From: Lingula anatina | Taxonomy: Eukaryota > Animalia > Brachiopoda | Reading direction: 5' to 3' | Assembly: GCA_051362555.1 (NCBI GenBank) | Contig: CM120643.1 | Coordinates: 1,054,001-1,118,000 of the forward strand | DNA length: 64,000 bases | Part shown: positions 1 through 64,000 of the stretch, one piece after another | Layout: each line of letters starts with the position of its first letter | Position numbering within the stretch: position 1 is the first letter of the stretch | Notes under the pieces: model-generated | What the model saw: the letters and a program-made list of their open reading frames with translations, nothing else | Told to the model about the DNA's origin: nothing | Database searches by the model: none | Program-made: the position numbers and the translations under genes

Positions 1-584
1 ATTCACCTATTCCCCAAATAGAAAATCTAACCTCCATTTCTTCTATGATAACATGTTAACTCAGTCTGCATACATAGCGCACGCTGACGTATATGACCTT
101 AGTCATTTGTCAGTGACCTCTGTCAATTTAGTTGATCCGCTTTTATATTTAATGTTATGTGAGCTTACAATGAGGTCGGTACATCAGCTATTTATACACT
201 TAGGTAGCTATCAGCTGTATGTGATCTGCAAATATTTGGAGTTTATTTATAAACACCCGAGAGTTGCGATAAGACTTTAAAACTTACTCCAATATGTATC
301 GGTTTATCACACGATGTTGTGTTGGTTGTTAACCAGTGCTGTAAGAATTTTAAAAGGTGAAACATTTCAGAGACTGAATGACTTTAATTTAATCTTAGTT
401 CGAGAAATAATCAGGTGTGACTTTTATGTGTGGCTTTTGTGCTAGCACGTTATTTTTTTTAAATCTCAGAACATAAAACCGCAGGAGAAATAATAATATC
501 TAATTAACAAAAATGACAAACTTGTCGACAATAATATGAAGTTAACTTCGCTCTCATTTGTAATATATATGTACTAGTAAACAA

Positions 585-706
585 TTTATATATAATGTCA
601 TGTAATATCATATCATAGTATACTTTATATATGATGTCATGTAAAATCATATCATAGTATACTTTATATATGATGTCATGTAAAATCAAATCACAGTATA
701 CTTTAT
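585..706. repeat. 39-bp minisatellite, about 3 copies
   Basis: Unit tttatatatgatgtcatgtaaaatcatatcatagtatac. The homologous array at ~45736-45940 has about 5 copies. Confidence 0.85.
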
Positions 707-772
707 CATAATAAGAACTACAGCAGCTGATACCCGTCATATTAATCACTGAAACATAACAATGATAAAAAA

Positions 773-841
773 TGGAATGGAAATCGAACTCATTCCGCCG
801 TGATTGGCAACCACGGACGTTACCACTGGCCCATCAAATCC
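773..841 (-). pseudogene. tRNA-Gly(GCC)-derived sequence (pseudo-tRNA or SINE head)
   Basis: Minus strand reads GGATTTGATGGGCCAGTGGTAACGTCCGTGGTTGCCAATCACGGCGGAATGAGTTCGATTTCC. It has an A-box-like TGGGCCAGTGG, a CCGTG/CACGG stem around a TTGCCAA loop, a B-box-like GAGTTCGA and a following T-run. The acceptor stem is broken. Confidence 0.55.
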
Positions 842-862
842 TGATATCTTGAATAGTGCAAT

Positions 863-1002
863 CAGGGGCGGACTGAGGCTGGGTTATTAAGTTTACACTG
901 ACTGGTATCTATCTTTCTGTCATAAGACGGTCAACAATAGAGGGTTTTATCAACAAAGATAAATTGAAAGGCTGTCAGAAAATAACCCTCAATCCGCCCC
1001 TG
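863..1002. mobile_element. Small hAT-like MITE (CAGGGGCGGA termini)
   Basis: caggggcggactgagg...cctcaatccgcccctg terminal inverted repeats; no clear TSD. Confidence 0.5.
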
Positions 1003-2532
1003 GTTACTGACAATATATGATAGCTTTACGGAAATTGCCGAAGGCTAAAAAATGCCTTCAAAATTTACTTTTAACAGTAATAATCAAATTCAATCTACGG
1101 ACTCAATCTTCCCACTTTCCTATGTAGTTAGGGAGAATAACGTGAAAAGGAGACTTCGACTGATCTGCCATTACTATATAGATTGTAACACAAGGGTACA
1201 TTTACCAGTGCATTAATCATCTGCAAATATCAACAGCAATGATTACATACAGTTTTCTCGTCATGTTTGCTCACACAACACCTTAGCATTCATTTTGTGT
1301 TAAGATATAGTAATAACTTTTAAAAAGTATATACAAGTAATTTCAAACGGTTTTCACCGAGTTACAGTGTTACTACATGTATGACCACTGTCTCACCCTG
1401 TCTAAGTACAAAGTATGAAAAAACATCTAAATCAGCATCCCGACTTTGACTCTATATACTTAATATTCATCACACATCTGACATTACAATAACACAAGTG
1501 AACAAAGCAAATCGGCAGTGGAATTATGCCTGATAAGGGGTATTTATCAGAATGAGTAATGTAAGATAACATTAAAAATTTAATAAACAAATATAATTTA
1601 ATTTGTCAATAGGTACAGAAAAATTAACTTAATTTAGCAGCCAGCAGATAAAATATTGGTTGATATATTAAGTTAATCATTTTAAAGCTATTGACAAACG
1701 AAAAGCAGCATGGTTATAAAAACATACACTAAATAAAACTGTTCAACCTTATAACTTGATAAGATCAATGGGATATAAAACAACGTGCGCTGGCAGATTC
1801 AGGATAGTAGCAGGTAGTAGACCCATGATGTCATCATTGAAGTGAATATATCGATTTGCAAAAATTCTGGGAATTTAACAGTGCTTTGGATGTGGGTCGG
1901 TTATTTCTCCCCATTTTGTAAAGGACTGATCTTGAGTCCGATATTTTGCCTTGGAAGGAGGAGAGAAATTCTAAGGGCCGATAATATGTATCTGCTAGCG
2001 ACGTGGAGATTAAAAAAAAAACATTACAGTATGTCATTTCAGAAACGTACAGATCTATTTTAACGATAACCTATACTTCTTCCAAAGAATGCCGTCAGCA
2101 TTTATTTAACGCCCCCTTATATAACTTTTTAACACATGAGACCTAGCTAGGTCTGGATAAATTATGTCTGGGTCATTGTAGATTTACCACATTTTTAACA
2201 CGTGTGTTTACTATTTTTAACAATGACCTGAAATTTGAAACGTGTACTTATTATCTGCTTTGTCTGACATATAAGAACTTGGCTGCTACTTCTCCGTTAA
2301 CTATTTCAACACACTTGATAATCTACCGACCATAAAAACAAACATTGTTCTTAAAGTGTTTACATTTAGTATCTTAAAAAAAGCAATTCCCCGGCACAAT
2401 TGAGGATGAATGTGAAACTGTCGTTTTGTCCTGTATATGTGAACGTTAAGGTAGGTCAGTACGCCTGTATACAGACTGGAAATCCAGGCAAGTCTTAGGG
2501 AGATGTCACGCGATATATAGATATGTGGATGC

Positions 2533-3420
2533 AATGCGGGTTTTCACTGGTAATTTACGACATGTCTTTGGAAGATACCACATGATATATACTGTACGGG
2601 CCAGAATAGAAAAACAAAAGTCTTTGTTTTGTCCGTTGCAATTGGCTCAGTGTTATTGTCTAAGTGGACGTAAGTGGTTATTTAACCGAAATAATTGTGA
2701 ATATCATATTTATATCATGAGTTAATGCAGTGTTGGGAGGCAAAATGTAACGAAATGAATAAGTCATTACTTACCCTGGATACTTCAAGCTTCTGAACGG
2801 CCTTCACGCGACGCTTTACCGTCTTCTCGAACTGTTCACTTTCTCCTGTGTGTGGTCGTTTCATTGTCGCATGAATGGTAGGGACAGAATCTTCCTTCAA
2901 CGTCCTTTTTGTCTTTAAACCCAGCGCGTTCATAAGCGGGGATGCGAAGCAATCTTCCTCGAAGTGTGCCCCACAAAGAACGGCCTGAGACGATGGTGAG
3001 GGTGCATTGAATTTCTTCCTTTTTGTTTGCGGAAACCTATGCAAGCTGTGCCCAGTATGCTTCGAGTTTGAGCAGTTTTGGGCAACACACTTTTTAACCA
3101 TGATACAATACGGACGCTTTTATAGAGAACAACATCAATTTAAACGCGGCACCAGACTGACATAGAAAGCGGGTCTCGTGTATTATATAGGTCAACCCCA
3201 GATCTACCAAATACGTGGCAGCCTGTGACAGGCTATATGGTCAAGGTGACTTGTTTTTATGTAGGTCAGCAAATTCGCTCTAAAAGCATGCGTTTTTTAT
3301 CGATTTATTCACTAAAACGATGTCAGAAAATTTTGAAAAAAATATTTTTGTGCAGAATTAGTGTTCCTACATCAGGTAATAACAATATTTTAGGGTGTAA
3401 AACGGGTCAATACCTGCTCT
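2533..3420 (-). mobile_element. Truncated Kolobok-like DNA transposon with a THAP-domain exon (2775-3101)
   Basis: ORF MVKKCVAQNCSN..HRFP..LCGAHFEEDCF..LKEDSVPTI is a C2CH THAP domain with a GTAAGT donor at 2774. The terminus ...caatacctgctct abuts TTAA (3421-3424). THAP plus a TTAA target fits Kolobok. Confidence 0.65.
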
Positions 3421-6400
3421 TTAATGTACGACAGTTTAAACAAAACCAGTCTGCAAGGCTTGCTTTGATTTGGCGTTAACCTTACACTGGATTTAAAAGA
3501 ACAAATATAAATATGTTCGATGGATTAAATGCCGGCTTCGTTATATTTTAACTAAATGCGTTCATTTGCACAGTTACACAGATTTTATTTTTAAGTTGTC
3601 TGTCCTTTAGCACGCATTATAGCATTGTAGCTAAATAGTGACGGTGATCAATCCAAGCTCAATCTTGGCAACTATTGTTTACTAAATAGATCATGTTGAA
3701 TAAACTTAATTACGCTTTAATAAATAATCAACACATGGTTCGGTTATTGTCACTTGAAGGCTTTTGATCAAAGACGTTCAATGAAATCGCAAATCATTTG
3801 ACGATTAAAAAATGGACATGTTCAAGGGGCAGTTTTTGTTTCAGCTAAAGGGACTTCAGGTTCAGGTAGAGGGTTCAGTTACGTGTTTCAGCGGATGATA
3901 GCATCACGCCCTAGGTCTAAGCGAGTTGAATAGAAGCTTTTTATCCAAACATCCTATTCCTAACTACTGAGTTAGGACAAAGGTCTAGTAACATGCACTG
4001 TGCAATTACTATTAATGGATCAGATGCATACTTGATTGTTTTTCCTCTGGTGTCGCACGTATGCATCCTTTCTTGAGTGATCTAAAACAAGTCGCTAGTG
4101 TACCATGTTTCTCACTGTAGCAAATTATGTTCGACATGGCGTTTCTGAACGGCAGCAGGAGATACAGTAATTGTATAGGCAATCTTTAAGCTTGTTCGAG
4201 AGATAATAACAGTCGGGTTTAACAATAGATAGCGAGCTATAGTAAGACCCCCTCCTCTTTAACTGATGATTTACACTTTTAATTGACCGTATCTTCGTAT
4301 AGACCTTTTTCATCTTTTCCGGAAATGGAAATTGCATTGTGGGTACGGGAGCCCTGCTATGTCGAAACACTTACAGCGGTGCTAAAAACCATGGCTGAGT
4401 TTACGTGCTTTTTGTCCCGCTGCTACAATAACAGTAAGCGAGATTGACACATGAGGTATAATAAGTTCCCAACAAACCCGTAAGAATGAAAAATATGGTA
4501 GAAAGAAAGGAAAATATAGCAGGTTTGGATTAAAAGCAGGGCACCGCGTTTGCGCTGAACATTTCGAAGGCGAGAAGGCGGGAAGAAAAATTATAATATT
4601 AGGAGATCAACGGTGCTTTAATAAAAACAGAAATGCTTAGTTAATCAACGGATATAACGAACTAGAACTCGGGGGTAAACAATGCGATAAAAACAAAGTT
4701 CTGAAGAAAAAATTGAAGAATAGGGGCCTAAAAAGAAAGAAAAGACTTTAAGTATGAGATTATGGAAAAAGAAAGTAAAAGCTGTGAGGTTTTACACGGG
4801 GATTCTACTTACAAAAAAATTCAAGAACTTTCACGACTTTTTGTGTAACAACAAAGAGAAGGTTTGAAAAGTTTTGTATGTAATATCCTTTTTGTGTGTG
4901 TTTTATTGACAAGTGATCATTTTAAATGTAGGCCTAACACAGGTTTTAGTCTCTAATAACCCTTAGTAGGGTGGGTTCTATTTTTTTTTTTTTAACTTGA
5001 GACGTTAATAAAATTTTTATTATTATGTATCCAGTCCCGTACACCCTGTACGTATTACTGATTTGTACAAATGGGGCTCATATTATCAAGATCAACAGAG
5101 ACATACGAAGAATAATGTACATCGGCCCTTGTTGAACGCGTTACCGGCAAAATAAAAAGTTATTTATTTCTGAACTCGATGACAAGAGAATTGGAAAATT
5201 CAATGGGCATATATTCTTAATGCAGAGAAGCCTTTCTGTAAGCTACACGTGCATAATGTATGGTAAAGACAAAATGGATAAAAAAAATAATAAAACAATT
5301 AACGTACAGTATTTTTAAAGTAATGCAAATATGCTTAGTATTAAAGTAGGCCTACGTATATTTAACTCTGTCTTAGATAGTTAAAAAGTATGAAATGTGT
5401 GGAAAACACTTTATTTGAATGATTTTATTGTCTTTGATTGAAAACGATGAAAATACGCATGAAAACATTTAAAAATCAAATAATTTGGTCTGTTGCTATA
5501 ATTTTGTTTTTGCCTGACGGTTTTGTTTCAGTTTGAGAAAATGTTCATACTTGTCAGACCGAAAGTCTGACATTTTTTACCTGTCGTAAATTTTGTGCAT
5601 ATACTAGAGTAAGACACGGTAAACTTTAATTATCGTCTGGGAAAGATTCGAGAATTCCTGTCTCACCTGTTTAACACTTATAAATTAGAAGGTTTTAATT
5701 ACAGAGGAAAGGTCGTAGTTGTGGCCGCCCCCTAACTGAACAATTGAACAAGTAACACCTGATATGCCTTATCAGGTACCAAACGATTTAATCAGTTCAC
5801 CGACGAACAATCTGCGTGTCACTTTTAGGTACGAGTCAAACAATGCAGGGAATCTTTTCATTTTATCATTTCAAAAATCTCTTAAGACACCCTTCAAACA
5901 AGACATAAAAATCGCAATGAATTGATTCTGCCGGTAAATGAGGTGATATCGCCACAGCTTGCATATATACATGTAATATTGTGAAGACGTAGGCCTACGC
6001 ACCTGTCCACACTCTTGAAAGCTGTGTACGAGTCTACTGGCTGTTTTGATTTAATATATATAAAAAATAACGAGTCTCTTTCGCATATCTTTATTATCGG
6101 AGGCATTTAAAAGAACTCTGAAGCTTTAGTTTGTCATCACTATTGAAAGTGCAGCCAAGGCTCGGACGCTTAGGTGAAGTCTAGTTGTACAGCGCATCGT
6201 ATTTAAACTGAGAAAAAAACATTTAATTGACTGATTCTCCGTCCAAGTAGCTGTTTTCTTGCCTACAGTTTACGCATTTCTGTGCTTCAGCCACCTTTTT
6301 AGTTTGACAGAAAGCAGTGCAAGCTGCAAACGACCTTTTTATATGCACACCTTGTATATCATCTACACCTAGCATTGCCATGCTGGAAACAGCAGAGGAC

Positions 6401-7239
6401 CATCATGACCCCTGTGGCGCGCGGTTCCTGTCGTGCGCACTTCGTATTTCCGGAAAAGATGAAAAAGGTCTATATTGTATGATCATACAGCCAGACTTCC
6501 CCCTGTTGCACGTTGTAGTTGGATTGTCATTGCGCCTATGTCAATGCACCTCAATATTACAATATAAGCATAATATAAGTAATATGTTATTTCCTTATTC
6601 CTCTTTCATTATCATTCATGTTTTATAAATACTTGAACGCTTGAATGCAGATATTTCAAATTAAAACGTAAGTACATAAATAAATTATACATTTATAAAT
6701 TAATGCAATAGGAATTTTTTGAGACGGATTGATGCTGACGCTCATGCATTTCAACCAAACAAACAATAATTAGTTCAATTTTTGACTGCAGAAATTTCAT
6801 ATAGGATGAAATAACTGATAACAAATTTAACTAGCAGTTTGTTAGCAACACTAAAAACCAGTTGCGCGTGCCAAACTAGTGAACAAAAGGACAGTTCGCT
6901 TCGCGTGGCACGCATGGGTTTAGCCTCTTCAAGCTATAATCCTATCGCCGCAACAAACAATAGGGACCTTCTGGCTGATGTATCCTGCTGTTAATTACAC
7001 CTAGTTACAGCGGATTGTCGCGCTCGCGCTGGACCACAGAAACCGGCGACATGGGGTTCACTCGTATTAAGTATTGTGTTAATCCACCTAAGCTATTGTG
7101 TTTGTGCGTTCGAATTTGGAAGGGATTTATACGGCCCTCCATTGTTTGTCCGCCCCCTTCTATTCACAAGATAGGGATTAAAACATTTCGAACGTTGTTA
7201 CACCGGTGTACAACGGAAACAAAATTATTCCGACCACTG
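3421..7239 (+). repeat. Copy 1 of a ~1.6-kb direct duplication (copy 2 at 9972-11557), interrupted by an ISL2EU element
   Basis: Near-identical from 'acgacagtttaaacaaaaccagtctgcaagg' to 'aaattattccgaccactg' in both places. Confidence 0.92.
4301..6471 (+). mobile_element. Degenerate ISL2EU-type (PIF/Harbinger-related) DNA transposon, ~2.17 kb
   Basis: Perfect 26-bp TIRs agacctttttcatcttttccggaaat. The AT TSD is supported by the empty site in copy 2 (cgtatattg, ~10830). Decayed THAP at 4391 (MAEFTCFLSRCYNN..KFP..RVCAEHF), an FYTG motif, and a VERVTGKIKSY C-terminal DDE_Tnp_4-like motif. A convergent ORF2 remnant (PPI..YIKS..YTAFKS) lies at 5894-6106. Confidence 0.8.
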
Positions 7240-9971
7240 CCGTACTAGGATTAAGAATGTGTACATTTACCCCGTGGACCATTTGAAGATTACACTGCGA
7301 TTAATGCGGTGGAAAATACAATAGAGAGAGTGTATAATGATAGGGTCGCTAAACGATTGTTGACGGCATATAGTAACTAGCCTAATCCCCTGGTCGCCTG
7401 GGTAGCCACGCCCCCTTAGAGTACTTATGTAAACAAACGGTCCCCCGTAGCGAACTATCCTTTTGGTCAACAGCTTCGCGCGTGCAGCTGATTATGTATG
7501 TAGTGACACTATATCTAACTGCATATAAATTTGTGCTAGCCGTTATTTGATTCATTCTGCTGTGTCGGATGTTGTGGATCAGCCCACTGGTTCGTTGACT
7601 TATGTTTTTCTGAAGATTGATAGTGCAGATTTTGAGTGTTTAATTATTTACCCTCCTTCTAACAAGAGAAAGGGGAAGGGAGATAAAAAGAGAGAGTGTC
7701 AAATGAAACGGGTAATGAGTAATACATTATATTAAATAAAGGGACTCGCGGTGGAAGAAACGATAGACTGTTTTGCATCAAGGTATGCCATTATAATCCG
7801 ACATGGCCCATAACATGATCCATAACATGACTCATTGTTGTATGCCTTATATTTGTGCCGACTTATATTTTACTCTCGTTCATTTCGTAAAACTATTTCC
7901 TGGCATAAAGTTTTGCCTGTATAAATTAACTTTGTGACATGAAGTAATTAATAAAACGCGCCTGTTGAAAAGGGGGCGTTTCGTAACTAATAAAGGTTCA
8001 CTATTCAGAAAAATATCGTCGCCGTTCGTCGCCGCTACCTTCAGGAAAGCGTACCCTCCGCGTGGTTCACCGGCATTTTTGATTATCTGACAAATTAGGG
8101 CAATTTACGTTTTAGCTAATAATTCTGAATTTACTAACATTTTGGACTAAATTCGATGTCTGATTCATAGCAATGTCGGAGAGCCGCCAGAGTAACTGTT
8201 TAATTTTCTAAACTAATCAAACTAGAACGCGTGGCGATAAAATGTGTCGCTAGATCTTGTAAACACTCAGCGAAATGCACCTAGTGACTATATTCAATGT
8301 GCCGTCACTTAATTGCTTTCTCGATTTCATTAATTGACGATAGTAATTGCAGATAACAAGGAAGAGGAAATGCTGAAGACAAAACAACGTCGGGTCTTTG
8401 TGTGACTTTCTCCCTAAATACTTTTTATGTTGCTGTCAAAGAAAAAGGAGTCTAGATAGCGATTATTTAAACCACTGCTGCTGCTTTTGCAGGTAGACTT
8501 CCTCGTTTATCATTTAAATGCCGCCCTCCCCCAGCAGACCCAACTTGATGCATGTACGTCTTGGTAGCTATAGTACAGATCTTGGTTCAAGTAATGGAAG
8601 GTTTAAGCACAAAACGATAATTTGAGGCTATTTTTTCATTCAAGACAAAATAAAGTATCTATGGTGTGTGACAATAGGGACTTTACAAAGCTTAATTTGT
8701 CCTTAAATATATATTCCAGTAGCACAGGCGAGCGACGTAATTGTAACCTCAACTTGAGGTATCGTCGATGAAAGCGGAGTACAAAAATTAACTTTTTTTA
8801 AATATCGATTACAACATGCTGTACAATGATATTGAGACTAAAGGGTTTAATGGACTTCTTTGCCTTAAAAGCAATTCATTTCAAAATTAAAAGAAACAGT
8901 TTTTTCGGGGAGCGCGGGTAGACAGTTTGCGTCAGGTGATTCGTTAAAGTCGAGGAGTGTTTCACTATCAAATGTGTAAATCATATATGTCATAAAACAC
9001 TATAAGAAAGTTTTTTGTTACGATCTGCAACATTTGTTCATTTATATAGCAGGGCGAAGTTAAAGCCAGAGGTAAATAGAACCTAATACCGTAATCCTCC
9101 TCGTCCATTTATTTAAATCGTATCAAAACGTTTGATACACAATGTTCATTAAATTCATAATTTTGGCGATTTATTAAAACCATATTGGTACATAAAAGAT
9201 TAAGATTAGCATAAGTTAAGCAACAACCAGTATGAAGAACAACACCCTTTTTAAATGAGGCAAGACACCCTCTTCACACAGTTTATAACCTTGAGAAAGA
9301 CATTATGCAACAAGGCAAAGGAGTTATGCAAAGTTCTTTCAACTCGTGTGTGAATACAACACATTCTTTGTCACTTTTACAAGACAATGGAGGCGAGCAA
9401 GTAGAGTAATTACAATATACAATAAAAAGGACATTAGTATAGAAAGCTTACTTCGGGTCAGCCCTTTGCTTGTTCGAATGAAAGTGATAGATATCGCGCC
9501 GCGACTCCCTTTATTAAACCTTCGTGTGTTTGTGTAAAAGTGTGAAAGACAGGCAACGGTCTTTAGTAGTTGTTGATATTGTTCGCGATTAATATTGAAG
9601 TATAACTCCTTCGCCTGCATGTAAACGTGTTACTTTTCCTCATGTTCTCTTTATTTCTTTTAGGTGGTTGAGACAATGGGATGAGATCGATAAAAGTAAA
9701 GGTTAATCTAAACAATTAGATGCGATATTTGTGAAATGACTTATTAAGTGATGTGTATGTACCTAGCATGTTTAAATTCTTGAATTTCTAATTTGTTAAA
9801 TCTTTCATACACGGCCTCATATATGTATTACTCTCAGGCCTTCGATATTATTGTGTTACCCGGGACTCCTGGAAACCTGAAGCACAGGTCTACGGAGTCT
9901 TATTATCCTTCATGCAGTTTTATGGCTGGGATGAACACTGCGAAGTAGAAACAGGCTTTACTTAGCTTTAC

Positions 9972-11557
9972 TTGATGCACGACAGTTTAAACAAAACCAG
10001 TCTGCAAGGCTTGCTTTGATTTGGCGTTAACCTTACACTGGTTTTAAAAGAACAAATATAAATATGTTCGATGGATTAAATGCCGGCTTCGTTATATTTT
10101 AACTAAATGCGTTCATTTGCACAGTTACACAGATAATATTTTTAAGTTGTCTGTCGTTCAGCACGCATTATAGGCGAGTAGCTAAATAGTGACGGTGATC
10201 AATCCAAGCTCAATCTTGGCAAGTATCGTTTACAAAATAGATCATATAGATGTTGAATAAACTTAATTACGCTTTAGTAAATAATCAACACACGGTTCGG
10301 TTATTGTCACTTGAAAGCTTACGATCAAAGACGTTCAATGAAATCACAAATCATTTGACGATTAAAAAATGGACATGTTCAAGGGGCAGTTTTTGTTTCA
10401 GCTAAAGGGACTTCAGGTTCAGGTAGAGGGTTCAGTTACGTGTTTCATCGGATGATAGCATCACGCTAAGCGAGTTGAATAGAAGCTTTTTATCCAAACA
10501 TCCTATTCCTAACTACTGAGTTAGGACAAAGGTCTAGTAACATGCACTGTGCAATTGCTATTAATGGATCAGTTTTTCCTCTGGTGTCGCACGTGTGCAT
10601 CCTTTCTTGAGTGATCTAAAACAAGTCGCTAGTGTACCATGTTTCTCACTGTAGCAAATTATGTTCGACATGGTGTTTCTGAACGGCAGCCGGAGACACA
10701 GTAATTGTGTAGGCATGCTTTAAGCTTGTTCGAGAGATAATAACAGTCGGGTTTAACAATAGATAGCGAGCTATAGTAAGACCCCCTCCTCTTTAACTGA
10801 TGATTTACACTTTTAATTGACCGTACTTTCGTATATTGTATGATCATACAGCCAGACTTCCCCCTGTTGCACGTTGTAGTTGGATTGTCATTGCGCCTAT
10901 GTCAATGCACCTCATTTAATTCCAATATTATAATATAAGCATAATATAAGTAATATGTTATTTCCTTATTCCTCTTTCATTATCATTCATGTTTTATAAA
11001 TACTTGAACGCTTGAATGCAGATATTTCAAATTAAAACGTAAGTACATAGATAAATTATACATGTATAAATTAATGCAATAGGAATTTTTTGAGACAGAT
11101 TGATGCTGACGCTCATGCATTTCAACCAAACAAACAATAATTAGTTCAATTTTTGACTGCGGAAATTTCATATAGGATGAAATAACTGATAACAAATTTA
11201 ACTAGCTTCGCTTCGCGTGGCACGCCTTAGCATGGGTTTAGCCTCTTCAAGCTATAAACCTATCGCCGCAACAAACAATAGGGACCTTCTGTCTGATGTA
11301 TCCTGCTGTTAATTACACCTAGTTACAGCGGATTGGCACGCTCGCGCTGGGCCACAGAAACCGGCGTCATGGGGTTCACTCGTATTAAGTATTGTGTTAT
11401 TCCACCTAAGCTATTGTGTTTGTGCGTTCGAATTTTGAAGGGATTTATACGGCCCTCCATTGTTTGTCCGCCCCCTTCTATTCACAAGATAGGGATTAAA
11501 ACATTTCGAACGTTGTTACACCGGTATACAACGGAAACAAAATTATTCCGACCACTG
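9972..11557 (+). repeat. Copy 2 of the direct duplication (holds the empty ISL2EU site)
   Basis: Matches 3421-4300 joined directly to 6472-7239, with a small internal deletion near 11205. Confidence 0.92.
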
Positions 11558-11659
11558 TAGCTCTGACACTCAGAGTCTGAAGCTGAAACATGATTGAAAT
11601 TGTTCAAATTAATGGCTATATCAGTGACAGTGACGAAAAGGTGTGATTTGCGTATAATG

Positions 11660-11688
11660 ATATATATATATATATATCATTATACGCA

Positions 11689-11720
<32 letters not shown>

Positions 11721-11895
11721 GGAGAGACCACTTTTTGGTGCCCTGTGACGTTTTTTAAATGAAGAACGAAAGTTATGATGATAAGTAGAAAATGATTGTT
11801 TTCACAACGTCACGTTTAAATACTTACAACAATTGAAATTCATGCCAGAGAGAGAGAGAGAGAGACAAAACGAGAGACAGAGACAGAGAGAGAGG
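11660..11895. repeat. Compound (TA)n/(TG)n/(GA)n microsatellites
   Basis: Directly visible dinucleotide runs at ~11660-11727 and ~11848-11895. Confidence 0.9.
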
Positions 11896-12964
11896 ATGAG
11901 GCTTCTGTTCATTGTTGTGTAGAGCCAGGTATAAAGTAAGAACGGATGTTTTAGTTTTCACAAGCCTTTATTTACTGTGGAACAACCTTTATGACTACAT
12001 TTCTGTCCCCTTTTCCACTCTTTAACACTTGATATATACACGGTACATGTGCATGTAGCTAACTCATCATTTCTCACTTTGCATGTACATATAATTTATG
12101 CAATCCGTGCCGTCACCTTGCTTTAACCTTTTTAACCTTTTAGTACTTTGTTCATGTTCTAAGGTGTCTTCTTCTTTTATAACAGTAACTAATATTATAT
12201 TATACAGGATCCTCTCTTGGGCGTCTTATTCTGTTCCTATCGATAACTAACATTACATTAATATTGACCACCATATTACCGTGGTATCAATATATCACAC
12301 CCATATTATATACTTACAACCTGGACACATATTCTTTGGAATATGTGATTAATTTCATTCTATTAAGAATTAATACATATCCACGTCTATATCCACGTAA
12401 TAATAATAATAATAATAATAGTGATAATGATAATAATACGCAAAACATATCCATATAAACAAAAATGAAGGACGGTAATATTGTTAAAACTTTATGACCA
12501 AGTACATGTAAGATGTAAAGCTGTTTATTTACTTATCGAGTGTTTAATGTGAGGCCAAAATTTTCGCCTTTCGAATCGTTTGCAGTATTGCATGATTTAA
12601 CTGTGGTTCTCTTATTACAGTACTGACACATTCTCTGTTTACAGTCCATCTCCTTTGCTATTTGTACTCATTCAGATGCCACTTTGTGAAATAAAAGGGT
12701 AACTATAATTCCAATAAAACAAATAGTTACAGCACAAACATTGCGACCAGTTTGTTTTTATGAATATCAGCAAAGAAACTTCTGTATGATTTTCATTCTC
12801 ACTATTATGAATTATTTAAGATAAATTCTGGTAAATTTAATCACTGCTTTATACTATTTTACATTATCGTAAAACTAATACTATAATGATAATTTTGTAC
12901 TACAAAAGCACATACGTACCACATCTGGACATTTCGTATTACTTGTAACATTCATAATTAGATT

Positions 12965-13160
12965 CCCGTAGCAAAATCAAATCTGCAGTAATGTTGCAGT
13001 AATATCAAAGTTTGCAGAGACGGGTTGCAGGGGTTCGAAGAAAAAAAATTGCCGCTTATTTGCAGAAAGATTACTGCAATCTTTTAAGAAGAAATTGCAA
13101 TTTGCAGCAATATTGCCGAAATTTGCTACAGATTTGCAGCAGGCCTGATACGGTATGTTG
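12965..13160 (+). mobile_element. Probable terminus of a non-autonomous EnSpm/CACTA-type element
   Basis: Starts CCCGTAGCAAAA followed by many ttgcag/ctgcaa subterminal motifs; the other end was not found. Confidence 0.35.
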
Positions 13161-14067
13161 CAAAGGTTTTTTACTTTTAATGTTAAATTTCTCAATGAAA
13201 AGAATGGCGGACCCAATCCAAACTGCTAGAAATTCATGTGAAGAGAGCTCACAGACAATTGAAATCGTGCGCCAGTACTTTTGCTTTTCATTGTACATAA
13301 TGTATACATGTCTAAAACTAAGAATCAAAAATAATTATTATTAAAGACAAGTCGAAAATTGTCCTCTTATCGTAAGTTTGTGGACAAGATAATTGTAGGC
13401 GGTCCGCTAACGGTAGGAAGAACAAATTTAGCTGAATGATCGTCATTTATGATCCAACTACCAATGAACATTTTTGCTCATACAACTACATTATGTGAAG
13501 TTCTTACTCCATAAACATCTAACAACAAGACAGCATGAGCCTTTTATAAAAAAACAGACACAGTAGTTGAGGATGATTGTAAATAGAGGTTTTGCGTTTG
13601 CAACTAGATTAAACCATGAGAAATTACAGCTATGTGAAGATTAGAAACAGGCAGCAAAAACGGAACACCTCTATTTTGGTAAGTACTAACCCAGACACCT
13701 GACACACATTTCGTTTGAAAAAGAAAACATTATAAGCACAACATGAAATACGCCTCTTACTTCTTTATATTTGGTGCTGGAACCGTGTTCCAAAGTTTGT
13801 AAATTTACGGTTTTATTTGCCATATACTAAATACAAGTGGTGATTATCAATAACAGTAAAGAACTCCAGTCTATGTACGGCGGAAACCAAAATAAAAAAA
13901 AATTAAACGAGAAAAAAATTAAACGAGAAAAAAATGTAGGTTGAGAAAAATGAACATGTGATCAAATTTAAGTTACTTGAGTCTCAATAGAAACATCATG
14001 GTAACAGAAGGCGAGGGTGGCTACTACATAGCAAGTGTACCTGTATGTCCACTTCCACTGCCTTAAT

Positions 14068-16867
14068 TCACTCTGGATAGTACAGCCCTGGCCAGAAATA
14101 CAATGATTTCCTCAATGTTAGCGTCGATATACTTGATATCTGTCGGCAACCATCTCGAGTTGGCATCTTGGAGACACTGTCGTTCACCTTGTTGATAAAC
14201 AATAACCAGTTGACATAGCAACATCAACCACTTTCTTTGAAATGTGTGATTTTAAATTACATTTTGCTACTTTTCATAATTAACGTAATCGTCCAGTGTA
14301 AAGGGGGCTTAACTGAGATATTAGTTTACGCCCCCTGTGGGCGGCGTCCTATCTGCGTTCCATAATACGGGCCCGATTGAGAGTAGAAAAATAATAATAC
14401 CCAGTGTAAAGGAGGTTTAACTGCGCTGATCACATCAGTGCATTTATCTATTCGGCTTTCGTGGGGCCGCAGAAGAACATGTATGTAAAACGTATGAAAA
14501 GATCTGTCTAATATTTGTAACTGGCGCATCCCAAAATAATCATCTGTCTCTATAATGTACGAAATCCTCCTATGCCGGTGTGACAGAAATGGTAGTCCTG
14601 GGAATGGAACTCCGGGCTCCGATACTGTTAGTACCAGTAAAGAATAGGGTTATTCGAAGTGTTGTGGAACGAAATTCACCGGTGCAAAGCAATGGAAAAC
14701 GGACTACGGACGCAAGCGGACCACCGCTCCTGCCACACTTAGCTACTGGGAGTGATATTTGAGGGGACAACATTAACCATTTGTCTTTAGTTTTGTTTCA
14801 AAGAGAACTGTTGTAATACGTGATTACCTGTGTCAATATATCAAGTAGATGGGTGTCACATGCTTTTTCCGAGAGCTCTTTAACCAGACACTGAATGAAA
14901 AACGTACCATGTTCAGTAGATCGCCAAGACTTGTCACCTGAATGGTAAGCAAACCTTACTTTAATGCCGGGTGTCAAACAAGCGTCACTTTGGTCAAAAT
15001 GCAGCCAAGAAGACTATAACAGAAGATATACTTTTCGGACGCCATCTAATGATATTCACATCACACGTCCTTAATTTTTTTTCTACAAAAATGTGATGTA
15101 TCAATAGAACAAAAAGTCACTAGAAACAAAAACACTCGACAATCTTACCTCTGGTCGTTGAAGTTACTAATATCATATCAGCTTTCTCTGGATTTGAGTG
15201 AGTTTCTTGCGGTCTCGGTGGCACTTGTTTTGTATTTAGCAACGGCGCATTTTCATCCATACCTTATGCAAAATTAAGAGATGTTTTTACATAGATAAAA
15301 GGCAGGACAAAGAAGTAATGAAGCAATTCCCAAATTATACTGACAAAAATTTTTCACTTAATATTGTGCAAAAGAGAAAATTATTTACTGAAATATCTAA
15401 ACCACCGTTAGTATGACTGTTTAATAAAGCTCCATTTAATATTTTATATGATAAAAATAAAAATATATAAAAACTCCCCCCCCCAGATTTATAAAAGGTA
15501 GGATACAACATGTTTTACTATATCAATCATTATAACAATCACAATACGTTTAAACACAAAAGCATAAAAGAAAGAATCAATAAAAACCTCATATCATACT
15601 TTACACACCAAATTCAAACTTGTCTGACATGAAGAACACAATAATACATCAACCTAGATGAATAGTACTTACTGCCCTGACACGCAGATATGAAGAACAT
15701 CTTGGGTTTGCCGTTCAGTGTCGGGCACCTGGAAGCCTCAAAGTGCGCCAGAATTTGGTCATACCCTATGTGATTACCATCAGTGCCTATCACCGTGTTC
15801 TCTCCACCATGACTCAGGATCACCATGATGAAGGAAGAGTAAGCACTGTGATCAGTGCTTGACTCACGTCTGGCAAGTTGGTCAATAGCCTAAATAGCAT
15901 AATTTAAATATCTACATTTGATCATTTATGTTCATAAAACCGTTTTGTTTTATTGTATCATTAACTGACACCCCACTTCATATACCATAATGTGTGTTAA
16001 TCTTCTTCAGATGTATGTCATTATCTGATAGTTTTAACTATGTATTTTAAAAACATCGCCCAAGCAATCTAAGACATTTTGAGGCCAAACTGGAGAGTAA
16101 TTGCAACAGTTTTTTTGCCACAGTGCTTTCCCAAATTGACAAACTAAACTCAGCAATGGTTGGCATTTCCTATATAGAAACGTCATAACGTAAAGACATG
16201 GTAAAAGTGAAAAAATAAATTTAATTGAGACATTCGTGGAATTTTGTTCTATACACATGTTTAAAAATGAATACAACTTTGAATTTATTGAATTTTATTT
16301 TTGGACACTTCCGCGTGTGAAATGCATCTCTTTATATGTATTCGTACTATAGCTAGTATACAAAATACGAAAATGCGGCAGGATAACTGACAGTTTAAGA
16401 TATCAACGTACCTCAGCTGTCAGGTTGTCATGCTTCAACACCAAGTAATGTAACTGCCGAAATAAACTTTTCAAATGCTCAACATCCACCTCTGTGCCCT
16501 TCCTATCAAGTGAAAACTTATTGTCAAAGCTGACATTGTTGATGATCACAGCTCTTCCCCTCCAATCTGTGTAGTTCTTGTAGACCTGTTGATTGCCAAA
16601 AAATTTTGGGAGCATTAACTGCAATTACAAAATTTTACTGGTGTATCAAGGAGATAAGGTGTGAAACATTTAGAGGATGTTGTTATAAAACTGCAAATTT
16701 TCTAACAATAAATCTTTTATAAAGTTTGAATATAATATAACAGACTTATATATCAAAAATAAAATCTAATGAAGTGTAGCAACAAACCCGTTTAGCGTCA
16801 TATGCCTTCTTCTCGAAGAGTTCAACTGTACAAGGCCAGACCTTAACTTTCTCCTCTCTGCTTGTGC
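14068..16867 (-). CDS. Caspase domain exons (large and small subunits)
   Basis: His (SHG) and Cys (SACQG) dyad plus both S1 arginines (DRKGT, SWR). VKVWPCTVELF..VY and LYFWPG resemble caspase-2 VKPCTPEFY..AY and LYLFPG. Confidence 0.92.
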
Positions 16868-19251
16868 CTAAAAGTGCAAAATGTCTCCCACGTCCCTAAT
16901 TAATATCGATTTTATAGCGCATACTATGGTAAAATATTTGCCGGGAGCATCGCAATCCCAGTAAAATGGTTTCATTGGTTCACTGTCTGCCAACCTTGGT
17001 CAAGTTCATTGGGTCACTAGCTATGGCCTCCCGTATTTTTGTCCTGTTAATATGGTCTGGCCCCATTTGGTACCCCCCCCCCCCGATGGTTCATCGGCAG
17101 AATGCACCAGTTCCCATATTGCCCCCATGCGCATGCGCAGTCCCTTGTTAAATTCGGTGTCCAGTAAATGAAACCATGTACAAGCGTGAGACCTAGACGA
17201 AAGTTGGCTTACTATATACTGTTGTCGATTTATATTGGGATGCACGCGACAAGTACTTTTTTTACGATTGCGCCATGCGGCAGAACATAGCTTAGAGGTG
17301 ACCTAAATTCTCAAACCGTTTTGTTATATGATCACAAATTTTGAAAACGGTTAAGGGACTTTAAATAGAAAAACTTTCAAGAGTTTACTGTTAAAAATGT
17401 ATAACAGAATGTACCGTGGTGTCAAAGAAACCAGGCTCACTACTGTGTAATACAGCGTATGAGAACGACACTGTCTTGTCAGGTTTGTCAAAATTAACGT
17501 CAGGCTTGCTGGAGACTAGCAATTACTCTGATTAAATCTCAGCGAAGCGGTTTAATAGCTAGGCCCCTGCAAGACTGGCGCTTGTGGTCGGCGGGTACAC
17601 CATTAGGGTATTAGCGGCATTGCATTCAAGTGGGTCGGCCATATTTGACCCGCGGACCAATTAGTCTAAGATCGCATTCACAACGAATTGATCCATGGCT
17701 TTACAAATCCTGGAACTTAATATGGCGGACGTACATGAAAGAACAGCCGCCTAATCTTTTAATGGTCTCTCCACCTATCTCGCCTCCCCATGCGTCGTCC
17801 CTGCAGGGGTACAGTCATTAAATTTCGGCTACAATGGGACGACACATGAGGAGGCGAGTGAGAGGCTTAGAGACTATTAAAAGATGAGGCGGTTTTTCTT
17901 ACCTGCCTCCAGACTTTGAGGACTGCGTGGTTCTTTCTCCACAGCTAAAATGATTGAAATGCAAATTTATTATTGTTATCTTTTTTTTTTATTTTTTTTT
18001 GACATTTTATAGCACAGTCTGAAATTCCAATACATTATGTCCATTTCCAAACAAGAGAACTTGTTTTCTTTTTCTAAATCACTTACTTGTAAACCAAACA
18101 CGATATGGTTTCAGCTGAATCTCTTCGTCAGATTTCTCTACGCATACACGGATGGCATCTGTTTTTAGAACGGTCTCTGCTTCTATCGGCATTTTGTGCC
18201 TCTTATCGTTTGCCCTGATAAAGTAGCCAAAATGCATTCTGGGACAGTATGTCTCTTGAAGATAGGACAACTCGTCTTCCACTGTTTGTCGTGCGTTGAA
18301 GTATATGTTACTCTCAGCGTTATCTATCACTAGTTCAATGTCCTTTTCTGCAGTGAAGAGATGAAGCACAGATGTTTTGTCTTCCAGACGGAAGGAGGCG
18401 TGGTCAAAACCAACATCTGGGATGCCATTTACACAATGGTAAGGTTTATACTTCCTAAGCAGACGGATGATCAAACGATGGAATAGCCCTGGAGGAAAGA
18501 AGCCGTGAGGGAATGAAATGAATAAAGATATTTCTCGAGCCTTCTCGGGGGGGCGAAAGTTCACCAGGTCATTGGATTTCAGCATGCTAGGCACGACGAA
18601 TTTTCTCTTTCCAGACGGCAGCATTGGATTTTGAACTGATTTAGATATGTCCAACATCAGGTCAAAATGCTCCATAAGTTGAATCACTTCGTTTTTCATG
18701 TCGGTCATCTTTTCCTTCTGCAGATATACATCGAACACCTCCTCGTTCAGTTCTCCTTTTTCCAGACTTCGTTTCAAGTAATCGAGGCGATCCTTTCCAC
18801 TTTTACTAACAGGCGGGGTCATGATGGCAGAAAACAGATCTGCTAACCACTGTGGATCCAATATAACGATATTTTCCAGTCCATCCACTTTGAAGTGTAG
18901 GACGTCTCCCAGATGATGATGGTAAGGAATAAACATTTCATCTAACTCCGCGTCACGGATTCCAACTAAGCGCGCCATATCACGCAGTTCTTTAATATAT
19001 ATGATCGGCCTTTCTTCACTCTTCTTCGCCAAATCCAATTCCAACTGGAACCATCTCACTGGGTGCATTTGGCGGCCAGCTTCTCTGTCTCTGCTATAGC
19101 CACAAAGATGCTCGATCTCGCTTTTTATTTCATCAAACTCCTCAACGTCGGCCAAGTTACTTATGGCAAAACAACGGTAGACGTGTTCTGCGAGTTCCTG
19201 CTTGTCCTCCAGATAGTCCCTGAGTTGATCAAGTATCTCATCAGCGGCTTC
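14068..19251 (-). CDS. Roc(C-terminal)-COR-caspase fusion protein (caspase-2-like C14 peptidase); 5' end incomplete; 673 aa visible
   Basis: Exons 19251-18087, 17944-17903, 16867-16788, 16585-16412, 15889-15673, 15262-15149, 14937-14828, 14187-14068. All introns are GT-AG with compatible phases, giving 2022 nt with no internal stop. Roc G5-like FAISN; COR motifs HPVRWFQLE, LGDVLHF, VILDPQWL, FVVPSML, PPGLFHRLIIR. Caspase motifs GRAVIINN, RKGTEVD, ILSHG, GKPKMFFISACQG, PEKADMIL, SWR..GTFFIQ, TLRKSLYFWPG. Confidence 0.88.
16961..17180. mobile_element. Possible small MITE in an intron of the caspase gene
   Basis: Short inverted ends atggtttcatt / aatgaaaccat. Confidence 0.3.
17739..17900. repeat. 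Imperfect inverted repeat (arms ~60 bp) abutting a splice donor
   Basis: aagaacagccgcctaatcttttaatggtctct..ctcgcctccccatgcgtcgtccc vs gggacgacacatgaggaggcgag..agagactattaaaagatgaggcggtttttctt. Confidence 0.85.
18087..19251 (-). CDS. Large exon: end of Roc domain plus COR domain
   Basis: ORF 18079-19155 extended upstream to the AG acceptor at 19253-19252 (EAADEILDQLRDYL..FAISN); GTAAGT donor at 18086. Confidence 0.9.
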
Positions 19252-20937
19252 CTATAAATAACACGGTATGGGGTTTAAAATGTTCAATTTCATATAAAAT
19301 GTTAAGTTTGCCTTTGGAAAAAAAACATTATCCTTTACACTCACATTCAAGTACATTTCACTTAAAGGCATAATAACTCTTTGTATGTATATTTCACAAT
19401 AAAAACATTGTGAGTAACTCATAGAAATATAATATATTCTGTTTTACCACAAAAACAGCAGTTATAGCTATTATTCTGATATCTGAGCTTGTCTTTAGAC
19501 CACGTGACCTCCATTGATGGCTATAGACTGTTAAAATTTCTTAAGAGATTTTAACAAAAAAACAAACTTTTTAGAAAAAAAAACTGGGACTAATTTTTAA
19601 TGTAAAAATGAATTCATTAATCATTGGTAAGAATGGGAAAATTGTTGTTTACTCCAGGAAAATTCATTTTTTGGCCGAAACGAAGAGTTATTATTGCTTT
19701 AAACAAGAGGGAGGAAAGGGGTCTGCTTGTGTGTGTGAGATAATAAAATCCCAGAGAAGGAAGGAGCGAAAGACGCTTATCTCGACACCAAATCATGTCA
19801 ACCAAAAACAGTCACCTTTTTCTTGTTCTGGGTACAAGTAGGTACTTAGTTTCTAGATTTCAGTATTGGCAACTCGATCACGATTTCTGTATAACCCTTA
19901 TCAGAAATTCTGACTGTAGTCATACTAGGGGTGTGTTCGGCAACATTTTGCCTGGGGCGTTTCCATATTTGAAAGCCACATGTCTCGAACGTCACAGATC
20001 TGTCCCGCCTGGAGCTGCCTTTCCCGCCTTGAGCTGACGTCATCTCGTGCAGACGAGACAAAGACGAAAAGAGGCTGACCCGGAGATTGAATTTTGAAGT
20101 AAGAATACCTTGCAATCGAAAATCGATGCCACAACACAAGCCCCTTTCTGCTTTAAAACTAATTTTGGTGTAGCCATTGCGCAGTCCTTATAGTGGTGTT
20201 GGACATACAGTGTACATTAGTGGGTCTGAATTGGTCTTAAAGTGCAATTTTAGACTTAAACTGGTATGAAGCGATCTTAAAGATTAAGTAAGGAGTCTTA
20301 ATTTTTAAGTTTTCATTTATGATAGATCCAGATATTTTGGCTTACCTGTTAACTGTCTTTTATGTCTGTGCTCTGATGTCAAAACTTTAAAAGTATGCTG
20401 CACTAGTACTAGTATTAGACACATTTATGCGCATGTCAGTAACAGTAGACTGGGTCGTGTACGGCTTACGCCATATTAAGATTTTATGTGATTCGAACGC
20501 TACGAAGAATTCTGATTTTTAAGTTATATACATATGAACTAACCAAGACTAGGCTGACAACATTATTGAAAGCTTCTAAAAATATTCTTTGAAAAACAAA
20601 ACAAAACAAAACAAAAATCTGACTATATCTAGTGACACCGCCAAATCGACCTCTACCTATACACACTGAACACTTTTAACACCAAAAGGATGGCTGTAAA
20701 CGACACAATACATCACGTCAATACGGTGATCGCACACGCACAAGTGCATAGAGCCTATGACAACGATAGTGATGAGATAATGACATGTATTACAGCGCAC
20801 CATTCTGACACAGATAAGATGTGAAAAAGACTATAGATGAGTGAATGGACGCTTGGTCAGAAACGATTATCAGCAATCTAAAGCAGATCCGTGCCAAGGA
20901 CAACGCCGGTGGCGCCAGGAAGACGCAGAATAGCAGG

Positions 20938-21550
20938 GGTGTCTAACGCTCGGTTTTTGAAACTGCAACGGGTGGCCAAAGACCAATATTATTTCGTGAA
21001 ACACTCGTAAAACAACAAGATTACGATATCTGTTGCCTCGCCGAAACATTTTTGCAAGGGAAAGATGAATTACAAATTGATGATTATTTCTGGATTGATA
21101 AAAACCCGCACCAATCTGCTTGTTAATGCGCATAGAGGATCGGGTGGAGTTGGCTGTTTACTACGGAAAAGATTGGTATCAACCTACGACGTTAAAGTCC
21201 TTGACTGTGAGATGAAAGGAGTTGTTGTTTTCTAAAGCACAAACAGAAAAAAACAACTTTTTCTTGGGTGTATGTTACCTTCCCCCAGAGAACACGCTCC
21301 TAAAACTGACACTGAAAAGCATTTTTAAAGCTTGCAACAGATATATATGGTTACCAAAATTTGGGAAATATAATAATTTATGGTGACTTCAATGCGCCTG
21401 CAGACGAGATCGAGATAGGCTGTTGATGAAATAGAACCGCGTAAAAATTTAGATGAGCATACGAATAGCCATGGAACGCACTTTTTAAATTTACTAACAG
21501 ACATAAACATCTGCGTGCTTAATGGTAAAATAGGCGAGAATGACAAGCAT
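20938..21550 (+). mobile_element. Non-LTR retrotransposon ORF2 APE-endonuclease fragment, degenerate
   Basis: Frameshifted translation: NCNG, DICCLAETFL, RGSGGVGCLL, GVCYLPPE, GDFNA, NSHG..LNG. Confidence 0.8.
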
Positions 21551-21556
21551 ATCATA

Positions 21557-23765
21557 AGCCTCGGTCACAACCGGCCGCACGGGCTCTTACGGGCTGTTTG
21601 CGTCCAGATTTTGCGCAGAATCTCACGTCCCACACAAGTCCTTACGCAAATTCGAGCTAGCCGACAGCCCGTAAGCACGTACGGAGGATGTTGGACATGT
21701 CGAAAAGATTCTACGAATAGTCTGCGAACAGCAAGGCCGCAAGCGTAACTTGCTCCCCTCGCCCGGAGTTAGCAAGAGAGACGCGCGTAGTGCAAGACGC
21801 ACGTCGCAAGCAATGAAGAAGCAAATGCCATTTGCGTGTTGAGTAAGACACCAGCCCTCTGAACTAAAGAACAAAGTGGACAGCACATTGGGAATGCGTC
21901 GCACGTGCGTCACCCCCACGCAGTAGCTGCGAAGAGATGCACGAAGCTAGATATTCAAACAATTTTGACATATCTCAGGGAAGATAAATTTTCTCCAGAA
22001 GCTTCACTCAAAGAAAAAGGGGTAATTAGAAGAGCCAGTAACGATAACTACAAGGTAAATCATTTTCTTAAAATTCATATTAACCTTAAAGTTTTCCGTG
22101 GACTTCTATTACCAGTACAGCATGTCCACAAAACCATTGTCACTTCCAACGCACGTCGGCGGCCTAAAGACATTAGGAAGCATGCTCTAGCAAATATAAT
22201 GAGTGGATATATACTTTCAGTACGCATATTATTTGGTTTAGCAAAATGTTAATTGCTGTTTTCAATGCTTGATATGCGTTTGGAAATGTTATCTTTATTT
22301 ATGAATTATCTTTTTTTTAGCTCGAAAGAGGAGAACATTTCTAAAAAGTGCAGGATAAAAACCCAAACAAAATGTTGAAACCAATGATGAATCAGGGGGT
22401 GAAGGCACCTCTTCAATGATAACTGAAACATCATGGAGAAAAGTTATGACAAACCAGGAAGAAATAAAGGACATTGTGGCTAACATGCACTCCTCGGTCA
22501 TAGGCATGCATATTTGTGCGGGCGTATCTTCATGTGAGCAACAGTGTGTGCGCACGTGTTGTGTTAAGAAACGTTAATTACATACCATGATATATATTTA
22601 TATAATAATTGTAACACTATGATGTCTGTTAATAACAACTGTAATAATACGTAATGTTCTGTTATAGGCGGACATCTCGGGCGGGATAAAACTCTTGATA
22701 AGCTTCAGAAAAGGTACTACTGGCGTAATATGGTCGAGGATGTTAGAAAATTCATAGCCTGCTGCGCAATTTGCCAGAAGGCAACACACAAATATAAACA
22801 AAATGACCCACCTCTCCAACCAATACCTGTCACAACGCCAGAAGCCTGGAATATGGTAAGAAATATTTGTTCCTTATACCCCCTTTACACTTGACGGCGT
22901 CCTTTCTGCCACCATGAAATTTGGCATCGCTGTGGTCTTAATAAGATGGCACGATCATTGATTTTGTATCAGAATGAATGCTCAATGACCGGCCAGTTGT
23001 CGGCACGTAAAGTATTATAATTTTTTAACTCTCAAATGGGGCCGTACTGCTGGACGCAGAAAGGACGCCGTCCAGTGTAAAGGGGCCCTTACATCGTTAT
23101 TATCCATGCAGATAGCACTCACACATTTCATGCTCGAGGCTTGTTTGTCAAGAAAGCACACCAGCAGATGCTATTTTCTTATATTTATGATTTTTTTTCT
23201 AAATAAAAGTAATTTTGAATTTCATCAATATTCAAGAAAACATAGTTCGTACACTATCATTATTTTTTTTTTTCAGATTGGAATAGATTTGATTGGCCCT
23301 CTGAAGGAGACCACTAATAACACTTTGTACATCTGCACTGTGGTTTGTTACTATTCAAAGATGGCACACCTCCAGGCATTGCAATCTAAAGAGGCAACTG
23401 GTGTTGCAAATTTTTTGCTTGATTTGTTTTTGGTGTAGTTTTAAATTTGGCACATGAAACTTGCTTTAAAACATTAAATACCATACTTGAAAATCATCTG
23501 AACTTTGTATGATTTACTTACTGCCTATTAATACTACTACAAATCCAATGATTATGGGTTTTAAGTTTTTTAATGACAAAATAATTGAGAACGCCTGCCA
23601 TATGCTTATTTCTACGAGTGTATTTATACGTATACATTCATTTCATTGTTTATGAACCATAAATAAATCTTAGCGTTTTTCGTTTTAAGTTTAGGGTTCC
23701 CACAGACAATACGGTCAGACCAAGGTCGGTAGTTCAATAATAAACTAATCCAACAGATCACAGAG
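21557..23765 (+). mobile_element. Intron-containing gypsy-type integrase (Ginger/GIN-like) relic nested in the LINE
   Basis: Spliced pieces ~21938-22054, 22321-22503, 22668-22855, 23277-~23432, ~23689-23765. They translate as NMHSS..GGHLGRDKT..YYWRNM..CAICQ (HHCC), IGIDLIGPL..YYSK and IRSDQGR*F. Contains stops; 3' end truncated. Confidence 0.8.
22877..23088. mobile_element. Harbinger-type MITE in an integrase intron
   Basis: TIR cccctttacact(t/g)gacggcgtcctttctgc; flanked by TTA on both sides. Confidence 0.75.
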
Positions 23766-23769
23766 AGTG

Positions 23770-24200
23770 GATCAGATGTAAAAATTATGTAACTACGAAG
23801 GTTAAAACAAAAAAAAAAATGTGATCAAATATCTTTCGATCGAAAGTTAAAAAGCTATTCGCGTAAACACCAAAAGGATAAGCCCTGCGCTGAAAGTAAA
23901 CAGAATTATTGCGAGTTCTAGAAACAAATAGGAAAGTTGGATATAAAGAGGCGCAATACGGTACCTGGGAAGTTGTTGATGACAAGAAAATAATAACTGA
24001 TAAAAGCTAGGCAAGTGCTTACAAGATGGCAAAGAGACTACCAGAAACTCTTTAATAATGTTTCACCCGCCAGCTTCTATGAAAAATTCTTAAATTCGGT
24101 CATCGCCGCGGAAAACGATGAGGGGTTACATTTAAGGAACTCTTCCTACGAAATTCAGCTTAATGGCCCTATTAGACGAGATGAAGTATATAACGCAGGA
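23770..24200 (+). mobile_element. Continuation of LINE ORF2 (endonuclease-RT linker), degenerate
   Basis: KQIGKLDIK..VLTRWQRDYQKLFN..LNGPIRRDEVYNA resembles the pre-RT region of LINE ORF2. Confidence 0.65.
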
Positions 24201-24526
24201 ATGTGACAGAAGAATGGAAATTCGGCTTTGTTAAATGTCATTGTATCTAATTATATGACACCGTTTATTACAGGGTGAAATTTTAGTTATATCAATAAAG
24301 GCTTTTTATACCACAAAGAGAGTCTGTCTGTTACAGATATTATTTATTTTTCAATTCATATCTTAATTAATTAGCAAAATTAAATATGCTAAAAGTTGGA
24401 TTTTGTTCTTCAGGGAGGACTGTAAAGCTACCGTACTAGGGTGTAGAACAGTTTCATTAGCTATGTTATTATAATAGACTTGTGAAGATTCTTTTGTCTA
24501 TAGCTATTTATATTAGTTTGATCTTA

Positions 24527-24572
24527 CCATCCAATATTTCATCTGCTTGCAGTCAGATTTCATCAGGGAATG
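24527..24572 (-). ncRNA. Minimal type-I hammerhead ribozyme in the Penelope 3' region
   Basis: Minus strand: cattcc-CTGATGA-a-atctg(actgcaag)cagat-GAAA-tatt-ggatgg. It shows the conserved core, stem II, a palindromic AATATT stem III and stem I. Confidence 0.8.
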
Positions 24573-24614
24573 AGGTTGTGACAGGTATGACAACCTGTTA
24601 CCCCCTCTGGTGTG

Positions 24615-26837
24615 CTATTTGGTCAGATCCCCCCCCCTTGCCTGCCCCTCCCTTAGGAGTGGTAGGTAGAGGTTGGGTAGCTCAGTCCCATCATTCCGAT
24701 TCAACTTGGCCCCATGTAAGCGGATGTTAATTGCTTCAAGAACTTTCCGGTGTAGATCTCGTGGCTCTCTTTCCAAGATTATTATGTCTTCTATGGTTGT
24801 TGATGTTATACAATGCCCTGTCTGTTCCTGGTGTTGGCTGAGGGCAGATTTTTTATCATGTTTTTTGATCGATTTTTGATGTTCAGCGATTCTTTCAGTT
24901 AAGGAACGTCCTGTCTCTCCGATGTATTTCTCTCCACACACCTGACACTCACACTGGTATACAACTCCACACTGTTCTCCTGGGTCTAATTTGTCCTTTG
25001 GGGATACTAGGATGCCTCTTAGTGTCTGTCCTGCCTTATGGTGTAATACTACATTCCTTTTTCTGAATGCTCTTTTTAGCTTTTCACTAACCCCTTTCAT
25101 GTAAGGTAGTACTGCATATCCTTTGGGTTTTTCTTTTTCAGTCATGTTCTCGGGCCTTTGTTGTTTTTCTCTTCCTTTCTTTTCCCCTTCTTTTATAGCC
25201 CATTCTGGGTAACCACAATTTCTAAAAGCCACTCTGATTTTTTCCTTCTCTATCTCTACCTTGGGTTTCTCTTTTATCAGTGTGTCTGCCCTATGCATCA
25301 GCGTCTTGATGATTCCTATCTTCTGTTGGACAGGGTGGTGGGATGTCCACTGAAGGTAGTGGTCTGTATGCGTAGGTTTTCTATAAATGTCTGTTGTGAT
25401 GTTATCATTCTTCCTAATAAGCTGTAAGTCCAGCATGGGTAATGTCTGGTTGTCATCTTCCCTTTCTATTGTGAACTTAATGCTGTCATGTTGTGCATTG
25501 ATATGTCGGAAAAGCTCCTCCTCGTGCTGTTTCTGTATTATAACCCCTGTATCATCGACGTATCTGGCCCAAAATTTTGGTGGGTGGGTGGCTGTTCTTA
25601 GTGCCTTCTCTTCAAACTCTTCCATGAATAGGTTGGCCAGGACAGGAGAGAGTGGAGAGCCCATTGCCATTCCATATACCTGTTCGTAAATACGCCCTTG
25701 GTACCGGAAGTAGGTTGTCTCAATTGTTAGCTTTAGTAAGTCCCCAAAGTCCTCTGGAGGAAGCAGTGTTCTGTTTTTCCAGGTTTTATCCTTCTTGGCC
25801 CTTTCTACTGCCATATTTGTCACTTCGTTGCCTGGTACGCTGGTGAATAGGGCTGTTACGTCGAATGAGGTTAACACCTCCCCCTCTTCCAGAGTGATCT
25901 CTTCCACTTTTTTCACCAGGTCTTGTGAGTTGTTTATATGGCTTGGTTTCTTCCCTACTAAAGGTTTCAGAAGATCTGCTAGGAATCTTGCAAGGTTGTA
26001 CGTAATGGAGTTGATACCAGAGACAATAGGACGCATTTTTATGGGGTCTTTGTGGATCTTAGGTGTTGCATAAAATCTCGGAGTAGCATCCGATGTAGGG
26101 TATATTTTGTTATAGGTGATCTGGTCTAAATATCCCTTATTCTTCAGTGCCCTCAATTTCCTTTGTATTCTGCCCTTCATTACTTTGGTTGGATCCTCAG
26201 GTATCTCTTTGTATGTGGTGTGATCATCTAACAGGTGTTTGCATTCTTCTATATAATTGTCCCTGTCCATTACCACTACACACTTTCCTTTGTCTGCAGG
26301 TACAATCATTATCTCTTTATTGCTTTTTAGTGACTTCAGGGCTTTCCTTTCCTCATGGCTGAGGTTGTCCTTTGGAGGCTTGGTATTCTTGATGATGTTC
26401 ACAACTTCATGCCTTAGGGTATCAGCTTCCTCTGGAGGGAGGTGTAGTTGTTCACAAATCACCTCTGTAGTAGCAATTATTTCTTTTGTTGGAGTTTTTC
26501 TTGGGGCAATGGCATAGTTGAGGCCTTTTGCTAATACTTTGATTTCTGTGTCTGTGGGTTGGTATTTTGACAACACTTTGACCCACTTTTTTAATTGTGT
26601 GCCAGATAGGTCAATGGACTCCTTTTTGTCTTTCAGTGATGTTCTTCCCTGTAGTCTATCAAGTTTGTTGATCTGAGTTTGTCTGCTTTTCCTGAACACG
26701 CTTTCTTCTTTGTTATGGATGTGTTCTTTGACCATATCCAATAATTCATTGTCACTGATGTTATGGTTCTCCCAACAACTTTTTACGTTGTTTTCCACAT
26801 TTTCCTTGAACTCGTCTTGAATGAGACTGAAAAACAA
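24615..26837 (-). CDS. Penelope-type reverse transcriptase plus GIY-YIG endonuclease (740 aa open frame, N-terminus missing)
   Basis: Motifs ADKG, PKIHK..MRPI, SFDVTALFT, GMAMGSPLSP, RYVDD, YRKPT, GVVYQCECQVCGEKYIGETGR..RIAEH, LEAINI..LNRNDG. Confidence 0.95.
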   Translation of the reverse strand: MFFSLIQDEFKENVENNVKSCWENHNISDNELLDMVKEHIHNKEESVFRKSRQTQINKLDRLQGRTSLKDKKESIDLSGTQLKKWVKVLSKYQPTDTEIKVLAKGLNYAIAPRKTPTKEIIATTEVICEQLHLPPEEADTLRHEVVNIIKNTKPPKDNLSHEERKALKSLKSNKEIMIVPADKGKCVVVMDRDNYIEECKHLLDDHTTYKEIPEDPTKVMKGRIQRKLRALKNKGYLDQITYNKIYPTSDATPRFYATPKIHKDPIKMRPIVSGINSITYNLARFLADLLKPLVGKKPSHINNSQDLVKKVEEITLEEGEVLTSFDVTALFTSVPGNEVTNMAVERAKKDKTWKNRTLLPPEDFGDLLKLTIETTYFRYQGRIYEQVYGMAMGSPLSPVLANLFMEEFEEKALRTATHPPKFWARYVDDTGVIIQKQHEEELFRHINAQHDSIKFTIEREDDNQTLPMLDLQLIRKNDNITTDIYRKPTHTDHYLQWTSHHPVQQKIGIIKTLMHRADTLIKEKPKVEIEKEKIRVAFRNCGYPEWAIKEGEKKGREKQQRPENMTEKEKPKGYAVLPYMKGVSEKLKRAFRKRNVVLHHKAGQTLRGILVSPKDKLDPGEQCGVVYQCECQVCGEKYIGETGRSLTERIAEHQKSIKKHDKKSALSQHQEQTGHCITSTTIEDIIILEREPRDLHRKVLEAINIRLHGAKLNRNDGTELPNLYLPLLREGQARGGDLTK

Positions 26838-26839
26838 GG

Positions 26840-26883
26840 TAATAATAATAATAATAATAATAATAATGGTGATGATGATGATG
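26840..26883. repeat. (AAT)n/(GAT)n microsatellite at the Penelope junction
   Basis: Directly visible. Confidence 0.85.
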
Positions 26884-29800
26884 AAAACATATCCAATGAA
26901 TACTTCGAAAAACTAACTAAAAATTCTTACTTTTATTTAGTCTTTAATAATTTTTTCAGTTAGCGAGTGATTTGAAGTTTTTTTTTCTTTTTTTTTATAT
27001 AGAGAGAGTGAATAAGTTTGTTAATACAGCCTTATTTCACAAATGAATGCTCTTGCAAGATACAGCGTTTTCCGTTCGTTGTGCAAAAGAAGTGTACTGT
27101 CGCAAATGTTGGACCCTTCAAAACGCAATCTACAGTCGCAACTAACACAATGTACAGACTTTGCTGCACAGCGCAGATTTACCCAATGTGCTGACAACCG
27201 TCTTCCTTTTGGTTCTCCTCGCCAGCAGTTCATTATTCATGACCAACGCAACGAAATTTCGACATCCGGGCATTAAAGAAGTGTTCTGTGGGATTATCGT
27301 TTCTTGCACAAAGCTTAATAAACTGTGTTTTACGTCTCAGATTGCCGAGGTCGATCAGCGAACGATTTTAATAGATTATCTAGTCAAGGACTATAATACA
27401 TTATAGCAAACAAAAGAACTGCTGTGCTGAACTGCTCACATTCGTGTAAAATCAGTGAAACCACTGTGCGCATATAAATTAACGGGTCGTCCTCGGCGGT
27501 GAGCACTTTCCGTCCACAGTGTAATTTAATTGACCGGGGTAAAACCTCGCCATGCACGAGTTAACTGACGCTGAGGTAACATTAAAGCTATTGAACGTCC
27601 TTATTAACGCAATAAGGGATTTTATAGTGGAAATCAAACGCCGATGTCAGGGTTGTGAGATCTCGACGGTTAACATTATTCATAACTTCGTGACTAGTAT
27701 TAGTTTTCGTATTGTTTTTCCTCTTGTCTCCACTACCAAAGCAAGATAACTCTGATTATACATGTCTGCAACCTGTACACGTGTTAAAATATTCTCGTTT
27801 GAACTTAGTAGGTAATTCTATGTATACGAAACAATTTAGAACTAAGGGACCGAATTTGATCTGAGAACCAGAATAGAGCCATAACATACGCCGTGGTGAT
27901 TGTTGAGACACGAGTTTCTTGGTGGTAGCTCATACTTTAAGAGGTGTAAAAACCTGTAATAGAGAGTAAACCTCGAACGCTGGTATTTAATTGATCTAAT
28001 CGACCTTAGGCCAGGCCGTTACCTGAGTAGCAGTGCACAATGCTCGTAAATAATTTAACAAATTGATGCTAACAAATTTTAGAAGTTAACCCTAACAAAT
28101 TTAACCCTGTCCGCAATGGAACATCTCGGAACAGATACAGCAATAAATGCTGTCGTTGTGCATATGCAGTCATCCGCGTCACACACACACAAAAAAAAAT
28201 TTAACATCCATGCCCAAACATAAGATAAACCGCGAATTGGAGGCAGCTGCGGATGGATTAGCAGCATCCCTTAACTTGGGTCCGCGCTGGCTTCACTGAT
28301 GACAGCTTAATAGAAGAATTCAATTGAAGTCAATATTGTAACATTTGACCCTAGTAGAATACAGGATTTAAAACGCAGACACATTAACAATGATATAAAA
28401 GCTTTCAATGTGCATTCTTTCCCTGTTCGCTGTTTCATTTGCGGATTGGGGGGGGGGGGGGTAGGGGGTTCTGACCCCCCCCCTTCGGTTTCTGCAAAAA
28501 ATCCAAATTTTTTCTAATATTCAAAACTAGTATTCCCCTTTTTGAGATTGAAAATTTGATTTGCTGAATCATAGTTTTAAACCGAACCAAATGACACCGT
28601 TTACCCTCCAAACCCTCAATTTTTTTTTTTTTTTTTTATTGGGGGGGGGGACCTTGAGCAGGCCCCGAAATCCACGCCAAGGGGCGAGGGTCGGTATTGT
28701 ATTCGAGGCCTGTCATGCCTAAATAAAAGAAAAAATACAGATCCTCCCCCCCCCCTTCAAATAATTCCTTATACGCCCCTGCAATTCTGTATATTGGCTA
28801 GAAATCTACTTTAATTATTTTGATCGGCTCGGTACTTATGTTCAATGACCTGGCTGTGCCCATTGAAATGGGACTTTCTTGTGCACTTGTACACAAAAGG
28901 CACACTGAAATCACAGAGACACACGCTAACAACACTCAGATGTAGACAGACAAATATTTCTTCAGCAGAGATTTTCTTGCGAGTTAACTTGAACATTACA
29001 ACACTGAATATGGAGGACGCATCGATAACAGGAAACGAAACGTCTTCAAGCGATTACAATCATGAAAATGTCAGTTTGAAAAACTGCAGTAAGAATTTTT
29101 AAACGAAACATCATATTAATGTTCTCATTTATGTATGTGGTGAACCATTATGGCATTCCAGCGCCTTTGTTTTGTGGATCGCGATCAAAATATAAAAGAA
29201 TATTGTTTTAATTGATTTAAAAGATACTTTAAAAAGGTCATTTAAGCTACTATTTCCTGGGCACATTGATAAAAATGCAAATAATTCATTCAGCTGATAA
29301 AGTTCACACACACACACAGAAATTCAAAAAACTGTTTTTAAAAGACAATTAAAACTCAACTTTAGTGTTAAAACGAGAAACAGCTTAAAAGGACAAAAGT
29401 TATTGAAAAACCTCTTACTAGCTTTAGACAAAGGACCCCTGGCAAATAAAAGAACTTCACGTAGGCATCACAAATACAGAAATGACCTTTCTTTGTGAAC
29501 AACAGCCCCAGGTGCGTCTCGGAGACGAGTACAATTACAGAAGACAAAAACGTTTCTTCTAATGAGATAAAAGACCAGACAAAAGAAAACAGATCCACGT
29601 AACTGCAGCCACCCAGAGGAGCTCACAGTTGCTCAAGTTACCAGGGTTATTGTGTTACAATAGCATTAAGGTGTCCTGTCGCGTCCATATGGTATGACAC
29701 TGAAGACAAACCAGAGGTTATTGGACACGTTTGGGGTCATTATCACGCCACATCTGGACAGCGTTGCTGTCTGACCACACCTCAGCAGAAATGAACGCAG

Positions 29801-32800
29801 GACTGACCAGTGACACACCGCTATTTCTTCCTTCTAATTACACTTACCTGCTCACGGCTGAAGAAACTGATAGATGACTCGGGCGCGGTCGTCTGAACTT
29901 TTCGACAGTACTTTCTCTTGAATTACATTTATCAAATTTAGGTGGCAGCAATATCCCATGACTTATTTTTTTTTAATTTGTCAAATAAAAGAACAAAGCA
30001 AACAGGAGTGGTCGGTTATCTTTTGTATTCAAAGAAAGAAAAAACAAGAAAATGCCATGTTTTCCCTTGATCAGATAGCTGGGCTGGAGTTACGGCTGGT
30101 ATTAGTGACGTCACCAGTGCGGTACAGTGCTGGTATAATTTGATACTGTGACGTAAATACCGGGCCTCTCCTAATGTTGAACATAAAACAGACAACCAAA
30201 CTTCACTAATCATTTTCTCCACAGGCCGAGATAGGTCCTACAAAATGTATGCCGGGGTTTCTACAATCGAAAAAAAAATCGAAATTGACGAAATTTTCTG
30301 GAACTCACTGACCAATAATCTGTCGAGTCTGAAACCTACATGGTGAATACACGGCTTATGTCATGTGACAGGCGCCGCTGTACGCTCTGTTAACATCCAA
30401 CAGTTTTTTTACCAGTACCATTTGAAACTAAATACCGTGCCTTGCGATAAATATATATAAATATTAATTTCAACATAGTGTTTGAAAACAGGGTGTCAAT
30501 TAAAATCTGTCGTGATTTCTAGATGAAACATATGCATGCAGTGTATTTCCTCTTGTGTGAAATATAACTCCACCTCCGTCAGCTGTTTGCCACATTAGAG
30601 TGAAGGGACAGCAGTACACGGATCTACGTATTATTTTTAATTTGTAATTCACAATCTAAGTTACGGATATTCTATTTCCATATTAAATGTTTTCAAATGT
30701 TATTACAATGCTGCGTATGTTTCCATATCAGTAGAAAGCACTTTAAGCCCCAGTGTGATTTTTTTTTATCTAAATTATCGGAGATTCCAAAAGACTTCTA
30801 CGTGACTTACTTGTACTAAAATGATGTGCAGCTTAATTCTTTGCCGAATATTTTCTTCAATGAGCTTTCTCTAAATTTTCAGCGAGTTTTACTGTAGCCT
30901 TAAACGAATAAAACGTTTGCTTTTTTTTTTCAATCTGCAGCCAAACATTCTTTGTCGTCACAACCTTCATAATTGGTTCCAATTTCGCGGTTTTGTCTGC
31001 CATGAATTTGAAGGCCTGCTATATTAGGACCGCCATAAAAAAAGATCAATAAATCCTGCCGTTCGAATATTTTATCGTATTCCGAAAATATCTAATTATT
31101 CATTCATCGAGAGTTTTAGTTCTCAAAATAAGAAGCGTCATTTATCACATTTTAAACAGCAGAGCTCATGAAATATTTAACAAATAAACATTTAAGATCA
31201 CTATTAAACGCGTAGAAATGTCCAGAAATGACAGCTCTTGGTGTGTTTAAATCGCTGGATAGAGAAATCCAAAAAGCCGATAATTACGCCGTATTCTTAA
31301 TTTTTCTGGCTTGCGAAAAATCGCTGTTAAAAATGTGTTCAGTTTGGGCCCCAACACCTGTATACCGGACGTTACACTAAAGATAAAGCGTTTGATGATG
31401 TTAAAGGTGTAAACATATTCGTAGGTAATATGACCTAAAATGTTATCAAACCTCCTAATACTTTATTACACATCAGTTCACACTGTACGATACGGTATCA
31501 ATAAAAATGAGTCAATATTTCCATCTTGTCTATTTGTCCTTGTCTTAGCTTCAGTTTTAATCATTGTTGTAAGGATTATACCTTGAGTATTAATGAGGTG
31601 AAATCAGCTACATATCCAGTATATTACTTACCATATTCAAAGTTTTCTTCAGCTTGCCTTGAATGAGGAGGAGATACGCTGCAGTCACTGGCGCTGTCTA
31701 AGCTGGGAAGGACGTCCTACAACATGAAATGCTAAATTACAATCACGCTCTCTGAATTATCCTTTTAATACCACCTGGAAATTCGTCATAATTGCCGCTG
31801 TGATGGGCCAAAGATTGATTGAAGCCTAGATTCATGCTGTATCATACTGCAAGCTTCAAATTAAGTTAGGCAAAACGCTTAGATGTTTGACAAAAGATAT
31901 GTCAAAAAATATGGGATGGAAATTCTCGTGCATGTACATATACGACAGGAAGACTTACTCTTATTGTACAGACAAAGCTACACTGTTTTTCCCCAAGAGT
32001 TCTATCAAACCTATGGCGTACACTGTACTAATATCTTATGTTGGATCCTAGTTTGACTTTCTAACGACTCTCTGTCATTCTGTCTCTGTACTGTACTAGT
32101 AGCATGTACACCCAGGTATTTTAACTTTTTTCACCAGCCACTCTTACGCCACAATTATCTTCCTTCACAAACGCCATCTCAATAGCGTCGTGATCAAAGG
32201 TGTTAGTTACAGACGCGAAAACGTGGTAAATATTATCTCCGTTTGATGATTATCAACCCAGGGTATCTGGACTACAAATTGTTTAGGTGTTGATTATCAT
32301 TACGATCAAAACGTGTTTTGCACCTGGGTCTGATGTTGTCTGGATTGGCATTAACTTTGTAGTACGTGTTATCTTCTTGAACCCCCCCCCCCCCCCCCCG
32401 GGCCGCCTGAGGACAATTACCCCACCTTATACAAAGGAGGAATTTGTTGTCTTGATTTCTCCCTAATTAGCTTCGCGTTGAAAATAAAAGCTGGTTAAAA
32501 TACCTTTGTACTATAGTAAATTTTATCGATCTTTAACCCATTATCTTACAAAATATAAAGTTTAAAGAATAATACCACAGCATACTGCTACAATTTATAT
32601 AGTCCTATTGATACACTCTACCCCGGTAGTTCCTATTGATTTCGACCGTGATTTTGATACGTCATATAATATAATAATATACTGGGTACAATGTTTGGTG
32701 CAAATTTTAAAATAATGAATTACTGATCTAAATAGCAGGGACAATTTTAATTTCAAAATGAACAACTAAAAAAACAGAGGTAATATCTTTGGTAAATAAC

Positions 32801-33851
32801 ACGGTCTTTTTTAGGGAAAGAAACGTAATCCATTTAGTAACGTTGATAATTTAAAACAGTCACTATTAAGGTCTACTGCAATACACCAGAAAGTTGGATA
32901 ATGTTTTAATATATGTAACCAAGTATTGTCCAAGTGGACTTTCTCAGTTAACACCACCCGAACCAGCCCAGAAAGTGGATCTTCTCACGAACTTCCTGGC
33001 TACTCGCTTGGTGGCTGTGTGAACAAAACAATACATTCGCGTTGCATTGTGGGATCTTAACTGTAAATGGTTCTACGAATTAAGCGGGAAGCTTTTGACC
33101 GGTCAAGAGTTGCGAAAGAAGTTCTAAAACGTCGAAAGGTAAAATTTAGTGTATTTGCAAGTTTCAAGAAGAGTCTGAAGGTGACTTGATAACTAGGCTT
33201 ATGCATGTAGATTTCGTGCTTACTGCCATCCTGTCACCATAGACAATGGGTTATAAAAAAAGAACCCAGCAGTTTACCTACGATTTGAAGGGCATTAATT
33301 TCATTCTTTAATTCAAGAAATTTGGGTTTTTATAATGTGAAATAAGAAAAAATGGATTTTTATAATGTGAGACAATGGGTTATAAAAAGTAACCCAGTAG
33401 TTTACATTACGATTTGAAGGGCAGTACCGGGTAATTCAATTCTTTAATTCAAGAAAAAATATATTTTTATGATGTGCAATTTTTGGGACTTTATAAAGAA
33501 ATCTCAACAATATTTGTAAATATCCCAGTAACATAAAAAGTTCTGCTAACGGCATGAGTTTCACATCTACCTCAGGTGTGCAATCAGCTGAGCTATCCCC
33601 GATGAAAGCGACACGACGGCAATATATCGGAGATAAAAAATTGGCTTGAATGCAATCTCTAGCAATTTTCTATGTTGACAGGTACATTTACAGGGGCGGA
33701 TCCAGTACGTACTATAAAGGAAATTACACTATGTCAATGCATTTGATAAAGATATAGATTTTCTGTGAAAATAATAAAATACTAAAGTTTTAGTCCTAAG
33801 TGTATCATTAGCAAGAAAATAATTCCTACCTCACTCTGGTGTCTCATGTCG

Positions 33852-33952
<101 letters not shown>

Positions 33953-34129
33953 CTATTTTAATAAAAGGAAGCTGTGCCGAAAACCTGAAACACCATGGCT
34001 CTTATTGTCAACGTCTTTTCGTGTTCAGTAGTAATACAATATGAATATTGATGACTATGCTTATGTACACTTAATACATTTATAAATATTCAAATAGAGG
34101 ACAAGCACGGACTCTGAGTTTTGCTATAG

Positions 34130-34263
34130 TTGTAACGTGGAAGAAAGTCCGTGTAATAGAGAGTCCGGGGGACCCTCTATTACACGGACTCTCTGTCACA
34201 CTAGAGAGACCCTATATTTTAATGATGACTCTATGTTTCGACGGACTCTGTGTCACGTTACAA
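34130..34263. mobile_element. Palindromic MITE with TGTAACGTG termini
   Basis: ttgtaacgtg..agtccgt vs acggactctgtgtcacgttacaa, plus an internal hairpin agtccgtgtaatagag/ctctattacacggact. Confidence 0.55.
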
Positions 34264-35639
34264 TTTGGACCTTACCCCTTCATCACGATAACCCGGTCCT
34301 GATATAACTGGTCGCACATATAGCTGGTGAGATTAGAGACAACTGATATTCGGGCACATCATAAAGCATATGTGGCATATGTTTTACTTTTCTCCGGGTA
34401 AGTATCCGAATTATTTCTTATTCGTGACTTGTCGTTTATTAGACCTTCCCAAAATCACAATTATTCCTTTTAATCATTTTATTTAACTCTACGTTATGTA
34501 ATTTTTAATATTTTAGTGATCTTAAAATTTAAAGAACTATTTTCGTTTGATTAAAAATGAGCAGATGCCGTACGTTCGTGGTACTTTCTCTCTCTATCTC
34601 TCTCCTTTTCTTGGTCCTCCTAAAACAGTCTCAATCTCTCCGGTCTTTAACTATCTCTTTCCTGGGAGGTTAGAATTATTGAACATTTATTAAATCCTGA
34701 GACATTTTTAGCATAGTTCAATGATGAAATATCTGTTGTTGTAGCTTGTGTTGACTGGGGTTCTCGCGGAGGTTGATGTTGGTCAGTATATTCCAGTGTC
34801 ATCCCAGTGTGAGGATCGAGGTTGACACAGGTTCAGTGAGGTACTTCTCCAGCGCAGTGCCCAAGGAAAGAATATCCATCACAGTGAGTGGAAAACTGCA
34901 CAGGTTTTAACACCTCCTCCAAGCTTTTGACCGGCGATATTTGTATTAGAGACTTTCTTGTGTATTCTCTATTAATGTCGGGTAAAACTGAATATAGGCT
35001 GTATTTTTATTACTGTTAAAACTTATCTTAATTCGATTCATTATTTGGCATGTGGATGGCAGGGTCAGAACATTTCGATATCATTTGCTGAAAGAATATC
35101 AGCCTCAGTTCAAGGACGGATGCTTTATAATGGCGATAACAGAAAAAAAGATTTTGGATGAAGGCATGTATGCTTAGAATAAAGTTTACACTGGGCGTTT
35201 CCTACCCAGACGAAAGGGCAAAAATAAATATATAAATTAATTCTACGAAGCGTTACACGTAAATAATCCCCACCCATTTCTTTAACAAGAGCCAATGTTC
35301 TGTGGTAAACACGAATACAGAATATAAAATTAATTCAGTTTTTGGCCGGTTTTTAACTTAAAATCTCTTAACCCCAGTCCCTCCCCGAATTTTTTGGATT
35401 TTTTTCAATGGCCAATACACCAGTTATTGCAGCCCTGCCTATCTGTATCAATTTACTAAGAACCCATCAAGGCAAAAAATATCTTTCGAAACTTTTATCG
35501 TAGCTTTTAATGTATGTACGAATAAAGTTCAAATATTTTATGATTATGCGTAGCTGACAACCCCCAAATAATGTTATAAACAGCTGATAAACCGTCCTTA
35601 TTTAAAGTTCACAAGACTCTAGACAAGAACGTGCCACTT

Positions 35640-38080
35640 GAACTTAGGGCATTGATTTTTATTGTTTGTATCTGTTATTGTACTATGTTAGTAGTTACTG
35701 GCACAACAGAGCAATGTGATAGAAAGTACATGCATGACCATAGGCACGCAAGGACAGACATGACAGCAGCAACACTATTTTTTTTTTTTTTTTCAAATTT
35801 GAAGGTAGACATGAAACAACTTTCCATTTATTCATTTGTTCATAGTCACAATGCATTTTGGTAAAAATAAAGAATAAAATAAGGATATTTAGAATTGAAT
35901 TATTATCATAATTAAGCTTAACAAATATGTGTATCATAACCATGTGACAATGCGCTTGACGTGTAGTTATTTGGTTAAAGGGAGGATAAGACGTGACTGC
36001 ATGTTCATCAGCGCACAAATCTTCAGTTATTTAACAGGTTAATGTCAACTTCAATCCTCAAGTGAACGTGTGGGGTCATTTATGACCCCAGCCATATTAT
36101 TTAATGTACCATCTCTTTATAGTTTATCCGAATTTACTTTCCTTGTATTAGTTTGTAAGTCTACTAATCCTACACACTTCCACAGTTTTTTGCAGGGATC
36201 AACCAATTAGTGTGGCGCATACATCACAAAATTTTGTCGGGTCATTTATGACCCCGAAGAGAAGCATTGTTTTTAAACACTGTTTTTTAAATTTTATTCA
36301 AATGTTCCACTTCTTATCAGTACTTTATATTGTATTGCAGTGAACCATGTGCTTCATGAAACCAGCCAGTGTGCCCAGAACATAGCTACAAACAGGCGCT
36401 TTGATAAGATTGTGCTTGAAATGTTACTAATAGTACATCGCTGAATGTAATTACAGTAGTTTTGTTGGAACTCGTTTTCAAAACTGGGTCTCTCATTTTG
36501 ACTGTTACAATTGTCAGATATTTCCGTAAGGAATTTCGTCGATATCATATAACACATATACAAACAAAATGTTTGTGTGGTTTTTGTTTTATACACAGGT
36601 GTGGTAGTAACATAGGTTGATGGAATGTGTTCCGAGTAGGATGATTTCCTTACCAGTATTAGCGTATTCCCTAGTCAGCAAGTCAGCTTACAATTTTATT
36701 GATGTTAGCAGGATGCTAGCTCAATATAAGTCTTTTTTACTTAAATTTGTTTTCTTTGATGTGCATTTTCATTTAGCGTGAAAAAAAAAAGAAAAATATT
36801 TTTGCAAGTGGGAACTGACAAGGGCTGTCTAAATAATGTTGTAATGTCGTTCTTAAAGTCTGTGTTTCGTTATTTCTTGAAATTAAAGTATTATTACCAA
36901 ATAGTAGTAGTAGTAGTAGTAGTTTATTATCATCACTGTATGCGTATGATTACATAATAAATATCTAGCGTGCAGAACATTACATACAGGGATAAATGAT
37001 CAATATAGGCATTACAAGTATAATATGTAGCGCAATACAATACCATGACAAAAACTTATAGTTCGATACACCGTTTTTAAAAGCTACGTTTCTGATATTT
37101 TCAAGACCCTGTATACATATGAAACGACTAAGTGCAAATTGTTCTTTGAAAATAGATCCCCTAAGGACGTATATACCAGCTCAGGGTAGGCTGAACGCGT
37201 CACTGATGTGAGCTCGCGTTTGCTTATAACATGTGGCTCTGTTTGCATTTCACCACACTTTCGTTCGATCCTCTCTTTACGACACCAACGACCCGTTTCG
37301 ATTGTCAATCTATGAGAACTTAGCCTAAATCTAGTAGTAGCTACAGGGTATGCGTAGATATTCCGGGATATCGAAGCGGTTTGCGTGCATATCCCACACT
37401 TCCAGATTGGGGTTCATTTCTAAATAAGTCGTTGCTTTTGTTTGATTTGAATTTTTAAGTTGATTTTTTAGGTTTTCAATGTCCAAGTAAATATGATCGG
37501 ATGTTGCTAACACTTTCTGATAGTACGTTGACGCTTTTGTCTTAGCTTTTGTGTTACATAAGATCATTATAAAGTATCAGTCAGTCTTTAAAGGACATAC
37601 TTTGATCGGGGGAGTAGAGACGAATTTGATACTTAGTTGAAACCCAGCAAAATAATTCCCATTGGTTTCTAAAAATAACAAGTTTTACTTCAAAATATTT
37701 TATTAGATAACTTGAATTGTAAAGAAATGATGAGAATTACATGTCAATTCAAGATGTTTATAAATTACATTGATTCTTTTGCTTAAGATATTAATACTGA
37801 GGCTCGCCAGCTATGAAAGTCCAAGACGGACTTCGTGCTTACACGTGACAATGCGTTTGACGTGTAGTTATTTGGTTAGAGGGAAGATAAGATGTGACTG
37901 TTCATCAGCGCACAAATCTCCAGCTACTTAACAGGTAAATGTCAACTTAAAACAAACGTACATGTACTTAGGGCATTGATTTTTATTGTGTGTATCTGTT
38001 ATTGTACTATGTTAGTAGTTAGAAGTACAACAGAGCAATGTGATAGAAAATACATTTGACGGACTTCGTGCTTACATGCG
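35640..38080 (+). repeat. Old local tandem duplication broken by insertions
   Basis: 35642-35730 recurs at 37966-38055, and 35945-36052 recurs at 37845-37948. Confidence 0.75.
36902..37570 (-). mobile_element. 3' end of a LINE (ORF2 C-terminus, 3' UTR, (CTA)n tail)
   Basis: RFRLSSHRLTIETGRW..ERKCG..TEPHVI motif; AATAAA followed by (CTA)n on the minus strand at ~36902-36929. Confidence 0.8.
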
Positions 38081-38835
38081 GTCGTAATAATTCCGTTGCT
38101 TAAAAAAACTTGTAAATTCAAATCATTACATTAGATAACTCAAATTGTAATAAAATGATGGAAACATTCATGTAAACTCCCAATGTCTATAAGTGACATA
38201 CATTCTTTCCCTGAATTAAAGTTGATATCAATCCTCTATGCATCTTCAAACAGCTGAATCAGGTGATAAGTCGACCTCATTTGCAGCTCAAAAGATAGGA
38301 ACGTGTCACCTGACCCTTTTCGTGACCACAACTCCTTAAAAATAAGAATGGCATACATGTGTGTTTTCACAATTAAAAAACGGATGAATGGTTCCAAGTA
38401 CAGTATAATTGCCCCCTGCGTCATACATTATGACATTTAATTAAACTATATATTAAGAGGCTTTTTAATTGATTGTGCCATATATAAAAATATGTGTGTA
38501 ATAAATGATGTGACAATGTTCTTGACTTGCCCTAAGAAGACCACATATAGAATAATACCGTCATTTATCAACAAGGCACTATAAACATCTGCTCTACATA
38601 ATTTCTTATTTAGTATATTTGTCACAAATACTGCTAGTTGAGGAGTGCATTTAACGTACAAAGACATCGAGGAGTATATTTAAACGCACCAGTTACAGTC
38701 ACACCAGCCGTACAGCTACAGTACATTGTTGTAGATGATCCGCTTATTGTGGGTTTACAGGTAATATTTTAGCAGCCATTCTGATATATTGTATTCATTT
38801 TCACAGGTGTAAGACCTTTGGGTTGATAGGTAACT

Positions 38836-39622
38836 ATGGCAACAACAGCTGGAATACTCCCTGAAATCCCAAGAAATGAAACATAAAATTATTTCCGCAT
38901 GCGACTGCTCTTAGAGCGTGCAACTGACGTGCTTCGAGATGTTCTCAGGACTCAGCTACAAGCAGCTTATCCGGGACTGTTTGATCCCAGTAAAACTGAC
39001 AAACTTTTTGACGTTCTTGACAATCGACAAGTCAAACATTCCTTGCTGTCATTGAAAAAGAGGAAGGTAGTGAACTCAAGTCAAATGAAACTCCTGTACC
39101 CCTCTGGCACCCCTTCAACAACTGTGACAACACAGGACTTAGATATTACACTTGTAGCTGTCTTATTAAGAAACATCACCAATCTGAACCCTCATGCTAA
39201 ATGGGAAAACCCACCAGCTTCCGACACCTCCATAGAGGCCAACATTGGTAGAGTGAAGACCTACCGCAACAACCACATGCATGGAAGTCCTGGCATCACT
39301 GACATAGCATTTCAAGCAGAGTTTAACGACCTCAAACAAATTCTTCTTTCACTGTCGCCAACATATACCAGCGATGACTACGACAAGCTTATTATTGTGC
39401 CTATGGATGCTAAAGGTAATTGAGTTTTATAAAGCAGCTTTCGGGGAATAAAAATAAAATGTATTAAATTACACGTAGTCAAACCCGCGTTTTTTGTCAG
39501 CCAAAATAGTAAAGTCCTTTCCAGGATTCAGGAAATTTTTTTATTTGCAAAAATTGAAAAACAACCTCAGTCACAAGGAGGTCTCTCTGAGTGCTTTACT
39601 AGATACAACTATTAGTATTTTT

Positions 39623-39702
<80 letters not shown>

Positions 39703-42700
39703 TAAGTACAGGTATTGCCGCGTTGCAACGTTTTTGCTGTTTGTTGTCTATATATTGGTTAGGTATGTTGTCTAGTAACTTTAAAAATCATTTCACTGAG
39801 TTAATAATTACGTCTTTACAAGTGTTATAATGAACTTAATTCTGTTGGTCCACTGTAAGGCGTTCAGGCCATCTACATGTATATGTACGTGTATGTAAAG
39901 TGGTCAAAGATATGTAGTGTGAAAAGCTCCCCAGAAAGTCAATCTGCCAAGTTGAGTTCAGTCAGTGCCAAGCAATACGTTTAACCCGTATCTTAGGTGT
40001 AGTACCATTAAACAATATAGATTTTCTATCAGTATGGGGCAAAACAGTACTTTGTTTCCATGATATAAATTTATTTCCACTTCATAGCTAGAATTATCTG
40101 AATCATGATTCTGTGGGAGTTGGATTATTATTATTATTATTATTTTAAATATTTATTTAAAATAAATTATAATGCCACATTGTGTAATATTCCATATTAT
40201 AAAAAAAAATTATAGTTGAAAGAATGACAAGAAAAATTATACGTGTTTAATCATGTATATTCTTACTTTTTGATATTTTCAGTTGCCCCGTGTCAGCTCC
40301 TCTCAGTGCAGCTACCAGGGAAACTTGCTGACCTTAAAGGCCGTGAAGACTTGGTACAGCAAATACAGCAACACATTGCAGGTGAAACCCGAATTGTTCT
40401 TCTTACTGGGATGGGTGGTATTGGGAAGACATCGGTGGCTATCGAGGTCGGGCATCGCGAGCAAAATGTTCTTTATTTTGATATGAGACAAGCCACCGAC
40501 CTTGAATCTGTCAAGTTATCTCTGGTCCAGCACTACCACCCAACACGATCCCTGAAAGATTTATACAGTGACTATCAAAATATACTCATACAAACTTTGT
40601 CTAGTTTAACTTCAGACACTGTAATTATTTTTGATAACAATGATGAGGTCATTAAGTCACATTTGCAGAACTTTCACACTTTGCTTCAGAATGTTTTAAA
40701 TTCATCAAAGCATATCACTTTGTTGTGTACCAGTCGTGAATCATTCAGTGTCATGTCACATAATATGGCTGTCCTAGACGTACCTCCACTTGATAAGGCA
40801 CCCTCCATTGATATCCTTTGGGAAGGAAAATCCACTATCCCCACTGATAGTGAGTCAAAAGTGTTAGGTGAAATAGCAGAGAAGTGTGGAAGGAACCCAC
40901 TTGCACTGAAATTATTAGCAGTTCAACTCAAGAAAAAACATGCGCAGAGAGTATTAGATAGGATAAAAAACAAAAATGTTATTGAAAGCCTTAAGGTACC
41001 AAATCTTCCTGCCTCTCAGGAAATGATGGCATGCCTGGATATGTCTTACGAAACACTGAGTACTGAAGAACAAAAATTGTTTAGAGCTTTACACATATTT
41101 CCAGTTTCGTTTCACGTGGGAGAAGTTTCAGAAATTTTGGAAATAGATGAGGATGAATGTGAATCTGTCCTTGACAGTCTTTGCAACAAATCCCTCCTAA
41201 CTGCAGACCACAGTTTGTATGATCTCCACCCACTATTAAGAGCTTATGCAGAGTATCAGGCAAAAAAGGACCAAAACGAAATGTCCCGCATTCAAGATGC
41301 ATACTGTCAACATTACATGAAACAAATCCCCCTTCTGTTATTCAAATTGGAATACCTCCCTTCAAAAAAAGCGCACAAAGAAGCGCAAAATGCACTACCA
41401 CATTATAAAGTGGTCGCTAAATTGCTGTCAGATCAACTATACAGCAAAAAACAACACGGCAAAGAAATGCCCATTGTATGTGAAGATCTGTTTTTAATTG
41501 CAGATGTATTTCAAAACGTTTTCTTGTACACTGAAGCCTTAACGATACTTCAAAAACTGGAAATATTAAATGATAACAATTTCCCCTCTGAACGAGTTGG
41601 CACTTGTATTTATGGCAAAATCGGTGATGTGCTGCATGGGATGGGTAACTCCGCAGAGGCACTTACATATTACGATAAATCTCTGGAAATTCAAAAAGAA
41701 ATACATGGTGAGAAACACACTGATACTGCCAATGCATACAACAATATTGGTAGTGCACTATGTGGAATAGGTAAGTACACAGAGGCACTTACATATTATG
41801 AGAAATCTCTTGACATTAATAAAGAAATACATGGTGAGAAACACACTGATACTGCCAATACATACAACAATATAGGCAGTACACTATATGCCACAGGTAA
41901 GTACGCAGAGTCGCTTACATATCATGAAAAATCTCTAGAAATCCACAGAGAGATATTTGGTGAGAAACATCCTGCTACTGGTAGAACATACCAGTATATT
42001 GGCAATGCACTACATGGCACAGGTAAGTACGCAGAGTCACTAATATATCATGAAAAATCTCTAGAAATCCAGAAAGCAACACTTGGTGAGAAACACCCTG
42101 ATACTGGAAAGGCATGCATAAATCTTGGCGTTACATTATATGGCATGGGTAAGTACAAAGAAGCACTGTCATATTATGAGAAATCTCTTGAAATCCAGAA
42201 AGAAATACTTGGCGAGAAACACACTGATACGGCTAGGGCATACCAGAATATTGGCAATGTACTATGTGACATGGGTAAATATCCAGAAGCCTTAACACAC
42301 TATAAGAAATCTCTTGAAATCCAGAGAGAAATACTTGGTGAGAAACACCGTAGTGTTGCAGCGATATACCAGGTTATTGGCAATGTACTATTAGAAATGG
42401 ATAGGTACACAAAGTCTTTAACATATCATGAGGAATCTCTTAAAATTTGGAAAGAAACACTTGGTGAGAAACATCCTGATACTGCTAGGTCATTCATGAA
42501 TATTGGTAATGTACTATGCAAAATGAGTAAGTACACAGAGGCACTTACATATTATGAGAAATCTGTAGAAATCCAAAAAGAAATACTTGGTAAGAAACAC
42601 CCTGATATTGCTGGGACATACCAGAATATTGGCAATGCCTTATTTGACATGGGTAAGTATAATGAGGCACTTACCTATCACGAGAAATCTCTTGAAATCC

Positions 42701-43536
42701 AGAAAGAAATACTTGGTGAGAAACATCCTCATACTGCTAGGACTTACGTCAATGTTGGCAATGCACTGTGTGGCATTAATAAATACGAAGAGGCACTTAC
42801 CTATCATGAGAAATCTCTTAAAATCCAGAAAGAAATGTTTGGTGAGAAACACCGTGATATTGTTGTGACATACGGATGTATTGGCAACGCACTATTTTCC
42901 ATGGGTAAGTACGCAGAGGCACTCAGCTATTATGAGAAATCTCTGGAAGACCAAAAAGAAATAATTGGTGAAAAACACACTGATACAGCTAGGACATACA
43001 CCAATATTGGCAGTGCACTATTTGAAATCGGTAAGTACGCTGAGGCACTTACAAATTATGAGAAATCTCTTGAAATCAAGAAAGAATTACTTGGTGAGAA
43101 ACACCCTGATACTGCCTCGACATACCAGGGTGTTGGCAATGCACTATGTACCATGGGTAAGTATTCAGAAGCACTTACATATTTTAAGAAATCTCTTGAA
43201 ATCAAGAAAACATTCCTTGGAGAAAAACACCCTGATACTGCTTCGACATACCAGGGTGTTGGCAATGCACTTTTTGGCATGGGTAAGCACTTTGAGGCAC
43301 TTGGTTGTTATCAGAAATCCCTCGAAGCTCATGTAGAACATTTTGGAATCAGCCATGGCAAAACTAAGGCTCTGAATATTACAGTCTGTTTTGTAAAAAT
43401 GTTGATATTGACCAACGTACTGATGAATATGAGCAAATATCTTGCCACTGAATCGATAGTTAAAAGCAAATTTAGACAAGCAAGTCGATTTTTAAGTTTT
43501 ATTGGTTGGAATTTCAAGCTTTATTACAAATTTTGA
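38836..43536 (+). CDS. NLR-like STAND protein: DZIP3-type HEPN + NB-ARC + ~14 TPR repeats; in-frame TAA at codon 17 (intact 1256 aa from Met 38899)
   Basis: Exons 38836/38899-39415 and 40283-43536 join in phase 1 (AAAG|GTAATT..TTTCAG|TT). HEPN: DLDITLVAVLLRNI, RVKTYRNNHMH. NB-ARC: GMGGIGKT, VIIFDN, CTSR, GRNPLAL, LHPLLR. 42-aa repeats: EALTYYEKSLEIQKEILGEKHPDTA. Confidence 0.9.
38899..39415 (+). CDS. HEPN (DZIP3/hRUL138-like) exon
   Basis: RxxxxH motif RNNHMH and the DITL..LLRN family signature. Confidence 0.85.
39626..39700. repeat. (TA)n microsatellite in the HEPN/NB-ARC intron
   Basis: Directly visible. Confidence 0.95.
40283..43536 (+). CDS. NB-ARC + TPR exon
   Basis: 1097-aa ORF 40243-43536; Walker A/B motifs and a TPR array. 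Confidence 0.95.
41600..43370 (+). repeat. Coding tandem repeat, 126-bp unit, ~14 copies (TPR)
   Basis: Recurring gagaaatctcttgaaatccagaaagaaatacttggtgagaaacaccctgatactg. Confidence 0.92.
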
Positions 43537-45593
43537 TAAAATTTCCAGGTTTGGTTGGCACTTGCATAATATTAAAATGACAGGTTTCACTTCTTGGGAT
43601 GATCACCATAAAACGAATGGGGGCGAGATCACGGATGAGAACTTTGTGTTCATGTTTCCCTTTTTATGTTCTTTGTAAGGTAGTAGTGAGCTTCTTGCAC
43701 TCTAATTAAGGGCCACGGTTTGCATACGCCATGTACCCGTATGTAAGTAATGGAGGACTGACCCTCAATTACACGAACCCCTTGTTTTGTCACAATATGA
43801 CAAATAGACGTATCACAATTTCAATTGTGCATCCACATATCTATATCATGTGATATCACCCCAAGATTTGTCAGGACTTTCCAGTTTATATACCGGTACA
43901 GAGTTCCATTTTTCCTGACCTACTCTAACCTTCAAATATAGCTGTGAACTCACATGAATCAATACATCTCCTAAGGCAAAAATGCAGTTTCACATTCATC
44001 CTCAACTATGTGCTGGAGATTTGCTTCATTTTATTTCACAGGTACTAAACGCAAACGCCTCAAGAACAATGTATTTTTTTATTGGAGGGTTATGAAGTGG
44101 GTTGAAATAGGTTGCGTACCAGTAGACAAGTCCTTGTATGTCAGTCAAAACAGATAATAAGTGCAAGTTTCAAAATTCAGGTCATTGTTAAAAAATTATA
44201 CACAAGTGTTAAAACTTTAGTAAATCTACAATCACCGAGACATAATTTCACCAGATCTAGCTAGGGTTCATGTGTGTAAAATTATATAAGATGGACGTTT
44301 CATAAATGCTGACGGCTTCTTGGAAAGAATTGTAGATTGTCGTGAAATACGAACTGTGTCATTCTGAACTGCCATGCTGTGGTATTTTAAAATCCCATGT
44401 CGCTGGTAGATGCAGATTAGCGGTCCTTAGAATTTCCCTCCAAGGGAAAATATCGGACTCACGATCAGTCCCTTACAAAAAGGGGAGAAACAACAAATTC
44501 TTCAACCAAAGCACTGTAAAATTCCCAGATTTTTTTGCAAATCAATGTATTCACTTTATTGATGACATTATGGGTCTCCGACCTGCTTCTATCCTGAATC
44601 TGCCAGCGCACGTGATTTTATATCCCAGTGTTCTTATCGAGTTTTAAGGTTGAACAGTTTTATTTGGTGCGTTTTTTATAAAAAAAATGATTTTCGTTTG
44701 TCAATAGCTTAAGAGATGATTAAGTAAATTTATCAACCAATATTTGGTCTGCTGGCTGGTAAATTAAGTTAATTTTTCTGTATCTATTGACAAATGAAAC
44801 TGTATATGTTTATCAAGTTTTAATATTATCCAACAGCACGTATTCTGATAAATGCCCTTATCAGGCATAATTCCACTGACGATTTGCTTTGTTCACTTGT
44901 GTTATTGTAATGTCAGATGTGTGATGAATATTAAGTGTATAGTTAGAGTCAAATTTGAGATGCTGATTTAGGTGTTTTTTCATACTTTGTACTTAGACAG
45001 AGCGAGACAGTGGTCATACATGTAGTAACACTGTAACTCGGTGAAAACCATTTACAATTTCTTGTATATACTTTGTAAAAGTTATTACTATATCTATGCA
45101 CAAAATGGATGCTAAGGTGTTGTGGGAGCAAAAATCACGAGAAAACTTTATGTAATCATTGCTGTTGATATTTGCAGATGATAAATGCACTGATAAATAT
45201 ACTCTAGTATTACAATCTATGTAGAAATGGCAGATCAGCCGAAGTCTCCTTTTCACGCTTTTCTCTCAATCTACAACGTTAGTAATACCTTAGGGAAGTG
45301 GGAAGATTGTGCCCGTAGTTTGAATTTGATTATAACCGTTAAAAGTATATTTTGAAGGCATTTTTTAGCCTTCGGCAATTTCCGTAAAGCTTCGGCATGT
45401 GTGACAGGTATCACATATTGTCAATAACCAGGGGTGGATTGAGGGTTATTTTCTGACAGCCTTTCGATTTATCTTTGTTGATCCATCCTCCATTGTTGAC
45501 CGTCTTATGTCATGACAGAAAAATAGATACCCGTCAGTGTAAACTTAATAACCCAGTCTCAGTCCGCCCCTGATAGCACTATTCAAGATATCA

Positions 45594-45660
45594 GGATTTG
45601 ATGGGCCAGTGGTAACGTCCGTGGTTACCAAACACGGCGGTGTGAGTTCGATCCCCACTC
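45594..45660 (+). pseudogene. tRNA-Gly-derived sequence, second copy
   Basis: GGATTTGATGGGCCAGTGGTAACGTCCGTGGTTACCAAACACGGCGGTGTGAGTTCGATCCCCACTC followed by a T-run. Confidence 0.55.
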
Positions 45661-46761
45661 TTTTTTTAAATCATTGTTGTGGTTCAGTGATTAATATGAC
45701 GGGTATCAGCTAGTGTAGTTCTTAATTTATTATGATAAAGTATACTATGATGTGATATTACATGACATCATATATAAAGTATACTATGATGTGATATTAC
45801 ATGACATTATATATAAAGTATACTATGATGTGATATTACATGACATCATAAATAAAATATACTATGACATGAAATGATATTACATGACATCATATATAAA
45901 AAATACTATGATATGATATTGCATGGCATCATACATAAACTGTGCACTAGTACATATATATTACAAATGTGTACGAAGTACCTTCATATTATTGTTGAAA
46001 GATGTGTCACTTTTGTCAATTAAATATTATTATTTCTCCTGCTGTTTTATGTTGTATGGAAGTTCTGAGATTAAGAAAAGAACGTGCTAGCACAAAAGCC
46101 ACACATAAAAGTCACACCTAATTATTTCTCGAACTAAGATTAAATTAGTCATTTAGTCTCTGAAATGTTTCAACTTTCAATTGTTTACAGCACTGGTCAA
46201 CAGCCAACACAGCATCGTGTTATAAACTGATGAATATTGGAGTGTGTTAATTGAGAGCTTGTACATGAGTTTAAAAAAAAACTACGCATTTTTATTTCGT
46301 TTCGTTTAGTGATATTAATTTAAACGTAAAATTGTAATTTAAACGTAAATGTAAAAATACAAACATACGCAAACGCTTTGATCAAGTAATGGCAACACAC
46401 CCCTTGCACCCCATATTGATCGTAAATTAACCCTGTTTTAATTAACAAGCACGTAGGCTTCCCATGTGCCTCTGATGGTTATATATATATATTATATATA
46501 TTATTCCACATTGTGTAAACACTAGGTGTTTGTTGTTGACGTGGGTCCGGCAACAGAGCACACATTTTTCCACCAGTTTTAAAGTCTTATTGTAGCTCTC
46601 GGGCGTTTAAATATAAACTCCAAATATGTTCTGATCATATAAAACTGATAGCTACCTTCAGTGAATCCATGGCTGATTTACCGACTTTATTTTAAGCTCA
46701 CATTATATTAAAGATAAGAGTGGGTCAACTTAATTGACTGAGGTCACTTACAAATGACCAG

Positions 46762-47449
46762 GGGCCGGTTTCACAAAGCAGTAGTTAGTTAGAACAACTA
46801 ACTACTGAACTACCTCGCTAACGAGCAAACTTAGCGATTTTCGAGGGGTGTTTCACGAAGCAGTCGTTAACTCATCGCTAAGTTCAGTCGTAAAGTTCGG
46901 TCGTTAGTTCTCTCGTTACTCACCGTACTCTCGAAACCGTCTGCCGGAAGTGGAATTCTTGCGTAAAAGTGTCACGAAAGCACTAACTCTCCAATTTTTG
47001 GTGGCTGGAAATGCATAAGAACGTCTGCTTTGAGGTCGTCGTAAAGGATCTCCACCACCTTTTTGCCGCTCTTTTTGTCACAGCTAGGCGCAACCTCTCG
47101 TAAATTGCATCATTGTGTGTATATTCTAATAGATTCTGCCTTTCATGAAAACGTCGTATTCTACGTTGCCGTCTGGCGGTACGGATAGCAAGAAAAGTAG
47201 CCGCCATATTGGATACAAAGACAAACGACAGACAATGGTAACTAAGCAACCCTTTTTATTTCACTCATTACGCATGCGTACGATGAAACTCTAGAGTTAG
47301 CGACTGGTCTGACCAGTCGTTAAATATCCAAGGCAACAACGAGACAATAACGAGCGAGAGAACTAGCGACTGCTTCGTGAAACGGCACTATAACTAGCGA
47401 TAGGCTAACTACCGATCGCTAACTAACTACTGCTTTGTGAAACCGGCCC
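46762..47449 (-). mobile_element. Non-autonomous Harbinger element, copy 1 (~690 bp)
   Basis: TIR gggccggtttcacaaagcagtagttagttag; CAG TSD; empty site in the left arm (~99-101). Retains a transposase-like N-terminus MAATFLAIRTARRQRR..FHERQNLLEY..IYERLRL. Confidence 0.88.
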
Positions 47450-49885
47450 CAGGGTCTTGTCTACGTCAGTGTGCGATATGTGTGCAGACCGAGTTAACAT
47501 GTTATCCAGATCAGAGAAGAAATGGAGATAAGGTTTTTCTATTTTAGGCATAGACTAATCTGGCGAGATTCAGTTCAATCGAGGAACAATTTGATATTAA
47601 TTGAGAAATTGCAAGCTGGTTAAAAGTAAAATAAGAAGTACGTATATGTACGGTTACCATACTCAAACAACAGAAGAGAGAGTCAGATGAGCTGTGATAA
47701 AAAACCGTGTTCAATACTTCTTGTTGCCTGGCAATAGCTAGGTTAATACAGAGGAACAAAAACAAGCGTCTTGTTAATGTCACCAATTCCTAACCCCGAT
47801 CCAGTTCAGTGTTATGATTTTTTTAATTTTTAACTTTTTTTAGAATTAACATGGACTTGTCATAGAAACATGTACTACTAGAAAAATTCTGACATACATG
47901 TTTCTATCAATACGCTTTATTAATTGTAGATAAATCAGAAGTTTTTTGTCTTTATCTTTCACAAACCAGTTATATATGATGACAAGATAAAGACCGCAAC
48001 GGTTGATCTGGAAAAACAGTTTGTTTTGAATACTACGAGGCGGTCTTATATGACAACACCGCAACTACCTGCTATACCTAGCTGTCACTGCGGTATTGTA
48101 TACACATACAATCTGGGGATCAGTGCTGTACTTATTTTGAACAGGTATTTGTATGTGACGTGATCAGAGCAAAATATACGTTTCAGATACAATCAACCTC
48201 TAGACGTAACCATTGATAAAATGCCAATGGATTGCTATTAATAGTTATTTACCCTGTATAGACTCCGATTGCTACTAGAATGTTACCAACATTTCTCATC
48301 TACGCATAATAGTTCTATTCACGCCCATAGCTTTGTATAAACACTGATGAGATACGTGCACCTGCGCTTTCCACATCGGCTAAGATTGAAGTATCATTGT
48401 GTTGACAACCGCTAAGTTGTACGTGGATACTGCATTGTTACCGAGCACCGCAAGCACAATTGTGTTCTGCTGGCGGAGACTGCATTGTGTTTCGCTGGAA
48501 GAGGCTGTATCTGAAAGCAAAGACAAATTACTAAGACTTGCTGCAAATCATTTGGAAAGCTGAGAGGTCTTGGACAGGTCACACAGGACACTCACGTGTA
48601 AGTAGACGCAGATGAGAGACGCGGTAAGGAAAACCTAGAAGAGATCGACGAGCACAGGAGACAATTCCACATCGCAGTTTTAAAAGTCAATTAAAGAGAC
48701 TAGTGGCTTAGCGGTATCAACGAATAGTGCGATCTACATGCACGTACATATGTTTTGTCGGTGTTTGAAAGTGTGTTAATATGTTTTCACCAGAAAAAAA
48801 AATTAGAAACGTTTCTCCACATGTCATCTCAAGCAGCCGTTCGTGATTGAGGGATTCAAATACCGTTTAACGTTATGTTACAGAGGCATAACACCATAAC
48901 TGTATTTCAAGCCGAAATAGGTCGACATATGAATATCCCTCTCTCCAAATGTGTAAATAACCTCAATACATCACGACCAACGAACTCAGTGATGACATCA
49001 TAATATAAGATGTCGAATGTCATGCTGATGTCTCGTTATCTTCGCCGTTTCCCAGTCCTGGGACCTGTTCTTCCAGCATGGAGGCAGGGGGCAGGGTGGG
49101 GGTGACATGGTCGGAACACGTGGGGTATAGACGTAAACGGGTACAACTTAGTCGTTAACATGGGCATCGATACGATTCTGAGGCTGAGCCACGGTGGCAG
49201 GTTTATCAAAGCAATAACGACAATTTAAAGCAAAAACAACCCACAGCGCTGGTTATCAACCCCAGCTGTCATTGAATCACATTTGTAATATATACCCTTC
49301 CTTCATTTCCTTTGTTTTATAAATACATTACAGTGCATGCTAGCTGTCTTGCTAACATAGACGACGTGTTTTCTTGTGGGAATAACAAACGACATTTTTT
49401 TGTCAGCAGCGTGTGCAATAGGTTATGTAACTGTATATTAATTTGTTTAGCCGCTACCTGATTTAGCGGTTATTTGTTGTTCACTCCGTTTGCACAGGTA
49501 TCGACAATGGATGTTTTTAACAAACCGATGACCTAGTTCCACTATTGTTCACAACACACGATTCAAGGGTCACATAACTGAATCTTTTTTGTGGTCGCCA
49601 TTTTGCTTCACATCTGCTTTGGTAGTCCGGGATGCGTCGTACACGGATACATTTTATAGATACAGTAGATATAAGCTGATGCACTAACAGAGATTTTATA
49701 CGAAGTCATCGCTGCATCGTACAAGGTATGTTTTAACTTAACAGAAGCTGGTAATATACTACAAGGCCTAGTAAGTCTATCGTGTATCAATGTATCAATG
49801 TATGTGACCAAACGTCTTAGAGTATTCATGTGTTCGTGCAGCATAATACACCAGCCCCAGAAAGTTAGGAAACATCGCTATTCCG

Positions 49886-50571
49886 GGGCCGGTTTCACAA
49901 ACGGTTGTTAGTTAGCGATCGGTAGTTAGCCTCTCGCTAGTTATAGTGCCGTTTCACGAAGCAGTCGCTAGTTCTCTCGCTCGTTATTGTCTCGTTGTTG
50001 CCATGGATATTTAACAACTGGTCAGACCAGTCGCTAACTCTAGAGTTTCATCGTACGCATGCGTAATGAGTGAAATAAAAAGGTTGCTTAGTTACCGTTG
50101 TCTGTCGTTTGTCTTTGTATCCAATATGGCGGCTACTTTTCTTGCTATCCGTACCGCCAGACGGCAACGTAGACTACGACGTTTTCATGAAAGGCAGAAT
50201 CTATTAGAATATACACACGATGATGCAATTTACGAGAGGTTGCGCCTAGTTGTGGCAAAAAGAGCGCCAAAAAGGTGGTGGAGATCCTTAACAACGACCT
50301 CAAAGCAGACGTTCTTATGCATTTCCAGCCACCAAAAATTGGAGAGTTAGTGCTTTCGTGACACTTTTACGCAAGAGTTCCACTTCCGGCAGACGGTTTC
50401 GAGATTACGGTGAGTAACGAGAGAACTAACGACCGAACTTTACGACTGAACTTAGCGATGAGTTAACGACTGCTTCGTGAAACACCCCTCGAAAATCGCT
50501 AAGTTTGCTCGTTAGCGAGGTAGTTCAGTAGTTAGTTGTTCTAACTAACTACTGCTTTGTGAAACCGGCCC
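49886..50571 (+). mobile_element. Non-autonomous Harbinger element, copy 2
   Basis: Same TIRs and internal sequence; flanks CCG/CTG. Confidence 0.88.
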
Positions 50572-50717
50572 CTGACTTATTAAAATTTACCATAACAGAT
50601 AAGGAGCATATATTAACCAAATATTTATATACCTAAAGATTTTCTCGCTACATATCCATCATAAAGTATGTGAATCATTGAAAGACAATTTCATGTTTAC
50701 GAACTATTTTGGTCCAG

Positions 50718-51397
50718 GGGCCGGTTTCACAAAGCAGTAGTTAGTTAGCGATCGGTAGTTAGCCTCTCGCTAGTTATAGTGCCGTTTCGCGAAGCAATCG
50801 CTAGTTCTCTCGCTCGTTATTGTCTCGTTGTTACCTTGGATATTTAACGACTGGTTAGACCAGTCGCTAACTCTAGAGTTTCATCGTACGCATGCGTAGT
50901 GAGTGAAATAAAAAGGTTGCTTAGTTACCGTTGTCTGTCGTTTGTCTTTGTATCCAATATGGCGGCTACCTTTCTTGCTATCCGTACCGCCAGACGGCAA
51001 CGTAGACTACGACGTTTTCATGAAAGGCAGAATCTATTAGAATATACACACGATGATGCAATTTACGAGAGGTTGCGCCTAGTTGTGGCAAAAAGAGCGC
51101 CAAAAAGGTGGTGGAGATCCTTAACAACGACCTCAAAGCAGACGTTCTTATGCATTTCCAGCCACCAAAAATTGGAGAGTTAGTGCTTTCGTGACACTTT
51201 TACGCAAGAGTTCCACTTCCGGCAGACGGTTTCGAGACTACGGTGAGAAACGAGAGAACTAACGACCGAACTTTACGACTGAACTTAGCGATGAGTTAAC
51301 TACTGCTTCGTGAAACACCCCTCGAAAATCGCTAAGTTTGCTCGTTAGCGAGGTAGTTCAGTAGTTAGTTGTTCTAACTAACTACTGCTTTGTGAAA
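50718..51397 (+). mobile_element. Non-autonomous Harbinger element, copy 3 (right TIR tip lost)
   Basis: Nearly identical to copy 2, preceded by CAG; ends at ..gctttgtgaaa. Confidence 0.88.
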
Positions 51398-52329
51398 TAA
51401 AAAATCCCCCCCCCCCCCCCCCCCAAGTCGGTTGTCGCAAACGTCTTTATTGAATTTGCCGGAAATCCTCGTCATTGTCGACTGCGGAGACATCCGAGTA
51501 GTTCCGAGTGCGGAAAATGGGCTTTCTGCGCATGCGTATTATCACCACGTGGAAATATGTCCGCTTTGCCATCAAATTCATCTCTAGCATTAATTTCAAA
51601 ATACACGACAATTAAAGTCATAAAGAGAACGGGGGCCGTCGTTTTGGATTGGTTTGCCATTGATATTGGACATGGATATATCACCCTTTTACAATTATAC
51701 GAAAGGCTGGCCGCGGCCAGCGATCATCGCCCGGAAAATTTCAGTGACATTTTTTTTTTCTTTTAGCGAAAAAAGGGTCGACAAGTGCGTCGTGGTACAT
51801 GGTGGACTGAAGGTCGGACAGGCCACCTGATAGTTGGCTGCTACGTGTGAGTCGAAGTAGACAAAATGGCATCGACAGAAATTACCTTTTTTAGATTTGG
51901 TAGTAGGAAGCATAGGTCTATCTTTGCTTCATTTTTTTAACAATTCTGTTTACAATGCTTTAATTTTCTGAGAGTACAAAAAAAGACACGCTGTTTATTT
52001 GATATTTGTTTTATTGATTGCTTTACCAACAGAATGCATTAAATAACCTCAAATAGATTTGGTAATATGCAGCATATACATGTATATTCATGACTTTTTT
52101 ACCTTTCTACGAAGTAGGCCCTATTCACAATGCTTTAATATTTTGAGAGCATGGATGAAGACATGTTGTTAGTTTGGTACGTGTTTCTGTGGTAAATTAG
52201 TGTTTCCAGCTGTGTACTGAAAACATAACTTTTCTTAAGCAATTTTTTTTTGACTTTTTTTTTTCGCCCGCTCGCACCGATTTTGGGGTCCCCAGAGGTT
52301 GTCATCCATAAAAATAAAAAAGTGTGGCC
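51398..52329. mobile_element. Probable non-autonomous DNA transposon fragment (Zator-like end)
   Basis: Ends ..aaaaaagtgtggcc|ttaa; the other end is not identifiable. Confidence 0.3.
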
Positions 52330-53909
52330 TTAATGAAAAAAACAATGATGTGTATATCGATCTAAAATAAAAACTCATTTTTAAAGTCAGTCAGAAAAAT
52401 ATTGTAATTTTTTTCTATAAATGGTAAAAAAGCTGTGAATTAACTCTCGTATTTCAGAGAAAAAAAATGGCAAACATGCTTTCAGATCAGGTCATTTACA
52501 CCAAAGCAACATGTTTTCTCCTAATTTCCTAATATTATGTAGAACTTCCGGTAGAAATGTCAATCCACACCTTTATCTGTTGATTTGAGAATGCTGACTC
52601 GCCATCTTGGATCTCTCTATCCGTGTGTAGTCAAGCATGAGGTAATAGAGAATGAGCAATACTCAGAATGTCCAAAGCGACAAAAGTGTGGGATTTTCTT
52701 TATTTTGCTTGTGCAATTTATTCACACAGATGTGTTTATACATGTAAGAATGCAACACACAAGAAATTCCTGGAAAAACAATTGGGAAAAGCACTAATTT
52801 TTCTTACAGCATTCGTGATTTTTGCTTGGTGGTTTCTGCCCTTTACATTGTCTTTTTGTCAGGACGCCATTTGCTTTCGTTGTTGTGCGTTTCAAAGCTG
52901 TACTTATGCAGCATGTTCCAAAAACAATCTACAAATCTCAAACTCTTTAGACTGAAAGTAGTCTTAACAATTACTGCAAAATGCACAAATATGGAACTAT
53001 GTACGGACCTTTCATTTTTTGAAAGAAATGTGCGTAACAGAAATCATATGACAATACGCTCGACACGTGCCACTTTTAACAAGGAGAGGATAAGAACGTG
53101 CCCGTCCATCAGAGTGCAATTTCTTTCAGAACGTTTTTACATGTGATTTTCAATTTACAATACAAGTACATACACTTTCCAATTGATTTCATTTAGCGAA
53201 CATTGTACTTGCTATAATAATTTGCTACTTATTTGACAAGATGATAAAGGTTTATTCGCCAAAAGAGTAAGAGTCAGTACGAATCCGACACCCATGATTG
53301 ACAACCAAATATTTGGTGTACAACTGGCAGCATAACTATTTTACCAGCTATAACGTACAGGGGAATTGATCATTCTCCCTGTCACCTATCATATTAAAGC
53401 AAGAGATATAAGAAAGGCCAAATGCAGAATATTCGAGCTTTATGACATGAGAGTGAGCTTTGTAATTCCACCACTGCTGGGAGGCTTTTGTGTTGTTTTC
53501 TAAAGATCCAAAGAAAAATGAGTCAGAACAATCATTTTAATGTACCAAGCCGCACGAAAACGCAGTAGATGCTCCAGCGCAGTAGAGTACTGTAATTACA
53601 CTGCAAGCATGCCTCAAATCTGCTTCGATTTGAGGTATGGATGCAGTATATACTTCCCAGAAGTAGCATTCTACTGCAACCATGCTTCATAAAATCACAG
53701 TAGAAAGGAAGCATAATGCTTCGCCGCAGTAGTACAACACTGCATTTCTACTCTGCGTGCAGCAGTTTCGAAGTAGCATGCGTTACGATAGCAGTCTTCT
53801 ACTTTAAATATACTTCATATCGAAGTAGAAATAAAGCAGCTTGGTTTGATAACCATTGGTTTGCTTCGTTTCTACTGCTCTGAGTCTGTCGCTTTTATGG
53901 CATTTCAAT

Positions 53910-54492
53910 CCTACTGCAAATCTACTGCAAAAACAACCTAAATTGTAATAGCGTTTCTGTCTACTTCAATTCTACTACGAGAACTTTGTCATTTTGTTGG
54001 GGAAAATGTTACTACTGCAAATCTGCTGCAAAAACATTGCTTAAATGATCAGCGCGTTTCTATCTACTTCAATTCTACTACGAGAACTTTGTCGTTTTGT
54101 TGGGGAAAATGTTACTACTGCAAATCTACTGCAAAAACATTGCTTAAATGATCGTCGCGTTTCTATCTACTTCAATTCTACTACGAGAACTTTGTCATTT
54201 TGTTGGGGAAAAGGTTACTACTGCAAAACTACTGCAAAAAGATTGCTGAAATGATCGTCGCGTTTCTATCTACTTCAATTCTACTACGAGAACTTTGTCG
54301 TTTTGTTGGGGAAAAGGTTACTGCTGCAAATCTACTGCAAACACATTGCTTAAATGATAAGCGCGTTTCTATATACTTCAATTCTATTACGAGAACATTG
54401 TCGTTTTGTTGGGGAAAAGGTTACTACTGCAAATCAACTGCAAAAACATTGCTTAAATGATCGGCGTGTTCAGTCTACTTCAATTCTACTGC
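53910..54492. repeat. 103-bp tandem array, ~5.5-6 copies, subterminal to the EnSpm element
   Basis: ctacttcaattctactacgagaac recurs at 53961, 54064, 54167, 54270, ~54373 and ~54475. Confidence 0.92.
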
Positions 54493-54930
54493 GTGGACTT
54501 AGTCTGTTGGTGAACCGCTTTTTAAACGCCTTTTTGTTTTCCAATGGCTCCTTCTTACCACTTATTCACGCTCGATCATCTTCAATTTTGTCTTACCAAC
54601 TTCGGAGACTTTCTTATAATGAATAGAATTGGCCTATGCAATTCATTTAAATACTGTTGTCCCTTTGAACGTCAATCATCCAGAAAAGTAAAAAGAAACG
54701 ACAGAGGTTTCATACTGTGCAATCTTAGATGAGCACTACTATTTATTGTAAATAGTTAGTTTACTTGTTTACTTATACCGGAATATGCTCACAGATAGAG
54801 TTTTTCAACAAGTGTAAGACCTCATAATACGTTAACAAAATACTCTTAACCAAGTGAATAAACAAATTGCAAAAAAATAATAATAATAAATAAATAAAAA
54901 TAAACTGTCAATAAGATATAACTACAACTA

Positions 54931-57900
54931 CTAATCTTTCTCTATAAAATTAGGGAATTGAGCCACAAATTGTTTAGAATCACTACACATATACATTAAC
55001 GGTTCTTCTAACTGGCTAATATCTATAACTTTAATTTTCCCAGAAATAACTTTCTTAATATGACATGACAGAAATAAATTTTCACTACATTCATTCAGTT
55101 CTTTAATAATTGCAAAATATCTGTAACCATTAACAGCACCGCATTTGATAAAATATTGAATTTCACAAAAGCCCTCTTCCCACTTTGCAGTAAAGGAATT
55201 TCTTTTTTTTACTGCATTGTACGACTTGCTGCAAAAAACAAATCCTTTCTGGTAAACTCTTAAAAATTTTGCACACTTAAAAACCGCACCAACAATTCTT
55301 GTCAAAATGTGGGCAATATTAGTGGGAGGTACAAAATCAGAACTAGGTCCTAGTATGTGAGACGCATTCCCTATACGGCCTGAAAATTTTAAACTTGACC
55401 GCTTTGTCATTTGTTGCAGCAGGGCCTGCACGGCACCATCCTTCTCTTTTTCAATAAGCTGGGGTAATTTCTGCTGTATGCAAACCGCAGTGACGATTTG
55501 CATTTCTGCTTGCTGAGTGCCGTGAAACTGCTTCCTGAGGTCGCCATTCAAGCTTTCATAAAAAAAAACAGCTGTGGGCCCATAGTGGACCCAGATCTTT
55601 GACTTTTGAAACCAAATGTAGTAAAGAATGCGCATTAAATGTACAGTACCTTTCTCCATAAAGTTTATCTAAACCTATATTGAATTTTTTGAAATGGTAA
55701 CTTGCTTTGTCTAAGTCATTTTTCATTATGCAAGACTTAAGAAGTAAATAAGTACCTATGACCAAATGAGTAAAATGAGCAAGAAATTCTGGTGGGAGTA
55801 TATCATACAAAACAGGCAATGAATAAAATATGAGAAAGGTACGAAACTCAGATGCCTTCCAGTCTCCAAAATTATCAATTCCTCTAGGCATGCGGGAAAT
55901 GAGTCTGTTTGGGGCCATGTTTTTCAATCTCATGTTCACTGTCTCGATCATAGAATATAGTGACCATTTTTCATTCCTTGTGTCTGCTCCGACCCATAAA
56001 GAGATCATCATTTTCACTAAACCGAGAAGAACGCAATGCATATAATCAATACTCTGGCCTCTAATAATATCAAATTTAGGCAAAAATGACATCATAGACA
56101 CTCCTTTGACACCCATTATTGGTTGCACTTCTCTACGCTTTCCATTCAAATAGTTTCTCTCAACCTCAGCAGCATATTTCAGCGTATCCTTATGTGTTCG
56201 AGTCTGTGCATGGCCTGATTCTTGGTCAGTTTCAAAAGGATAGATGTGTGATTTTCCACGCTCACTTAAAAAACAAGTTTCACCTCTGCTATAACAACAT
56301 GGGCACCCAAAGTTCCCATTAAACTGCACCATTTCACTCATGAGACATCGTGCAGGAGCATCTGCTACTGATGAAATTATGATGGCGCGCACTTTTGTTG
56401 GTACAGAAGTGATGGTCATGCTCACACTTTAAATATAAACAAAAAAATAATTAACTCATGCCAAGTACTTCACTGAAACTGAAAATTATTTATTTATTAG
56501 AATGTCAAAAATAATAATAATGAAATGCCAGCCTTATTAAATGTTTGTCATGTTAAATACCCTAGTGCGGTACCACTAAAGTCAGATTTATGAGTGTGTT
56601 TGCAGCATCTGTAAAAGGGTTTAAACCAAACTTATCTATACCTCATATCTCTATTATGAACAAACAAAAAAGCCTGATGTACATGAAACCAATTTTTGAG
56701 ATGTAATACTATATATTGCTGTATATATTACAACTATGGATTTGATAAGCGAAACAGCATTAAGATGGTTATAAATACCTTCAAATAATGAATGGAATTC
56801 AGTCAACAAAGATCCCAGGAAAAGTTTCATATTTGGTTTCTGATAACCAAACCATAAGCCAAGAAACAACCTGTTATCTCTAGTGTACCTAAGAAAGCAA
56901 AGCAGAAATAGGACATAAAATATATTTTTAGATTGTAGGATCAAAGCCCTAATAACATACTTGAATAATTCCACATGCTCAATAATGCAGGTGCTCATTG
57001 TTTAATACTAGATTTAAGCAAGGGTGTCTCTTTCACATAAACATTTTAAATTAAATGTAATCCTGGTGGTACTGAAATTAACAGACCATAAGTAAGGTAC
57101 AAGATTTGCTTTACAATACCAGGCAATTAATTACTGACTTAAACAATTGACACTTTTTCCTCAATGGCAAATGTAGGTCATTTTGGTTATGTCACAAGAA
57201 GGACTGAATAAAAAACAAAAAAAATAGGCTTCTCTATAGTCCAATTTTATGCAGTAATAACACAGCAAATTTCATACACAAATAATTTTTTTGTGATTTT
57301 AAATTATGTATAGGAACGTTTTCTTCTGATGCATATTTCACTTGTAGGTGTTTTTTTTTAACTTTTCCCCTTTTTATTGTGTTTGCATTTTGAGTGGAGT
57401 AAATCTTGATAATTAATCATGTCATACCTTTTCTTCATTGATCACAGCATACAGTGGCCACACACTAAACTTTGATGAACGGAATAAAGCTGCTCCATCA
57501 GTGTTCACTTGTAAGGATAAATGTAGCTCATTGAGCTCACTGGAACATCCTGAAAATACATATTACATATACATATTTATATTAATTTACTTGGTTTTAT
57601 GCAGTGGCTTCCTAGTTTAACCAATGACAGTGACAGCCAGGGGGCAGATTATCTCAGGTCTGATTTTTAAAAGTCTTTGTAAAGTTGACCGTCATACACA
57701 TCCCTTATAGACCCATCTCGATCTCGTAAGCTTTCTTTGGTTTGTTTTAGTTCTTGAAGAACATCTGGTCCTAAAAAGTGAATTTGTGCATGTAAACTTA
57801 TTTAGAAGTATGTAGGCCTAATGTTGCCCACAAAAATAATGACATGAACCTAAATTTAGAAAATTATTCTAAAAATTGTAAAAAAAAGGGTCATGAGCCA

Positions 57901-60742
57901 TTTTAATAGTAACTTCTTAAAGGTAGTCTACTTAAAAAAGATTTAAAAACCAACAAAGTATTTTTAAAACTTTAAAGGGATACCAAAATAAAAAAGTTTG
58001 CCATAAAAATTTGATGTGATTTTGCCCCAGCTAAAACAGAATATATTGATAATGTTGCCACTATTTTAAACTGTCTGTAAACATTAGGAGAATGCTTTCC
58101 CAATGTTCTACACTGTTAATGTTATTCTGATAAATGTTACCAGCAGGTTCTATAAACTGTAATAATATATGATGAAATAAATTTACAAACTGTATGGGCT
58201 GCAAGAGCTTTGTGCTGTTTGTTCTCCACCTAGCGGTTCATTAGAGATAGGGGTTATGTTAAGCTGACCACTGACACCATGGATTTATTTTTGGACTGAT
58301 GGTAACAAAAAGTGATAAACAGGTTGATAAAATGTTATACTTAATAAAGTAATATTGTGTGTTCATTACTTCTTGGAGGTTAAACATCAGGGTCATTCCG
58401 TGGTATTTTTGATATATTTTTCATAATAGTGATCATTTTAAACAATAAAGGCTATATACATTAAATATAACTTCTCTCTTACATTTAGTCAAGTGCATTA
58501 GATTCAGATGTATTTGATTATAAAATAATGGATTCATATCAATTTGTCCTTCCAAGATGATTTTCTCAGTACTAGTAACTACAAAAGCTAACAACTTATA
58601 ACTTCATAATATCCTCAAACATGCTGAGCAAACAAGATACAAAAAAAATTTTGCCTAGAACTACTTCAATGAGAAATTGAATTAAATTATATAAGCATTA
58701 AACTTGAAACCTAGCACTGGGATGACATGAGGCATTTTGATTGGACTATAAGAGGTCAGGTGACCAATGCATCAACCCTTATGTCTTTCAAGATAATTTT
58801 AATTAAAATGCATCATATATAAAAGAATTTCTAAACTGTGAAACACTTCATTTGAATGAATACTTTTGAAGTTATTTTCATTTAAACACTTTATTGTGTA
58901 TAATGAATAAATGTGGTTAGATTACCTCTTTGATGTCCGAAATACTATTTAAAGATGTATCCGACTTTAAAAATATCTCCACAGACAGAGCTTTGGTGTT
59001 AAAGCTAAAAGTTAAAATCCCATGTCCATTTCACGTCCTGCTGAGATGCTAATTATTTATTATATTACATAATTTTTAAGTAACTTTAATTTTACCTAAG
59101 TTTTTGCTTAAATATAACTTCGATACAGAGGAATAAATATTAAAGAAATGTCTTTCAACTTTTTTTAATATGTTCACCTGAAGGGTCAAATGTCCTTCCA
59201 AACCAGCAAAAAAAAAATAATAATAATAACACACGGTATGGCCCATCCACCGTGTACATTTTGAAAATTAGATTCCAACACATACTGGAGGATTAATATT
59301 AAAATTAACAGTTAAGCTACCATGACTTTTCCCTTTGCTATTGTAGGGTTTGCATTAATATAACTCATTAACATAGGGCAAACATTTCGTTAGTGGGCAT
59401 ACCATTATTATTTTTCTTTTAATTTCTTTTGAAGTGCCAATGGCATGCCTAACCAAAACGCCACCAAAAATATACCAAGGAATAGCCCTGAACAGTGCTT
59501 ATTTCAACAGCTTCCTTGAAAACATTTTTCAAACGCAACTCTTTTGTTAGCTGGGAGCACATATTTAAGAAAAATAATTCGTATTACCGCACCTTCTTTT
59601 ACACACGATGTCATAATCTTTAAACTGTGCTGAAATTTGACATAAAAGTTAAATGATATATCGCCGCTTTAGTTTATACTTTTTGACCATTACAGACCAA
59701 GACGATCCAAGACGAGCTAAATTATTGTTGTTACTTAGATCTTATATCAGCATCAAATTTAACCACCCAATGTACTAACAAAATAAACATTAATCATCTT
59801 CTTTTTGTGTTCATTATTAATAAACGATCGTTCACGAAATGCCATGTCCTCGTCTTGATTTTTTTTTCTGAAGAATATCACAAGAGCGCGCAAGAATGCC
59901 GTGAGCCTAAACAGCTAATCGAAGGTCTAATCGAAAGCCAATTAGAAGCTATAAAATAAAAAAATAATAATTGCACGATAACGAAGCGTGACACATTGCA
60001 CTTTCATTAAATCTGGATTATACCTAGTTTAAATCTACAAACTAAGTTTACCAATGATATTCACATACCAGTAGACAAACTCGAACTATATAAACCCGTA
60101 TAATTAACCGACAAAATATTAGACTCTATTGATTTTTTTAAAAAATCACTTACCGCTTAGAATTTTTTCCAACTGGTTCCCAGTCGGAATCTTCGGAAAA
60201 TGTTTCACGGTGCCATTGCAGTTTGAACATCCATCCGGCTGGGAGAGTCCTAAATCCATATAACAATTTTCGCAATAGTAATTGAAAATGAGCGGTGTCT
60301 TTAGTGTCTGGAAGAATTGCCTATACATCGACATCGTGCTGCGACAGAGATTATCGGCCAGGCAGTGAATTTCTATCAAAGCAAGCAAGTCACTTAACGC
60401 GACTCCGGTTAAGTTGTGTCGTAAAGCGAAGGTGACTATAAGTAACATGCTACTGGCTACAGTAAGACCGCATCCCTCATACAATGGCTTATCTTCGTCA
60501 GTTTGTACGTCGTCGAATTCGTGCGGTTGCTCACTCTCTGTCAACTCATCAGACTGAGGCAAAACCTCGTGCACATCTTCAAAATCAACGATGTCTGCAT
60601 ATTCTGAACTCAATGTGTCAGTTGTGCATGAGGGTGGTGCTATCTGTTCAAGGACGCCGTGTTTGTTAATTTTTTTTCTCCACTTAGTTGTCCGTGATAG
60701 ACCGGTGTATGCACCTTTCATACTTTTCCTTTGTCCAGCCAT
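54931..60742 (-). pseudogene. Transposase_21-type (EnSpm) transposase, multi-exon, disrupted
   Basis: Exons ~60742-60154 (PLYEG..RHNLT..YYCENC), ~57770-57650 (DVYDGQLY, then stop), ~57549-57428 (NTDGAALFRSSKFSVWP), ~56888-56779 (GLWFG..KPNM) and ~56428-54931 (DAPAR..QFNG..GCPCC, IDYMHCVLLG, WKASEFR, GPLWAHSCF|YESLNG). Frameshift in the A-run at 55560-55568. Confidence 0.88.
58026..59555. mobile_element. Non-autonomous element (CCCAGCTAA termini) inside the first transposase intron
   Basis: cccagctaaaacag.. / ..cttttgttagctggg inverted ends. Confidence 0.45.
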
Positions 60743-63700
60743 GCCAAATATCTTATCTCGAAGATACCAAACACAAGTGCTGTAAATCCCTGTGCAATGC
60801 TTAAAATAGTCCAACTAAACTTGTGGCAATAATTTTGCGTACAGGTAAGTAGTAGGGTAGGGTAGGGTGGGTTGGAGTAGGGTGCGGGAGGAGTCACTGG
60901 GGTAGACCGACTGTCATTGGTCAGAAGTAATCCTTAATTTTCCAGCACCCACTGGTATATAAGGAGGAAAGTGCGCCCTTTTTACCTGTTAACTGGACAT
61001 TACTAAGACAATCTAAAAGACTGCTTTTAACAAGACACCTTTATTTTATTATTCCGCACAACGAAGAGCTTTCAAGTTTGCTCCCATCTTTGAACATGTT
61101 ACGAATAACTTGATTGTCTAGTTTTAGTTATTTACTGCGACTGTTTAAACGAACATTGTTCTTCTATAGTACTTGTAAGCGTTCATTGTGGATTTTTTAA
61201 AATTTTGTGACAGCAGACTTTAATAAAAAAAAAAACTTTGCACCTTTCCCATTTGTTCCCATAATCGTAAAACTCTGGTACGAAATAGACAGAACACGAT
61301 GCCTATTCAGAAGAAATAGGAATTGTGGCTTTGTTAGAAACGTTATGATTTACTTATCAACTATAAACCTTAGCTAAGGATCATTTTGAGCTAACAAAAC
61401 AAAATCGATTCTATGACGAAATGTGTAGGGAAAATAAACCTCAAAAGATGAGAATTTGCGTAGCTAGGTTGCTTCCGTTTCAGTCACCTGAAATGTACCT
61501 GTCGTACTGTTTATGATTTCAAGGCGTCATAGTAAACTTAGCCACACACCACTCTTATCTATTAATCGAATCTTAAGTACCATTCTTTGATGTACAGTTC
61601 CCTGTCGGCGATGCTCGGGTAGATCTTATCATTGATTCACACTGTAAATCTCAGCGTCATCAACCGTGAACAGGGAGAGACTGTTGTAAACAACATATTT
61701 GACACCTAGATGCGTGTAATTATATATTTATATATAACCTCTCCTCCACCCCATTGTTGTGAGATTACGTGCGCCACCCTTTATATTCATTTGACTCGTT
61801 TTTTATTCTTAAAATATTTTATAAATCTCGATAAATGGAATCTACACATCAACAAAAAATTACAGAAATGGACCTCCTTCTTCAACCACAACTTCATCTT
61901 AAAAACAAATGCTTCCAGACAAGCAATGCAATCGTTATTTTTACTTACATACGTTTTCGAAGAAGGTTATGGTTTAATGTTGCCAATATATGATTGAGCT
62001 TAACTAAGGAGAATATACATTTATGCTTTTTTAAATATGTAGAAAATAGTTCACAACACTGATGCTTAATGAAGCTGCAGGAACAGCAAACCCCTAATTA
62101 CGTGTTCGAGGAATCTCTTTCCTAGGTTTATACTAAGTTTGTTGTTTGTAAGCAAGGCACGTACTGAGTATGACGGCCGAATGTGAGCTACACGATTTTA
62201 TCAATTAGGAGCTGAGGGTCGTGACTGAAATACAGGACCTTATTGCTGTGCATTTGTATTATGACCTCTCATACAATGTCTAGCTGGTAGTCTCATAACC
62301 GAATATCATCTAGGAATTATGGTCTCACTGGTGTCATGGCTTTTCAAAACCTCCCCGGGTTTAAGCCAATGGCGACCTCGCTCAAAGTTACTCGTTGACT
62401 ATGATGAATGCAACAGTGCATTTTAAATCCTTGCGACTGTGGTATAACTTTATAGCGAACTCTTTATCTAACAATATATAAATTAAAAAAGTTTTAACTT
62501 GATCTTAGGCTCTGTGCTGTGAATTTATTGCTTTAGTATTTTATAAATGTTTATATTACACTTTCAAATAATTACCTAGGAAAGTCTACTATAAATAAAA
62601 CAAATCAGTGATATAAACTGACTGATGAATGCCCGCCCCTATTATATTATGCCACGTTCCTCATGCAGACATAAAAAGAGAGTTTATTTTACGCCCGGGT
62701 CAAAAGACAGGTTTCTTTCTTTTGCACTAAGATTAAGCTTCGTGTGGTACAATGAATCATATTTTTACCTATGTACAAGTATAGGCTATGTTCTACAACA
62801 CCTACAAACTTAAGTTATAAAAATAATGCCGCATTTAAGATTTTCCAGTAAAGAATTTAAATGAGAAAGAAATGCCTTTTTCTATCAAGTTGTGGATCGT
62901 AGATTCCAACATCAGCCGGTTATATTGACTTATTTTAATTGGGTTACAGGGGCGGATCCAAGATCATTTGAAGATGGGGGGGGGGGAGAGAGGTCTGCCG
63001 ACTCCCCCCCCCCCCATAGGTGTAACCAGGCATACGCAGGAATGCGCTGTGCGAGCAATTTTTTGGGCCAACCATGATAATATTCTCTATAAATTCAGTG
63101 TTTTTTTCAAGAAATAGACCTACATGGTACGTTTACGTCATCTGAATGTACAAATCCTCTGTATAATTTATATATGCACCATTGTTCTGACCCCCCTTCT
63201 CGTTTGCTTTCACACAACTGAGGTAAACAATACTAGTTCCTTTCAACAGTCCTATTTTAATCGTCAATCTAGCTGAACTTCCTTTACTTCTTTATTAGAA
63301 GGTTAAGAGCCCTTCGGCTCTCTGGTAGCTTTTGTCTTGAAAGTATCGAACGTGCTCTCGCTGAATTGAATTGATATATCTCAGGTAAAAATCTATCTGT
63401 GCGTTATTTTCAAAGAGCAGTTCCAGCAGACCTGGGGGCATTAGATAAAATCTGAAGATCGGGCTATACAACAAGCCAGAGAAACAAATGACAATAGATT
63501 TTTCCTGCGAAGCGTCAAAGAATTTTACATGGGCTTGTTCCAGCTAAGCCCTCCAAAGTAGGCCTAATAGGGTGGCTAGTGAGGCATTTTTTTTCAATTA
63601 AAAGCAAATAATTAAACTTTGTCTTAGCTTGTCGGAGCGGCAGTGGAAATTGTAAAAAAAATTCTTAAAGTAATTTGACATGTCCAGCTTTTATGATGCG

Positions 63701-64000
63701 TCACAGTTGAATGGTACTACTTTAATATTTAGTGCACGCTGTTATTCCGTCACGACGAAACTACTTATTTGTAACCCTCCCTCCCCATTGAATTTTTTCA
63801 TTTTTTTAAATATTTTTTTTTTTCATTTTATCCACTCCCCCCCCCCCCCATTTTTGACAGCCTGTACCCCAATCCTAGAAAAAGCGTTAGTTCGGGCTGA
63901 AATAATGTAATGGAAATTAATTAAATTTCCGGAATGTATTTTACTTTAACAGATGATTTTATTACTGATGAAAACTGAGCTACCAGTATGATATTTGGCA

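What the first reader, a model, noticed from the sequence alone, without database searches (positions are those of the whole stretch)
14068..19251. ROCO-caspase fusion: a Roc/COR module sits where caspase-2 has its CARD
Seen: eight GT-AG exons splice in frame, with all phases matching and no stops, into Roc end + COR + short linker + full caspase with its His/Cys dyad. Caspase-2-like signatures flank the protease (VKVWPCTVELF, LYFWPG). Established: COR mediates dimerisation in ROCO proteins, and initiator caspases are activated by induced dimerisation. The familiar animal ROCO proteins (LRRK1/2, DAPK1, MFHAS1) carry no caspase. Inference: a nucleotide-gated, self-dimerising death or immune protease that would not need a PIDDosome/apoptosome-type platform. 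I do not know of this architecture being characterised.
Basis: partly seen in the sequence, partly recalled or inferred. Interest (0 to 1): 0.88.

Follow-up and report, generated by a model that had tools for sequence, protein, structure and literature searches.

The report
Brachiopod COR-caspase fusion, GTPase exons missing
A brachiopod gene joins the COR half of an LRRK2-type module to a cell-death protease, a pairing already noted in a marine worm and found here in several animal groups; COR likely lets the protease pair up and switch itself on, but this copy's GTP-binding exons are not in the window and the mechanism is untested.

Summary
The exon chain is real. Eight AG/GT exons give an open 673-aa COR-caspase, 62% identical along its length to a Lingula anatina RefSeq Roc-COR-caspase. 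Three corrections. (1) The window holds only the tail of Roc. The G1, G3 and G4 GTP-binding motifs were not found in the 44.7 kb upstream, so this copy is likely 5'-truncated and not itself nucleotide-gated. (2) The protease groups with lophotrochozoan caspase-Y (99/94), not caspase-2, which Lingula is reported to lack. (3) The architecture is in print: PMC11463336 reports an Owenia ROC-prodomain caspase, and PMC8195603 predicts bacterial Roc-COR-caspases. I found no functional study. What this adds: Roc-COR-caspase proteins in Lingula (3), Owenia, amphioxus and a sea anemone. Their caspases do not form one clade (AU p = 1.6e-15). One Owenia protein, and likely one in Lingula, also carries a Bcl-2 domain. 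RNA reads did not show the junctions (inconclusive). The scan earlier noted a protist Roco with a caspase-like protease on other DNA. Verdict: a new, probably damaged member of a barely described kind.

The parts
18087..19251 (-). Exon 1 (internal type, phase 0 acceptor): last ~60 aa of Roc (after G4) plus complete COR. COR-A is aa 64-224 (19062-18580). First in-frame Met is aa 62 (19068).
   Evidence: Pfam COR-A E 9.4e-22. AlphaFold pLDDT 88. Foldseek top hit is the Chlorobium Roco COR domain 3dpt, E 4.4e-13, TM 0.61/0.76. Coordinates.
17903..17944 (-). Exon 2, 42-nt linker micro-exon (phase 1-1)
   Evidence: AG/GT bounded. The matching segment of paralog P0002 follows COR directly.
16788..16867 (-). 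Exon 3, segment before the caspase large subunit (VKVWPCTVELF)
   Evidence: Near-identical in RefSeq XP_013409672.1 = P0022.
16412..16585 (-). Exon 4, start of caspase large subunit, with Arg457 (S1-pocket Arg by recalled caspase numbering)
   Evidence: Pfam Peptidase_C14 E 5.2e-9.
15673..15889 (-). Exon 5, catalytic His514 (15811-15809) and Cys557 (15682-15680). Ser555 stands where most caspases have the Gln of QACxG.
   Evidence: Pfam E 2.4e-15. Residue coordinates. Paralog P0022 aligned to caspase-3.
15149..15262 (-). Exon 6, inter-subunit linker (one Asp, at aa 562, before the conserved ADM) and start of small subunit
14828..14937 (-). Exon 7, small subunit with SWR motif (Arg603)
14068..14187 (-). 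Exon 8, end of small subunit (LYFWPG) and stop codon
19252..64000 (.). Upstream 44.7 kb in which no Roc G1/G3/G4 exon is found. It holds transposon remains and an opposite-strand HEPN-NB-ARC-TPR gene.
   Evidence: tblastn of five paralogs. HMM of nine Roc N-parts against 3493 six-frame segments: no hit at E<=10. Pfam.

Best explanation
These eight exons are the COR-plus-caspase part of a Lingula Roc-COR-caspase-Y gene, a family in which COR likely serves as a built-in dimeriser that would activate the tethered caspase, and this copy has likely lost its GTP-binding Roc exons in a recent rearrangement. Shown: the exon chain, the COR fold, the His/Cys dyad, the caspase-Y placement, the colinear RefSeq paralog, and the absence of G1/G3/G4 from the window. 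Inferred for complete members (P0011, P0023, Owenia P0024): COR pairs through its C-terminal half as in Chlorobium Roco, and the short linker (about 10-15 flexible residues in the P0002 model) brings two caspase domains together without an apoptosome or PIDDosome. If the Chlorobium cycle holds (dimer when GDP-bound or empty, monomer with GTP), the protease would be on after GTP hydrolysis or depletion and off when GTP is bound. An immune role is likely. Inferred for this copy: it is either silent or yields an ungated COR-caspase starting at Met62.
For: Colinear 62% match to XP_013401300.1 across COR, linker and caspase. Of 166 proteins held, 8 have the order Roc-COR-caspase, named and confirmed by Pfam. 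COR model matches 3dpt and LRRK1/2. P0002 model has confident COR and caspase with pLDDT<50 at residues 594-602 between them, and its caspase fold matches caspase-8/3/7 at E 2e-25. COR dimerisation: PMC4104024 passages. GDP-dimer/GTP-monomer cycle: PMC5714945 abstract. Activation by proximity: PMC7290664 passages. For truncation and rearrangement: no Roc exon in 44.7 kb, while the longest intron in this gene is 1035 nt. The protein is a mosaic: 294 of 300 identical to the caspase-free P0001 over aa 1-300, then 37/48 and 26/50, then about 90% to P0022, which lies on a contig of different length. P0001's first (HEPN) exon has an 85%-identical copy 19.6 kb upstream pointing the other way. 6 of 9 Lingula Roc-COR records examined also lack G1.
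Against: No transcript junction was seen: none of the 15 joints shown is one of the seven introns, and 31 more were not shown. Reads on the caspase exons carry fixed differences, so they come from another copy or allele. The ORF is intact with a very short terminal branch (0.02), which fits a live gene as well as a fresh fragment. The window ends at 64000 and no whole genome is held, so Roc exons further away are not excluded. The G1-less RefSeq models may be annotation artefacts. Dimerisation and protease activity are untested, and the Gln-to-Ser change may alter or weaken activity.
Confidence: 0.52

Rival explanations
1. The gene is a complete, nucleotide-gated ROCO caspase. Its Roc exons lie beyond the window, across an intron of more than 44.7 kb that holds transposons and a nested antisense gene.
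For: Exon 1 starts at a good phase-0 acceptor that matches the point after G4 in paralogs. The ORF is intact. Transposon remains fill the upstream region. The related P0001 and P0011 have a full G1-G3-G4.
Against: The other introns of this gene are 142-1035 nt. The P0001-type first exon is in the window on the opposite strand and joined to another gene.
Confidence: 0.22
2. The COR exon and the caspase exons are separate units. Exons 3-8 make a short caspase without a prodomain, and the COR exon is an orphan or ends in another tail.
For: RefSeq models P0022 (227 aa, 90% identical) and P0169 (174 aa) begin at the exon-3 segment with their own Met. P0001 carries a near-identical COR followed by a non-caspase tail. 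No junction read.
Against: The micro-exon and its phases match the fused paralog P0002. Intron 2 has no ATGA|GT donor of the one kind that would give P0022's start. P0022 ends early and looks like an incomplete model.
Confidence: 0.12
3. The fusion is real, but COR is not the activator. The protein is a shuffled immune-type product in which the caspase is activated by other means or is weak, or the mosaic is a mis-assembly of two paralogs.
For: Lingula caspase-Y domains are also fused to PARP and RIG-I helicase, and the same COR exon type ends in HEPN, caspase or nothing, so shuffling is frequent. Ser replaces the Gln before the catalytic Cys. No DNA reads were available to check the assembly (one search listed RNA runs only).
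Against: The Roc-COR-caspase order recurs in separate caspase clades, and a Bcl-2-Roc-COR-caspase layout appears in both Owenia and (likely) Lingula. 6 of the 8 listed read differences in caspase exons are synonymous, which suggests selection on the protease.
Confidence: 0.14

Closest known systems
Owenia fusiformis ROC-prodomain caspase CAH1787638.1 (PMC11463336, GBE 2024)
   Same: Roc-type module in place of CARD on a caspase-Y domain. Its Owenia paralog CAH1786849.1 (P0024; paralogy judged by eye from the N-terminal stretch shown) falls in the same 99/94 clade as the window protein.
   Different: The paper only lists the protein. 'COR' has 0 occurrences in its main text, and the three Lingula Roc-COR-caspases have 0 occurrences in its supplement. 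The window copy lacks G1-G4 and has SACQG in place of QACQG.
Lingula anatina RefSeq Roc-COR-caspases XP_013401300.1, XP_013412607.1, XP_013407220.1 (all 'uncharacterized protein')
   Same: Same domain order. XP_013401300.1 is 62% identical over the whole window protein. It and XP_013412607.1 share the SAC motif and form a 100/98 clade with the window protein and P0022.
   Different: They include G3/G4 (all three) and G1 (two of three); the window does not. The window's COR is nearest to the caspase-free HEPN-Roc-COR XP_013395173.1.
Predicted prokaryotic LRR-AP-GTPase(Roc)-COR-effector counter-invader proteins (PMC8195603, section 15)
   Same: Roc-COR with a variable C-terminal effector. Caspase is one of at least 24 effectors listed.
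   Different: Bacterial, with N-terminal LRRs, and predicted only. The animal proteins here use animal caspase domains and have no LRR in the Pfam scans.
Chlorobium tepidum Roco, LRRK1/2, DAPK1, MFHAS1
   Same: COR fold.
   Different: No caspase. A ROCO review (PMC6337361) has 0 occurrences of 'caspase' or 'protease' in its main text.
Caspase-2
   Same: Similar flanking motifs (likeness recalled, not tested against a caspase-2 sequence); activation by dimerisation.
   Different: No CARD. Groups with caspase-Y. Reported lost in Lingula.

Membership tests
ROCO proteins | COR domain | tested here: met
   Pfam COR-A 9.4e-22; Foldseek 3dpt 4.4e-13.
ROCO proteins | Roc GTPase with G1, G3 and G4 motifs directly before COR | tested here: not met
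   Not in the 64-kb window; DNA beyond the window could not be read. Met in paralogs P0011 and P0023.
ROCO proteins | COR-mediated, nucleotide-dependent dimerisation | not tested
   No dimer model was obtained; inferred from PMC4104024 and PMC5714945.
Caspases (Peptidase C14) | Caspase fold with His-Cys dyad | tested here: met
   H514 and C557; Pfam; fold of paralog P0002 matches caspase-8/3/7.
Caspases (Peptidase C14) | Asp-specific S1 pocket (two Arg plus the Gln of QACxG; roles recalled) | tested here: inconclusive
   R457 and R603 present; Gln replaced by Ser555, as in P0002, P0011 and P0022.
Caspases (Peptidase C14) | Proteolytic activity | not testable with these tools
   Needs an assay.
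Caspase-2 | N-terminal CARD | tested here: not met
   COR precedes the caspase; no CARD hit in exon 1 or in P0002.
Caspase-2 | Catalytic domain in the caspase-2 clade | tested here: not met
   Groups with named caspase-Y proteins at 99/94. Caveat: no row identified by name as caspase-2 was in my tree.
Caspase-Y (lophotrochozoan clade of PMC11463336) | Catalytic domain groups with Lingula Casp.Y and the PARP- and ROC-prodomain members | tested here: met
   11-row clade, 99/94, holding XP_013405490.1 (Y3), XP_013416922.1 (Y5), the PARP caspase P0034 (same cluster as XP_013395828.1) and Owenia P0024.
ROC-prodomain caspases (PMC11463336) | Roc(-COR) module and caspase in one transcript | tested here: inconclusive
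   Open spliced frame and colinear paralog, but no junction read and only the tail of Roc is present.

The most novel reading that the evidence does not exclude
Roc-COR-caspases are a class of platform-free initiator caspases that animals have built several times independently (brachiopod/annelid, amphioxus, sea anemone, probably mussel). They switch on when the Roc domain is GDP-bound or empty, so they act as sensors of GTP turnover or depletion. One lineage adds a Bcl-2 domain to the same chain. The window copy would be an expressed, GTPase-less, always-pairing COR-caspase derived from this class by recent exon shuffling.
Probability: 0.27. Interest if true: 0.8.

Novelty: new member of a known kind. 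Interest (0 to 1): 0.5.

Why it matters
Molluscs, annelids and brachiopods are reported to lack APAF-1 (PMC11463336), so how their long-prodomain caspases are activated is open. A caspase carrying its own dimeriser is one answer. A complete Roc-COR-caspase would also be a natural reporter for a disputed point in LRRK2/ROCO biology, namely which nucleotide state is the dimer, because protease activity would read out dimerisation directly. For such work the complete paralogs (XP_013412607.1, XP_013407220.1, Owenia CAH1786849.1) are better than this window's copy, which seems to lack the GTPase. The architecture itself is not a first sighting.

Tried and rejected
Roc exons upstream: a motif scan, tblastn with five paralogs and an HMM plus PAM70 tblastn from nine Roc N-parts found nothing. 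The same tblastn did find caspase exons of 38-44 aa at 55-65% identity, so exons of that size would be seen; very short ones could be missed.

RNA: no RNA holder was listed (no evidence either way). Four of nine same-species runs were laid on 12500-20500 only, 6-26% of each run read. Depth over exons was about 0-12, and no intron junction was among the 15 joints shown (31 not shown). Inconclusive; upstream exons were not tested by RNA.

No whole genome is held.

Single origin of all Roc-COR-caspases: rejected by AU test, with caveats given in the full report. Caspase-2 identity: rejected.

Literature searches for a described family or function gave only PMC11463336 and PMC8195603 as bearing on the fusion; most subscription papers are not in the library. 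Passages of PMC9334734 (Aplysia Roc-COR with TIR) and PMC5094078 (anemone Roc-COR with TIR) showed no Roc-caspase fusion. Scan look-ups by place and by sequence returned nothing.

My first splice had three boundaries off by one base and was corrected (same protein). One search failed on a script error and was rerun.
Full report
Observation. The eight exons are present on the minus strand with AG acceptors and GT donors and give 673 codons plus a stop. Exon 1 carries COR-A (aa 64-224, E 9.4e-22), and exons 4 and 5 each match the caspase domain. An AlphaFold model of exon 1 (pLDDT 88) matches the Chlorobium Roco COR domain best (3dpt, E 4.4e-13), then LRRK1 and LRRK2. A sequence search also finds 3dpt first (E 1.2e-4). 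His514 and Cys557 are in place. Arg457 and Arg603 are kept, but Ser555 replaces the Gln of QACxG (the S1-pocket roles are recalled). In my crude motif count of 145 caspase domains, 86 read QACRG or QACQG; SAC also occurs in two unnamed proteins outside the Lingula clade.

Host and relatives. The closest proteins are from the brachiopod Lingula anatina, so the window is from that species or a near relative; no database protein returned is identical to it. XP_013401300.1 (P0002) aligns over aa 5-670 at 62% and runs Roc-COR-linker-caspase in one RefSeq model, including a counterpart of the 42-nt exon. A search of cluster representatives gave 9305 hits, of which only the best 150 are listed, so the following counts are lower bounds. 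Of 166 proteins held, 12 had both a caspase and a Roc/COR match: 8 in the order Roc-COR-caspase and 4 with a caspase or caspase piece in front. The 8 are Lingula (3), Owenia fusiformis, Branchiostoma floridae, Exaiptasia diaphana and two unnamed ENA proteins, one of them with a truncated caspase. A Mytilus californianus protein with Roc motifs and a C-terminal caspase is labelled ROC in the supplement of PMC11463336 (read by eye; not in my trees).

What is missing. Exon 1 begins eight or so residues after the G4 motif of its paralogs. The G1, G3 and G4 regions are not found anywhere in the window by three methods, although 44.7 kb of upstream DNA is present and the gene's own introns are at most 1035 nt. 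The upstream DNA holds a repeat that is abundant in RNA, a retroelement integrase remnant, an open Penelope-type RT ORF, and a plus-strand HEPN-NB-ARC-TPR gene. The HEPN exon of that gene is 85% identical to the N-terminus of P0001, the caspase-free HEPN-Roc-COR protein whose COR is 294/300 identical to the window's over aa 1-300. Identity to P0001 then falls (37/48, 26/50), and the caspase part is about 90% identical to P0022, a short RefSeq model on a contig of different length. The simplest reading is a recent recombinant that has lost its Roc exons. A giant intron and mis-assembly remain open. Six of nine Lingula Roc-COR records examined also lack G1, which may be biology or annotation. 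The first Met of exon 1 is at aa 62, just before COR-A, so a 612-aa COR-caspase is possible.

Expression. Four same-species RNA runs gave low depth on exon 1 (0 to 4.2) and on exons 4-7 (0 to 11.6) and almost none over the intron stretch 16772-17572. No intron junction was among the joints shown. Reads on caspase exons differ from the window at fixed places; the two amino-acid changes match P0022, so another copy or allele is the one expressed. Six of the eight listed differences in caspase exons are synonymous (binomial p 0.004-0.025 for a neutral share of 0.25-0.35), but three of four listed in exon 1 are not, and 322 rows were not shown. This is weak support for selection on the protease and says nothing on this copy's splicing.

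Which caspase. A FastTree of 145 domains from 118 proteins and an IQ-TREE of 50 of them chosen by me put the window domain with P0022, P0002 and P0011 (100/98). These sit inside an 11-row clade (99/94) that also holds Lingula XP_013405490.1 and XP_013416922.1, named Casp.Y3 and Y5 in PMC11463336, a PARP caspase of the cluster that paper places in caspase-Y, and Owenia P0024. That paper reports caspase-2 lost in Lingula and suggests an immune role for caspase-Y as a hypothesis. The amphioxus Roc-COR caspase pairs with an amphioxus CARD caspase (99/99). Forcing the amphioxus, anemone and ENA (P0030) domains into the caspase-Y clade is rejected (AU p 1.6e-15). Caveats: I named the group after seeing the first tree, used LG+G4 without a mixture model, the anemone branch is long, P0068 failed the length filter, P0168 (identical domain to P0042) was left out, and no named caspase-2 was in the set. 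Repeated independent fusion is likely; the number of events is not fixed.

Mechanism. In Chlorobium Roco, dimerisation runs through the C-terminal half of COR (PMC4104024 passages). The protein is mainly a dimer when GDP-bound or empty and a monomer with GTP (PMC5714945 abstract). Initiator caspases are activated by induced proximity (PMC7290664 passages). In a model of P0002 (pLDDT 82.6) the COR and caspase domains are confident and joined by a short low-confidence stretch, residues 594-602. I therefore infer that COR pairing activates the caspase and that, in members with a full Roc, GTP holds it off. None of this is shown for any of these proteins, and no dimer model was obtained. For the window copy the gating step cannot apply unless Roc exons lie outside the window.

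What is known. PMC11463336 (seen: passages, section 5 part 1, supplement table rows and part 31; its figures, including supplementary fig. S1, not seen) reports an Owenia caspase with a ROC pro-domain inside caspase-Y, treats such cases as species-specific, and notes that gene-prediction errors cannot be ruled out. It lists P0022 and P0024 without a prodomain label and does not contain the three Lingula accessions. PMC8195603 (passages and section 15; source data not read) predicts bacterial Roc-COR proteins with caspase among their effectors. PMC6337361 (passages) does not mention caspases. PMC9334734 and PMC5094078 were seen as passages only. Seven searches found no functional study and no Bcl-2-Roc-caspase report; the library is incomplete.

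Verdict. The finding is a real COR-caspase exon chain and a new member of a kind already noted in print, probably a truncated recombinant. Interest 0.5.

Noticed in passing
P0024 (Owenia CAH1786849.1) and P0023 (Lingula XP_013407220.1); not in the window: Bcl-2-Roc-COR-caspase in one chain. Pfam Bcl-2 E 5.3e-23 in P0024. P0023's N-terminus matches that region (27%, E 7e-16) but has no Pfam Bcl-2 hit at 1e-3. PMC11463336 lists P0024 without a prodomain label, and one search for such a fusion found no paper.
   Followed up: partly
window 38836-39415 and 40283-43536 (+): Two-exon HEPN(DZIP3)-NB-ARC-TPR gene, head to head with the COR-caspase gene. The exons join in frame (1277 codons) but there is a stop at codon 17. 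The TPRs form a 126-bp array of at least 13 units. The HEPN exon is 85% identical to the N-terminus of the HEPN-Roc-COR protein P0001.
   Followed up: partly
window 24615-26912 (-): Open 765-codon RT + GIY-YIG ORF, Penelope-type retroelement (type name recalled).
   Followed up: no
window 19388-19702: About 315-bp repeat 137 bp upstream of exon 1, very abundant in RNA reads (bin depth up to about 1950), with opposite-strand joints between its ends. Possibly a MITE-type element; self-comparison found only a 28-bp palindrome at 19529-19556.
   Followed up: partly
window 286-2428 with 43977-46243; 46759-47450 with 49885-50574 and 50714-51397: A 2.2-kb inverted repeat at 81% identity flanking both genes, and a 690-bp unit in three copies at 97-98%.
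   Followed up: no
window 22655-23438 (+), 2718-3119 (-), 54934-56428 (-): Integrase zinc-binding remnant, THAP domain, and a weak Transposase_21 match.
   Followed up: no
P0094, P0034, P0168, P0050, P0159, P0124 (database proteins): Other caspase fusions: Lingula caspase-RIG-I helicase and PARP-caspase (both in the caspase-Y clade), Exaiptasia HEPN-AAA-Roc-COR-caspase, Potamilus caspase-Roc-COR-Death without the catalytic motifs, an unnamed Ras-caspase, and an unnamed caspase piece-Roc-COR-OTU.
   Followed up: partly

What the first reader, a model, noticed from the sequence alone, without database searches (positions are those of the whole stretch)
38836..43536. HEPN-NB-ARC-TPR receptor: an animal STAND with a putative RNase effector
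Seen: a HEPN exon with an intact RNxxxH motif spliced in frame to NB-ARC and ~14 TPRs. Established: HEPN RxxxxH domains form RNase sites on dimerisation (RNase L, Cas13, bacterial toxins). STAND ATPases oligomerise on ligand binding, and effector-STAND-TPR is the layout of bacterial Avs and many fungal NLRs. DZIP3-like HEPN fusions occur in invertebrate genomes but, to my knowledge, are functionally untested. Inference: a ligand-triggered RNA-degrading immune or death receptor, with the effector on its own phase-1 exon and so easily shuffled.
Basis: partly seen in the sequence, partly recalled or inferred. Interest (0 to 1): 0.72.

Follow-up and report, generated by a model that had tools for sequence, protein, structure and literature searches.

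The report
Brachiopod RNase-headed immune receptor, broken copy
This is one gene of a brachiopod family that joins a likely RNA-cutting domain to an ATP-switch domain and a fast-changing repeat region predicted to sense foreign proteins, a layout already catalogued in corals, and this copy has an early stop codon, so it is probably inactive or mis-assembled.

Summary
The architecture is real: a DZIP3-type HEPN exon with RNxxxH (Pfam E 6e-33), a phase-1 intron, then NB-ARC and exactly 14 TPRs of 42 aa. RNA reads of a close paralogue splice at the predicted junction. All 8 RNA reads and 10 contigs laid over it read G, mostly from paralogues, so this copy is a private null allele or an assembly error. 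The gene belongs to a Lingula family: 11 HEPN-STAND paralogues, 10 keeping the motif. TPR groove positions show dN/dS about 1.8 against 0.43 elsewhere. A 95%-identical HEPN sits on a ROC-COR gene model at the same boundary, nested among the STAND-linked HEPNs, which supports exon shuffling. HEPN/NB-ARC/TPR is already listed in coral gene tables, the RNase idea is in print, and this scan met the layout in two other genomes. RNase activity and dimerisation are untested. Verdict: new member of a known, untested kind.

The parts
38836..39415 (+). Coding part of the HEPN exon (DZIP3/hRUL138-like HEPN, 193 codons plus one base; ends in phase 1)
   Evidence: PF18738, E 5.8e-33; model of 38887-39414 pLDDT 95.8
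38884..38886 (+). In-frame TAA at codon 17; relatives have Glu here
   Evidence: Glu in 13 of 14 named Lingula relatives; G at 38884 in 8 of 8 RNA reads and 10 of 10 contigs of two DNA runs, mostly paralogues
38899..38901 (+). Next in-frame ATG (M22), inside the first HEPN helix; possible restart
   Evidence: helix
39265..39282 (+). RNNHMH, the Rx4H motif of HEPN RNases
   Evidence: R, N, H kept in 70, 68, 65 of 72 aligned HEPNs
39416..40282 (+). Phase-1 GT-AG intron, 867 bases, with a TA run at about 39626-39700
   Evidence: spliced reads of a close paralogue
40283..43536 (+). Last coding exon: STAND ATPase, arm, TPR array, C-terminal tail; open for 1083 codons
   Evidence: model pLDDT 84.4
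40345..41052 (+). NB-ARC (AP-ATPase) match; Walker A GMGGIGKT 40408-40431, Walker B VIIFDNND 40621-40644, LCTSR 40723-40737, GRNPLAL 40888-40908
   Evidence: motif names recalled
41221..41238 (+). DLHPLL at the end of the winged helix (MHD-type motif, with HP in place of HD)
   Evidence: aligned to AfsR; motif name recalled
41593..43356 (+). 14 TPRs of 42 aa (126 bases); the inner 12 are 64-86% alike in DNA; variable at groove positions

Best explanation
The gene joins a DZIP3-type HEPN exon to an NB-ARC ATPase and 14 TPRs, and its intact relatives likely act as intracellular immune receptors that would oligomerise on binding a foreign protein and so pair their HEPN heads into an RNase, while this copy has a stop at codon 17 and is probably a null allele or an assembly error. 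Steps: (1) the TPR groove binds a ligand (inferred from groove-focused diversification); (2) binding releases the ATPase, which swaps ADP for ATP and oligomerises (inferred from STAND proteins such as Avs7); (3) clustering brings two RxxxxH motifs together into one active site (inferred from other HEPN RNases; recalled); (4) RNA cleavage stops translation, kills the cell or destroys invader RNA (inferred). Shown: domain order, motifs, splice junction in family transcripts, family expansion, conserved head and switch with a variable sensor, the same HEPN on a ROC-COR gene model, and the stop. As assembled, this copy would give a 16-residue peptide, and its mRNA would be a candidate for nonsense-mediated decay, with the stop 529 bases before the last junction.
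For: Pfam HEPN_DZIP3, NB-ARC and TPR_10/12 are above their cut-offs. RN...H is kept in 10 of 11 HEPN-STAND paralogues. The HEPN model's two best structural matches among 48,161 chains are HEPN proteins, Csm6 (4rgp, Z 7.2, rmsd 4.1, 118 aligned) and AbiF (8vz6, Z 6.9, rmsd 5.2, 146 aligned); AbiF is also Foldseek's first row. The ATPase's best solved relatives are AfsR (E 3e-10) and an archaeal STAND-TPR protein (6mfv). Identity to the four nearest complete paralogues is 84-89% in HEPN, 85-91% in the nucleotide-binding part, 46-57% in the arm and 41-59% in the TPRs. In 105 paralogue repeats the six most variable positions are 5, 12, 15, 34, 8, 16; five of them map to TPR positions 2, 5, 9, 12, 13, the ligand-binding face in PMC1261162. 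In the window's 12 inner repeats dN/dS is 1.82 at those five and 0.43 elsewhere. The same pattern is reported for fungal NB-ARC-TPR receptors (PMC4986451). The stop is absent from every read and contig laid over it.
Against: No animal DZIP3-type HEPN is shown to cut RNA in the papers my searches listed. The structural matches are weak: Z under 8, Foldseek E 0.4, none at E 0.001, and no solved structure matches the HEPN by sequence. The dN/dS figures are pairwise counts on non-independent repeats; the top-4 and top-8 variable sets give only 1.27 and 1.24. Expression is faint: 2, 0 and 8 reads at 95% likeness in three RNA runs, one of them 99% or more alike; nothing links it to infection. No ligand is known. 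None of the runs laid is known to be the window's source, so a real null allele cannot be told from an assembly error.
Confidence: 0.6

Rival explanations
1. The stop is an assembly error, and the locus is an ordinary intact member of the family that works as described above.
For: T at 38884 was seen in 0 of 8 RNA reads and 0 of 10 contigs. The X2 contig reaching into the 5' flank (38763-38912, 4 other letters, 1 gap) reads G there, by subtraction of depths. In X1 a mismatch at 38884 follows from one contig that starts at 38885 on its third letter and another with one unlisted difference. The rest of the frame, 1083 codons included, is undamaged.
Against: The nearest contigs differ from the window at 4 of 301 and 4 of 151 letters, so they are other haplotypes or duplicates and do not test this one. 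Fast-turnover receptor families often hold null alleles (general knowledge). One paralogue has lost the motif His (P0008).
Confidence: 0.4
2. The HEPN head binds RNA or a partner protein but does not cut; the protein signals as a scaffold, like HEPN versions that have no nuclease role.
For: No test of activity appears in the papers listed. PMC3710099 describes eukaryotic HEPNs lacking the motif as probably non-catalytic. Fold matches include sacsin, Swt1 and MtlR at Z 4.6-5.5.
Against: R, N and H of the motif are kept in 70, 68 and 65 of 72 diverse HEPNs while neighbouring positions vary. 194 of 202 pearl-oyster copies keep it (PMC9646362).
Confidence: 0.2
3. The family works in self/non-self recognition between individuals, or in control of symbionts, as fungal het-type NLRs do, and not in pathogen sensing.
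For: It has the same 42-aa TPR type, groove diversification and repeat-number variation (3 to 13 repeats found per paralogue) as fungal NB-ARC-TPR genes.
Against: No data here on tissue, induction or allele pairs. Brachiopods are solitary and do not fuse as colonial animals do (general knowledge).
Confidence: 0.1
4. Translation restarts at M22 and gives a protein with a clipped HEPN but an intact switch and sensor, acting as a sensor-only partner or dampener of intact paralogues.
For: The long exon is fully open and its repeats still show the groove pattern. An in-frame ATG lies 12 bases after the stop.
Against: The first ATG has the stronger context (A at -3, G at +4). The restart removes conserved Asn18 and Arg21. 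No RNA read with the stop was seen. A recent stop explains the open exon equally well.
Confidence: 0.07

Closest known systems
Coral DZIP3-like HEPN / NB-ARC / TPR genes (orthogroup OG0000193 in PMC10236652, Additional file 17)
   Same: Same three domains in the same order; 8 of the first 30 HEPN rows seen (of 323 occurrences) have it, all Acropora digitifera.
   Different: Orthology not tested; I did not fetch those genes. The nearest coral STAND found is only 25% identical and carries DUF4559 with a weak Swt1-like HEPN match, not DZIP3 (P0013), so the Lingula fusion may be independent.
Bivalve and cnidarian HEPN-NACHT NLR-like proteins (PMC9646362, PMC8260672)
   Same: N-terminal DZIP3-type HEPN with Rx4H, lineage-specific expansion, RNase role proposed.
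   Different: Those use NACHT with LRR, WD40 or TPR; here the switch is an AfsR-like AP-ATPase.
Fungal and brown-algal NB-ARC-TPR receptors (PMC4986451, PMC3341825)
   Same: 42-aa TPRs in fungi, diversifying selection on the repeats, birth and death of genes; brown algae also pair NB-ARC-TPR and ROCO families as candidate receptors.
   Different: Their effectors are not reported as HEPN in the passages seen. Algal repeats are one exon each, whereas here all repeats share one exon and the effector exon is what moves.
Bacterial Avs STAND receptors (e.g. Avs7, PMC12803255)
   Same: Effector-STAND-TPR; ligand binding to the TPRs drives tetramers that switch on an N-terminal nuclease.
   Different: Shown by experiment there, inferred here. 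Bacterial ATPase hits are at most 27% identical and mostly regulators; the Avs7 effector is a Cap4 nuclease, not a DZIP3-type HEPN.
HEPN RNases Csm6, AbiF and RNase L/Ire1 (KEN)
   Same: Rx4-6H motif; best fold matches are Csm6 and AbiF.
   Different: Activation in Csm6 and RNase L is by oligoadenylates (recalled); here it would be by STAND oligomerisation. Fold scores are below Z 8.

Membership tests
DZIP3/hRUL138-like HEPN (PF18738) | Profile score above the curated cut-off | tested here: met
   114.1 bits against 27, profile positions 2-139 of 144
DZIP3/hRUL138-like HEPN (PF18738) | Rx4-6H motif with Asn after Arg | tested here: met
   RNNHMH at 39265-39282; definition from PMC9646362
HEPN RNases | HEPN helical fold | tested here: inconclusive
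   Confident all-helical model; top matches are HEPN proteins but at Z 7.2 and 6.9 and Foldseek E 0.4
HEPN RNases | Homodimer with one composite active site | not tested
HEPN RNases | RNA cleavage dependent on R and H | not testable with these tools
   Needs a bench assay
STAND, AP-ATPase (NB-ARC) class | NB-ARC profile, Walker A and B, sensor TSR, GxP, winged helix | tested here: met
   35.8 bits against 23.5; motifs located; AfsR E 3e-10 over residues 5-331; 6mfv first in the fold search; HP where plants have HD
STAND, AP-ATPase (NB-ARC) class | Ligand- and ATP-driven oligomerisation | not testable with these tools
   Inferred from Avs7
Animal NLR in the strict sense (NACHT + LRR) | C-terminal leucine-rich repeats | tested here: not met
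   The C-terminal part is 14 TPRs and a short helical tail
Animal NLR in the strict sense (NACHT + LRR) | NACHT-class NTPase | tested here: inconclusive
   NACHT is not among the 25 best of 41 Pfam families shown, and NB-ARC is; the other 16 were not shown
Coral HEPN/NB-ARC/TPR group (OG0000193) | Domain order HEPN, NB-ARC, TPR | tested here: met
Coral HEPN/NB-ARC/TPR group (OG0000193) | Common descent of the fused gene | not tested
   Coral members not fetched; nearest coral STAND hit has a different N-terminal family
Lingula HEPN-STAND-TPR family | Groups with the Lingula paralogues by its ATPase and shares the exon boundary | tested here: met
   In a six-row clade at 97/100; boundary residues match P0001, P0003, P0004, P0005
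Lingula HEPN-STAND-TPR family | Uninterrupted frame from the first ATG | tested here: not met
   TAA at codon 17

The most novel reading that the evidence does not exclude
In lingulid brachiopods one phase-1 HEPN exon is a plug-in RNase that has recently moved between two unrelated nucleotide switches, a STAND ATPase with a diversifying TPR sensor and a ROC-COR GTPase. This would give an invertebrate a family of ligand-triggered RNases, a counterpart of RNase L with many specificities, costly enough that null alleles such as this one segregate. Basis: P0067's HEPN is 95% identical to P0005's, sister to it at 96/95, and holding the STAND-linked HEPNs together without it is rejected (p-AU 0.0026). 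It rests on predicted gene models and an untested RNase.
Probability: 0.3. Interest if true: 0.65.

Novelty: new member of a known kind. Interest (0 to 1): 0.33.

Why it matters
HEPN is among the commonest N-terminal domains of NLR-like proteins in corals and bivalves, yet I found no test of its RNase activity in the papers searched. The Lingula family is a compact test case: two coding exons, an effector 84-89% conserved, a sensor diversifying at its groove, and a near-identical effector on a second kind of switch. If the RNase is real, animals without RNase L-type signalling would have a direct receptor-to-RNA-destruction route. This copy is a poor starting point because of its stop, and the layout itself is not new.

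Tried and rejected
No whole genome is held for this window, so paralogues were counted from a protein collection only. No RNA holder was listed for the long exon; raw-read runs of the same species label were laid instead. Run X14 gave no reads, which is no test. The junction was read from loose ends at the donor, not from a joint across the intron, because the stretches laid covered only the first exon and its flanks; 19 loose-end rows were not shown, so X19 cannot be scored for it. The HEPN has no sequence match among solved structures and no Foldseek match at E 0.001. I looked for a small intron or other acceptor that skips the stop: no AG lies between the stop and the conserved NYFR that follows it directly, so this was rejected. 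I considered that the window's HEPN exon could serve the neighbouring COR-caspase gene: it is on the other strand, and no ROC exon or second HEPN was found in six frames, so no support. Two ATPase searches found no animal relative beyond Lingula except one coral protein; these are word-based searches, so this is weak evidence of isolation. The atlas search gave cnidarian TPR-rich clusters driven by the repeats. The pearl-oyster supplement could not be read; it holds per-species HEPN and NACHT counts that may include Lingula. Sequence and place look-ups among earlier scan notes were blank. For the fold alignment A2 I used 71 short hits of the 150 listed; for partner domains 48 mostly long hits; the tree left out P0068, P0069 and the six most distant rows.
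Full report
Observation. The window holds a two-coding-exon gene on the + strand. The first exon runs from ATG 38836 to a donor at 39415 (580 coding bases, phase 1); an 867-base GT-AG intron follows; the second exon runs from 40283 to the stop at 43534-43536. Pfam gives HEPN_DZIP3 on the first exon (114 bits, cut-off 27), and NB-ARC (35.8, cut-off 23.5) and TPR_10/TPR_12 on the second. The motif RNNHMH is at 39265-39282. There are exactly 14 repeats of 42 aa at 41593-43356.

The stop. The 14 named Lingula relatives have Glu at this place in 13 cases and Ala in one; the closest, P0069, has the same flanking residues as the window. At 85% likeness, position 38884 read G in 3 of 3 and 5 of 5 RNA reads (runs X17, X19) and in all contig depth of two DNA runs (4 contigs in X2, 6 in X3). 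Most of these are paralogues: the cleanest RNA reads had 5 and 9 other differences. Two contigs come closer to the locus. In X2 one spans 38763-38912 with 4 other letters and 1 gap; three letters are listed, and depth subtraction places the fourth at 38884. In X1 a contig over 38612-38912 has one unlisted difference, and the next contig aligns from 38885 on its third letter, which implies a mismatch at 38884 (inference). No read or contig with the stop was seen. None of these runs is known to be the window's source, so a private nonsense allele and an assembly error remain open; I put them near 60:40. A restart at M22 (38899) would remove Asn18 and Arg21, kept in 53 and 58 of 72 aligned HEPNs, and the first ATG has the stronger context. 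The stop lies 529 bases before the last junction, which would make the mRNA a decay candidate by the usual rule (recalled).

The junction. In X17, 4 reads leave the alignment at 39415 and continue with a consensus that matches 40283-40312 at 28 of 30 letters, the only place in the window within 8 mismatches. Reads near the donor carry other letters at 39391 and 39403 (6 of 6), so this shows the splice for a close paralogue or divergent allele. Four annotated paralogues join the same residues. Expression is faint in the runs laid: 2, 0 and 8 reads at 95% likeness from 9.5-12.4 million records each, one of them at 99% or more.

The family. A search with the ATPase region returned 66 proteins; the best 12 are from Lingula anatina (39-80% identity), and 11 of these carry HEPN_DZIP3, the twelfth being a partial model. 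The window is thus from a lingulid brachiopod or a close relative. Ten of the 11 keep RN...H; P0008 has lost the His. The window's ATPase falls in a six-row clade at 97/100. Beyond Lingula the nearest hits are one coral protein (25%, with DUF4559 and a weak Swt1-like HEPN match at its N-terminus) and bacterial ATPase-TPR proteins at 20-27%. Among solved structures the ATPase is closest to AfsR by sequence (E 3e-10), and the exon's model (pLDDT 84.4) matches an archaeal STAND-TPR protein first (6mfv). It is an AP-ATPase-class STAND, not a NACHT-LRR NLR.

The sensor. Against the four nearest complete paralogues, identity falls from 84-89% (HEPN) and 85-91% (nucleotide-binding part) to 46-57% (arm) and 41-59% (TPRs). 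In 105 repeats from 11 paralogues the most variable positions are 5, 12, 15, 34, 8 and 16. With an offset of three, set from the recalled TPR consensus and checked by the frequent Asn at position 6, five of these are TPR positions 2, 5, 9, 12 and 13, the concave ligand-binding face (PMC1261162, passages). In the window's 12 inner repeats the ratio of corrected non-synonymous to synonymous distance is 1.82 at these five positions and 0.43 elsewhere (1.61 with all 14 repeats); resampled subsets gave 1.36-2.46. For the six-position set, neutral star-tree simulations at matching synonymous divergence reached the observed value in 0 of 300 runs, and in up to 14 of 300 at the highest divergence tried. 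The top-4 and top-8 sets gave only 1.27 and 1.24, and repeats are not independent, so this suggests diversifying selection and does not prove it. Fungal NB-ARC-TPR receptors show the same 42-aa repeats and concave-face selection (PMC4986451, passages).

The effector and its mobility. The HEPN model is confident (pLDDT 95.8). Its two best matches among 48,161 chains are the HEPN proteins Csm6 (Z 7.2) and AbiF (Z 6.9), ahead of 5.7 for the next; Foldseek ranks AbiF first at E 0.4. These scores are below the level that the tool treats as clear. R, N and H of the motif are kept in 70, 68 and 65 of 72 aligned domains. A search for longer proteins with this HEPN returned 11, all Lingula, among them P0067, HEPN-ROC-COR, 88% identical to the window's HEPN, and P0068, which ends in HEPN. 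P0067 switches partner at the same residue as the STAND genes, and P0068 and P0069 end with the residues that read-through into this intron gives. P0067's HEPN is 95% identical to P0005's and sister to it (96/95); forcing the 12 STAND-linked HEPNs together without it is rejected, p-AU 0.0026 (the group follows architecture but was named after the tree was seen). Both isoforms of that locus hold the fusion. This supports recent shuffling of the exon, or gene conversion; it rests on predicted gene models. More distant relatives (733 at E 0.001) put the domain before NACHT, CARD, caspase, IIGP GTPase, kinase, ankyrin and B-box partners (48 scanned).

How it most likely works. By analogy with Avs7, where ligand binding to TPRs drives tetramers that activate an N-terminal nuclease (PMC12803255, passages), intact members would bind a foreign protein in the TPR groove, oligomerise through the ATPase and pair HEPN heads into a composite RNase site. 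Only the anatomy, splice, expansion and sequence patterns are shown; binding, oligomerisation, cleavage and outcome are inferred.

What is known. PMC3710099 (passages and section 16) defines the DZIP3 family, lists fusions to TPR, NACHT, CARD, DEATH and LRR, and proposes RNase L-like defence for HEPN-NACHT fusions. PMC9646362 (passages; supplement unreadable) reports over 50 HEPN-NACHT genes in pearl oyster and infers RNase activity. PMC8260672 (passages) finds HEPN the commonest NACHT partner in many cnidarians. PMC10236652 (passages; first 30 of 323 HEPN occurrences in Additional file 17) lists HEPN/NB-ARC/TPR in 8 of those 30 rows. PMC8195603 (passages) notes HEPN among shuffled effectors in cnidarians and brachiopods. 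PMC3341825 (abstract and outline) describes NB-ARC-TPR and ROCO families as shuffling receptor candidates in a brown alga. I saw no description of the Lingula family and no functional test of an animal DZIP3-type HEPN in the listings; subscription papers are not covered, and a 2018 survey of Lingula immune genes (recalled, not seen) may list these genes. Two earlier notes of this scan report the same layout in other genomes.

Verdict. A new member of a known but untested kind. The additions here are a Lingula expansion with a diversifying groove, a probable recent move of the HEPN exon onto a ROCO gene, and a stop codon that makes this copy a null allele or a mis-assembly. Interest 0.33.

Noticed in passing
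window 14798-19251, minus strand: A COR exon (18079-19251, 90% identical to residues 444-834 of the HEPN-ROC-COR protein P0067) is followed by caspase exons at 16403-16624, 15614-15889 (SHG and SACQG motifs) and 14798-15013: a likely COR-caspase gene, head to head with the HEPN gene 19.6 kb away. No ROC exon or HEPN exon was found upstream on its strand within the window.
   Followed up: partly
window 24615-26912, minus strand: Open frame of 765 codons with reverse transcriptase and GIY-YIG matches, a Penelope-like retroelement (name recalled), between the two immune-type genes.
   Followed up: no
window 54931-56428 and 60146-60814, minus strand: Overlapping frames with a weak Transposase_21 match (E 0.009) and an unmatched 222-codon frame; likely a decayed DNA transposon.
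   Followed up: no
window 286-2533 against 43828-46243: Inverted pair of about 2.2 kb at 81% identity, starting about 300 bases after the gene's stop.
   Followed up: no
window 46759-47453, 49885-50574, 50714-51397: Three copies of a 690-base element at 97-98% identity in mixed orientation, with short inverted ends.
   Followed up: no
window 53911-54514: Tandem array with a unit of about 102 bases.
   Followed up: no
window 38600-38816: DNA run X3 gave no contig depth over the 5' flank while X1 and X2 did; the locus may be absent in some individuals, but a hole in contigs proves nothing.
   Followed up: no
protein P0093: An unnamed relative carries a DZIP3-type HEPN before a kinase and a Ribonuc_2-5A (KEN) domain, two HEPN-superfamily domains in one RNase L/Ire1-like protein.
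   Followed up: no
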